A DNA stretch of 63,211 nucleotides, filler included, from Octopus bimaculoides (taxonomy: Eukaryota), in assembly GCF_001194135.2 (NCBI RefSeq). It is 7 parts of 7 records of this genome, joined end to end, with 100 filler letters (N's around TTAATTAATTAA, not from the genome) between each part and the next. Parts side by side here need not be neighbours in the genome. Positions count along the whole stretch, not along the records: positions 19,220 to 35,920 come from NC_068983.1; 6 more parts are not named here. One strand, given 5' to 3'. A program made the translations under genes and the position numbers. Below the pieces are notes generated by a model. It made no database searches. It saw nothing but the letters and a program-made list of their open reading frames with translations, and was not told the DNA's origin. Shown here in pieces: positions 1 to 63,211 of this stretch; within the stretch, counting starts at the first letter, position 1; every line of letters starts with the position of its first letter.

Positions 1-239
1 AGCACGTTATAAAAATAAAACTACTGAACAATAATAATAATAATAACAACTCTGTCAGTCCCTCACCACTAGCAAAATAACGAAAAGAAAACATGCCAAC
101 ATGTTTAATACAGTATATTACATACTAACATTTTATATACATTCAACCATCTCATATACAAACATCTCATATACATGTGTGGGCGTGTGTGTGTGTGCTT
201 GTGTTAATCCATTGCGGTAAAGAGATTGCGTTTAAGCTA

Positions 240-435
240 TCATACAGTCTTCCGTCGGGCGAAAACCAGGGTCTTCGGAATTACTGTCGACAACAACTTA
301 ATCCGCGGTGCCCACATAAACAACAAAGTGGACAAGACTGGCAGGGCGTGCTCCTGGATCCTCAGGATTTATCAGTCGCGAGAAGCTCCTACCGTTATCT
401 TTCTCTTCTCCACATTCGTCTATCCTCACCTTGAT
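240..435 (+). mobile_element. LINE (CR1/L2-like) ORF2 C-terminal fragment
   Basis: Frame reads RVFGITVDNNLIRGAHINNKVDKTGRACSWILRIYQSREAPTVIFLFSTFVYPHLD. This matches the post-RT LG(V/I)x(I/V)DxxLxxxxHI...xLxRxF...(F/Y)VRPHL(D/E)Y pattern of CR1/L2/Jockey-group LINEs. Confidence 0.7.
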
Positions 436-656
436 AGGTAGATACATTTCTTTTATTAGCCACACAGGGCTCAACACAGATGGGACAAATACAATGTAGA
501 GCTTTTCTTTTTGGGAGGGGTAAGGAGAGAAAAAAAAGGGGGGGGTGATCAAAAGGGATCGGGAAAAAAGAAGCGATCAATAGGGATCGTGTATCAGTAA
601 TGTTCTCGTGTAAAAAAGGGGAGGACAGTTAAGGTTTAGCCGTGGAAAGAAAAGCC

Positions 657-688
<32 letters not shown>

Positions 689-3600
689 GAGAGGGGGGGT
701 AGAAAGATAGATTTTTGCTTTAGAAATAGAAACGCTCGCTGTTTTGATGCTACGACTGAAGAGGAAATATTTATGTAAGCAGACTCATTCAAAAAGATGA
801 ATAAATGACAAATACAAAAGAATTCCCAATGGGATTCGAACTTCAAAACATGAAGCACTAAACTAGCCACCGTAAATAATGTAAATAATTATATCACTTC
901 TCTCTCTCTCTCTCTCTCTCTCATCTACAAAAAAATTATTATTCCTAAAATAAAATGTATTTACTGAACGTGAGAAGACAAATTGCACCCAGATGGGAAT
1001 TGAACTAAAAAATACTTAACGAACTGTATGTATGTACGATGAGACGATACACAGCTCTTTACTTTGTGTGCTAATTTATGTTGTGCTTAACTAAATTCAA
1101 GAAAAAAAAATAGGTTATACTTAACTAAATCCATGAAAAGAAACATGGAAGCGAAACGAAATATCCTTAAATCTTTAAGACCTCTTGTTAATAATTGTTA
1201 ATAATTGTTAACGCTTGAAGAACTACGCTCTTATGGAAAGAAAACCACAATTGAAAGCTTGAACGATCTCTCAAGATTCTTTAAGTTTCAAAGGCATGTT
1301 TGCAACACAACGGTAGTATCTAACGTTTTGTTATTTATTGTGTATGTATATGCTTACACACACACACACTAGCACACTACACACAGATATGTAATATATA
1401 TCGATTTAATGCACAATTATATATATATATAGATATACATACTTGCATATGCGTATATATATATATAGGGGCCGCAAACATTAAATGAAATGTAAAAGAC
1501 TGTGATATGCAAATTAGGAGCTCGAGTTCTCTGAAATGACTAGATTTTGTTGTGGATATAAGCAGAATGGCTGCATATTTTCTTGAGAGAGACAGAAAGA
1601 GAGAGGGGGAAGAAAGAAAGAAAGAGAGATGAAACTGAGAAGAATTTGTCTCTGATGAGGCGTAATAAAACCAAAACTTATGGATTGTTTTATTTCATTT
1701 TTCCAGTTTTCTTTATAGACCGAATCCTCACTGATCTCAATCATCGATATCTGTCTAAAAATTTCAATCAGTTGATCTTACTAAAGTTTCCTCCTGTATT
1801 CGATATTTGTCGATTTTAAACAAACAAAGAGGTATACTTCGTTTACTAATTGTATGGATAATATTCGACTGATATTTTTTTCAACTTAATATATTACACG
1901 TGTGAAACCCAACTGCATGCTTATATGATATGAGAACGCGCCAAAAAAGATATCTCTTTGTCAATGAGCATACAGCAATAGATAGGTCTCTGTTTCGTTT
2001 TGTCCTGTAGAAGATTGCGATAAGGCAATTTGAACTCAGCGCAATTAAATATATGCTTCACTATCTATGGTTACATGTTCGTTATTGTTTTACAGTTTAT
2101 TTCGTGTGTTTTTGAAATCTACTATTGTTATTGTTTGTTTGTTTACACACAGAGACATATTTGAACAAGCATGTTTGTGCTGTTTAAGGGGGGGGGGCAG
2201 GTAGCGGGAAGTGTGTGGATGTGTGGATGTGTGGATGTGCGTGCATGGGTATTACCATAATGCCTGCCTGCTTTTCCTTTCTTTGAGTATGCTTGCCTAT
2301 ATACGTAAACATATATGCATGAATTTATATATATATTTATTTATANNNNNNNNNNNNNNNNNNNNNNNNNNNNNNNNNNNNNNNNNNNNNNNNNNNNNNN
2401 NNNNNNNNNNNNNNNNNNNNNNNNNNNNNNNNNNNNNNNNNNNNNNNNNNNNNNNNNNNNNNNNNNNNNNNNNNNNNNNNNNNNNNNNNNNNNNNNNNNN
2501 NNNNNNNNNNNNNNNNNNNNNNNNNNNNNNNNNNNNNNNNNNNNNNNNNNNNNNNNNNNNNNNNNNNNNNNNNNNNNNNNNNNNNNNNNNNNNNNNNNNN
2601 NNNNNNNNNNNNNNNNNNNNNNNNNNNNNNNNNNNNNNNNNNNNNNNNNNNNNNNNNNNNNNNNNNNNNNNNNNNNNNNNNNNNNNNNNNNNNNNNNNNN
2701 NNNNNNNNNNNNNNNNNNNNNNNNNNNNNNNNNNNNNNNNNNNNNNNNNNNNNNNNNNNNNNNNNNNNNNNNNNNNNNNNNNNNNNNNNNNNNNNNNNNN
2801 NNNNNNNNNNNNNNNNNNNNNNNNNNNNNNNNNNNNNNNNNNNNNNNNNNNNNNNNNNNNNNNNNNNNNNNNNNNNNNNNNNNNNNNNNNNNNNNNNNNN
2901 NNNNNNNNNNNNNNNNNNNNNNNNNNNNNNNNNNNNNNNNNNNNNNNNNNNNNNNNNNNNNNNNNNNNNNNNNNNNNNNNNNNNNNNNNNNNNNNNNNNN
3001 NNNNNNNNNNNNNNNNNNNNNNNNNNNNNNNNNNNNNNNNNNNNNNNNNNNNNNNNNNNNNNNNNNNNNNNNNNNNNNNNNNNNNNNNNNNNNNNNNNNN
3101 NNNNNNNNNNNNNNNNNNNNNNNNNNNNNNNNNNNNNNNNNNNNNNNNNNNNNNNNNNNNNNNNNNNNNNNNNNNNNNNNNNNNNNNNNNNNNATATATA
3201 TATATATATATATATACATGCATATATGGCTCTGCGTTGGAGTATGGGAGCGAGTGACTATATACGTGTGTGTGTGTGTGTGTGTATACACTTGTGTGTG
3301 TATTCGTGGCTGTTGTTTGCCAACCTCCACGTCTTCATCCCGCGCGCCGAATATTAATGACTCCAGTCGGGTGAACGTCCCACAAGAGATAATGGAGATG
3401 ATGTTAAGCACATGTAAAACACTTAGAATCTGCTACTGAAGTAAATGTACCAACGTAGGGAGTCTAAGCCATCGCCCTGCCCTACCACCACCGCCACCAC
3501 CACCACTACCGTCACCAACGCCGTCGCCATCGTGGATGTATTCCTCCGAAGGTAGGAGTAGAGTGTGGGAAGAGAGATGTATGTGGGTGTGTCACTGAAG

Positions 3601-3724
3601 GTGGTGGTGGTGGTGGTGGTGGTGGTGGTAGGTGAAGGGTGGACTGACATTGAAGGATTGCGGGAGCCAGAAGTCAAAGAAAGACTGTGAGTACCAGAGA
3701 GAGAGACAGAGACAGAGAAAAAGA

Positions 3725-3766
<42 letters not shown>

Positions 3767-4074
3767 AGACAAAGAAAGGGAGGGAGACTGAGCGAAACAG
3801 AGAGAGAAAGACAGAGGGAAAGAGAAGAGGGCGAGAGATAGAGGGGCACAGACAGATAAAGAGAGAGAGACACAAATGGCTAGACAGAGAGACAGACAGA
3901 CAGACAGAAACGTACGCACATTGATAGAGACAGGTGGAGACATCTACACACACACACACGCACATACTGTGTCTAGAACTATGCTAACGAAAATGTACTT
4001 CTCATTAAATTTTGAGACGTTTCGGTATGATTTGGGGGATGATTTGGTTGTTATTGTTAGCAGGTCGAAGTGTG

Positions 4075-5233
4075 AAGCATTAGAACGTCAGAATATATTT
4101 GTAGAATATATTCCGGACTCTTGTCGTCCCGGTTTCGAATCCCACAGAGATCCACTTTGTCTTTCATCCTTCCAGGATCGATAAAACAAAGTACCAATCA
4201 TGTTAATGAGGTCGATGGCACCGACTAAGTCCCTTCCCTTCAAAATTTCTGGTCTGGCGCCTGAGTCAGAAACCATTGTTTTGAGGTCGAACTTCTATCA
4301 AACGGAGGATGCTTTCATTCGTATGTATAAAACATGGAAGCGGTGACTGTACGTGCGCGCGTGCGTGTCGTGTTTGCGTATGTGTGTGTGTGGGTGTGCG
4401 CGCGTGTACGTGTGTGTGTGTGTGTGTGTGTGGGCGAGCGTGTATGTGTTTTTCTATTATGTATTTATCATCGTCGGTTTTACCATTTCCAAAGAAAATT
4501 CCCAACCATTTGCCAACGGCGAACATGAAATCATACTGGAGAACTGGGGCAGGAATGGTAATATGAGTGAATAGGTTTATCGTATTGAAGAAAGATTTGA
4601 ATGGACTTTGGTTATTATTCGATTAGATCGACCCCAGTGTTCAGCTGATGCTTATTTTATCGACCCCGAAAGGAGGAAATGCAAAGTCGACTACGAGGGA
4701 ATTTGAACTCAGAACGCAGTGGAAGGCGAAATACTGATATGCATTTCGTCCGGCATGCTAACAATTCTGCCAGCCCGCCACCTTTTAATAATGATAATAA
4801 TAATTTATTTCTTTATTGCCTACAGGGGGCTAAACATAGAGGGGACAAACAAGGACTGGCAAAGGGATTAAGTCGATTACATCGATTCCAGTGTGTAACT
4901 GGTACTTAATTAATCGACCCCGAAAGGATGAAAAGCAAAGTCGACCACGGCGGAATTTGAACTCAGAACGAAATACCGGCAGACGCAATTTTTTCACAAA
5001 GTCATCAATTTCGGGGTAGGTGGTTAGTCGTTCACATCGACCCCAGTGTTCAACTGGTACTTATTCTATCGACCTCAAAATGATGAACGCAATGCCGACT
5101 CCGGCGGCATTTTAAACTCAGGACTTAAAGTCGAAATTAAATGCCTCTAAGCAATTTTCCCGGCGCGGTTAACGATTCTGCCAGCTCGCCCCCTTAATAA
5201 TAATCATGATAATGATAAATAATAATAATGATG

Positions 5234-5268
<35 letters not shown>

Positions 5269-5740
5269 CGAAAATGCCGAAGAAATAGAATACAATAACC
5301 ACCATGGTGTTGGAAGGAATTTGGAAAATACATCAAAATATAACTACGCTGCCCCATATACCGATATTTTTTGCCCTCATTTTATTTATTTATTTTTGTA
5401 TTTTATTTTTATCATTATTTATTTATTTTTGTATTTTATTTTTATCATTATTTATTTATTTTTGTATTTTATTTTTATCATTATTTATTTATTTTTGTAT
5501 TTTATTTTTATCATTATTTATTTATTTTTGTATTTTATTTTTATCATTATTTATTTATTTTTGTATTTTATTTTTATCATTATTTATTTAGTTAGTTATT
5601 TATTTTCATTTTGGTGTCAATTTTGAAGGGAATTATTGATTAGCTATTAACTTATCCAGAAAATCGACTTCTAGAGTGATCCCTAGGGAGATAACTTAAT
5701 TAAATTTACGTCCCACTACCTTTCCTCAAAAGATGCACGT

Positions 5741-5776
<36 letters not shown>

Positions 5777-6090
5777 TAGAAGTTCTACAAGCCATGCGTT
5801 TGCTGTTTTGTTGGTGTTGTTGTTGTTGTTGTCGTTGTTGTTGTTGTTGTAGCTACTGTTGTTGCTGGCATTGTTGTTATTGGTACTGCTAAGGCATTTG
5901 CGAGCTGGTAGAATCGTGAGCGGCATTTCGTCGTCTTTACGTTCGGAGTTCAAATTCCGCCGAGGTCGACTTTGCTTTTCATCCTTTCGGGTTCAATGAA
6001 ATAAATACCAGTGAAACCCTGGGGTCGATGTAATCGACTAAGTCCACTCCCCAACATTTTCAGGCGTTGTGCCTTTAGCAGGAACGATCA
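4075..6090. mobile_element. Cluster of about 5 copies of tRNA-derived SINE family A (about 4075-4275 +, 4620-4779 -, 4804-4970 -, 5000-5190 -, 5900-6090 +)
   Basis: Recurrent head ggcgagctggcagaatcgttagca...gagttcaaattccgccgagg and core gtcgactttgcctttcatcctttcggggtcgataaa.taagtaccag, seen on both strands. Confidence 0.85.
5391..5588. repeat. 33-bp minisatellite x6 (tatttttgtattttatttttatcattatttatt)
   Basis: Direct reading: six essentially identical units. They explain the repetitive ORFs at 5228-5626. Confidence 0.95.
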
Positions 6091-6447
6091 TTATTATTAT
6101 TTTTTTTTTTTTTTTTTNNNNNNNNNNNNNNNNNNNNNNNNNNNNNNNNNNNNNNNNNNNNNNNNNNNNNNNNNNNNNNNNNNNNNNNNNNNNNNNNNNN
6201 NNNNNNNNNNNNNNNNNNNNNNNNNNNNNNNNNNNNNNNNNNNNNNNNNNNNNNNNNNNNNNNNNNNNNNNNNNNNNNNNNNNNNNNNNNNNNNNNNNNN
6301 NNNNNNNNNNNNNNNNNNNNNNNNNNNNNNNNNNNNNNNNNNNNNNNNNNNNNNNNNNNNNNNNNNNNNNNNNNNNNNNNNNNNNNNNNNNNNNNNNNNN
6401 NNNNNNNNNNNNNNNNNNNNNNNNNNNNNNNNNNNNNNNNNNNNNNG

Positions 6448-6720
6448 CTAAGTTACGGGGACGTAAACACACCAGCATCGGTTGTCGAGCGATGTTGGGG
6501 GGAGGGAACAAACACAGACACACAAACATATACACACACATACATACATATATATATACATATATATACGACGGGCTTCTTTCAGTTTCCGTCTACCAAA
6601 TCCACTCACAAGGCTTTGGTCGGCCCCAGGTTATAGTAGAAGACACTTGCGCAAGGTGCCACGCAGTGGGACTGAACCCGGAACCATGTGGTTCGTAAGC
6701 AAGCTACTTACCACACAGCC
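6448..6720 (-). mobile_element. tRNA-derived CORE-like SINE family B
   Basis: Minus strand reads ggctgtgtggtaagtagcttgcttacgaaccacatggttccgggttcagtcccactgcgtggcaccttgcgcaagtgtcttctactata: A/B boxes plus a CORE-like segment. Homologous copies at about 15843, 18185, 22855 and 41429. Confidence 0.85.
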
Positions 6721-6728
6721 AATTACTA

Positions 6729-6773
<45 letters not shown>

Positions 6774-7105
6774 GCACACCTCGCTTGATGCCCCTGTGGC
6801 AAATAAATTATATAATTTTTACTATTATTAAGAAATTATTACTACATCAACTACTACTACTACTATTACTAATGCGTTACATTACTTCATCTGGAATCCC
6901 AGCGTGTGATATTGTGGGGCGTCCCCTGTATAGGGGTCTGTATCTGTGTGGGGGTATTTGTGAGAGGGGGAAATAATGAGACGTCCAACTATGATAATTA
7001 ATAGCTTTCAATTCTTTCACGCACCACATCTGGGACCTTAATATATAATTCGTCATCCCCACCCCCTGTTCTTCCTCTTGCTTTGTAACACACTCTATGA
7101 GTGTG

Positions 7106-7140
<35 letters not shown>

Positions 7141-7191
7141 ATAGAGAGAAAGGGAAAGAGATAATAACAATAAATGTAACCAACATAAAGT

Positions 7192-7420
7192 GGCGAGCTG
7201 GCGAAACTGTTAGGATGCCGGACAAAATGCTTAACGGCCTTTCGTCCGTCTTTATGAACCGAGTTCAAATTCCACTTAATTTGACTCTGCATTTCATCAT
7301 TCAGGGGTCGATAAAAAAATGTACCGGCTGAGTACGGGGGTTGATGCAATCGACTTAGTCCACTCCCCCGCCCCCACTCCGCCGAAATTTCTTGTCTTGT
7401 GACAAAGTTTGAAACTAATA
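7192..7420 (+). mobile_element. SINE family A copy
   Basis: Same head and core as the 4075-6090 cluster. Confidence 0.8.
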
Positions 7421-8039
7421 AATGGTAGATAATACATGTAGCTCCTATTAAATGAGTTAAGCGACCTTGCCTTTTGTGTGCATCTGTGGTTCCCAAATTT
7501 TTGCCGTTTCTTGACCCCTTGGCACCCGGGCCACATTCTTAACAACCTCCACCACCACTACAAATTCAAAACAACTGTATTTCACAAATAAAAGTTAACC
7601 TAATTAACCCATTNNNNNNNNNNNNNNNNNNNNNNNNNNNNNNNNNNNNNNNNNNNNNNNNNNNNNNNNNNNNNNNNNNNNNNNNNNNNNNNNNNNNNNN
7701 NNNNNNNNNNNNNNNNNNNNNNNNNNNNNNNNNNNNNNNNNNNNNNNNNNNNNNNNNNNNNNNNNNNNNNNNNNNNNNNNNNNNNNNNNNNNNNNNNNNN
7801 NNNNNNNNNNNNNNNNNNNNNNNNNNNNNNNNNNNNNNNNNNNNNNNNNNNNNNNNNNNNNNNNNNNNNNNNNNNNNNNNNNNNNNNNNNNNNNNNNNNN
7901 NNNNNNNNNNNNNNNNNNNNNNNNNNNNNNNNNNNNNNNNNNNNNNNNNNNNNNNNNNNNNNNNNNNNNNNNNNNNNNNNNNNNNNNNNNNNNNNNNNNN
8001 NNNNNNNNNNNNNNNNNNNNNNNNNNNNNNNNNNNNNNN

Positions 8040-8232
8040 AGTTGTTCAAAGGTCCGGTGGGAAATGCACACTATCCAAAAACGTATGGACGATATTTTAT
8101 GTAGTCGTAGGACCATTGGTCCCCCTCTCGTATTCACAACCTTATTGCAGCGGGTCTTCAATTTTTCTAAGCCCTGTAAAACTCGGAAGGCTGGGCCTCC
8201 GACCAGGCCTTTCACCACACTCTTAAACCCTG
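8040..8232 (-). mobile_element. mariner transposon 3' end remnant
   Basis: Frameshifted minus-strand AQPSEFYRA/LEKLKTRCNKVVNTRGG resembles the mariner transposase C-terminus. It is followed by a TIR-like end (gttgttcaaaggtccggtg on +) abutting the gap. Confidence 0.55.
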
Positions 8233-8253
8233 GAAGTTTTCAGCACTCTCTCT

Positions 8254-8304
<51 letters not shown>

Positions 8305-8333
8305 ATTCTCTCTCTGTTTGTTTCCTCATGTTC

Positions 8334-8369
8334 CTTTCTGTTGATGAGCGTAGGCTCGAAACATAAAAG
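8334..8369 (+). ncRNA. Variant minimal type I hammerhead-like motif in a Penelope-type repeat tail
   Basis: cttt-CTGTTGA-t-gagc(gtag)gctc-GAAA-c-a-TA-aaag. Stems I and II are present; the core has A6U and stem III is mutated. Confidence 0.45.
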
Positions 8370-9464
8370 ACTTTCTCACCTTCCCGAGCGTTAAACTAAT
8401 ACACCTGTTTCTTGTTTATACACCTGTCTTCGTCTTCTGTTTTTCTGTAAATTTAAATTATAAACTGACCATGTTATTAAGCTATGATGTACAATTGTAG
8501 TTTGCCACCACTTTCCACAGGTAAATCAATACTCACTGAACTGTAGCAAATATAATAACATTGTTATTTTGTTTCCAGCTGTTTTACGGTATTACTGTTT
8601 TATATGCATATGGTCTGCTACAACAAAGTTAGAATACATGAAAATGGGTCCATTTGTTACGAATTGCGATTCCCTCCTTATATAGCACATTTTTCGAAAC
8701 TTTTGGGCCACACCCCACAAAAAAATCGTGGATCCCACTTGATATGTGTGTATATGTGCAGTTTTGGGGAGCAGTGCACGTGTAGATTTGTAAGTTGTAC
8801 GAATTGTCATGCATATAATAGCATGTCTAGACATGCGCATATATACTGACGGACGAGCGGACGGACGGAGGTACCGACGAATTGTTGGCTGCATGGATGG
8901 ATGAATGGATGGATGGATGGATGGATATGCGTGTGCGTTTGTGTGTGTATTATAATTGAAGACACTTGCCCATTGTGCCGTGTAGCCAGACTGAACGCGA
9001 AAGCTTGTGGTTGCAAAGCGTGCTTCTAAACCACTCAGCTAAACCTGCGTCTATTTTTCTACAGATAGTAAGAATTATGTATTTCTGTCAATGCACGGGT
9101 TTGAAATGATGGGGAAAGAGGAAAAAGTAGATTTCGGGAAGGAACGGAGTTAGAAGCAGAAAGCGAATTGATAAAACAATGAAGGGGGAAGGTTTATTGC
9201 TCATAATGAGGAAGAGAATTAGGGAGCAGGGGGCGTCTTTTTTGGTCAGTTGGAGAGCAGTCATTCATAAACAACTTTTCATTAACAATATACAACACAT
9301 TCCTGTCTGTGCATGCGCAATAGATATGAATAGTTGAAATTCACCTGCCAGCTCGCATATTTTCTCACACCGACACACACACAGAAACATCCACAGGCAC
9401 AAACATATATATGTATGTGTGTATGTATCTATATATATATATTTGTGTGTGTGTGTGTTGTGTG

Positions 9465-9501
<37 letters not shown>

Positions 9502-9528
9502 TACATACGAATACTGCCGAAAGCTGCT

Positions 9529-9602
<74 letters not shown>

Positions 9603-10278
9603 TACACACACACATACGTATACGGGCACATACAAATACACATCCACATTTACAGCATGACATCCATGTACGTGCAATATGTCATCTCCTGCAATGCTAT
9701 AAGTGAGTAGGCGCATACATAGACACATTCTCATTCATCTACACAAGCACCCACACACATACACACACACGCACACACATACACGCACGCACACACACAC
9801 ACACACGCAAACAAACACACACAAATGTACATATTCATTAATATTTTACAAAAAGTGGGGCGGCAGTGACTGCATGTCTTCATTTCATCACGCTATGACG
9901 AAAGCTGCTTAGCCAAACCTTCGAAGTTACTGTCACCTATCTTATAAAAGCCTTATATGTATGTATATATTTTAAACTTTAGCGTTTACTTTAAAATGAC
10001 TCCATCCAGGGACATCGCGTTGAAGAATTTTGACCAAGTGAATTCACTCCAGTCCTTATTTTTTTTAAGCCTGTTACTTATTCTATCGTTCCTATGAACT
10101 TTTCTTTTAATTACATTTTTTTTAAATATGTATCTTTGATAAGGTTCGTTTTTTTTCAAGAACCGAAACATGTTAAATATCTCTGAGAAAATTATAAATT
10201 AAAATTCATTTTTTATATATTGGCGTTTTCAAACTTCTTTTTTATAAATATATACCCACTCGTATGCCACCTACACTT

Positions 10279-10309
<31 letters not shown>

Positions 10310-11182
10310 NNNNNNNNNNNNNNNNNNNNNNNNNNNNNNNNNNNNNNNNNNNNNNNNNNNNNNNNNNNNNNNNNNNNNNNNNNNNNNNNNNNNNNNNNNN
10401 NNNNNNNNNNNNNNNNNNNNNNNNNNNNNNNNNNNNNNNNNNNNNNNNNNNNNNNNNNNNNNNNNNNNNNNNNNNNNNNNNNNNNNNNNNNNNNNNNNNN
10501 NNNNNNNNNNNNNNNNNNNNNNNNNNNNNNNNNNNNNNNNNNNNNNNNNNNNNNNNNNNNNNNNNNNNNNNNNNNNNNNNNNNNNNNNNNNNNNNNNNNN
10601 NNNNNNNNNNNNNNNNNNNNNNNNNNNNNNNNNNNNNNNNNNNNNNNNNNNNNNNNNNNNNNNNNNNNNNNNNNNNNNNNNNNNNNNNNNNNNNNNNNNN
10701 NNNNNNNNNNNNNNNNNNNNNNNNNNNNNNNNNNATACCGTACGAGTGGAAATATATATGAAAGAAGGTTTGAAAATGGACTTATTTTTTAAAATATTTA
10801 TTTACTTAACCGGTTTCACTTTTTTAGAAAAAGATTATCAAAAGTCTTTGAGAATAATAAAAAAATGTTAAAAAACAGTTTGAGTATTAAAATGCATATA
10901 TACATTCTTTGATGATAAAATATATTTAAAGTATAAAGCTTTGTATGAACTTTGTATTGTTACATACTAATTATCACACATTCTCTGATATTAAGGTGAA
11001 AATGTTTAAAACAGTGTATGAAAATACACATATGGAAAAATACATATACATATTCTTATACATATTCTTTGATAATCGAATAAAGTTGAGGAGGAACTGA
11101 CCTATGTATTCGTGTGTGTGTCTATATGTATATATATATACATATATACATATATGTGTGTATGTGTGTGTGTATATGTTTA

Positions 11183-11213
<31 letters not shown>

Positions 11214-11749
11214 GTACATACATACATGCATGCATTCATTCACATACATTCACATACACAGATTAATACAGGAAAATATACCTACATCCTTATACAAACA
11301 TCCCACATCTATGTCTTTCTCCTCCAAACTACATCAGAAGAGGGATCTATGTGTGTGCAAAACTATCAGGGCAACATCAAAACGCCACAGCGCGTACATC
11401 CCTATACATGAATACAGGTGTGAGATTAGGTTGAGGGGTGGGGCATGAGAAAGGTTTATTTAAGCACATGGGTGAAGCTGTGGCGAGGGAGAAAATAATG
11501 CTCTGTTTTTTATGGGGTTTAGCGTTTGTGTGTGGGGGTGGGGGCATCGCGTGGGTGTGTCTATGTCCTAGAAACTGGGTTAATGGAGTTCCCGGGTGCG
11601 TTAAAATGGTGGGATACGGGTTGGCCCCGAAATGCGCTGGAGAACGCTGCGAGGGTCGTCACAGAAATGGTGAGGCGTATTCGATCTAGTGTCGCTAATA
11701 TACGAGGCATGGCAGACTTGCCAGAGACGGAGAGAAATATATATATAGA

Positions 11750-11787
<38 letters not shown>

Positions 11788-11941
11788 CAGAGAGACAGAG
11801 ACAGACAGAGAGAGAGAAACGGAACGAAACGGAGAGAGACAGACAGATAGACAGAGAGGGAGAGAGGAAGAGATCGAGCGGGACAGGTAGGTAAAGAGTG
11901 AGAGACACAGGGAAAGACACACAGAATGATAGACAGAGACA

Positions 11942-11986
<45 letters not shown>

Positions 11987-12129
11987 ACAAAAACACAAAC
12001 ACGTATTTTTATTTCGTATGTCTCTTCCACATCTGTGTGTGCGTGTGTGTGTGTGTGTGTGTATTTGTAATGTCTGTGTATACCCAAAGCATTTCTTGTA
12101 AACACAAGACTGTTAAATAATAATAATGG

Positions 12130-12555
12130 TTTCAAATTTTGGTACTAGGCCAGCAATTTCGGGAAAGAGGGTAAGTTGAAAAGATCAACCCCAATGTTCA
12201 ACTGGTACTTATTTTATCGATTCCGGAAGGATAAAAGGCAAATTCGACCTCGGGCTGAATTTGAACTCAGTACGTAAGCGTAAGGACGGACGAAATACCT
12301 CTAAGCACCTTGTCCGGCGTGCCAACGATTCTGCCTGCTCGCCGCCTTTATAATACGAATAATAATTTCAAATTTTGGCACAAGGCTAGCAATTTGGGAG
12401 AAGGAGTAAGTCGATTACATCGACCCCAGCGTTCAACTGGTACTTATTTTATCGACCCTGATTGGATGAAAAGCAAAGTCGACCCCATTTGTATTGATGC
12501 TTACATTTTCACTCAGAAAGTTAAGACAGAAGAAATGCCGCAAAACATTTTTTTC
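12130..12555 (-). mobile_element. Two tandem SINE family A copies
   Basis: Family A core and head on the minus strand, twice. Confidence 0.75.
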
Positions 12556-12898
12556 CGGCGGTACAGTTGCTGGTGTGTGAATGCTAATTTGTTTTCGTTG
12601 AAAAAGTGCACTGCCTTTTCTTAAGAACCTGTCGTATCTTAATTTCAGGCCCACCATCTTAATTTGAAAAACAGCGACAGATGTGGCTTCTTATCATCAT
12701 CTTTTAACTCTTTCCCGCCCCATAACTCGAGTTGCTTTTGTATATGTCTTCTATANNNNNNNNNNNNNNNNNNNNNNNNNNNNNNNNNNNNNNNNNNNNN
12801 NNNNNNNNNNNNNNNNNNNNNNNNNNNNNNNNNNNNNNNNNNNNNNNNNNNNNNNNNNNNNNNNNNNNNNNNNNNNNNNNNNNNNNNNNNNNNNNNNN

Positions 12899-13220
12899 AG
12901 CCTGCTCGTGAAATTAACGTGTAAGTGGCTGAGCACTCCACAGACACGTGTACCCTTAACGTAGTTCTCGGGGATATTCAGCGTGACACAGTGTGACAAG
13001 GCTGACCCTTTGAATTACAGGCACAACAGAAACAGGAAGTAAGAGTGAGAGAAAGTTGTGGTGAAAGAGTACAGTAGGGTTCGCCACCATCCCCTGCCGG
13101 AGCCTCGTGGAGCTTTTGGTGTTTTCGCTCAATAAACACTCACAACGCCCGGTCTGGGAATCGAAACCGCAATCTATGACCGCGAGTCCGCTGCCCTAAC
13201 CACTGGGCCATTGCGCCTCC
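12899..13220 (-). mobile_element. tRNA-derived SINE family C (truncated by gap)
   Basis: Reverse complement matches the full-length copy at 16033-16412 almost throughout. Confidence 0.9.
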
Positions 13221-13264
13221 ACAACAGTCGTGTAAATCATCATGAAAACCTCGTAGTCGTTTTT

Positions 13265-13590
13265 GTTATACAGCTGAGGTCGACTTTAACTTTGATTCTT
13301 TCTGGGACGATGAAATACAGAATCAATGAAGTACTAAGAATGGTGAAGTCGAGAAACATCCACAGAAAATTGATGGTTTTCATCATAGAGAAGAAATCAT
13401 TATTATTAGTAATAATATGGCGCCGAGCTGGCAGAATCTTGCGCACGTCGGGTGAAATGCTTAGCGGCATTTATGTTCAGAGTTCATACACCACCGAAGT
13501 TGGCTTTGCCTTTCACCCCTCTGGGGTCGATAAAATAAGAACCAATTGAACACTGGGGTAGATCTAATCGACTGGCCTCCTCCCCTCCAA
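13265..13590 (+). mobile_element. Two SINE family A copies
   Basis: gaggtcgactttaactttgattctttctgggacgatg and ggcgccgagctggcagaatc...ggctttgcctttcacccctctggggtcgataaaataag. Confidence 0.7.
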
Positions 13591-13924
13591 ATGTTTTATT
13601 TTTCTCTCTTCGACTGCATTGGTAACATAGATGTATTCGTACACGAAACGTCATAACTTGCAGTGTTGGCTCTGAATTCTATAGAAATTCTATAAAGATA
13701 AACTTAAAAGTTTAGAATATCGCACTGCTAATACAAAAGTAAGACACAATATCAACTTGTAAGCTTTTCATACACTTAGTAGTAAATTATGATTGCAAAA
13801 CGAAATATTATGCCCTTCCCAGTAATTAATAACTTGTTAATCTCTCGCACTATAAAATTTACAATCTAATTATCGAAAAGTCCTGTGAAATATTCACATT
13901 TCTTTTATTTTGGCCATAAAGGTA

Positions 13925-14160
13925 TAAGGGTAAAGATTCCCTTCAGTCATGAAAAACCATGGAATTGCACCTAGAAAGTTACCCTCCGAGACACAATTCC
14001 GAGCAAGGTTGTTTATAGTAGACAAGCAGTCACCCATGCTACCGATGTTATCCAAGGGAAAGGGAAAAGCAAAGGCCGATACAGCTTGGCACTGGTGACG
14101 TCACAACTCATTTCTACAGCTGAGTGAACTGGAGCAACGTGAAATAAAGTGTCTTGGCCA
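13925..14160 (-). mobile_element. SINE family D (5'-truncated)
   Basis: Reverse complement matches 49911-50190 (cacgttgctccagttcactcagctgtagaaatgagttg.gacgtcacc.gtgccaagctgtatcggcc). Confidence 0.75.
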
Positions 14161-14700
14161 TACCCATGTAAAATGTTTGAAACATCAGTTGTTGATGTCA
14201 GCCGTTTAAGGGTAAATACACAGATTAAAGGAAAAGGACAACAGAATTTTCAGTAATAATGTTTTTGCGGGAGTAGGTACTTTTCAGTGTAAGAAACACT
14301 GCGGCATCCTTCATTGATATCGTCAAAATAATCCCAACATACTTTGGCTTCTATTTCTAGAAGACCACGCGACCACATAGAGCATTCTTTATTGTACCCG
14401 GTTCCTCATATATTTTCGATTTTCTGTATTTCCAATATTTATATATATTCTATTAATACCAATATAATTATAAGTTTGGTGCACGTCTAGCTCTTTCTTG
14501 GCAGTCTGTTGTTTTCATTGCCTACTTACTAGGGGGCGTTAAAAGTCATGCACACACACGTACATATATACACACACGTATGTGTATATGTGCGTGTGCA
14601 TATATACATATATAAGGATATATATGCATATATACGTATATATAAATATATAAACATATATACATATTAGCTAGATATATATGAATATATAAATATATAG

Positions 14701-14731
<31 letters not shown>

Positions 14732-14821
14732 GACACACATTTTTATGTACGTATAAACATATATATCCAGATATATATATATGTATATGTAAATATATAC
14801 ATATATATGCGTAATTGCGTG

Positions 14822-14865
<44 letters not shown>

Positions 14866-15725
14866 TTCATTCACATATGTATGTATATATATTTATATAA
14901 AGAGAGAAAGAAAGAGACATACATACGTATATACATACATATACACACACATCACTATATATNNNNNNNNNNNNNNNNNNNNNNNNNNNNNNNNNNNNNN
15001 NNNNNNNNNNNNNNNNNNNNNNNNNNNNNNNNNNNNNNNNNNNNNNNNNNNNNNNNNNNNNNNNNNNNNNNNNNNNNNNNNNNNNNNNNNNNNNNNNNNN
15101 NNNNNNNNNNNNNNNNNATATATATATATATATATATATATAAGCAAAGGTCTATTCTGTTATATTAATATCTCGAGGCTACCTGTTTGTATTGATGCTT
15201 ACATATGAATGTTGGGTTTTTGGCGGGGGTTAAGACTATTTTTACAACTGCTGGATACTTCTTCCCTAATTACGTTCTCCCTCCAATTATGAAATGGGTT
15301 TGTTATCTATTTTTGCAGCTGGATTAACAGACACAGGGAGAATAAATACAAAGAATTTGACTTGGAAATCATAAAGTATCAAAGAATTTTATTTGAGCAT
15401 CAGACTGTTTGGTAGTAACGCTAAAGATTCGGAAGCGATATTCTTTAAATGTTTGTAAGAACGGTCGGCTGAAAATCTGTACGTGAGATTTAATAGGTGT
15501 TGTAGACGGGAAATGCGGCGAAAATTGTCAGTTATACACATACACACGCAGAAATATAATTATGTGTGTGTGTGTTTGTGTGTTTGTGCGCGTGCGCGTA
15601 TATATATGAATGTATGTTTGTATGTATACCATTATTCAGTTTAATTTCAAGATTTCTTACCAATAGAGAAAGATCCGGTTTCTAACCTAGATCCAAGGAT
15701 ACTTCATTGGAATTTCTGTGTCTGC

Positions 15726-15815
<90 letters not shown>

Positions 15816-15842
15816 AGAGAGAGAAGCCAAATATATATATAT

Positions 15843-15995
15843 TACTTGTTTCAGCCATTTTTGACTGCGGCCGTGCTGGAGCAGCGCATTTAGTCGAACA
15901 AGTCGATCCCTGGATTTATTCTATCGGTCTCTTAGGCCGAACTGCTAGGTTCGTAAACACACCACCTTCGGTTGTTAAGCGATGGTGGGGGACAA
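15843..15995 (-). mobile_element. SINE family B 3' half
   Basis: Tail gctccagcacggccgcagtcaaaaatggctgaaacaagta on the minus strand. Confidence 0.75.
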
Positions 15996-16032
15996 ACACA
16001 CACTCACATATATGTATATATAAATGAGGTAT

Positions 16033-16412
16033 GGAGGCGCAATGGCCCAGTGGTTAGTGCAGCGGACTCGCGGTCGTGGGATCGCGGTTTCGATTCCCAG
16101 GCCGGGCGTTGTGAGTGTTTATTGAGCGAAATCACCTAAAGCTCCATGAGTCTCCAGCAAGGGGTGGTGGCGAACCCTGCTGTACTCTTTCACCACAACT
16201 TTCTCTCACTCTTACTTCCTTTTTCTGTTGTACTTGTATTTCAAAGGGCCAACCTTGTCACACTCTGTGTCGTGCTGAATCTCCCCAAGAACTACGTTAA
16301 GGGTACACGTGTCTGTGGAGTGCTCAGCCACTTGCACGTTAATTTCAAGAGCAGGCTGTTCCGTTGATCGGATCAACTGGAACCCTCGTCGTCGTAAGCG
16401 ACGGAGTGCCAC
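16033..16412 (+). mobile_element. Full-length tRNA-derived SINE family C with 11-bp target site duplication
   Basis: Head ggaggcgcaatggcccagtggttag...ggtttcgattccc. TSD ATAAATGAGGT at 16020-16030 and 16417-16427. Confidence 0.92.
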
Positions 16413-16589
16413 GACGATAAATGAGGTGCCCTGTCTTGTGACTCTAATTTCTCCCCACAATGTATCCCAAATATGAATGAAGAGAGGGAAGAGAGTATCC
16501 TGAAATCGGAGGCCTGGGCCGAACCCTTGCAACAACGTGGGGTCTGCTAATGCTGCCCAAAGAGCGAGTGTTGATTTTGGACCAGGCAA

Positions 16590-16596
16590 CGGATTC

Positions 16597-16642
<46 letters not shown>

Positions 16643-16861
16643 GTTTATATTTTATCACTGAAAAATATCATCATCATCGGCATCGTCGTCCACCTCATCG
16701 TTTTCGTCGTCATCTTTATCAGCATCATCAGCATCATCATCATCATCATCATCGTCATCATGACCACCACGACAATTATAACCACCAGCAGCACAGCCGC
16801 CGCAGCTGTCACCCCAACCGCCTCCATCGTCGTCATGATGATGATCATAATCATCATCATG

Positions 16862-16914
<53 letters not shown>

Positions 16915-16940
16915 GTTGTTGTTGTTGTTGTTGTTGTCAT
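16590..16940. repeat. Compound trinucleotide microsatellite (ATT/CAT/GTT)
   Basis: Direct reading. Confidence 0.95.
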
Positions 16941-17179
16941 GAGTAGGTTGCGGTGAGATTTGAACTCTGAACAGAATGAACTAGTATAAATAGCACAAGA
17001 CATTGGCGCTCTAACTTCTCTTCAACTTCAAAGTTTTCTTTTTCTGCTTCGTACCTTTGGACACAAAACGAAGTTTTATATTATTTCCATGGCGTATGAG
17101 TGACGGAAGTCTCAACAATCTCCCTGAACGCGACCCCTGTCCGTTCAGGCTTCGAAAGTAGCAATTTCGAAACTGGAGA

Positions 17180-18185
17180 CACAAGTCAGTTACATTAACT
17201 ATGGTTCTCGACTGGTACTTTATTTTATCGACCACGAAGTGACAAAAGGAAAAGTCGACATCGGAGAGATTTAAACTCAGGTCGTAAAGAGCCGCAAGAA
17301 ATGCCGTTATGCATTTTATCCGACGTAGTAACCATTCAACTAATACATCGCCGACATACCTTATTTATCGATCCTAGAAAGACAAAACCTAAAGGTGACC
17401 TCGGCCAGATTTGAGTTCTTAATATTAGGAACATTTCATCAGACGCACAAAAAAGTCGGCGGATCGGCCGACTCTTTAGCGCGTTGACTTCGGTCGGATT
17501 TGAACTTAGAATGTAACGATCAGATGCTCTAAAGCGTTTGTCATTTTGACTCTTACTTAAATTATAATGAACAAGCCTTATCTTTCCTTTAGTTTATCTT
17601 TTGATTATTTTGTATGAATAATTTACTGCTGAAACAATTAGTTTTATGAACAGCAAGAATTTCCATTTCACGGATCGCCAAATATAAGACCTATAAAGTA
17701 ACTTACCATATCAGTAAAGGAATTTGGTCCACCCCATTATCTAGGTTTTGGCCACTGACTGGAATAACTTAACAAAACATGTCATTAGCAGTGTTTCTAT
17801 AATTAACGAAAAAGATAAGGTCAAAAGAACATGGGAAACCATATTTTCTTTTCGGAGAAGAGGATATAATTTTTGTTTAGTTAGAGCTAGTATCTGCATA
17901 ATTTATTTAATTGTTAATTATAATTTTCGTTATTTTTAATACCGTATACCGTGGAGACTTAAATTCCATTTCCGTTTTGGAAGAATCATTACCGTACCGG
18001 ACAAAAGTACTTAGCGGCATTTCGTCCGTCTTCACGTTTTCGGTTGAAATTCCATCGCGGTTGACTTTGCCTTTGATGCTTTCGGGAAACGATAAAATAA
18101 GTACCAGCTGAATACTGGAGTTGATGTAATCAACATAGACTCCTCCCCCGAAATTGTTCACATTGTGCTAAAATTTGAAGCCAAA
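17180..18185. mobile_element. Degenerate SINE family A copies (17180-17520 minus, 17990-18185 plus)
   Basis: Family A core motifs. Confidence 0.65.
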
Positions 18186-18399
18186 ATCGTCTATCATTTC
18201 TTTCACTTGGTTCATTCAATATACTGCGGCCAGGCTGGGGCACCGCCTTGATGAAATTTGGGTCGAATGGATCAACCAAAGTACTAATTGGGTATCTTTT
18301 AAGCCTGGTACTTATCCTATCGGTCTGCTTTGCCGAACCACTAAGTAACAGAGACATAAACAAACAAACAAACACCAGTTACCAAGCGGTGATTGAAGC

Positions 18400-18488
<89 letters not shown>

Positions 18489-18640
18489 ACGCACAATCAC
18501 ATATACATATACGTCAGGCTTCTTTCAGTTTCTATCTACTAAACCCACTCACAAGGCTTTGGTCGGCCCGAGGCTATAGTAGAAGACACTTGCCCAAGGT
18601 GCCATGCAGTAGGACTGAACCCGGAACCATGTGGTTATAT
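18185..18640 (-). mobile_element. SINE family B copy with internal (CA)n
   Basis: Homologous to 6448-6720 plus the tail. Confidence 0.8.
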
Positions 18641-18772
18641 TTGAGAGTGTTACCCAAGGGGCCATGCAGTGGGACTGAACCCGGAACCATGTGGCTATAT
18701 TTGAGATTGTTACCCAAGGGGCCATGCAGTAGGACTGAACCCGGAACCATGTGGTTATATTTGAGAGTGTTG
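18591..18772. repeat. 60-bp tandem repeat x3 derived from the SINE-B head
   Basis: Lines 18601, 18661 and 18721 all begin gccatgcagt.ggactgaacccggaaccatgtgg. Confidence 0.95.
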
Positions 18773-18975
18773 CTTTTCTCTTGTGTGTATGTGTCTGTGT
18801 TTAAGTCATCCGATCCTACGTAATACCCACATTTTATGTGTCCTTGAATCGTTACCCTCACACATCGCCCTCTAGCGGAAAGTATATGAATTCATTAATG
18901 TCATTATCCTATGTGACCGCGTGTGAATCGTTGGCGATTTTCTTTCTCCGTCTTCCCTTCTTTGGACTTTTTCTA

Positions 18976-19010
18976 TATCTCTGAAGAAGAGCTCGCTCGA
19001 AACGTGAAGT
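18976..19010 (+). ncRNA. Degenerate minimal hammerhead-like motif in a Penelope-type repeat tail
   Basis: CTGAAGA-a-gagc(tc)gctc-GAAA-c-GT-g. The core is intact but the cleavage base is G and stem I is weak. Confidence 0.4.
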
Positions 19011-19219
19011 CCTCCTTCTTTTCTTTCCCTTCCTGAGCGTCCAATAACACACTACTTTTACCACGTCCTCGCGTTGTTATTTATTCTTGCTTGTTCTTCT
19101 TTGGATTGCCTACATATATNNNNNNNNNNNNNNNNNNNNNNNNNNNNNNNNNNNNNNNNNNNNTTAATTAATTAANNNNNNNNNNNNNNNNNNNNNNNNN
19201 NNNNNNNNNNNNNNNNNNN

Positions 19220-20243
19220 TGGAAATGGGAAAACTTTGATGTTTGGCTGGAGAGAAATGCCATTCTTGAAGTCTGGAACCAAGCCACTCTGCCTTTTAGT
19301 TTTGGTAATTTCAAATCGCACACTATATCATTTAACTCTCATTGACCTAACAAATGTGGGGAACTAGTTGCATCTGGAACATATACGCCATCTTTACCTA
19401 TTCCTACATCACAAGCAGAATCTTAGTATGAACTGCTGTTTATTGTCGTTGCTGGTGGAACTGGTGGTGGATTTGCTTCATCGCGTGGTACTGATTTTAT
19501 TGCTGATTCATAATATTTGCTTTTCTTTGTGAAACCAGCAATTTTTCTCAAATAAAAATAATAACCATTGAAGTGATTTTTCAGCTCACCCCAAACCATG
19601 AGGATTGAGAATGGCATAGCTTTCCTTTTATCATTCATCCAATCTGTTAACATTCCATTGCAATGTGTACAGAAAATATGTGGTGCCCAGTCCCTCCCTG
19701 GCTCTCCTAATTTGCAGACAAAATAATACCTGTAGGCAAGTTCAATCTTTGTTGTTATGTTTCTACGTTATGGCTTAGATGTATATTGTCCACAGATATC
19801 GTAGAAGTTGTCTGGGTGACTTACAGAACCACGTCTATTTGATTGCATTTAATTACCACACAATATCTGAAAAATAAATTACGTAGAAAGTAATAATTAT
19901 GATGTACAAAATAGAAATAAATACACACCGTAATACAAAATAAGTTATCACAGCTCCTTACTTGTTTACAAGCAAAGAGCTTGAACAACTGCTCTATTTG
20001 TCTATCACGTGGAAAAAGACCGTTGGGCCTTTTGCCATCTCCGGATAAATTTTATTGATCAAAAGCCGATTAAGCCGATTAAAACTAAAAACTGGACGTA
20101 GGAAAACTTGTAGGAAATTTTAGTGATTTCAATTTTATACAAAATCTATACAAAAAATCTAATCACAGATTTTAAATCAGCATACAGAAATTAGCTAAGA
20201 ACACCTTTTTGGTCTTCTGTAACAAAATCTTTCTGGACTAGTG
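19220..20243 (-). mobile_element. DNA transposon relic: TIR-like end plus N-terminal transposase pseudo-ORF
   Basis: Minus frame MQSNRRGSVSHPDNFYDICGQYTSKP*RRNITTKIELAYRYYFVCKLGEPGRDWAPHIFCTHC...KRKAMPFSILMVWGELKNHFNGYYF... then PHLLGQ*ELNDIVCDLKLPK. This matches a widespread invertebrate transposase family with FCYICG, DWAPH and ELNDLVRDL motifs. The end reads cactagtccagaaagatt. Superfamily not assigned. Confidence 0.7.
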
Positions 20244-20544
20244 TTATCTATCTCTCTATACAAAAAAATCCTTTGTATCTCAGTTCCCAATGCATTCTCA
20301 AAAGGTCCAACCAAATCAAATCAAATTTTACATGGTAATACTATGAGATCACAGGAGTGTGAAAATGTTTTTTTTTTTGGGATTAAAACAATGCAACATT
20401 GGCACTAGTTCCGTATTACGTCTGAAAACTCGAAGAATAAAAGTGAAACCGTCGATGAAGTTATCAATAGTTTCACTTTTATATCGTTTCACTTTTAATA
20501 AATTCACTTTTATTCTTTCACTTTTAATAGTTTCACTATATCGT

Positions 20545-20650
20545 CACCACCACCACCATCATCATCATCATTTAACGTCCGCTTTCCATGCTGGCATGGG
20601 TTGGACGGTTTGATTGGGTACTGGTGAGCCAGATGGCTGCACCAGGCTCG
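20545..20650 (-). mobile_element. RTE-type 3' tail with (GAT)n end
   Basis: aaaccgtccaacccatgccagcatggaaagcggacgttaaatgatgatg; a similar tail lies at about 31330-31470 on +. Confidence 0.55.
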
Positions 20651-20689
20651 GACAAAGACACAAATGATAATGGAATGAAAAAAATGAAA

Positions 20690-22440
20690 ATATGATTGGT
20701 GGGAGAGGCAGACGACGCCCGCCGATTGCTGCTTCCCGAAAACATTGTTCTTTTTTCCTCAACAACACAAAATAAGGTATTGAACCTCTTACCAAAGTTC
20801 AAAGAATGGACGCAATCGTCCTTACAAGATGAAGCGCTGAGCCTCTTACCAAAAAATAAGAAATTCAAATTTCAAATCAAGACACTAAGGCCTCTTACCT
20901 TTCCTCCCCCGACCAGGTAATTTGCCCCCCGCAGGCAATCTTGCAGTTCTAAGTCGGGGCTCCAGGAAGCAAAACTATATTGGTCCTTGGGAAAGGAGTC
21001 CATCACCCTGAACATATCATTTTCTATTATGACCGCTTTTACCTGCGGAGGCCAATCCGGATCTTCAGAACAGGACAGGACTCCTTCCCGCTGGCCCTCT
21101 AGCTTCTTCAAAAAGCTCTGTACAACCCAAGCTTTATGAAAGAAGATCACAAATTCATCCTTCATCATAATGGGAGGGGTCACAGTTTCCTCCGTCAGTG
21201 GCACAAATCCCATCGACGAGGTTTCAGGACATGCCGGCAGTGTACTACTTACCACCGGCAATGTCCCATTCTTCTTTTTCTTTTTTTCTCCCTTGTGCTA
21301 CAGGAGGGTGTAGTTCTTCCGTTTTATCCAGAGGATCTTCCCTCCCTCTCACAGCCTTGGGGTCTTTCGGTGTGCAACCATTGTTGCTCACCTTCCTTTC
21401 TTCCCTTTTTCGAGGAGGTCTCCAGCTTCTCGACTGTTTCCATCTCTCCCTCCGAAGGAGGAGGGAGCGCTACCTTTACTAACTGCTCCAGGAGCCTACT
21501 TTCGTCCTGGGGACAGTTCTTTCTAATATGGTCCGTTTCCAGGCATAGGTGACACTTGGGTGGTGGGGGGCGCATACCTCAAGTATCACAGGATACCTGC
21601 AACCGGCCATTTTCAAAAATCTGGAAATACCAGACCATTAGCGGCTGATTGGATTCATAGGGTCAAAACTGCTTTTGACCCCATGTCAATTAGCCGCCGG
21701 CAACAATTTCACATTTAAAAGCTTGGGCCCGCTGCCACCCAGACCCCGGCGGATAGTGTCCTCTATCCATTCCGGTTCAATGCCCGGTGACAGCCCACAG
21801 GCCCAAGCTCTTATCAGTTTCTTTCCACAATAAGTGAGGAGGAACAAAATCTCATTGCCCTCCAAGGGCTGGCTCGCAAACTTGCGAACCAACTAAGGAG
21901 TGTCAAATAGCCACGTCGTTGCATATTTAGCACCCCTGGAAAGAAACTTAATAGTTGGCAGATTCTCTGCCAACTCTTTTTCTATATCTGTCTTAGGAAA
22001 ACAGGAATAGTGTCGAGTGACATAGAATAAGTCTTCAACACCACCGTTCTTTCCTCTAATTCTTTTAGACATTGCTTGGGTGGGATGATTTCTCACTCCA
22101 ACGCAGTGTTCAATTTCTTCGCCATGCTTTGAAGAAAAAGTTCAGGAAACAGTTAAAAAAAATAACAAAAGTCTAAACAAAGTCAAAAAACAGTTCGAAG
22201 GAAGACAAAGAAGGGAAAAAGAAAGAAGGAAGACAGTTCAAAACACGGCAACACACAATTCCGGCCAACCGGTACTCCTGGCCAAAAGGTACTCCAAAGG
22301 TGAACAGGGACATAGCAGCAGGAATACAGGTTCAAAAAATCCACCACAAATTGGTAAAAATTCAGAAAAGTTTTTCACAAAAATTTTCACAATTTTTTGG
22401 AGGCGGGATACGCCATCAAAACAGTTCTCCCAATTAAGTG
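20690..22440 (-). mobile_element. Decayed L1/Tx1-like retrotransposon, 5' UTR plus ORF1 with gag-type zinc knuckle
   Basis: Frameshifted minus ORF from about 22125 includes YPVILE(G)MRPPPPKCHLCLETDHIRKNCP (CX2CX4HX4C), followed by a low-complexity charged region. Contains stops and frameshifts. Confidence 0.65.
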
Positions 22441-22854
22441 AGACAACGCAAATATAGGTAGACAAATGCCCAAAANNNNNNNNNNNNNNNNNNNNNNNNN
22501 NNNNNNNNNNNNNNNNNNNNNNNNNNNNNNNNNNNNNNNNNNNNNNNNNNNNNNNNNNNNNNNNNNNNNNNNNNNNNNNNNNNNNNNNNNNNNNNNNNNN
22601 NNNNNNNNNNNNNNNNNNNNNNNNNNNNNNNNNNNNNNNNNNNNNNNNNNNNNNNNNNNNNNNNNNNNNNNNNNNNNNNNNNNNNNNNNNNNNNNNNNNN
22701 NNNNNNNNNNNNNNNNNNNNNNNNNNNNNNNNNNNNNNNNNNNNNNNNNNNNNNNNNNNNNNNNNNNNNNNNNNNNNNNNNNNNNNNNNNNNNNTATATA
22801 TATATATATATGTATATATATGTATATATGTGCATATATATATGTATATATATG

Positions 22855-23045
22855 TATAATATATATATGTGTGCCTGTGTTTTTACCTCCACCATCGTTT
22901 GGCAACCGATGTTGCTGTGTAACCTACCAGTTCGGCCAAATACACCAATAGAATAAGTACTTGTCTTAGAAGAAATACTGGAATCGATGTGTTCGACTAA
23001 AGGCCGTGCTCTAGCATGGCCACAGTCACATGGCTGAAACAAGTA
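22855..23045 (+). mobile_element. SINE family B 3' half
   Basis: Tail gtgctctagcatggccacagtcacatggctgaaacaagtag. Confidence 0.75.
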
Positions 23046-23069
23046 GAACAATAAATAATTATGCCAGTT

Positions 23070-24320
23070 TAATGCCCAGCAACGCCGAGTATCTCTGCTA
23101 GTCTATATACTACTAAAACTGTGTGATTGATTCTTGCTTGCGATCTTGCTTGCGTTCGTGTTTGTCTGTAACTTAATACAGTTAAACCTGCGCATAATAG
23201 GACAATACTCTGAAAATAAAGTAACCCTGAAATGTGAATAGAAAGTGAATAAAACAAGTTTCACGTAAATCGGACCACGGATTCCCGAGATACAGTATTT
23301 TTTCGGTTTGTTTCCATCATGAAGTTATTGCCATTTACTTTGAACACCTGCATAGTTTTGCTGGCATAACTACCGATGTGTACCCCGCCGAATTTGTGCC
23401 TCATATCTTCCAAGAAAATGGAGTCTTTTCAAAAAATACCTCTTAGACACTGTGGATTCAGAGTATAGAGGGCTTTATGGCAATGAATTTTTCCAAGCGG
23501 GTGGGGAGAGGAATTTCAGAAAATTCGCACGATACGACTTTTTCCCTCATAACTTTCAGGAAAATGAATTTCTTTTAAAGAAATGTTATACAAATACTTT
23601 ACAAATAGCATAGATTACGATTATAAAGAAATTTATGAGGAAATTTTTATTCCGAGGGAGTGAGAAGAGGAGTTTCGAAAAACAGAGTTTTGGATAATTT
23701 AACAGAACCAAACCGGCACATAATAGGAAAGTACTCTAAAAGTAATGCACCCTTGAAGTGTGAATACAAAGGGAAAACACGTATCGCGTAAATCGGACCA
23801 CGGGTTCCCGAGATACGGGGTCTTTTTCGGTTTGTTTCCAGCATGGGGTTATTGCCCTTCTTTATGAAGACCTAGATAGTTTTGTTGTCATAACTACTGA
23901 CGTGTACCCCACCCACTTTTTTGCCTCATTTCTTCCATAAAAATGGAGACTTTTCAAAAAATACCTCTTAGACGCTGTGGATTCAGAGTATAGAGGGCTT
24001 TATGTCAACGAATTTTTCCAAAGGGGTGGGGAAAGGAGTTTCAGAAAATTCATACGATACAACTTTTTACCTCATAAACTTTTAGATAAGTGGATTTCTT
24101 TTAATGAAATGTTATACAAATACCTTACGATTATAAAGAAATTTGTGTGTAAATGTTTTTCCGAGGGAGTGGGGAGACTTTTTGGATAATTTAACAGAGC
24201 CAAACCGGCGCATAATGGGAAAATACTCTAAAAGTAAGGTACCCCTGAAGTGTCAATACAAACGGAATAAAATACGTTTCGCATAAATCAGACCACAGAT
24301 TCCGAGATACCAGGTTTTTG
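23070..24320 (+). mobile_element. Helitron-like 3' end (hairpin plus CTAG at 23098-23101) abutting a 5' TC end, followed by an internal tandem array of about 500 bp
   Basis: gcccagcaacgccgagtatctctgCTAG|TCTATATACTACTAAAA. The same 3' motif occurs at 43756 on minus. Confidence 0.55.
23183..24320. repeat. Diverged tandem repeat, about 2.3 units (23183-23710, 23711-24201, 24202 partial)
   Basis: Units start aaacc(t/g)gc(g/a)cataat(a/g)gg and share taaatcggaccacgg, gtggattcagagtatagagggctttatg and ttacgattataaagaaattt. Confidence 0.9.
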
Positions 24321-24794
24321 GGGGTACCTTCATAAATAGTCAAAACGGTGCATAACGAGAAAATTCTCCGAAAGTGATATAACCCTTAAATGGAAAATTT
24401 GTTTCCATTGATTTTATGTTTACATCATGTTACAATTCCTTTTGCATTTTTCTAGAAGTGCACACATATGCCATAAATAAATGCTGTTACTGGAGCTGAA
24501 GTTTATCCCGGAAGTTCTATTTCTATTAGATGATGTAAATAATCAGTAAAACTTTAAACATGAACCTGTAAATCAGACCTATGATGACACGAACGAATTG
24601 AAATATTTAATTGAATTATCCTAAAATGAACTTTCATTTCAATGAAAAATTGAAATCAGCTACAATGTTTTATAACTTGAAACGTCAGTGATACAACGGG
24701 CCACGGGTAGAGTAGTCAACTATAAATAGACAATATGTAACATAGCGATGATGTCTTGTTAATGTTTAACACTGCCACAAATGATACAAGACGG

Positions 24795-24985
24795 TGATCT
24801 GGCAGAAACGTTAGCACGCCGGGCGAAATGCTTAACGGTATTTAGTCTCTATGTTCTGAGTTCAAATTTCGTCGAGATCGCTTTTACTTTTCAGGGTCGA
24901 TAAATTAAGTACCAGTTACGTACTGGTGTCAATTTAATCGACTGGCCCCATCCTCAAAAACTTCGGGTCTTCTGCCCAGGGCAGA
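24795..24985 (+). mobile_element. SINE family A copy
   Basis: ctggcagaaacgttagcacgccgggcgaaatgcttaacgg...gggtcgataaattaagtaccag. Confidence 0.8.
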
Positions 24986-25174
24986 AAAAAATGACCTTAC
25001 ACAGTTACGAACACAGCAGCATATATAAGTCATGCTGGTTAGGATTTGAAGATATTTTAAGCCAATCATAAAAAGTCGATGACTTTAGATATTTTCTTTG
25101 ACCTTATGTAAACTTTCATAACTTTTCCTACCTATTAAAACGTTTCTATTTTCTTTTTAAATGTTTATTTGAAG

Positions 25175-25269
25175 AAATCTGCAAATCATATTCGAGGCTG
25201 TTCAAGGATCCGGTTACATGAGTGATATAGCTATTGATGATCTGACCATGTCAACAAACGACTGTTCAT
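25175..25269 (+). CDS. MAM-domain gene exon A: C-terminus of MAM domain 1
   Basis: Translates (N)LQIIFEAVQGSGYMSDIAIDDLTMSTNDCS, the classic MAM IxFE...DIAIDD...C end. Donor T|gtaag is phase 1. The acceptor (gaag at 25171-74) is uncertain. Confidence 0.85.
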
Positions 25270-26303
25270 GTAAGAGAATGNNNNNNNNNNNNNNNNNNNN
25301 NNNNNNNNNNNNNNNNNNNNNNNNNNNNNNNNNNNNNNNNNNNNNNNNNNNNNNNNNNNNNNNNNNNNNNNNNNNNNNNNNNNNNNNNNNNNNNNNNNNN
25401 NNNNNNNNNNNNNNNNNNNNNNNNNNNNNNNNNNNNNNNNNNNNNNNNNNNNNNNNNNNNNNNNNNNNNNNNNNNNNNNNNNNNNNNNNNNNNNNNNNNN
25501 NNNNNNTGTGTGTGTGTGTGTGTGTGTATGCGTACGTGTGTGTGTTTGTGTGTATGTGTGTGTATGTAAGTCTGTATGTATGTGAGTGTATCTTGGTAAT
25601 CCATATATTTACTCAAGTTTATTCCATTCCATTTATATTATAGTATTGATTTCATCATGCAACCGAATAAGTAAAAGAACAAAAAGAAGGATTAATAGAA
25701 AATTTGAAAAATGTTCTTCGTCTTCTTTTAGATATGTTTCCAATTTTTAAATATCCTACTGACATACATTTGTGTCTCATATAATTATGTTTGCAAAATA
25801 TGGAGTGTCTCTGCTTCTGCTTAAACCCGAAATTCATCTATGGTTTGCTTAAAGAAGTCTATTCTAGGTTTGCTAGTTCAGTACTAGATACAAGTGCATC
25901 ATACGAGAGGTCCTCTCCCTAGTAACTGAGTCTACTGTAGACAATTGACACTTCACCATCAAATACTGTCCTAATATCTTGAGAAGGAAAAGTACACATT
26001 GGATAAGTGAAGCCTGGCAAACACCTGATATACTGGATAGATATGATTGAAATGATTGCGACCATATATGTCTGGTCAGCATGGATCTTGGGTGAGACAT
26101 CAGAAACAACATAATACAATAGAATTTATATATAAAACGTTGTACTTATTACACTCTTGCTCAGTGTGAAAACAGCTTGGAAATTCAGTTTCTACAATAA
26201 ATGTTCTTGTATTGAGCAATAAAAATGTGTTACTATGAAATACTGTTAAATATACCAAACATTCCAAATAGTCAGTATTTTGCCCTGCTTATTGTTGTTT
26301 GAT

Positions 26304-26626
26304 GAAGGCACGTAGCTTAGTGGTCAGGGTGATCGGCTCATAATCGAAAGGTCATGAGTTCAATTCCCAGCGGGGCGTTTTGTTCTTGAGCAAGATACTC
26401 TATTTTATGTTGCTCCAGTTTACTCAGCTGGCAAAATTGAGTTTTAACTGTAATTCGAAGGGTCGGCCTTGTCACATTCTGTGTCACGCTGAATTTGCTT
26501 GAGAAATACGCTAAAGGTATGCCTGTCTGTGGAGTGCTCAGCCACTTGCACGTTAATTTCACAAGCAGGCTGTTCCGTTGATTAGATCAGCTAGAGCCCT
26601 TGTCATCACAACCGATGGAGTGCCAC
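26304..26626 (+). mobile_element. Mosaic SINE family E (family D-like head/core plus family C tail)
   Basis: Core ttgagcaagatactctattttatgttgctccagtttactcagctg is shared with 49911. Tail gtcacgctgaat...gagtgctcagccacttgcacgttaatttcac...gatggagtgccac is shared with 16033. A second copy lies at about 45455-45770 on minus. Confidence 0.75.
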
Positions 26627-27104
26627 TTATTGTTATTTGAATCCGATGGATATTCTTGCTTGATTACTAACTAGCTCTTGTCTAGATTTTCATATGAACA
26701 AATGCATAATAAAGGAAGATTTACACATACACTTGTGTATGTGATGTTTTCAACTGCATCTGTGTGTAGATTGATGGATGTTCAGATATGTATCTAAATG
26801 AATGCAAAAACTAAATTTCATTCTTATCTCTAGAGTTGTTTACAGGAGGTCCCCAATCAAATATCTGTATTCTAAAATATGTGAATTTGAGAAATATTGA
26901 AAGCAATATCATTGACAGTCAAGTTAATACGGCTGAACGATACGAGTCTGTCAAAATGATATTTTGCTCACAGGTTGAAAGGTTTGTTGGTGGTTCTAGG
27001 AAAACAAATAATAATAGCTTTAAAATAAACTGAGCAAGGAGCATAATAAGCACAAAAAGGTGTGAGACACCGGATTTTGATTATACCATATTCAAATTCG
27101 TAAT

Positions 27105-27341
27105 GGTTAACCGGCCATATCCGGCCAAAATATTCTACATGTTTCATGTTCAAACTGGCCAGTTTGAAAGCCAACCCTACAACATAATTCCCAAAATACA
27201 ATATAATCCTACAATATCTTTCCATAAATTAAGTTATCTCATTAAAATCTCAAAGCTATGAGATAATCCATGTTTAATTCAAAACAATGTAATTGATTAA
27301 ACATTATTTTTGATAGAATAATTTGAATGCTAGAGGGTTAA
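27105..27341. mobile_element. Putative TTAA-type (piggyBac-like) MITE remnant
   Basis: Ends in aatgctagagggTTAA; the left end is degenerate. Recognised from memory of a common cephalopod repeat. Confidence 0.35.
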
Positions 27342-27651
27342 GTGTGAATATAAATCAATTTGTTAAGTGGGTAAACACTAAAAACAGCAACTGGCAGTGA
27401 TCTCTACAATTAGGTCCACATCACTGATCATCATATATTGTGAACCAAGAATATATCTAGTAAGTAAACAGGTCAATCATTCTAACAAACTTGTGGATAT
27501 ATTGCCTGAAAGTTGTGGTCCATGGTGAAAGAATTGTAAAGAAATTGATTTTAGAATGTAACTTTGGTCATCAAATACATTGATTTTCTGAGTAACTGCT
27601 CAGAGATAATTGTTTTAACTACTTAAATCACACATTTTCCATTAATTTCAG

Positions 27652-27771
27652 TCTGGAATGCTTCCTGTAATTTTCGTGAAGACACTTGCAATTATGATAT
27701 TGATTCTAAATATTCAAGGTACGGCTGGAGAACGAGCAGGTTGTCTGAACTAAGTGACCGTTCAGGTTCTG
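27652..27771 (+). CDS. MAM-domain gene exon B (version 1): N-terminus of MAM domain 2
   Basis: taatttcag|...|gtaatt; 120 nt, phase 1-1. Reads FWNASCNFREDTCNYDIDSKYSRYGWRTSRLSELSDRSGS(G), with the MAM CxF...C...W start, in frame with exons A and C. Confidence 0.85.
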
Positions 27772-27839
27772 GTAATTAACTCTCTTTTCTTTATCATTAT
27801 TTCAAGTAGAAATCGTATTCAAAATTTGANNNNNNNNNN

Positions 27840-27954
27840 AATGCTTCCTGTAATTTTCGTGAAGACACTTGCAATTATGATATTGATTCCACATATTCAA
27901 ACTATGGCTGGGGTATGGGCAGGTTGTCTGGACTAAGAGACCGTTCAAGTTCTG
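27840..27954 (+). CDS. Exon B version 2 (5' end lost in the 10-N gap): allele or duplicate
   Basis: NASCNFREDTCNYDIDSTYSNYGWGMGRLSGLRDRSSS(G), same donor gtaatt; 12 nt differences from version 1. Confidence 0.7.
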
Positions 27955-28600
27955 GTAATTAACTCTCTTTTACTTATCATTGTTTCAAGTAGAAACCGTA
28001 TTCAAAATTTGAATTACTATTAAAGAATTACAGAAACTTCTAGTTCCATATCTACAAGAAATCTTTTACATATTCCGGCAGAACTCTTTGGGTATGAAAT
28101 TCAAATCTCACCAAGATCAAATTTGTCGTCCGTGTAAAGTCGATAAATAATGTACCCGTCTTGATAATCAGAATAATTATAACTGCAAGTTTGTTCCATT
28201 CATTTGTATTACCCAAGGGAAATAACTTATCTTGATAAAGGAAGTAGCTAAGGAATAGTGTAGTACGTACTCGGTGCAAACACTGGTATACTAACGATGT
28301 GATATCTGGCAGATTACAAGAGAATCATAACTTCATATACGCTAAATAGATATGAATAGTCAATAGTAAGAACATCCTCAGCTGCTCACATTCTTCATTA
28401 GATGTTTTTTTATAGTTTGTTTCCTAGAGCATCACATTAGTGTTGGAATTGTGTAATAGTAATAAAAGTATGAATACATATAAAATATGGAAGAAATACA
28501 GTAACCATAAGAGCATCATAGCAAACCACAGCGCATACCCAAAGCACACAGAGCTGCGCTCGACAATGAAGTGAAAGCACGCTATAAAAATAAAACTACC

Positions 28601-28641
<41 letters not shown>

Positions 28642-28688
28642 TCGAAAAATACCTTAGGAATGAGAACCCAGGTTCGAAATTTCCCCAA

Positions 28689-28734
28689 GACACCTGATGA
28701 AGGCTGGAAGGTATATCAGCCAAAACGTTGTGTT
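28689..28734 (+). ncRNA. Minimal type I hammerhead-like motif, core G12 mutated
   Basis: gacac-CTGATGA-a-ggctg(10 nt)cagcc-AAAA-c-GT-t-gtgtt. Stems I and II pair and stem III is the palindrome AACGTT. Confidence 0.55.
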
Positions 28735-31700
28735 AATAACAAACAAGATGAGGAGAAATATCCGTCAAATGTAAATAATGTACATAATTCCTCATCTCTT
28801 AAATATAGAATTGTATAACTTGCTTTGGTCTCAAACTGGGTTTGGAAACCTAACATCGCTGAAGGCTGCACTTCAGCTCCTAAGATTGTACAGCTTTATG
28901 TTCCAACTTCTAATTACGAGTTAAACTAAGCGGTTTTAAGGGCAGTAACTGAGCAGCAATTATCATAGATCCATGTATTATTACAATTACATGATCCCCG
29001 TTAACATATATTTGAAGATTATTTTTGTCTTATCCCATGCCTGAAATATAGTACTGTATTTACCTACCGTATCAAAGGAGGTTAATTTATACATTTCTTG
29101 AGTAGGATAAAATTTTGCGTGCCGTCTTTCTCCAAATTAAAACTGTTATTGGCAGGCCATCACCAATATGATCAGTCTTTTCATGACCATCAACAATTCT
29201 TCGAACAAACTTTCAGGGAACACTTCTTATTAGTTACAGATATAATACTTGTGGACACAGTGTGATTTTTCTAAGTCAACAAGACCCATGGGATGCTCCC
29301 ACTGGAGTCTGGCTTTATGTGTAAGCTATGACTCAACCAAAATATAATTTTGCTTAACATGCAAGGTTAAAATGAGTTTCCCCCTATAAAAATCGAAAGT
29401 CATGAAGACAAGTAAACTAGATTTTATGTAATTTTCCTATCTATTTTATTAACTATGTGTCGAATTTAACCTGTATGATATTAATTTTCATTCATTTCCT
29501 TATTTTATTGGTCCATAATCAACAACCTTCTTTAGACGTTAATTTGTTAACCATCAGGTTCTTACCAACTTACTCCACATCAGTTCTTTAGCTTTAAAAT
29601 GCGTTTTCCCTAACTGTTTTCAAATACGTAACAGCTAACATCCAACGAAACACCGCCATAAAAGATATAGAACTACACCAAAGTGAAAACAATACTTTTA
29701 GGCGCCTTGATCTCTCCAAACTGCTAAGGATCATCATAAAAGAGAAACGGCTCTGCATGCAGTAGCACGAGCTCTCTAATGCTAATGCCATATCTGATAG
29801 AGAGAGGTTTAACAAGCTGCCTTTTATTAATGTTTTTAGCGAGGTCATTTCTCTTGTCAGAACTTCAGCATGGAGATGTACTTCCCCGATGCATAATTGT
29901 TATGTCAATATTGCCACAGTATATCATAGAATACAATGAAAAAATGCTTCCCAGTTGAGCCCTGTCATCAGACTGTACAAAGGCTCATCCCGTGGAAAAC
30001 ATTTCAGAAGATGCCTTATTTGATGATGAAGAATCTTAGATCCATTTATTTAGTTCGTGACTAGTGCAAGTAGTAAATCTGAAGATGCTAATATGCACAT
30101 TACAAATTTGTGAGTCATTTCTTTCCATTTCAGAAGATTTGTGGTCACCAATCCTATTTGTGCACACACAGCTAGTATGAAAATCACACTTTCTGTCCAC
30201 CTACTAGAAACCTATCAATCACCCATTATATTTAGTCTATTTGCTGCCCTGACTTTATACTCAAATTTCACCCTGAAATGTGTTATCCGCACATATATAG
30301 ATTTTACCCACCTACTCATTCAACTCCCATTTAGATATCAGTAATCATGACTCCAAATCATTTCTGTTCAATGTCTCCCGCTCCGTTTCTTCTAAATATC
30401 TCAGCTACTTCTATCACTTTCCGAATTCCTCTAACACTGACAACTCAGCCACCTTTCATTCTGCAACAAAATAATTTATCTCCCTTAACAACTCTTTGAA
30501 ATTATCATTTTCCATAACTTATTATGCATGACTCTTATCAGCTTTCATAATTCCCCTTAAAACTGATACAGCTGGTGCTATTAAACTCCTTACGAAAATT
30601 GGCAATACATTCTTGAATGACACGCAAGTACCTTAAGCATTGGTACTTTAAACATTCTTAATCTTTTGCACACCTCCAAACCCATCCTCTCTAAAATCAC
30701 CCTAATCTATTCACTTATATGATCTAATTACTGTCTAACCAAAGCTACTACAGATCCGCATACTATACAACAATATTGCCAACAACTACCATTACCACAC
30801 AGGCCCTATGATACTTCAAATCTGAAGAATTGAAGGTGACATTGAACCAGTGAAATGAGGATCATGGTTACTGATATGTAAAGGAGAGAGAAGAGTGGCT
30901 GGAGTAGCATGTTTTATTCTAATTATCCAATGACGGCAAATATACCTTATCTATCTAGGGAGCTAAGTAGGTGACTAGGTGACCAAAGCCATTCTCTTAG
31001 ACACGTCTCTTGATAGCCCTTGTAAAGAAAAGCTCATGCTTTCCAAAATCCAAATTAATTCACACCGAGTTACACAATAGTAATATAGATAAAGAAAATT
31101 ACATACAATGCTAGGAAAAGTTTGTATTTATCAAATAAAGTACACAAGTATTACCCAATCACAATTCATGCAAGACTTCCATCCGTTAAAATTTACAGAC
31201 TTCATATATCACACATTCTTCGAGCTTTTCACCACATAATTTTCGCATGTCTTATTTGTTCCCCATCAAAGCCATTTCAAGCAGACTAGTGGAATTCTCG
31301 TAACCACTGTTTGGCATTAAAAAGGAGATTCAGCCGTAGAGACCTTACCAAAACAGACGGCTGAAGCCTGATGTAGCCCTGAAGCTTATCAGTTCCTGCC
31401 AAACTGTCTAGTCCATGCCAGTATGGAGAATGGCCTTTAAATTATGATAATGATGATGATAATGGTGATGGTGATGATGATGATGAGGAGGAGGAGGATC
31501 ACCACCACATGTCGATTATAATGGTTCTTAAAGTAGGAGCATCAATGTTTACTACCGAATATGAACCTGATCTATGTTGCACAAACTAGACAACATAGTA
31601 TCAATAAAAATATATTTGATATTTGATAAATATTTTCATGAAATTATACCACAGTTTCATGAATTTGGAATAACATTTCTCTCATTGTATCATCAGATTG

Positions 31701-31989
31701 ACGAATGATCATTGGTGAATTCTTGGACAAGTGTTTCTCAATGCAATTCATTCTGAATATTTCTGAATCGGTAGCCTTTTCCTTGTTTCATGCCAATATA
31801 GTCCCTCTTACTAACAACTTTACAGGGTAGTACCAAGCACTACTGAAGACTGTTGAATCAATGATGATAAATATGGCCAAAGTATATTCGTTTCTACTTA
31901 CGTACATGGGCAGCAGGTCGGAAGAATTGCTTACATAGTTTTAGAAGTAAGCTTCATTCATACTCCTAACTCTTCTGTTTGTTTTGTAG

Positions 31990-32346
31990 GATACTACCAG
32001 GTATTTAAAGGGTATTACTATAGCACAATCAGAGCCAGATTAACATCACCTTTACTTGATCTTCCACCGACGAAAACCAAGGTCACGTTTTATTACTATA
32101 TGAAAGGTAGTAGTCCTAGAGAACTACAATTACGATTTGTGGAAGATGAAGATCAAAATTCATGGCATACTGATGCATCATACTTTTGGCAAGATTCTGG
32201 AGACCATGGATCTCTATGGCAATATGGTTGCATGGAGCTGCCTACTAGTAAAAAAGGAAGAATCGTGTTCTATGGTATGTCAGGAAGGAGATGGTCTGGT
32301 GGAATGGTACTTGATGATATTGTCATTTCCAAAGGTTCCTGTCAAA
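31990..32346 (+). CDS. MAM-domain gene exon C: body and C-terminus of MAM domain 2
   Basis: ttttgtag|...|gtaagt; 357 nt, phase 1-1, no stops. Reads GYYQVFKGYYYSTIRARLTSPLL...VTFYYYMKG...FWQDSGDHGSLWQYG...GRIVFYG...LDDIVISKGSCQ. Confidence 0.93.
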
Positions 32347-33354
32347 GTAAGTAGCTTTCTATTTTGTATCATTACATGTACTGAATAATTTTTGAAATAC
32401 ATTTTCTAAGTATTTTACATCTGTGTTATATATTTTATGTGAAAAAACACTTCGCATATTTTAATAAATTTTGTTCATTTAATTTTCCTAAAACAAAGTA
32501 TACCTTGTTGTATTTTGGGGGTGTTATTTGTGCTAATAAAAACCCATGCAGTAGTTCTTCATTATTTTTTAATTAACACTCAAGTAATCAACCAATTTAC
32601 TAAATGATTAGTATTGATTGCCTGGTTAACCCATTACCTACCAGTGATCTCATATGAGATCACTTAAAATTTACAAATTTCGTAATTATCTGTCAATATT
32701 TACACATATCTAACCTTTTTGCTATATCTACTGGGCATATTTCTCTGATATTCAAATGAGGTTTGCTAATTTTTCACCCAATATCTCGTTTATTTCTATT
32801 TAAAATGTTATTTTGAAATGTTATTTTGATCATTCCAGCGTGTTTCTAAGGCTGTTTTATGCTAGAAATCAAAGTTTCATAAAAAAGATTCCGGTTAATA
32901 GAATTATGGGAGGTAATGGGTTAATCATTCAGTTCATCCAGAAATCGTATGGTTTATCGTCTGTTCGTTACCATTCACAAAGTCCTCATTGCTATGCCCA
33001 CTTTAACCCAAATTTTCAGATGGATACAAATTGACAAACTTGACGAACTGAATGAGATTTAGTCAGATCTTCGTATTCTCACTAACGGGTTTTAGATCGT
33101 TAACTTGTTTTCGAGCAATACTTGACACAAACACCCCTCATATGTAATTAATCTGTGTTATTAGGTATGTTATGCAATTTTCGTATTCTTATAATAGTCT
33201 GAATTATATCATTTAATTGGAATACATCGTAAAAGTAGCGAGAAAGAATACCTACAAACACTTTTCAATGCTCATTTAATTCTATTGTTATTTTATCTGT
33301 GTCGGTTGAGATTCAGCAGAATTAGTAGGGTACAGAACAAAGTCATTTGGCATA

Positions 33355-35110
33355 CTTAGCTACATTTAAGGGATACCTTCAATTCTATCAGTCAGGATGT
33401 CATTCTCCGTGCAGTAAGGGAGAATGCGCTACAGTCTATTACATGGCTTAGTAAACTTAATGGGAGCCCTCTACATCTCCTTTGGTGACCACCTCATCCC
33501 ATCTTCCTCTGGATTCCAACATGGTGACCTATTTGGACCTACACTATTTGCACTGGGTATTGATGATATTACCAAGATGGGAGCTAACCTGGACTTTAAT
33601 GCTTGGTTTCTTGATGATGCTTGTTTAGAGTGGAAGGGGCATCCTGATAAGGTCCTTGCAGCTGCGAGGACGATGATTAAGGAACTTAGTTTTAGAAGCC
33701 TTATCGTTAACAGTTCCAAATGCGAGCTCCGGATCCTTGATCACACAGCTTCACATCGGCAAACTGTTAACCTATTTACAGATTCCTTTCCCTCTATCAC
33801 GGTTTCTCCTTCATTAGCACGGTGCTCTCTTGGAACCCCACTTATTGACCGAGCTTTCAAATCCATATTTTGATCCAAGATGGCTAACTTTGAGCAACCT
33901 TTAAAAAAAATTTTGAAAACTGAGCTCCACGAAGATTTTTATAGTTAGGAATTACATGTCAATTCCTAAGTTATTGTATTTTTCAGAGTTAGTCCATCTT
34001 AGAAATTCCTTCTAATGCTTTGACGACCTTATTCTCTGGAAACCCGAATGCTTGGTCAATGTCAGACCCTCTCCAGAGGAACACGATCAGTTTGCCTTGC
34101 CCAAACGCTTCTCTTTCTTCTATTCACGCTTTTTCTCCCTTTTGGTAGGCAACATCCTCTCCTTTCCAACATGGACTAGTTCCAACAGGAGATGAATGAA
34201 GCTCTGTTACAGTGGAGAGAGCTGGGTTTGTCAGTTCCTGATACATATGCAGAGAGTATGGGACAATCTACATTCAGGTGTTACTTTCAATCCTCTCTAT
34301 GATCAATTTGATCAAATTTCAAGGTGTCACCTATTTTCTGCTTGTGTAAAATTCTCGGGGGACTGGATTGGTGCCCCACCTGTGACCAGCATTGGTGGTC
34401 TACTCAATCTAGATGAGCTTCGCATCTCCACTGTACTCAGAATGGGATCGGATGACTGTAGGGGACTGAGATATCGCAGCAGTGGGTCCCTCTACCCGAC
34501 AGGTCTTCAAGGTCTCTCTTGACGCCTAAATGCTGATCGTTTCACTCGTAACACCGAGCTAAATTTAATCATTAAGTGGGCCCTGGCCCGGGTTAATATC
34601 CCCTCATCTCTGGAGCCAGTGGGTTTATCCAGAAGTGATGGGGAGAGAACAGATGGTCTTACCCTTTTCTCTTGGTAAGAGGTAAGTGCCTCATCTAAGA
34701 CGCCATAGTCGGTGACTCTTTTGTTCCCTCCCACATCCTGGATGCTGCTGTATATAGGAGAGTAACTGCTTCCATAGTGAAACAGAACAAAATCCTTAAA
34801 TATCAGGACATGTTAGTGAACTATTTTTCCAGCCTCTGGCGTTTGGGACTTTTGGAGGATGGGTCGTAACGATAAAGTCATTGTCAGCATTGGCGGCTTG
34901 TCATCATCGAGGTGTCATGTGATGCTTGTGAGCGTGCTTGGCTCTCCCAATGTCTATGCCATGCCATCGCCCGTGGTAATGCCGCCAATGTGCTGGTCCG
35001 TTGAACCTTGTGGTGTATGACTAATTTGAGCTCCTGATATTCAATTGAATTTTTCTTTCTTTCTTTTTTGTTTTTGTTTTTTTTTATTTTTGTCTCTTTC
35101 TTCTACTTTG
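33355..35110 (+). mobile_element. Decayed CRE-like (restriction-like endonuclease) non-LTR retrotransposon, 5'-truncated, intronic
   Basis: RT motifs FNSISQDVIL, SGFQHGDLFGPTLF and WFLDD. C-terminal RNTELNLIIKWAL...EPVGLSRSDGERTDGLTLFSW and IARGNAANVL, then a T-rich tail. Many frameshifts. Confidence 0.8.
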
Positions 35111-35555
35111 TTCCGCTTAATCCATATTTTAATCCCCGTTTCGTATTTATATTGTTAATGTGGTTTCGTATACATATGTGTCATATACCAAAGAAAAATT
35201 GACAGTCTTAATGAATAAAGCCACGCGGATCCGGCTAAAACAGACCCTGATTTTCAGCCTCCATATGTTCGAAACAATATGTCCTTTCAATCACTTGAAT
35301 CAATTTAAATTCCCAAATCTGTGACTGTCTCTATGTCAAAAATGTTTATTATTTCAGATTGTGGAAACAGTATCACAAGAGATTATAACGCAGTTTCTCC
35401 TATTTCACATCAACTTACCCCTGAAAGAATATTTTTTTCTTTTTGGGGTCAAGTTCTGGTCATACACTGGAAATGATGCGTAAATCTATAACTCTCTTTT
35501 TATGAATTTGTAACTTTCTACCATTGTCATAAATTGCTATCATTTTATGTTTTAG

Positions 35556-35714
35556 TTGGGATAACAAACCGCGTGTGCACCTTTGATAACCCAAAGTTCT
35601 GTAGTTACACAATTGACTGTATGAACCCTAATGAATACACATGGAGAAGAAATTTTGGAAGTACTTCTTCCCGTTATACAGGACCTAGCACTGATCATTC
35701 AAATGATAAAAATG
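35556..35714 (+). CDS. MAM-domain gene exon D: N-terminus of MAM domain 3
   Basis: ttttag|...|gtaagt; 159 nt, phase 1-1. Reads IGITNRVCTFDNPKFCSYTIDCMNPNEYTWRRNFGSTSSRYTGPSTDHSNDKN(G), with the canonical WxRxxGxTxSxxTGPxxDH motif. Confidence 0.93.
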
Positions 35715-36738
35715 GTAAGTTGTTTATACTTTATGTTATTTTCTTTTATTTATACATAACATTATATCCCAAAGTATTTTTAATGAAATTTGTTCCTGTA
35801 TAAATCAGTACGATAAGCATTTACATGAAGGAATACAATTTGCCTGGCGAAGACATTTTGTCTCTACATGTATGATCACCAACCTATGAAAAAAATAATT
35901 GTTCATCAATATAACCAGTGNNNNNNNNNNNNNNNNNNNNNNNNNNNNNNNNNNNNNNNNNNNNTTAATTAATTAANNNNNNNNNNNNNNNNNNNNNNNN
36001 NNNNNNNNNNNNNNNNNNNNCCACCACCACAACCACCACCACCACCACCACAGCCACCACCACCACCACCACAACCACCACCACCACCACATGTCAGCAT
36101 GATGGCAGATTACTTCTGGTCATTGATACATGATGGTATGGATGCACAGTGCAAGCAGAATCCAAAACACTCCTCTGTTTGGTTCAATATGTAGGCTAAC
36201 CATTAGGAGCATATCTTTTTCACATTCATTTCATTTGATGCTGATGTTTCATTATTCATTTCATGATGAACATGATTCATTTCATGTTGATTTGTTATAC
36301 ATATGTTCTTAAATCTAACAGAAAATGCTTTTCCATGATTACTTGCTTCATTCTGATAAAGTGACAATTTATTAAAAGTTCACAATTTTTATTATTATTT
36401 ATTTGTATTTTACTGAAAATCTTTGCATGATAGAGCAAAATAGTTTTCATATTTAAAATCAGCAACTCAAAAATATGTAAGATCACATCCATGAACAAAA
36501 ATTGAAAATTAAAAAATTCCCAAATGCAGACCAGTGTTATTGTTTTTGATATTGTAATGAGCTGTTATGAAGAAAACTTCTAAGTTACAAATACTCTATG
36601 CTTTTTCTTTTATATATAACTGTGTATAAATAGATACGTACATATCAATATATACACATGCATACATATGTTCTAACACCCTCTTTCTTTTCCTCTCACC
36701 ATCTACCACTGATTCTCTATCATTCTGTACTGTTTCAG

Positions 36739-36914
36739 AAATGGCAGTCTCATTGTACAATTTAAGATTATCTTTCGTATTATTGTGACTCAACCAGAAC
36801 CTGACAAACCTGCGGTACCAGAAATAAAACTTGATATATCCATGATCATTAAAGTACTGAATTCAACAAGCTCCAAGTCAATTTTGTCAATTACTAGCAT
36901 ATTGGAAGTTGAAC
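36739..36914 (+). CDS. Exon E: C-terminal half of a SEA domain
   Basis: tgtttcag|...|gtaagt; 176 nt, phase 2-1, open. Reads NGSLIVQFKIIFRIIVTQPEPDKPAVPEIKLDISMIIKVLNSTSSKSILSITSILEVE; GSxIVxFxxxF is the SEA cleavage-loop motif. Confidence 0.75.
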
Positions 36915-37998
36915 GTAAGTAGTTTGTGCATGATTTATATCAGTCTGTCTGCTTTCCCTTATTCCTAACAAATAAACAAACCTGCATGATCTATTGAAAT
37001 TTAAACCTCAATAACTGAATACCGTTACATAACATTGAATATTGATTCAATCTGTTTAATGACTTGTTCTTCAACAGCTATAACTAGCAATTCAGTGTCT
37101 TGTTTCAGGTTCCCATTCATTAATCACAACCAGTGTTCTTTACTTTCAACAACCTTCATTGTCGCAGGAATTGGCCATGTAATTCCATTTCTTTCCAGCT
37201 CCTTGTTCTGTTGTTCTTCCTTGTATTCTTGAATCCTCCGACTTTCAGTAAATTTTTGGACATAGTATTCCTTCTTCACTACATACAACATAATTTTTCA
37301 AACTGAATATAATATTTCTAACAATATCTTCTGCATTTAACAGTCTTCTGTCTCCTTCCTTTTAATGTAGGAAGAGCCTTTTGATATTGATTTTAGGTTG
37401 GTGTGCATTGTGTATTGAAAGCAGCTTCTTAATTCTACATAAGTTCTGTAGCAATATCAAAGGATATTTGTTGATGTCTTATATCACTTAATTAAATTAA
37501 TAAGTATGAAAAACAATATCAGATAGGGCTTTTTAAAAAATTTTTCTATCATCATCAGTGTACTCCAAAAAGTCATTTTGGTAGAATCTTTAAGTAAATG
37601 TCGACGAATAAAAAAACGAATTATTTTGAGAATATGACCAACAGCATAGATTTAGTAATTAGGGTAGCAGAGAAAATATGTTATAGATTTAGGTGTACCC
37701 CACCAGATGAATTTGATAAACAGCTAGACTGGCAGAACATGTATAATTTTAAGTACACACTGGAGTTAATGGGACCTGGCAAGTTTGAAATGTTGATAAT
37801 ATGTTTTTGTGAGAATTAATATTCTCTTTGGGGATTACAACTTCAAAATTCCTTTAGAAGAAAAATTAAGTTGATTATGATGCTGATCATAAGGAAGATA
37901 ATGATATTGATGATGATGTTGATAATGATGATGGTCTTGATGTTGATGATGATAGTGATGTTGCTGATGTCTAACATGTTTTTTCTTTTCTATTTCAG

Positions 37999-38019
37999 TT
38001 GTAACAGTTGGAACAACTG
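37999..38019 (+). CDS. 21-nt microexon F ((L)VTVGTT)
   Basis: ttttctatttcag|TTGTAACAGTTGGAACAACTG|gtatgt; phase 1-1, in frame after exon E. Confidence 0.65.
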
Positions 38020-38107
38020 GTATGTATCTTTAATTCCTTATTACAATTATTGTATATGATCATATTTTGTTTTCACCTTCACACACACTCATGCACATGC
38101 AAACTAA

Positions 38108-38142
<35 letters not shown>

Positions 38143-38949
38143 TCAAACAAAACAATTTCCTGTTTTGTTGCATAGTAATTCAGCAAATAATATTGCCAGA
38201 ATTTTCAACTTTGATATGCATTTTGTAACATGCACAGTGATAGCATAAACTAACATAAGCTACATACTGGATTATAATAATGGAATAAGCAAATGTACTT
38301 CAAGAGGAAATGACTGGGATTTTAGCCTACCAACATATATAATATAATTTATTCTGCAAAGGAGATACTTGGTTATCCAGCCAGAGGGAAGGGCAAGAGA
38401 AGGAGAGAAGGTGATCCAGAATGAGCGTAGAAACAGGTGCGCTGCTGTAGAGGAGATACATGGCTACCCAGCCACAGGGAAGAGCAAGGAGAAAAGAGAG
38501 AGAGGGAAGCAGTAAAAGTTCAATAGAAAGCAGGAGTAGTGGAAGTTTCAGGGTGTACTCACAAGGGACAGGGATCAGAGCTTTGATCTGATGGTAGAGT
38601 AAGGAAGAGAGAAATAAATGGTGGCAACTGCTAGGGCATACCCTCAAAGTATGGGGATTGTAATGTATATGGCCAGGTATTATTGCCCAGAAAGTGCGAG
38701 TAGGGAGTGGATGTGGGGATTGCAGTGACTTGTGAGAACCTGGGTATAAAGTAGGGGTGGAGAAAGCAGTGATACAGTGAGCAGGGCAGAGAGGATGGGG
38801 TTGGGGAGAAGGAAATAATCATAGCGTATGAAGAGGAAATACGAGGAAGAGAAAAGATGCAGTTTAGGAGAGGAGATGTAGTTTGGTTTCTAGGGGTAGG
38901 GTGTAGCGTTCACTTTTGCTGATATGCATGGGTCCTCTCTAGAACCTCC

Positions 38950-39205
38950 TATCACCAGACATCTCAGTCTGTTGTCATTTCCTTTAAGAGGCCCAGCATC
39001 CTGAGATCAGTCCCTCGCCACTTTATCCCACATCTTCCTGGGTCTTCCTCTTCCACAGTTATCATCCACTTTCAGTGACTGGCACTGCTTTATACAGCTG
39101 TCTTCATTTATATGCATCACATATCAAAACTAGCATAGTCTACTCTCTTGCATGCCACATTTAATTTCTCTTACGCTCTTGACTTTCATGACCTGGTCCA
39201 GCACT
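38950..39205 (-). mobile_element. RTE LINE 3' ORF2 fragment
   Basis: Minus strand resembles the RTE C-terminus (...HINEDSCIKQCQSLKVDDNCGRGRPRKMWG); homologous to 39655-39810. Confidence 0.65.
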
Positions 39206-39212
39206 TTGATAC

Positions 39213-39272
<60 letters not shown>

Positions 39273-39505
39273 NNNNNNNNNNAACTGATGAGATGTAACA
39301 AGTTTGAAATGTTGATGAATTTTTTTTTTTATCTTAGAATTAATATTCCCTTTAGGGGTCAAATTTCAGAATTGATTAAGGAAAACAATTTTGTTTGTTG
39401 GTGATCATATTGAAAATGTTAATAATTATGATGATGATGTTGATGATGATGATAGTGATGTTGGTGATGTCTAATGTTTCTTTTTTTGTTTTTGTTTTAT
39501 TTTAG

Positions 39506-39526
39506 CTGCGCCACCTCAAACAACTG
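39506..39526 (+). CDS. 21-nt microexon G ((A)APPQTT)
   Basis: ttttattttag|CTGCGCCACCTCAAACAACTG|gtatgt; phase 1-1, with flanks homologous to microexon F. Confidence 0.65.
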
Positions 39527-39583
39527 GTATGTATCTTTAATTTCTTATTATTACTATATACAATCATATTTTGTTTGCACCTT

Positions 39584-39624
<41 letters not shown>

Positions 39625-39654
39625 TAATATATATATATATATATATATATATAC

Positions 39655-39978
39655 AGTTGTGGTGTGCAAGAGAGACGATTGCAATGGTATGGTCTTGTTG
39701 CGAGAATGGATGAGGATAGCTGTGTGAAAAAGTGCCACACCCTAGCGGTTGAGAGAACCTGTGGACAAGGTAGACCCGGGAAGACCTGGGATGAGGTGGT
39801 GGAGTGCTAACAGCACCATCTGAGCGGGATCACTGCCAGAGTAGCTGTCTGGCTTCCATGCCAGTGGCACGTAAATAGCACCATTTGAGCGTGTTCGTTA
39901 CCAGCGTGAGCTTACTGGCACTTGTGCTGGTGGCATGTGAAAAAACATTTGAGCGAGGTCGTTGCCAGTGCCGCTGGA
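39655..39978 (+). mobile_element. RTE LINE 3' end plus repetitive 3' UTR
   Basis: CGVQERRLQWYGLVARMDEDSCVKKCHTLAVERTCGQGRPGKTWDEVVE is a typical RTE/BovB C-terminus. Confidence 0.8.
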
Positions 39979-40078
39979 NNNNNNNNNNNNNNNNNNNNNN
40001 NNNNNNNNNNNNNNNNNNNNNNTTAATTAATTAANNNNNNNNNNNNNNNNNNNNNNNNNNNNNNNNNNNNNNNNNNNN

Positions 40079-40141
<63 letters not shown>

Positions 40142-40224
40142 TATATATATACATACATGTATTTGTGTGTGTGTGCCTTGGAATATAAGTTTACACGCAC
40201 ATAGACACACACAGATAGGTTGAC

Positions 40225-40580
40225 TTGCGTTGCCTGGATTTCTTGGGTCTGGAGTAATCAGGATTCATATATTGCGTACTTTGCCGCTTGCTCTATGAAT
40301 CAGAACATTAGTTCCAGATTTCAGGTTGGATCACCGGAGACTGAATTACTTTCGGATTTGAGGTAATGAGCTCAACAATCTCCCTACTGTCACCAACGCG
40401 CCTTTTCTTTTCTTCATCACTGCGCACACGGGACGCAAGTTTTGCACGAATTTTGAGTATGTTCAGGGCTACAAAAATAAATCTGTATATTGTTGCTACA
40501 CGAACACTGAACTGCATTTTATTTGTCTTTAGAGTCACCCGATAGTCATCCAGAAAATTTGCGTATATTTTCGATCAGCT
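40225..40580 (-). mobile_element. mariner transposase internal fragment
   Basis: LDDYRVTLKTNKMQFSVRVATIYRFIFVALNILKIRAKLASRVRSDEEKKRRVGDSREIVEL...EIWN*CSDS*SKRQSTQYMNPDYSRPKKSRQ aligns to the mariner HTH, WVPRxL linker and DETW..Y.PE.KRQS region. Confidence 0.7.
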
Positions 40581-40822
40581 CTGATACCCTGACATCACAC
40601 TCCCTTCCACACTCGTTATCATCTCTCACCCCCACTTCCCCGTCTTTGAACCCCTTGTGTTATTGAAATACAGAGGGTCGGCTGATCCAAGTTAAGCTAT
40701 AAGCATCCTGGATCAGTTCATATGCTTTTGTTGTAAATTTCCCCAGTTTAACAGAAAGTTTTATTGCCTAGCCTGTTTCAAATTTATCTTCACTTACGAC
40801 TACATCACTCTGACTAGCAGTG

Positions 40823-41235
40823 TTTGATCACACATGTCACATCCTTTGTGCAATTTCTTCGGGTATTTGTTGAAGGACAGAGGCTGTAATGTTGGTATAT
40901 TCAAGAAATGCGGCTTCTCAGCGGTTGAGTGCGTTCAAAGTACCGTTAAAGGATTCTCGTTTAATCTAGAATAAATTGTTGGCATGTCAAGTTATTCGAG
41001 GCTTAGCAATAACACCTTCAAATCTAGGTTAGATATTACTACCTCTCCTTAAAAAGTCTCAAACTTTCAGGAAAGCAACTCACACATTACAAGAGAACTA
41101 CATCTAAGATGCTGCAGCATACAGAAACCTCAACCACTGAGAAACCGCATTTCAGGAATATATCAACATTACAGCCTCTGTCCTTCAACAAATATCCGAA
41201 GAAATTGCACAAAGGATGTGACATGTGTGATCAAA
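40823..41235. mobile_element. Foldback/MITE with 107-bp terminal inverted repeats
   Basis: 40823-40929 is the reverse complement of 41129-41235 with about 6 mismatches; spacer about 200 bp. Confidence 0.85.
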
Positions 41236-41428
41236 TAGGTGATCGATTTTACGTTATATTGAACAACAGTAGTCGGACAGAAAATCGATAATCATCAATT
41301 TTTCGCTCTCGCGTAAGACATAGAACGTTCAAGACGCCGAGAAGCGATTTATAGCAGAAAGTAGTATTGGATAATGTATGAATGATCTGAACTCCGAGGA
41401 AGAAAATAGCATTAATTTTACTTAGCAA

Positions 41429-41835
41429 GTGGCTGTGTGCCTGTTCGGGAAGAAGATTGATACTCGGTCACATGGGTCCGAGCTATGTGCTACAGCGTGG
41501 CAATTTGTGTAAGTGTCTTCTATAGCCTCAGGCCAACCCAAGCCACGTGAGTGGATTCTGTAGACGGAAACTGGAAGAATCCCACCGCATGTGTGCAGGC
41601 GTGTGTGTATGTGTGCATGTATGTATGTGTACATGTGCGTGTGTGTATCTTTGTGACTGTGTTTCTCAACCCACGACATTTCGACACCCGGTGTTCGTGT
41701 GTTTAAGTTCCCGTAACTTATAGACCAAGAGAATAAATAATAGGCTTAAGATATAGGTCCTGGGATGGATTTAGTTAATTAGAATACTCCAAAAAGGTCC
41801 TCCGTCATGGTTGCAATCGAATGGCTGAAACATGT
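41429..41835 (+). mobile_element. SINE family B, diverged full-length copy
   Basis: gtggctgtgtg...gtgtcttctatagcctcaggccaacc...ggctgaaacatgtaaaaga. Confidence 0.75.
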
Positions 41836-42627
41836 AAAAGAATATACGACAGGAAAACGAATGTCATAATTTAAAATCGTTCAAGCCTTTCGAAAATGAT
41901 CTTCTGGGAATGTAATGCTACTTTTGCTGAGGTTTCGTCTTCAGTTAGTGCTTATCTTGGCTTTTCTGTGTGACAATAGCGATAATAATTCATTAAGAGT
42001 CTTGGGGAAATTCCATTTCATTTCAGTGAGCATACACCAAGAAGTTGCTTCAAGTGGTGTTGCACCAGTGAAAAACAAATTTCGAATAAAGGCTTTCTCT
42101 TCTCAATGCGTTCAGCTTATTCTCGGATGATTTAACACGAGGAAGAAAACCGATTCACCTATTCAAAACCCTGAAAGAGTACTCATGTATAAAATATATA
42201 TAAACATTAAAACAATAAAAGAACCAAGTAATGTATTTTCTTGCAGGCATTAGATAAACTGAATTATTCAGATGCTTCCGTATCTAAGATATATGTAAGC
42301 CTCATTTAATTTACCTTTCCACAAGGTACTACGACTTTAAAATAATTCCATAGACCTTTACGTCTGATCGTAAGGGGGGTAACCATGTGGGCCATAAAAA
42401 AGTGCATATTTTAAAATTTACTATCAACAAGTTCCCTACGAACTGCCGCATATAATATACGGTATTGATCTTCAAACTACGATTTGTGTCAACATTTTGT
42501 GCCTGGGGACATTTTTATCTATAATATATGAGAAATGGCTCTTATTCAAGATAAGCAGTTGTGAAATTCAATCTAAGACAAGGAAAAAGAATTATTGTGA
42601 AAGAAAGAAACTATATGTTCATTGCGG

Positions 42628-42674
<47 letters not shown>

Positions 42675-43593
42675 AATTGAAGCAAAGAAATTTTACTATG
42701 CATTTTACCCTGGATATGAAGTAGTTTTCAGTTTTCATCAATACATTAGAAGAAACGTAATGAACATATAGTTTCTTCCTTCACAATAATTATTTTCAAT
42801 TGATGTAATGATTGCATTGTTCAATTAAATGGAGTTGCATAAAACGATCGTACAGCATTACTTCTGGATATCCTTGTTGCTTATTTTGATATATATATAT
42901 ATATATATATTTGCGTGTATTACTAAAGTCAGTAGCATTTTGTGGAAACTTGTGAGTTAAATGTATTGATAAATATATGTACACATACATTTGGATACAA
43001 TTTATATCTGTCTGTGTGAGTGTGTACACGTGTGTGTGTACACGCATACGCACATGAACTATATATTTACCAAAGGCAGAAATGCTATACTAAGCATACT
43101 AACGGTTGAACACATACACTAGCCTACACACCCACACATACACAAACACACATACACAATATAGACATTACAAATTAAGCAAACGTAAGTGTTCAAGAAA
43201 TAACATTTATGCAAAGCACCATTTAAACATATACACCAACAATAGAATATACAACAGCTAATTACATTTCAGAAACAATAACTTAGTTCCTTTGAATGCA
43301 TTCATCTACAACTTTAAAACAAATCAGGAACCTGCATTCATCAGTTCCTTGAAGGAATTCTATCGATGTTAATATACAAAGAAGCATGAAGCACGTACAT
43401 GCATACATACATACATACATACACACATATTTATATAAATAAGGATAAGATCGATATTTAAGATATTGATCTTATCAAGTGGCCAGCATGGGAATAAAAG
43501 CCATCAAAGGTAACAATTATTTAAAATTATAATATAGGGTATCTAAGAGATACCACCACGCTGAAAATAACAGTCAAATCTTGACTCTAAACC

Positions 43594-43660
<67 letters not shown>

Positions 43661-43755
43661 GTATATATAAAAATAAATATATATACATATATATATATAT
43701 ATTTATACATATATATATATATGTGTGCGTGTGAGTGCGTGTGTGTATGTATATA

Positions 43756-44010
43756 CTAGCAGAGACACCCGGCGTTGCTCGGGATTAAAATGGCCTAGTT
43801 TGTATATAATATATTACAGTTATGTTGAAACAAGTCATTTAGAAAAGTGCAGCATTGACAACAAAACATTTGTGGAGTAAATGATGGGCTAATTTGACTA
43901 ATCAACATGCTATGCGTCTCTTTGGAGTATTTCAGGCCCTAACCTGTGGGGTTTATGTGATTTTTATTTCAGGCCCTAACCTGTGGGGTTTATGTGATTT
44001 TTAAAAGCAC
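43756..44010 (-). mobile_element. Helitron-like 3' end with internal 37-bp duplication (43929-44002)
   Basis: Minus strand cccgagcaacgccggg-tgtctctg-CTAG|T: hairpin plus CTAG plus T flank. The inner boundary is uncertain. Confidence 0.55.
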
Positions 44011-45237
44011 AGAGAAGCTGTCAGTGGATATACTCTCTTTTGCAGCAGTCGGTGCTGTGTCTAACACGACCCATCATCTGAAATGTTGATACCTCCTTCG
44101 AGTTTGCTGTCCTACATCACTCATGGAGTAAATTTGGAGGAACTGTGGCCACCTAACTCCCCAGACAAAATAAAATATTAGTTTAATTGCTTAAACGAAA
44201 TATATGAGATCGAATGTTTAAAGGCCTAACACATAGAGAAATCTAACTTTTTCTAATTCAGCCATTTGACGAGCACGTGTGGAAAATCATGATACAATTA
44301 TTTTATATCCAGTGTTTCGATTCTAAGCAGGCAATAATTTATATTTGCGTAGCAATAATTCTAATAATTGCTCTGCTAAGAATTTAATTAGAGAACGTCT
44401 CTGCAACAAGTTATAGTCTAAATCTTCGTATTTGCTAATTAGTGATATCTTTATTTCAATTCAAATATCATTTAACAAGCATTTATTATCCAAGATAAAA
44501 GCTGTAAACACGATGGAATATCAAATTTAGATTGGTTCACCTATCGCTGTCGTATATCTTCATCGCTCTTAGCTTTAAATACATGCATTCTTATTAGAGT
44601 TATGCAATGCATAGAGTCAATAAGTTAGTGTATGGGTAATAATATCCGTGGTTCAATTTCAACCCAACTCATTCTGAAATTAGCCATAATTAGATTTCCA
44701 AGATAGCAAAGGCTCTATACTTCCAGCATTGAAAACTTCATGATTTGTTGTAGACTACCGGCTTATTTTGTTGGATCGATCCGTGGTTTTTGGAACTTTG
44801 AGCGGACGTGAAAATTAAAAACCTCACCAAATAAACATTATACAGAGCACTAATGGTATGTCAACCACCTACATCGAGGACAGGGATACAAATAGGTAGA
44901 GTCGATAGTGCCTCGGTACAAATGAGTACCGTTATTTGTTCTGGATATCAGTTATTTGAGTTCAAATTAATCTTGGGTTAAGCGTGTATTTCATCCTGTA
45001 TAGACTGATAAAATACGGTCAGTAGATCTCTATGGATTTACAAAACGGTAAGACCTCCTAAACATTTGCATTGTGGTAATTACATCTATTCGTCCCATTC
45101 TGAGTTCTTGAGCTCGCTGCCTGTTAGATATAATCCGTCTGAGAATTTGACGCCGTCACCTGGCAATTTGGAACGCTTTAGTGCTACGCAATGATGTGCA
45201 TAGGGATTCTGCAGGTTTCCTGGTTTGAAGATACTGT

Positions 45238-45297
<60 letters not shown>

Positions 45298-45454
45298 TTG
45301 TCTCGGTGGTCCTATAAGATGATAATAGATGCTGTCTCGTCCGGAATAAATGATTCAGCCAAACGTTAATGACAAATTGTCTACGTTGTCCATAGTCATG
45401 TGCCACTGAAATAACGTTCACAGTTGTAAACAATATTATTTATACTGGTAATCC

Positions 45455-45770
45455 GTCGGTTTCGACGTCGAGGCTACATTTGATCCGATCTAGCGAAGAG
45501 CATTCTCATGAAATTAACATGCAAGTAGCTGAGCACTCCTCAGTCATGCGTTTCCTTAATGTATTTCTCATGGAGATTCAACGTGACACACAATAAGACA
45601 AGGGTAATTCTTTTGAAATACAGGTGCTACAAATTTTTGCCAGGTGTGTGGACTGAAGCAATGTAAAGTACAGATTCATACTCAAAGACCCAACGCGCCA
45701 CCGGAAATTGAACCCCTCACCCTACGATCGTGAGGCAAGTACCTTAACCACTAAGCCACGTACCTTTAAT
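45455..45770 (-). mobile_element. SINE family E, diverged copy
   Basis: Reverse complement aligns with 26304-26626. Confidence 0.65.
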
Positions 45771-46920
45771 TTTTTAAATAAATAGATACTATTTAAATGA
45801 GGAAATAAACAAGATATTTTTTAAGCAGAAAAACGTATTGATAATTATGAAGAAAAATATTGATTTTTACCAACTCATAGTCGAAATATCATCAAAACTG
45901 TAATCGATTGTGTTGATTTACGTTCTTGATTATTGTTTGTTTGTTTGATACTGGCGTTTCACTCGTAAACACGACTTCAGTTTGATATAGACAGAATACA
46001 CCAAGTGACGTATCAAGATATTTGTACTCTCGTTCCACTGTTTGGGCGATGCATTGCACTTTAAGTTGCATCCAATGTCATTCCTGGATACACATTTTGT
46101 TACTTATTTTCCTCTTTATGAATAAAACAACTGTGAGCACGGAAATCAACGGCACGCAATAGTCATCTGACTTACATATCAGTTAAATGCTACGTACACT
46201 GGCGACATTCTTTTGGACTGCAGATTCAAAATATACTTTGAATCTGTTGAGGATCTCGGACAAATTTTTATAGTATCAATTACACTGAGAGAAACTCCAT
46301 CATTCCACTTGCCTTGCAGGGGATATAGCATCAACCAGGCCTTGAGGAGATTAATTGCGTCTTCATTCCTATGGAGCATATCATTTAACAGCAATTAATC
46401 GCCAATATCAAGAGTTAGAAAACATTTTATTCTAAATTTAGATTGTTGTAACAATCAGCAATATGGTCGTTTTAAAATCTAAATTGATTTTTATTGCATG
46501 ATATCGAAAAAGATAAAGTTGGACAAAATAATTGTGAATGCAAGACAAATCGATTGGACGTGATCTCACCCACGGTGCTGGGATTTTCATTAATCCGTGA
46601 TAATTTGTATGACCGTACGATTGCCATAGATCCTCTAGTGTTTTATTTCATTCTCATTCACTTATCCCGAAGCATGTAAATACTGGCCGTACCCGCGTAA
46701 ATTAACCCAAGGCGAGTAAATGTCTATCACATCCCACTACGGTCTACATAAATAAAATGATACGTTCGTTAATGGAAGATTACATACACAGTCCGTGAAA
46801 GAAAATACAAGTTCATCACTGCTAAATCTTCGCATGACTGATCGACTGGTCATGTTACAGTGCTAATTAGCGATGCACGACATCTACTAGAGGACCCCAG
46901 TATTTAATGAAATGTATATT

Positions 46921-47202
46921 AATAGTCATCGCCAAGCCAACATGGCAGTCCAAAAAATAGGACGAATGCTGTCGTTGATTAGCTCCAAGAGGCAATCGCC
47001 TTTAGCTAGCTATGTGACACAAGAACCTGTGTCCATTATAACCTTCGAACATGGGAAGCGGCTGACTTCCCCTGTTCGAAGGTTATAATGGACACGGTTC
47101 GTGTGTCACATAGCTAGCTAGAGGCGATGGCCTCTTGGAGCTAATCAACGGCAGCATTCGTCCTATTGTTTGGACTGCCACGTTGGCTTAGCGATTACTA
47201 TT
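46921..47202. repeat. 282-bp near-perfect palindrome (about 138-bp arms, 7-nt loop)
   Basis: Manual alignment: about 9 substitutions plus 1 indel between arms; loop cggctga at 47059-47065. Confidence 0.92.
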
Positions 47203-47383
47203 GATACCCAGTACCACTGCCGTAGTCTCCTTTACTAAATAGTGTCGACGTATAGGAAATGTGTGTTATTCATCTATGTTCGACTTACTATCAAATAAGT
47301 GCTTTAGCTCTATATTTAAAAAATGAAATTTTGGCGCCAAAATATCTATTTAAGTAACACGCGTAACTCATTTCAACATCGTA

Positions 47384-47741
47384 CAAGGTTATTAAAAAAT
47401 CTCCATACATAGGAAAAAAGTATTGTTTTTTTTATAAGAGACACTTTATAAGATCCCCTGATCTGACTTCTCTTGATTTCTATCTTTGGGGGCATTTAAA
47501 AGGCAAGGGGCATCGCGAAATGATAAAAGACAAATCTTTTGAAAGAACGCATCACCAACTCATTTGCACAGGTATTACCAGATGTGTTATTGTGAGTTCA
47601 CAATGGCTGGGGTAAAGGTATTGCAATGTGTATTCAAAACAATGGTAACCTGTTAAATAAAAAAAAACTGTCCTTATAAACTGTTCCTTATAAAAAAAAT
47701 AATAAATTGTTCCTAAGTATGGCGACTTTTGAATCACCCTG
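47384..47741 (+). mobile_element. Internally deleted Tc1/mariner element with TIRs and TA TSD
   Basis: TA|caaggttattaaaaaatctccatac ... gtatggcgacttttgaatcaccctg|TA. Internal RSPDLTSLDFYLWGHLKGK is the SPDLxPxDFxLW motif. Confidence 0.85.
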
Positions 47742-48811
47742 TAGATATGATTTCTCTAACTTCTAACTTTCTAACCTCATCCACCAAACCATTTATTTTC
47801 TCATAATCAACGATCAAAACAAACATCACTAAAGTCAGCTGAACAATAAAGTGCCATGGCGAAGCCGTTGGAAAAATTTAATACGTCCTCTACGCCAATA
47901 AATCGTTTCAACATATGCCAAAAGGCAGAGGCAATTGAATCACGGAAATCGACGATGGCGTGTACAACAATTTCAACTGCTTCGCCATATCCTGCGATTT
48001 AATCTGCCGTGCGTGAATACTGATTTCTGACCCTGGCGCGGGTCCACAATTCTGTAGAAGTTGGATTTAGTTAATTGAATCAGCTCACGGTACAATAAAG
48101 TTAATTATTTTATCGATAACAATGTGATATAATTCAACTACATCTGGATTTTAACTTAGCATATTAATGGAAAGTACTAAATTCAACGACGATAATTGTT
48201 CAACGATCTTGAATTATTGCCATTCGATTACTCTTGAAATACATAACACGTTTAAAAATTGAAAGAGGATAGTAACATAAAGGTACGTATGTAGACAAAA
48301 TGATAATCGTTCCATCATATTAAACCGAAATGACTAAATTCTTATAAATATATTTCTATATAAATAAAACGAAAAGTATGACACGGAATGTAAAGTTTGT
48401 ATGATTTTTAATCAATGACAATTAATAGATCGATTGTGTTTGGAACTTAACATAAAATAGTCCTTAGCTTTCAAGGCGCTGTTGTGGGTGAACATTTTTC
48501 ACACCACATCAAGTGTCTTGTAGTTCATTTTAATATCATATTGTCGTGTGTATATTGTGCCAACAGCAAATTCTTAGCATTATATCTTATACTGTTTTTC
48601 TCATATCTGTATCTAAATTCCCCTCGCACAGAAAAATCTTTTATCGATTGCTATGGCAACAGAAATTACTAATACTATTCAGCCAAGGGGTTTAACGTAC
48701 TTTGCGATATACAACAAAAAGAGACTAAACACTTCGTTTCCATTCAAGCATCATCTTCAAGCCTAAAGAGGTCAGTATTAGGTTTCACGTTTGCTTGATG
48801 CTGCATGGATT

Positions 48812-49096
48812 GACAGGTAGAACCCCGATCACGTTCCCTGTCAGTGGCTAAACAATCCAAAGCTTCGCCATGATAGGTAGGGCCGATATCGAAGGATCTC
48901 AAAGCGATGTCACTGCGAACGCTTGGCTGCCACAGGCCCGTTGTCCCTGTGGTAATTTTCTGACACTTCTCGGCGAACACATAGCACGCCGCTGTTCGGA
49001 AAGGCTCGATGGGCCATGCTTTCGCTGTCCGTATTCGTACTGAAAATCGAGATCGAGCGGGCTTTTGTCCTTTTGCTCGACGTGTGGTTTCCGTTC
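48812..49096 (-). pseudogene. 28S rRNA fragment (3' domain), diverged
   Basis: Plus strand matches the reverse complement of conserved LSU sequence (gttccct...aacaatccaa, gccga.atcgaaggatc, gaacgcttggc.gccaca.gcc.gtt.tccctgtggtaa, gtattcgtactgaaaatc.agatc.agcg.gcttttg), with substitutions and a small deletion. Confidence 0.9.
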
Positions 49097-49789
49097 AAAG
49101 TTGTATATTTTATTTTCATCAAACCAGAGTCGTTCTAATGAAATAATAGTAAAGTACTGAAGTCTTATTCAAAAATACTAGCCTTTTTTTTTTGTTAAAA
49201 TGAGAAAACACTCTAACTATTTTAATTAATATTTTAATTAATTTTTCTCGGAAGAAACACGAATTCTAGTCAGGAGATATACAATTTTTTCATCGAAAAC
49301 TGAAATTCGTATGAGAGAGAGAGGAAGAGAGAAAGAGAAAGAGTATAAAGGCCAGCTAAATCCTTCACTGTCTGTCACAAGATATTCTCTCGAGCAAAAT
49401 TAAATTAAAGCCACTATTAAACAAAATATATAAAACAATTCTTTTTACTTCACTTTATAATGCATTTTATATTATTCTCATCTCTCAAACTTTTTTTATA
49501 CTAACCTTTCAAATAATTTCAACAGTTTATATCTTAGTATAATACCAACGACAATACAAAACTTTAACTCACCAATAAATGAAATTTTACAGCCATAGGA
49601 CCTTAGCCATTGTCTTATTCACGTTGAAATGTACAAGAAATTATAATCAATATAGTGGGTCAATATTAATTTATATGTTTAGCTGTTGTATATCATACTC
49701 CATGCTAGTCATCTGCGGTTTTACATCCCTGTGGCATCCCTCCTACTTGAGGAAACAAAAGGAACAATAGTTCTTCCCCCTCCTCCTCT

Positions 49790-49832
49790 TCTTCTTCTTC
49801 TTCTTCTTCTTCTTCTTCTTCTTCTTCTTCTT

Positions 49833-49907
<75 letters not shown>
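49790..49907. repeat. (CTT)n(ATT)n microsatellite
   Basis: Direct reading. Confidence 0.95.
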
Positions 49908-49910
49908 GTG

Positions 49911-50190
49911 AAGGCGCATGGCTCAGTGGTTAGAGAGTCGAGCTTACGATCGTGAGGTTATGAGTTCGAATCTCGGACGGGGGGCTGCGTGATGTGTTCT
50001 TGAGCAAGATACTTTATTTCACGTTGCTCCAGTTCAGTCAGCTGTAGAAATGAGTTGCGACATCACTGGTGCCAAGCTGTATCGGCCCCTTTGCCTTTCC
50101 CTTGGATAACACTGGTGGCGTGGAGAGGGGAGGCTGGTATGTATGGGTGACTGCTGGTCTTCCATAAACAACCTTGCCCAGACTTGTGCA
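49911..50190 (+). mobile_element. tRNA-derived SINE family D
   Basis: Head aaggcgcatggctcagtggttagag...gagttcgaatctc with A/B boxes, then a CORE-like segment; homologous to 13925-14160. Confidence 0.8.
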
Positions 50191-50222
50191 ATCCCATGGT
50201 CAGTCAAGATCGAAGGTGGGTA

Positions 50223-50316
<94 letters not shown>

Positions 50317-50326
50317 CATCATCAAG

Positions 50327-50505
50327 TTGAGCTGGCAGAATCGTTAGCACACCGGGTGAAATGTTTATCGATATTTCGTCTGCCTTCATATATTTCTGGA
50401 TTATCCATAATATTAAAGCGAACGCCCATCGCTACGTTCTGGGTTCAGATTCCGCCGAGGTCGAATTTGCCTTTCATCCTTTCGCGGTCGATAAATTAAG
50501 TACCA
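50327..50505 (+). mobile_element. SINE family A copy with insertion
   Basis: gagctggcagaatcgttagcac...ccgccgaggtcgaatttgcctttcatcctttcgcggtcgataaattaagtacca. Confidence 0.8.
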
Positions 50506-50723
50506 ATCCCATCCCCACATTTTCACACCTACGCATACAAGCATGCACACGTCAAGATCACCATCAATCTCTTACATACGCGCACCTTTGTTTTGGGATC
50601 ACTACTACTTTGTTATTTCCCCTTCTTCTTAACTTTTCTGTGCGACCCTTCTGTCCGGCATTCGCCATGCTAGATCGCTAACCACTACACACATATTTTC
50701 TTTCCTTGTTTCTTTCTGTGTTC

Positions 50724-50758
50724 CTTTCTGTAGAAGAGCGTAGGCTCGAAACGTTAAA
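50724..50758 (+). ncRNA. Variant minimal hammerhead-like motif (same family as 8334)
   Basis: cttt-CTGTAGA-a-gagc(gtag)gctc-GAAA-c-GT-t-aaa. The downstream tail is homologous to 8370-8460. Confidence 0.45.
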
Positions 50759-50968
50759 TACTTTTTTCTATTCCCGAGCGTTATACTGATACATCTGTTT
50801 GTTTTCTACATCACGTGTCTCCGTCTGTTGTTTTTTGTGAATTATCCCTATATATATATATATATATATNNNNNNNNNNNNNNNNNNNNNNNNNNNNNNN
50901 NNNNNNNNNNNNNTTAATTAATTAANNNNNNNNNNNNNNNNNNNNNNNNNNNNNNNNNNNNNNNNNNN

Positions 50969-51370
50969 NGCGGTCCGTTTCTTCAGCTGTGTTGTCCACC
51001 CGTTCCGCATCGGGAAATGGAACATCTTCGGGCGCTGAGAAGTGTTTGGATGAACACGGTGTCGGCATGGTTGTTGGTGTTGATGTTGATCATGCTACAG
51101 CTGAATCTGCTGATGGTGCTGCTGCTGTTGTCGCTGGAGTTCTGGTGGCCGATGTTGGTGTAGAGAGGAGAGGTGCCCGTCTCTCTTTTTCGTTTTATTT
51201 AGGGCAGACGGCTTTTAAATGCTTAGGTGAAAAGCAAAGGTGGTACTTTGTTTTTCTTCCATCTACTCTGACTGGAATTATACTGCCACCAGGAAGAAGG
51301 ATCTGGTCTGGGATGAGATTCGCATTCTTTTGTATTGTTTGAATGAAGAGTTCTAGGTCATCAGTGACCT
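50969..51370 (-). mobile_element. Second L1/Tx1-like ORF1 fragment with zinc knuckle
   Basis: Minus frame DLELFIQTIQKNANLIPDQILLPGGSIIPVRVDGRKTKYHLCFSPKHLKAVCPK* (knuckle with first C mutated to Y), then a Thr/Ala/Pro-rich tract with stops. Confidence 0.6.
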
Positions 51371-51599
51371 AATATTATTATCATTATTATTATTATCATT
51401 AGTAGTAGTAGTAGTAGTAGTATGTTTGATTTTTGCTTTGTATTTGTGCAAGTTGGCTGCATGTCCCCCCCCCCCGAGACCTCAAGAGATAAGATAGAAG
51501 TTCATGTTGGTGTTATGCCTAGGGTGTCATGTATTTGGTTTTGTACATAATATTGTTTTTGAGAATGTGTTATTATTATCATTATTATTATTATTATTA

Positions 51600-51810
51600 T
51601 CCTTTCCAATAAAGGCACAAGGCCTGAGATTTTCAGAGTGGGGACTAGTCAATTTTATCGACCCAAGTGTTTCACTGGTACTTAATTTATTGACCCCCAA
51701 AAGGATGAAAGGCAAAGCGGACCTCGGTGGGATTTGATCTCAGAACTTAAAGATTCGGAAAAAATACTGCAAGAAATTAATTGCAACCCTCTAACGATTC
51801 GATCAGCTCG
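51600..51810 (-). mobile_element. SINE family A copy
   Basis: Family A core on the minus strand. Confidence 0.75.
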
Positions 51811-54439
51811 ACACACATATACATTGTAATAACAAAGATAGTATCTTACCTCGTAGCAACCCACAACATCTATAATGAAATATATGATAGCTTTACTTTT
51901 TTCATTTCTGTGGAAACAAGTAAATAAATAACAACATTAAAAAGAAATCAAAGTTATATAATAATAATTGTCAACATATTTACAAAGCTGGGAAAGGAAG
52001 AGTCGACTATATCGACCAAATATTTTATTTATCGATCTCTGAATGATGAAAGGTAAAGTTGACTCCAGTGGCAGTTCACATACTCGATACCACTAGCCAC
52101 TTAAGGGTCTTCTACATAGAGTAGAGAGCATTTACATGCGTGTACGTACTTACATACACACACATATCTCTTCCCCTTCTCTCAGATTCCTCTGACTCCG
52201 AAATTTCATCGTCAGGATATATCAGAGTAACAATAAAGGACATATATTTATTAGAGGGCGACAAAGATAGCTTTTGACTATTTCTTTGATGCGAAACCTG
52301 GAGATTGCGATTCCAAAGATAAGTCGTGTGGTTTTAGATACACATGTGAACAAATCATTCGATGTGTTTGAATAGAAAGGGCGCGCAGTGAAAATAAATC
52401 CTCATTTTGATGAACATCTGTCGGTAGGTGCTATTCTGGGAAGTTGTGTGCATTTTTAGAACAGTTCCCGACCACTTAAGAATAGCAATGGATCGGAGAT
52501 AATGGGTTTGTACCAACTCCATAACTTTTCGCATTTGTTGGCAGTAGAGAAGCGATAACTGTGTATAAGAAACGGTTAAAGATGAGTAACATTGCGAGAG
52601 GCAAATCTCCTGGTCATCGCAATGGGCTTTATGGGTACGTGTCACACACTTCGTAGACGTTTATCATGACTGGCAGAAAACTGAGAACATTCTCTGAAGC
52701 GTTAACTGACAAGGTGTGGTGTTACAGGGGAAGGACACAAGCCAAGGAAACATCGTGGACAGCATCTGATCCATAGCTCTGCTGCGTGTAGAGTTTTGAG
52801 AATTAGTGCAGGGCAGTGCTCGCGAAGAGACTGATGCTTGTCGTACTTGGTGTAGCTAGAAGCGCACAGACTTGTGCTATTTCCATCAGATGTATTCATA
52901 ACTACCTCCACCTCATGCCATTCATCGTTGCGAAGTTGGGTAAAATGAATTGCTCCAGTGGGGCTCAAATCCCCTGGCATCAATTCAAAGCTCTCGATAA
53001 TACTTAGTGGCTCTTCTCAGTACAGCTAGTTTCGATATCATTTCAGAGGATGGATTTCATCAATCTATAGTAAAAACTGCTCTGTAGTCAGGATGAATGG
53101 CCACCGGTGTGATCCATTAGGAATCATGCCCAATCAGCCAGAGAGTGAAGCATGTATAGGGGTTCCTGGATAGTGAACAGCTGTTGTTACAGTTTGATAG
53201 GCACATCTTTTCACAGTTGATCTCTTTCATTGGACTGCTGTCTCGGATCAAGTGAAGGTCAATATTGGGTATTTGACGCTGCCATGAGCTCGCAGTTTTC
53301 TACCAATCAAGCAAACGGTGATATATCTCATGCTTTACAGAATTAAAGATGGGCAAGAGTATCAACATACAGTAGATTCCATGCGTCGACGAAAATTAAC
53401 TGAAAATTCTATTCCGGCCAGCCAGGGTACATAGACACTTTTCTCAAAATCTCCTAGCCTAGCATTGCCATTTCGGAATAAAGTCTAAAAGCTGCCAAAG
53501 CTGCCTGAAATGTGCACAGAAGAAGGAAACCGTTCAATACACACTAGATCTATATCCCGGCGTTGTATAATTATATTGAATAGTGTCGAATGTTTGTGCA
53601 ATAATTACGTTGACTCTGAATTCTTATGGAGTTATATTGAATAGGTGTTGTCTCATGCAGGAGGGATCTAGTTATGTACCAAATCGCAGCACTAATATTG
53701 TATTTTAAATTCCTGTTGTTTTATTTCTAGTAACCTGATAAGTTAGAGAAAATTTGCTAAAACAAATATTTTGATGAACGAAAGGAAAAGAATTGAACAA
53801 TGTTAGTGAGCATATAAGAAGTGGAGAACTTACGACGTTTCAACTGGACCAGGAGCTGAATGTGGTTGTGTATATTTCACAAAAACCAATACGCTAATAT
53901 ACAGAAATGCTGCAATACCGGCAGTACTATAATAAATATTAAAAAAAACTTCATTTATTTGAAAGACAATCTGGGCTTAAATTCTGCTTTGTATTTTACT
54001 AATTCTTGAAGAATGCAAGTACAGCACATGTTAATTGTAAATTATGTAATCTGTTTCGATAAATATAATTATTTTGAAGAGTGAAAAGTGTAAAGTTTCT
54101 AGATCTTGTCTTTCAGTGGGCAGCAGAGGAAGATAAAAATTGTAGCCTTGCTTGTAAATGAAGATAGAAGGAAATACAATAAAAGAAGGCTATTAAGAAT
54201 GATGTATGGGAACAAATGTAGAAGCCTACATCCAAATCATCAACACATTTGTCTTTCTCTATACCTTCATAATTTTGGTATTCTAACTGCGAATTAAATT
54301 CTCCGATCATCATTCCTAATATATCTTTCTCCGGATATANNNNNNNNNNNNNNNNNNNNNNNNNNNNNNNNNNNNNNNNNNNNNNNNNNNNNNNNNNNNN
54401 NNNNNNNNNNNNNNNNNNNNNNNNNNNNNNNNNNNNNNN

Positions 54440-55853
54440 ATCTAGACAACCATGACTTTAGTAGATTCTGCCCCACGAGGTCACAAAGGGAAAGACCACC
54501 TCAGCAGTGAAGAAAAGCACCGCAGAGCGCTGGAGTGGCAGGACCACACCCACCCAAGACCCTGAGAACAACAATCAGATGAAAAGAATGATTTCATAAT
54601 GCAATAGGGGCTAGCATAAGAACCACCTTGAAGAACACCATAGTAACGTTTAACAGGAAACTTTACATGCAGGTTCAGGGACAGCCATTAGTGTCGGTAT
54701 AGCTGAGGATGAGGCCGGCCTCTACATGACCTGGTGGGACAGAAATCTTAAACAACCTTTTGCAGAGCAGTCCACAATTCTTTTACTTTATTGTAGGTAT
54801 GTAGACGACATTAAAATTCTAGTAACGGTAATGTAGAAACCGAAAGGAACATAATGGAGAGAATCCAGCATGTAACTAATTCCATCCACCAAAGTATCAA
54901 GGTAACTATAGATTACCCCACTAGGCACCCTAACAATAAACTCCCGGTCTTTGGTACTGGTTGGAGACTGTGAACAACAGAGTGAAAAATCCTCCACTCC
55001 TATTATATGAAACCCATAGCTTCGAAATATGTTGTTCACAAGAACTCAGCTTTGTCACACAACATGAAAATCAACATAATGGTAACAGACTTAGTTAGGA
55101 TAATGTGTCCCCTCTATGCAGACCCTATGAAAAAAGAAATATGTACAGAACTTCATGCACTGCATGCAGTTCTCTGGATATGATCAGAAAGACAGGGTTC
55201 GGGTATACAGGGGAGCTAGAAAGAAGTTATATAGCATTATATGTAATGAAACCAGTGGCACCTGCCCTAGATATAGAAGTAAAGTCTGGAATAGAATACA
55301 AAGAGTTTATGAAAAAGCAAACAGGGTGAACAGGTGGTACAAGACCGACAAATATCAAGGAACGATGTTTGTAGAGGCCACAGCCCATGGGGAACTAGCC
55401 CGTAGATTTAGGAAAGCTCTGAAGGAGACCAAATTCAACATTAAGATCGTTGAAAAGCCAGGGAGCTCCATCAGATCACAACTATGAAGGACATACTCTT
55501 TTGAGAATGCCACATACACCAATGATAACTGCATGGTATGTAAGATTAACCCTAGCATTAACTGTAGAACTAGAAATGTAGTCTACAGTATAAGGTGCCT
55601 AGAAGGTGCTTGTAAAGACGAAAACATGATATACATAGGCAAGACATCGAGGATCATTGCGGAAAGACTAAATGAACATTTGAGACATGACGACAAAAAA
55701 CAATCCTCCATACTCTACCAACATGGAGGCAACTTGGATCAACTTGACATCCGCATTTTATCCAAGCACCCGAAGGACCCAACACTCAGACAAATACAGG
55801 AGTACGTCCTCATAAATGTAACATCCCCAGTACCAAATAGGAAATATACGTAG
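54440..55853 (+). mobile_element. Decayed Penelope-like element (RT plus GIY-YIG endonuclease)
   Basis: AGLYMTWWDRNLKQ...LYCRYVDDIKIL, MKPIASKYVVHKNSALSHNMK, and CRTRNVVYSIRCLEGAC...IYIGKTSRIIAERLNEH (GIY-YIG). Frameshifted; the 5' end is in a gap. Confidence 0.88.
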
Positions 55854-57459
55854 TAGGTAGTCATACCCCTATACACACATTTTTTTATATAAATATATAC
55901 AGGTAGAATAGTTAGCAGGCTGTTATGTAGGCGTGTGTGCTTGTGTGTGTGTATGTGCATGTGTGTGTATATATGCGTGTATATATATATATATATATAT
56001 ATNNNNNNNNNNNNNNNNNNNNNNNNNNNNNNNNNNNNNNNNNNNNNNNNNNNNNNNNNNNNNNNNNNNNNNNNNNNNNNNNNNNNNNNNNNNNNNNNNN
56101 NNNNNNNNNNNNNNNNNNNNNNNNNNNNNNNNNNNNNNNNNNNNNNNNNNNNNNNNNNNNNNNNNNNNNNNNNNNNNNNNNNNNNNNNNNNNNNNNNNNN
56201 NNNNNNNNNNNNNNNNNNNNNNNNNNNNNNNNNNTATATATATATATATATATATATATGCATATATATGTAGGTAAATGGATATAAATGTAAACATAGA
56301 CATACAGATAGATAGGTACATAGGTAATGTGAACAGACATGCACACATATGGAGACACACATCCATGCATAACAGAGGCACGAACATAGTCACAAAAGCC
56401 GACACAGATACACTCAGACATGCACACACGAGGAGACAGAGGTACACACACTCACACATACAAACACAAAATCACGAACACACAAACACATGGATATGCA
56501 GAATACATATATACAAAAGCACACACATGCATACATATATGTATGCATGCACATACATACATACATACATACATACATACATACATACATACATACATAA
56601 TGTGCATGCATGCGCTCACTGACCCACACACATGTGCACACAAAAAAAACAAAAAGAACGTAGCTCAGATAACGGATAGAGTCAACGACTACTGAAAAGG
56701 TTGTGAGACGCAACGAAAATTTTAGAAAAATAAATAAGTAAATGAGTGGAAACTGAACTGGTGAGTGTGTTAAATAATAAGGCACTAAAAGAGAATGACT
56801 CTCCCCAGACACAACAATATATATGTATGTATGTGTGTATGTATGTATGTATGTTATCAATCAGTTTCATTTCTGTATTTCTTGTCAATAGAGAAAGAGC
56901 CGGACTCTAACATAGATTCAAGACTCCTTCATTGGAACTTTTATCAACATCATCTAGGTATTTGTGCATATGTGTGTGTGTGTGTGTGCAGTATTTGGTG
57001 TTAGTGTATGCGCAGATTTGTATGTTTGTTTTATGGATGCGTTTTTATGTATATATTNNNNNNNNNNNNNNNNNNNNNNNNNNNNNNNNNNNNNNNNNNN
57101 NTTAATTAATTAANNNNNNNNNNNNNNNNNNNNNNNNNNNNNNNNNNNNNNNNNNNNATATATATATATATAAATTTTAAATTTTCATAAACATTTTCTC
57201 ACAAAATATGGCCGGAAAGCCAGCGATTACACCTTGCTTTTACCATAGGTGGAATTAAGTAGGGACTGTCATTCCCAACTTCCTCACGAAATCCTTCCAT
57301 CTTTTCTCATATATACTTCGCGACAGGTGTCTTCTCTCCAGCCCTATCTTGCTCTTCAGGTGGTACCTGAAGTAGAACAGCAAACCAGGGCCGGAGATGA
57401 AGAATCCTGTCACGATTAGAGCTATCTATGTGTGGACCAAAAGTAGCAAGAGACATACA

Positions 57460-59375
57460 GCCTAAAGGAAAGCGCCTAAAATCTCTCCAATCTGAACTTC
57501 CACAAAGCAGACTGGAAATCGATCCAAAAACAGATCCTCAGACAGGACTGGTCGAAATGTGTCTCCACACCAGACATTGACGTGAAACTAGAATATTTCA
57601 TGTCTGTTGTCCAAGCCATATGCCAGAAATATGTCCCAGAGCACAAGGCCAACATAAAAAGGAACAAGATTCCAAGGGAGAGGAAGATCCTCATGAGACG
57701 ACAGACGAAGGTTGCAAGTCGCTTCAACTAACACTCCAAAAGTAGCGAAAGGTCCCGCCTAAAAACAACACTGATGGAGATTGAAAAAAGCCTGCAACAA
57801 TCCTATATGAGGGAGAGAGCAGACAAAGAAGCAAACTCAACGGCTGGTCCTGGTGCTTTCCCAGCAATCCTCCTCTAATCGTGTAAGCGTGCCTTGGCGA
57901 AACCACTACAGATTTTCTTCCAGAGCTTTCTTGCAAATGGCAGGCTGCCAAGCAAACTGAAAGAGGGAATAATATGCCCAATCTGTAAAGGAGGAAGCAG
58001 AGCAGATGCCAAAAACTATAGCCCTATCTCTTTAACTTCACATATCAGCTAAGTCGTGGAACGGATAGTCAGAGGGAAACTAATCGCATTCCTTGAAGAA
58101 AACGACTTGCTGAGTGATATCCAGCATGGCTTTCGACCAGGCAGGAGCTGCCTGAACCAGCTCTTACTGCACTATCACTGGACGTTGAGGCAGTTACTCA
58201 ACAACACAAATGTGGACTTAATATAACTTGACTTTGCAAAAGCTTTTGATAAAGTGGATCATGGTATGATATGCCACAAACTGCGTGATCTCGGCATAGT
58301 TGGAAATCTTGGAGAGTGGTTACATGACTTTCTGAAAGTTAGCAGTCAGGCAGTAGTGGCCAATGGAGCCACCTTAAAGAAAACACAAATAGTGAGCGGT
58401 GTTCCACAAGGAACTGTCTTGGGACCACTGCTTTTCATAGTGGCCCTTTCAGATATGCCCAGATAGCCACTCTTGCTAGCTACGCAGACGATACGAAAGT
58501 CTCGCAGAAAATACAGAACCCCAGCGATGTTGCACACCTGCAGCAGGATTTGGACTCAATTTACAGATGGGCTGAGGATAATAATATGCAGTTTAATGCT
58601 GAAAAATTCCAAGCCCTGCACTACCAGCATCCAGAACCTGAGTATTGACATGAGTGATGATACCTCTTTCCAAGTGTACATTACCAAGATGGTGACAAAG
58701 TGCAGACGACTGGCTGGCTAGATCCTGAGAACGTTCAGAACCAGAGAGAAGGAAACCATGATGGTCCTCTGGAGAACATTTGTCCTCAGCCGCCTGGATT
58801 ACTGCTCCCAGCTATGGTCACCCTACAGTGTAAAATTACTAGCGGACCTTGAAGCAATCCAGCGAAGCTTCACAAAGAAGATCGTCTCATTACAACAGCT
58901 CAGCTACTGGGAAAGGCTGAAAAAGCTAAGACTCTACTCCCTGGAGCGAGGGCGGGAGTGGTATGCAGGAAGGTATTCTGGAAGGAAGTGTGCTAAATTT
59001 TGACATTGAAAGCTACACAAATGCCAGAACGGGTCGACACTGCACAGTATCAAAGATCCCAGCAATGCCATCGCGCTTCAGGACCAGTTACTGCAACAGT
59101 CTGGGTTTCAAGGGCTCACAGCTTTTTAATATTCTCCCCCAAGAGCCTGAAGGACCTACACAAAGTGGATATAGGTGTTTTCAAATCAAAATTGGACCTC
59201 TTCCTGTCGAGAGTCCCAGATGAACCTACCTCGTGGCAAGAGGTGCAAATGTGGGTAGCGACATCAAACTCCTTATTCACCAAATGCTACATATTAGAGA
59301 AGGCTCTCAATAATAACAGTGTAACAAAAGGGTGATGCCCCAGCATGGCCACAGCTCTGAGCTGAAACTGAAAAC
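57460..59375 (+). mobile_element. Decayed CR1/L2-group LINE ORF2 with 3' end
   Basis: NFHKADWKSIQKQIL; YSPISLTSHISKVVERIV; QHGFRPGRSCLNQLL; LDFAKAFDKVDH; SGVPQGTVLGPLLF; YADDTKV; VLSRLDYCSQLWSP. Ends gccccagcatggccacag...gctgaaactgaaaac. Confidence 0.93.
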
Positions 59376-59384
59376 ATATATATA

Positions 59385-59440
<56 letters not shown>

Positions 59441-59839
59441 ATAATAATAATAATGATTTTACATAATAAAATGACAACAAAAGAATGAGACCTCGATATT
59501 AGAAAAATAGAGGATTTTATATATGTATAGTTTAGGACAATCAGTAAGTTGTCATAATAGGACTCAGAGTTTCAAGTGCTGGAACTAAAAGCATTCTCAT
59601 CGGCTATAATGACAATAGACGCTTTAAAAAACCGTTGAATTAAAGGGAAGTTAGTCTAATAGGTAGGATAAAATATTAAAAAATACACGCAACCATATTC
59701 TCACAATACATAGAAACCTACTGCGTTCATAATGTCTACATACATACACACTCACACAAACATGTATATATACACGCCCATACACACACAAACATATATG
59801 TGCATTTATGTACTCATACACCTATCCACACACACACAC

Positions 59840-59875
<36 letters not shown>

Positions 59876-60979
59876 NNNNNNNNNNNNNNNNNNNNNNNNN
59901 NNNNNNNNNNNNNNNNNNNNNNNNNNNNNNNNNNNNNNNNNNNNNNNNNNNNNNNNNNNNNNNNNNNNNNNNNNNNNNNNNNNNNNNNNNNNNNNNNNNN
60001 NNNNNNNNNNNNNNNNNNNNNNNNNNNNNNNNNNNNNNNNNNNNNNNNNNNNNNNNNNNNNNNNNNNNNNNNNNNNNNNNNNNNNNNNNNNNNNNNNNNN
60101 NNNNNNNNNNNNNNNNNNNNNNNNNNNNNNNNNNNNNNNNNNNNNNNNNNNNNNNNNNNNNNNNNNNNNNNNNNNNNNNNNNNNNNNNNNNNNNNNNNNN
60201 NNNNNNNNNNNNNNNNNNNNNNNNNNNNNNNNNNNNNNNNNNNNNNNNNNNNNNNNNNNNNNNNNNNNNNNNNNNNNNNNNNNNNNNNNNNNNNNNNNNN
60301 NNNNNNNNNNNNNNNNNNNNNNNNNNNNNNNNNNNNNNNNNNNNNNNNNNNNNNNNNNNNNNNNNNNNNNNNNNNNNNNNNNNNNNNNNNNNNNNNNNNN
60401 NNNNNNNNNNNNNNNNNNNNNNNNNNNNNNNNNNNNNNNNNNNNNNNNNNNNNNNNNNNNNNNNNNNNNNNNNNNNNNNNNNNNNNTACATACATACATA
60501 TGCACCCTCCTATCACATACCTACAGCCGCAGATATACAAGCATATGCATATACGTATAAAAGAAGGAGTCGTGTGCATGAAAGTCGCACTTATGCACAG
60601 GATAAGTCCTACACTCATATACATACATACATGCATACACATATATACACACACGTACACATTTAATATATACGTACATATACATATACTCACACACGTA
60701 TACAATCACACAATTAAAAAGGAAAAAATGAAAAAATATACATAAAACAATAAAAAAATGTTAAGACATAAGGAAATCTTGTGCAGGAACATAGTAAAAA
60801 TGCAGATTCTATCCGAGATCGGGAGTGTGGGGAGCAAAACCATAACAAGTATTTTGTGATATGTGGACATGATCTAAAAAGTTCAGTTCTTGAATTTAGA
60901 CATGTAGTGGGGCCCAAGGAACTTTTTCCAGATGAGCCATCTTTCCATATCACAAAGAACGCACTTGCCACTACCGTTG

Positions 60980-61300
60980 GTATAAGGTTTATACCTGACC
61001 GAGATCTTCCAGTAAATCTTTTAGCTGACACCTTCAGCTTCAGACACTGGGATGAACGAAAAACGACCAAATTATCCGGTCATATTATATGGGTCTTAAA
61101 AAAAACAAGGTAGATTTGAAAAATTATAATGTATAAAGATGACACATGTGCTCTCTATTTGTCCCATAATGATATGGTAATTATTAGCGCCCTTGCTGAT
61201 GAAGAACACGGATAACATTAATGTTCGAAATCTAGGTACAAGTGGTAACTATTGAAAATGTTTTTATTTTTCATCCCCTTCGAAATTACTTTTAACCGTG
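60980..61300 (+). mobile_element. Penelope-like element 3' fragment (GIY-YIG C-terminus plus 3' UTR)
   Basis: DTFSFRHWDERKTTKLSGHIIWVLKK matches the PLE endonuclease C-terminal SF(R/K)HxxxxxxTxLSxHIWxLK pattern. A hammerhead motif follows. Confidence 0.65.
61192..61242 (+). ncRNA. Minimal type I hammerhead ribozyme motif (near intact)
   Basis: cttg-CTGATGA-a-gaaca(13 nt)tgttc-GAAA-tctagg-TA-caag. Stem I is cttg/caag, stem II is gaaca/tgttc, stem III is near-palindromic A(T)CTAGGT, and the cleavage triplet is GUA at 61236-61238. Confidence 0.72.
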
Positions 61301-61372
61301 GTTTGGGCTTGACTGTTCCTTTTAGCATGTAAGGTGTCCGGTTAGGGTATAAATATACACTANNNNNNNNNN

Positions 61373-61439
<67 letters not shown>

Positions 61440-61609
61440 TGTAAACAGAGTTAGCGGTTATAATAACCGACTAAGGGAAAAAATATCCGTATGTATTTTC
61501 GGTATCCGTTACCCGTGTTATCCCCGGGCATTGGTGTGCAGGCACACTATACGCGTAGAGTGCAGGTAACAACAGGATGAACAAGAGTTTATGAGGAAAC
61601 AAATACAAA

Positions 61610-62036
61610 TAATCAGAAAATGAGGAAAATCTCAGATTAACAAACATATCGATTGGACCACATTTAATACAAAGCATGACGTAACAAATAGGAGACGTAA
61701 CAAATAGGAGACATAACAAATAGGAGACGTAACAAATCTTACGGCCGTTTCCGCATCCTATAAGCAATTGCGAAAATAATATTCTTCATCTTCATAGGAC
61801 ATTCGAATTAAGGCACGGAGCTTCATCAGATTAAAAAACAAGAGCATCCAATATAAACAAAGGGAAGAAGGAAAAGGAAATAAAACATGGCCATGTTTTG
61901 GCAGCGGATGTGGAAACGGCCGTAAGATTTGTTATGTGACCTATTTGTTACGTCATGCTTTGTATTAAAGAATAAGCTATAAATGTGGTCCAATCGATGT
62001 GTTTGCTAATCTGAAGTTTTCTCCATTTTCTGATTA
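61610..62036. mobile_element. MITE with long TIRs containing 16-bp subrepeats
   Basis: About 61610-61759 is inverted at about 61906-62036. Unit acgtaacaaataggag occurs about 4 times in the left arm and about twice in the right. Confidence 0.8.
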
Positions 62037-62234
62037 TACACACACACAGACACACACACACACACACATNNNNNNNNNNNNNNNNNNNNNNNNNNNNNNN
62101 NNNNNNNNNNNNNTTAATTAATTAANNNNNNNNNNNNNNNNNNNNNNNNNNNNNNNNNNNNNNNNNNNNTCATTTATCTATATGTGTGTGTGGGTGTTGG
62201 TATGAGTTTGCGTGTGTGTGCGTATATACATATG

Positions 62235-62305
<71 letters not shown>

Positions 62306-62320
62306 ATATATATATATATC

Positions 62321-62657
62321 GTGGCACTCCGTCGGTTACGACGTTGAGGGTTCCAATTGATTCGATCAACGGAACAGATCCGTGTATCCTTAACGTACTT
62401 CTCGGTGAGATTCAGCGCGACACAAAGTGTGACAAAGCTAGCCCTTTAAAATACAGGAAAAACAGAAACAGGAAGAGGGAATGAGAGCAAGTTGTAGTGG
62501 AAGATTACAGCAGGGTTCACCGCCATTCCTTGCCGGGGCCTCGTCGAACTTTAGGCGTTTTCGCTCAATAAACACTCACAACGCCCGGTCAGGGAACCGA
62601 AACCGGGATCTTACGATCACGAGTCCGCTACCCTAACCACTGGGTCATTGTGCCTCC
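62321..62657 (-). mobile_element. SINE family C copy with internal deletion
   Basis: Reverse complement matches 16033-16412 except for about 45 nt missing in the tail. Confidence 0.85.
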
Positions 62658-62699
62658 ACTCAGGAGACAACTATAACGATGGTAGGGCTTGAATATTAC

Positions 62700-62830
62700 A
62701 AGGCAGAAACGTTAGCACGCCGGGCGAAATGCTTAGCGGTATTTCGTCTGCCCTTACATTCTAAGTTCAATTTCGCCGAGGTGAACTTTGGCTTTCATCC
62801 TTTCGGGATCGATAAATTAAGTACCAGTTA
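62700..62830 (+). mobile_element. SINE family A copy (3'-truncated)
   Basis: ggcagaaacgttagcacgccgggcgaaatgcttagcggtatttcgtctgcc...gatcgataaattaagtaccag. Confidence 0.85.
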
Positions 62831-63033
62831 CATACTGAGGTTCTTTTCTCTAAAACTATATATATATATAAAATGTAATTGCATGCATTTATAAAAAAGA
62901 TCTTTCCATGAATGCTTACATTTGTCAAACAAAAGAATTTATCATACGATTGTTTCCATTCCTATCATAAACAAATTGTCAAATATTATTAACAAATTGC
63001 CATTGTTAAAATTTTGTATACTTTGTTTTACAT

Positions 63034-63075
<42 letters not shown>

Positions 63076-63211
63076 CATCTTCTTACTATATAGCTACTTT
63101 ATGTCTCCCAAATCTCTCAATCGCTATATGTTTATATATACATATTACATATTACATATATACACATATATATATACATACATAAAACGTGAGCCCTTGC
63201 GTATATAAAGT

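What the first reader, a model, noticed from the sequence alone, without database searches (positions are those of the whole stretch)
27652..28012. Two versions of one MAM exon with hypervariability confined to a single loop
A 173-bp segment (27657-27829) is repeated at 27840-28012 across a 10-N gap. In the 115 shared coding nt there are 12 differences giving 8 amino-acid changes (K>T, R>N, R>G, T>M, S>G, E>G, S>R, G>S) and only 2 silent codon changes. The first 16 codons (Cys scaffold) are identical, and the 58 nt of intron differ at only 4 sites. If these are two haplotypes the assembler could not merge, this is extreme allelic diversity, as expected under balancing or diversifying selection (self/non-self, gamete or pathogen recognition). 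If they are true tandem copies, they are candidate mutually exclusive exons: symmetric phase 1-1, same donor, Dscam-like. Either reading points to a variable recognition receptor. This is the best candidate for an undescribed system here.
Basis: partly seen in the sequence, partly recalled or inferred. Interest (0 to 1): 0.88.

Follow-up and report, generated by a model that had tools for sequence, protein, structure and literature searches.

The report
Overlapping contig ends duplicate one exon
The apparent side-by-side pair of exon versions is an assembly artefact in the California two-spot octopus genome: two contigs that overlap by 173 bases were laid end to end across a placeholder gap, and their differences look like ordinary unconstrained divergence between two copies of the region, not a hypervariable recognition system.

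Summary
The repeat is real as sequence: 27657-27829 and 27840-28012, 173 nt, 16 differences, 12 of them coding, 8 amino-acid changes. It is not a tandem duplication. Copy 1 ends on the last base before the 10-N gap. Copy 2 starts on the first base after it and lacks the splice acceptor and the first 5 exon bases. The window is Octopus bimaculoides chromosome CM046603.1, built from 2015 short-read contigs plus Hi-C. In the 53-kb locus all four 10-N gaps have redundant flanks. Three are suffix/prefix overlaps, and two of those are 100% identical. Larger gaps show no such overlap. A third contig 22 kb upstream carries one copy of the exon, with the upstream flank of copy 1 and the downstream flank of copy 2 in one continuous sequence. 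That contig belongs to a colinear block of at least 13 kb ('P') that differs from the window ('Q') by about 4% substitutions plus many indels. dN/dS between the versions is 1.0. The adjacent intron is as divergent as the exon, and equally dense patches occur in non-coding P-Q DNA. The three RefSeq 'isoforms' are mixtures of P and Q exon versions. The exon is the first exon of a MAM domain in a fragmentary multi-MAM gene model (MALRD1-like). Verdict: artefact, with no evidence for mutually exclusive exons or diversifying selection.

The parts
19220..28474 (.). 'Q block': the part of the window that has a colinear diverged copy ('P block') 21-22 kb upstream on the same chromosome scaffold. P is L001:1-13434 and Q is L001:21347-35996. 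The homology ends at window 28474.
   Evidence: blastn of the window piece and of L001 against itself gives 90-97% identical colinear segments, with 2-6% substitutions plus indels.
25218..25269 (+). Last exon of the preceding MAM domain (…MSDIAIDDLTMSTNDCS). A possible acceptor lies at 25173-74, and the donor GT is at 25270-71. The RefSeq model starts at the internal ATG at 25218. The P block carries a TNNCS version of this exon.
   Evidence: Sequence reading; tblastn of the public proteins against L001; spliced translation matches X1 and P0005.
27652..27771 (+). MAM exon A, version V1. It is complete, with acceptor AG at 27650-51 and donor GT at 27772-73, 120 nt, phase 1-1. It lies at the end of the left contig.
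   Evidence: It is used in RefSeq isoforms X1 and X3. It is 99.2% identical over 370 nt to the P-block contig.
27657..27829 (.). Terminal 173 nt of the left contig, which is copy 1 of the repeat. It ends exactly at the gap, 50 nt after the last base that distinguishes V1 from the P version (27779).
27830..27839 (.). 10-N placeholder between two overlapping contigs, not a real stretch of unknown sequence.
   Evidence: All four 10-N gaps in the 53-kb locus have redundant flanks. Three are exact suffix/prefix overlaps of 55 nt (100% identical), 330 nt (100% apart from an N run) and 173 nt (this one). Gaps of 21-4824 N show no suffix/prefix overlap.
27840..28012 (.). First 173 nt of the right contig, which is copy 2 of the repeat. 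It starts exactly 50 nt before the first base that distinguishes V2 (27890, equivalent to 27707).
27840..27954 (+). MAM exon A, version V2. It is truncated at the 5' end by the contig start, so it has no acceptor and lacks the first 5 nt. The donor GT is at 27955-56.
   Evidence: Merging the overlap (27652-27656 + 27840-27954) and splicing to the other exons reproduces the public protein UPI00071DCF3A at 229/229 residues.
31990..32346 (+). MAM exon B, the rest of the same MAM domain (119 codons, phase 1-1). It is single copy in the locus.
   Evidence: tblastn 100%; Pfam MAM covers profile positions 1-158 when exon B is joined to exon A.
35556..35714 (+). First exon of the next MAM domain (…CTFDNPKFCSYTIDC…GPSTDHSNDKN). 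The RefSeq model reads through its donor into the intron.

Best explanation
The 173-nt 'tandem repeat' does not exist as such in the animal's genome. It is made by two short-read contigs whose ends overlap by 173 nt. The scaffolder set them end to end with its minimum 10-N spacer instead of merging them. Each real copy of the locus has one exon A. The two contig ends differ at 16 sites because they were assembled from different templates. The end of the left contig (V1) is of the 'P' type, 99.2% identical to a contig 22 kb upstream. The start of the right contig (V2) is the 'Q' type, which continues into exon B. P and Q are two copies of a segment of at least 13 kb that differ by about 4% substitutions and many indels. 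They are most likely a recent segmental duplication inside or next to a large multi-MAM-domain gene (MALRD1-like). The V1/V3 pair, 3 differences in 370 nt, would then be allelic or near-identical variants of P. The exon's amino-acid differences reflect unconstrained drift in a poorly conserved stretch of the MAM domain. Shown: the gap-edge coincidence, the missing acceptor, the single-copy contig, the same signature at other 10-N gaps, dN/dS of about 1, and the P/Q blocks. Inferred: that the assembler's k-mer forks (k=51) set the contig ends, and that P and Q are paralogues rather than alleles.
For: (1) Copy 1 ends at 27829, the last base before the gap. Copy 2 starts at 27840, the first base after it, and lacks the AG acceptor and the first 5 exon nt. 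(2) The window piece is L001:26742-43442 of GCA_001194135.2 CM046603.1. That assembly is the earlier shotgun assembly plus Hi-C (PMC9068888). (3) All four 10-N gaps in L001 have redundant flanks, three as exact suffix/prefix overlaps (55 nt at 100%; 330 nt at 100% outside an N run; 173 nt at 91%). No larger gap has a suffix/prefix overlap. (4) Contig L001:12573-13434 runs continuously through the upstream intron (identical to window 27460-27656), one exon A (V3), the donor, and an intron that continues into the sequence downstream of copy 2 (window 28013-28474). This is the single-copy architecture. (5) The right contig starts exactly 50 nt before the first V2-specific base, and the left contig ends exactly 50 nt after the last V1-versus-V3 base, as expected for 51-mer graph forks (inference). 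(6) Colinear P/Q blocks: 90-97% identity, 4.1% substitutions on average, kb-scale non-homologous inserts. (7) dN/dS V1-V2 = 1.01 and V3-V2 = 0.82. Exon and intron densities are equal. 173-nt windows of non-coding P-Q alignment reach 16 differences at the 95th percentile and 19 at most, against 15-16 here. (8) Three distinct versions (V1, V2, V3) are present, and V1 has two states found in neither of the others. Reported genome-wide heterozygosity is 0.08% (PMC7656900). (9) RefSeq isoforms X1, X2 and X3 are exactly the combinations Q-prev+V1, P-prev+V3 and P-prev+V1. An older record equals Q-prev plus the overlap-merged V2.
Against: No reads were available, so depth and linkage across the gap are untested. 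The segment is about twice as divergent as the P-Q mean (nominal binomial p=0.002-0.005), although this is within the spread of non-coding windows. The left contig is only about 91% like P further upstream (window 25685-26734) but 99.2% like P in its last 370 nt. It must therefore be chimeric or carry a conversion tract, and I cannot tell which. I could not confirm the assembler, its k value, its minimum-gap rule, or that one animal was sequenced, because the 2015 paper was not held. The P block lies just before a 100-N gap (L001:14353-14452) that may be a Hi-C join, so P could be a redundant scaffold end rather than a true neighbour.
Confidence: 0.62

Rival explanations
1. The artefact is the same (overlapping contig ends), but the two versions, and the whole P and Q blocks, are two deeply diverged haplotypes of a single locus. 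The P block would then be an uncollapsed haplotig that scaffolding placed next to its allele.
For: P lies at what may be the end of an original scaffold, just before a 100-N gap. No second copy of exon B is present in the 53-kb locus. P/Q colinearity with scattered indels is what uncollapsed haplotypes look like.
Against: Three distinct versions of the exon exist, and V1 has two private states. A diploid single locus gives at most two. P-Q divergence of about 4% substitutions plus kb-scale indels is about 50 times the reported heterozygosity of 0.08%. About 7 kb at the start of the presumed second scaffold (L001:14453-21346) has no counterpart in the visible part of P, but the sequence upstream of L001:1 could not be fetched.
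Confidence: 0.27
2. The duplication is a true tandem copy of the exon. V1 and V2 both exist side by side in one gene and are used as mutually exclusive alternative exons, as in Dscam.
For: The exon is phase 1-1 and both copies keep the same donor. Public protein models exist with V1 and with V2, and none has both.
Against: Copy 2 has no acceptor, and the copy boundaries coincide exactly with the gap edges. Other 10-N gaps show the same overlap signature in non-coding DNA. The P copy has a single exon in continuous sequence. The distance from the copy 1 donor to copy 2 would be 58 nt plus the gap, and the normal upstream intron sequence is absent. The protein models are fully explained by P/Q mixing and by overlap merging.
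Confidence: 0.04
3. Whatever the copy structure, the exon's second half is a target of diversifying or balancing selection in a variable recognition receptor.
For: Eight of 38 residues differ, while the Cys-containing first 16 codons are identical. The 59-nt core has 10-12 differences, at or above the 99th percentile (9) of 59-nt P-Q windows. Both V1-V3 exon differences are non-synonymous.
Against: dN/dS is 1.0, or 1.2 in the variable half. Synonymous sites and the adjacent 58-nt intron are as divergent as the replacement sites. A 59-nt window with 10 differences also occurs in non-coding P-Q DNA. The numbers are too small for any significant excess, and no population data were available.
Confidence: 0.05

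Closest known systems
False duplications at scaffold gaps in short-read assemblies: overlapping or heterotype contig ends left unmerged (cited from my own knowledge of the genome-assembly literature, not checked here)
   Same: The repeat abuts a minimal placeholder gap on both sides. Its length is set by the contig ends. The same signature recurs at the other 10-N gaps of the locus. A continuous contig elsewhere shows the single-copy state. Annotation pipelines then produce spurious 'isoforms'.
   Different: The two ends here are 9% different rather than identical or about 1% different, because they come from two diverged copies (P and Q) of the region. The left contig also seems to switch type near its end.
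MAM and LDL-receptor class A domain-containing protein 1 (MALRD1)-like multi-MAM proteins of molluscs
   Same: The exons encode MAM domains (PF00629), with a full-length profile match. The RefSeq name is MALRD1-like. The nearest relatives in a 1.84-billion-protein library are giant proteins with up to 35 MAM stretches.
   Different: Only a 258-aa fragment is modelled, made of one complete MAM domain flanked by the tail of the preceding domain and the start of the next. No LDLa exon was seen in the window. The usual GP..DHT motif is degenerate (SDRS) in this domain. Identity to any relative outside this locus is 56% or less.
Dscam1-type clusters of mutually exclusive exons
   Same: The exon is symmetric in phase and exists in similar versions with the same donor.
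   Different: There is no second acceptor and no real tandem arrangement. No selector or docking elements were looked for or expected. The versions belong to different copies of the locus.

Membership tests
Assembly artefact: unmerged overlapping contig ends at a placeholder gap | The repeat copies end and begin exactly at the gap edges. | tested here: met
   Copy 1 ends at 27829 and copy 2 starts at 27840. The gap is 27830-27839.
Assembly artefact: unmerged overlapping contig ends at a placeholder gap | The same signature is seen at other gaps of the same nominal size in the same assembly, and is absent at gaps with estimated sizes. | tested here: met
   All 4 of the 10-N gaps in L001 have redundant flanks, and 3 are suffix/prefix overlaps. 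None of the 13 gaps of 21 N or more, nor the 14-N gap, has a suffix/prefix overlap.
Assembly artefact: unmerged overlapping contig ends at a placeholder gap | An independent continuous sequence shows the single-copy state. | tested here: met
   L001:12573-13434 has the upstream flank, one exon and the downstream flank in one continuous sequence. It is a paralogous or allelic copy, not the same molecule.
Assembly artefact: unmerged overlapping contig ends at a placeholder gap | Read depth and read pairs are consistent with one copy. | not testable with these tools
   No reads were available.
MAM domain (Pfam PF00629) | A full-length match to the profile above the gathering score. | tested here: met
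   Exon A plus exon B score 76.4 bits (V1) and 73.2 bits (V2) against a cut-off of 26.4, covering profile positions 1-158 of 158. PDB sequence matches include MDGA1, neuropilin-1 and -2, enteropeptidase and meprin MAM domains.
MAM domain (Pfam PF00629) | Conserved cysteines, with an N-terminal pair and a C-terminal Cys. | tested here: met
   C5 and C12 of exon A are identical in V1, V2 and V3, and exon B ends in …SKGSC.
Mutually exclusive tandem exon cluster (Dscam-like) | Two or more exon copies in tandem in one gene, each with its own acceptor and donor. | tested here: not met
   Copy 2 has a donor but no acceptor and lacks 5 exon nt. The tandem arrangement is explained by contig overlap.
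Mutually exclusive tandem exon cluster (Dscam-like) | Transcripts that contain exactly one of the copies, supported by junction reads. | not testable with these tools
   Only predicted proteins are available. They are accounted for by P/Q exon mixing and by overlap merging.
Hypervariable recognition receptor under diversifying or balancing selection | Replacement changes exceed silent and intronic changes (dN/dS > 1). | tested here: not met
   dN/dS is 1.01 (V1-V2) and 0.82 (V3-V2). Exon versus intron Fisher p is 0.58 and 1.0.
Hypervariable recognition receptor under diversifying or balancing selection | Many alleles in the population at one locus. | not testable with these tools
   No population data were available. 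The three versions seen are better explained by two loci.

The most novel reading that the evidence does not exclude
P and Q, and V1/V3 within P, are members of a small, rapidly turning-over cluster of MAM-domain exons, or deeply diverged haplotypes kept by balancing selection. In that case the segment after the Cys pair would be a genuine specificity-determining region of an octopus recognition receptor. The local twofold excess of differences and the all-replacement V1/V3 differences would be its first trace.
Probability: 0.05. Interest if true: 0.6.

Novelty: not a real feature. Interest (0 to 1): 0.07.

Why it matters
The main value is as a caution. In this widely used octopus reference, 10-N gaps mark contigs that overlap. 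The resulting false tandem duplicates and the neighbouring diverged copy have already produced three RefSeq 'isoforms' (XP_052822093, XP_052822094 and XP_052822095) that are mixtures of exon versions from different copies. Anyone screening this genome for tandem exon arrays, alternative exons or hypervariable receptors would collect such cases as false positives. If the minority reading were true, it would point to a polymorphic MAM-domain receptor in a cephalopod. Nothing measured here favours that reading.

Tried and rejected
(1) I looked for the genomic places of isoforms X1 and X2 and of the older protein P0005. None is on record; only X3 gave a locus. (2) I tried to reach the sequence upstream of L001:1, to test whether the start of the presumed second scaffold is also redundant with P, by searching the unannotated MAM exon L001:17609-17782 as a protein. 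It found no homologue, so the upstream extension could not be fetched. (3) AlphaFold2 on the 258-aa model without an alignment gave mean pLDDT 42.8, unusable for mapping the variable residues. I used the sequence alignment to the neuropilin-1 and MDGA1 MAM domains instead. (4) The 2015 genome paper was not held. The assembler, its k value, its gap rule and the single-animal origin therefore rest on my recollection or on inference. The 0.08% heterozygosity is taken from PMC7656900. (5) I looked for trypsin exons of the opposite-strand gene call inside the window piece and recognised none. (6) I considered orthologue-based polarisation of the changes and dropped it, because the closest outside relative of exon A is at most 43% identical. 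(7) I considered whether the first 50 identical nt show purifying selection. Given 4-9% divergence, the chance of 50 identical nt is 0.01-0.13. The stretch is also exactly what a 51-mer contig start would give, so no weight is put on it.

Full report
**Observation**

The segment 27657-27829 is repeated at 27840-28012. Each copy is 173 nt, and they are 90.8% identical without gaps, giving 16 differences. The exon is 27652-27771, with acceptor AG at 27650-51 and donor GT at 27772-73. It is 120 nt long and phase 1-1.

Twelve differences lie in the 115 shared coding nt and four in the 58 intron nt. With either version, exon A joined to exon B (31990-32346) matches the whole Pfam MAM profile. V1 scores 76.4 bits and V2 scores 73.2 bits, against a cut-off of 26.4.

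**The gap test**

Copy 1 ends on the last base before the 10-N run. Copy 2 begins on the first base after it. Copy 2 starts 5 nt inside the exon, so it has no acceptor. The repeat's length is thus fixed by two contig ends.

The protein search identified the gene as Octopus bimaculoides 'MAM and LDL-receptor class A domain-containing protein 1-like', accessions XP_052822093, XP_052822094 and XP_052822095. The encoding locus L001 is GCA_001194135.2 CM046603.1:35030229-35083553. The window piece equals L001:26742-43442 at 100% identity. That assembly is the earlier shotgun assembly re-scaffolded with Hi-C (PMC9068888), so its contigs are short-read contigs.

L001 contains four 10-N gaps, and all four have redundant flanks:
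- At 6610-6619, the 55 nt before the gap equal the 55 nt after it (100%).
- At 11108-11117, the 330 nt before the gap equal the 318 nt after it. The match is 100% apart from an enclosed 21-N run.
- At 35352-35361 lies the present case.
- At 123-132, a 45-nt stretch is shared between the two flanking contigs.

No gap of 21 N or more, and not the 14-N gap either, shows a suffix/prefix overlap. In this assembly, 10 N therefore marks contigs that overlap and were not merged, even when the overlap is identical.

**The single-copy state**

About 22 kb upstream on the same scaffold, contig L001:12573-13434 runs without interruption through four parts:
- the intron upstream of the exon, identical to window 27460-27656;
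- one exon A, called version V3 here;
- the donor;
- an intron that continues straight into the sequence found downstream of copy 2 (window 28013-28474).

So the upstream flank of copy 1 and the downstream flank of copy 2 are naturally joined by one exon.

**Where the contigs end**

The right contig starts exactly 50 nt before the first V2-specific base. The left contig ends exactly 50 nt after the last base that distinguishes V1 from V3, at 27779. This is what the forks of a 51-mer graph would give. It is my inference, because I could not read the assembly methods.

**Why the two ends differ**

The upstream contig belongs to a colinear block, 'P' (L001:1-13434). P matches 'Q' (L001:21347-35996, which runs to window 28474) in segments of 90-97% identity. 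The mean substitution rate is 4.1%, with many small indels and kb-scale non-homologous inserts. The homology stops at window 28474.

The last 370 nt of the left contig are 99.2% identical to P. The right contig is about 90% identical to P. The overlap therefore pairs a P-type end (V1) with a Q-type start (V2).

Three distinct versions exist. At two exon sites V3 has the V2 state, at one intron site it has a private state, and V1 has two private states. Reported genome-wide heterozygosity for this species is 0.08% (PMC7656900). From recollection only, the DNA came from a single animal. On that basis, three versions and 4% block divergence are better explained by two paralogous copies, with V1 and V3 as variants of one copy, than by two alleles. 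I put this at about 2:1 over the haplotig alternative. Reads or long-read data would settle it.

**Is the exon hypervariable?**

The evidence says no.
- **dN/dS:** Nei-Gojobori counts for V1-V2 are 9.5 replacement differences on 90 sites and 2.5 silent differences on 24 sites, giving 1.01. The value is 0.82 for V3-V2 and 1.2 in the variable half.
- **The 8:2 ratio:** Eight replacement codon changes to two silent ones is simply the neutral expectation.
- **Exon versus intron:** The adjacent intron is as divergent as the exon (Fisher p=0.58 and 1.0).
- **Comparison with background:** The 173-nt segment has 15-16 differences. In 173-nt windows of non-coding P-Q alignment the 95th percentile is 16 and the maximum is 19.
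- **Overall rate:** The segment is about twice the P-Q mean (nominal p=0.002-0.005). That is within the patchiness of the background.
- **Location of the changes:** By alignment to the neuropilin-1 MAM domain, the changed residues span a strand and the degenerate DHT-motif region, not one loop. A structure model was too poor to use.

**Annotation consequences**

- X1 is Q's upstream exon (TNDCS) plus V1.
- X3 is P's upstream exon (TNNCS) plus V1.
- X2 is P's upstream exon plus V3.
- An older record, UPI00071DCF3A, equals Q's upstream exon plus the overlap-merged V2 exon at 229/229 residues.

None of these is evidence for alternative splicing. They are combinations of exon versions taken from redundant sequence. 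The model is also a fragment. It starts at an internal Met inside a MAM domain and ends by reading through a donor. Its relatives are giant proteins with up to 35 MAM stretches.

**Verdict**

The tandem pair is an assembly artefact (confidence about 0.9). The differences are unconstrained divergence between two copies of the region. Those copies are most likely paralogues (0.6) and possibly haplotypes (0.3). Mutually exclusive exons and diversifying selection are not supported.

Noticed in passing
L001:1-13434 versus L001:21347-35996 (window up to 28474): The region has a colinear diverged copy of at least 13 kb, 21-22 kb upstream. Identity is 90-97%, with kb-scale non-homologous inserts and a sharp end of homology at window 28474. 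A 100-N gap (L001:14353-14452), possibly a Hi-C join, lies between the two copies. Whether this is a segmental duplication or an uncollapsed haplotig is undecided.
   Followed up: partly
L001:10001-43325 (window 25218-35803): RefSeq isoforms X1, X2 and X3 (XP_052822093, XP_052822094, XP_052822095) differ only in which copy's version of two exons they use, so they are annotation by-products of redundant sequence. The model starts at an internal Met of a MAM domain and ends by read-through into the intron after 35714.
   Followed up: yes
L001:6555-6674 and L001:10778-11435: Two further 10-N gaps have exactly duplicated flanks (55 nt and about 330 nt, 100% identical) in non-coding DNA. This is the same artefact without any divergence.
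   Followed up: yes
L001:17609-17782 (outside the window piece): An unannotated MAM first-exon-type ORF (…CSFDSNTCSVAINGTDYVWKRSL…GPKTDHS…) lies between the P and Q blocks. It is found in no public protein. It suggests the real gene is longer, with more MAM repeats than are modelled.
   Followed up: partly
window 23160-24320: About three tandem copies of a unit of about 525 nt (74-90% identical) lie in the intron region upstream of the MAM exons. This is probably a satellite-like or transposon-derived repeat.
   Followed up: no
window 33418-33870 (+): A 151-codon open frame has a weak reverse-transcriptase match (RVT_1, E=0.005, below the gathering score). It is probably a decayed retroelement in the intron between exon B and the next MAM exon.
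   Followed up: partly
window 22795-22868 and 25507-25590: The two larger gaps (319 N and 226 N) are bordered on their right side by (TA)n and (TG)n microsatellites, an ordinary cause of short-read contig breaks. An (AAT)12 run lies at 28602-28639.
   Followed up: no
window 27745-27771 and 27928-27954: In this MAM domain the usually conserved GP..DHT motif is degenerate (LSDRSGSG in V1, LRDRSSSG in V2). The next domain keeps GPSTDHS (35556-35714).
   Followed up: no
L001:37132-53325, minus strand (window 29610 onward): The collection's gene calls list a trypsin-domain gene on the opposite strand whose range overlaps the 3' part of the MAM gene. I recognised no trypsin exon among the minus-strand reading frames of window 28500-35920.
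   Followed up: partly
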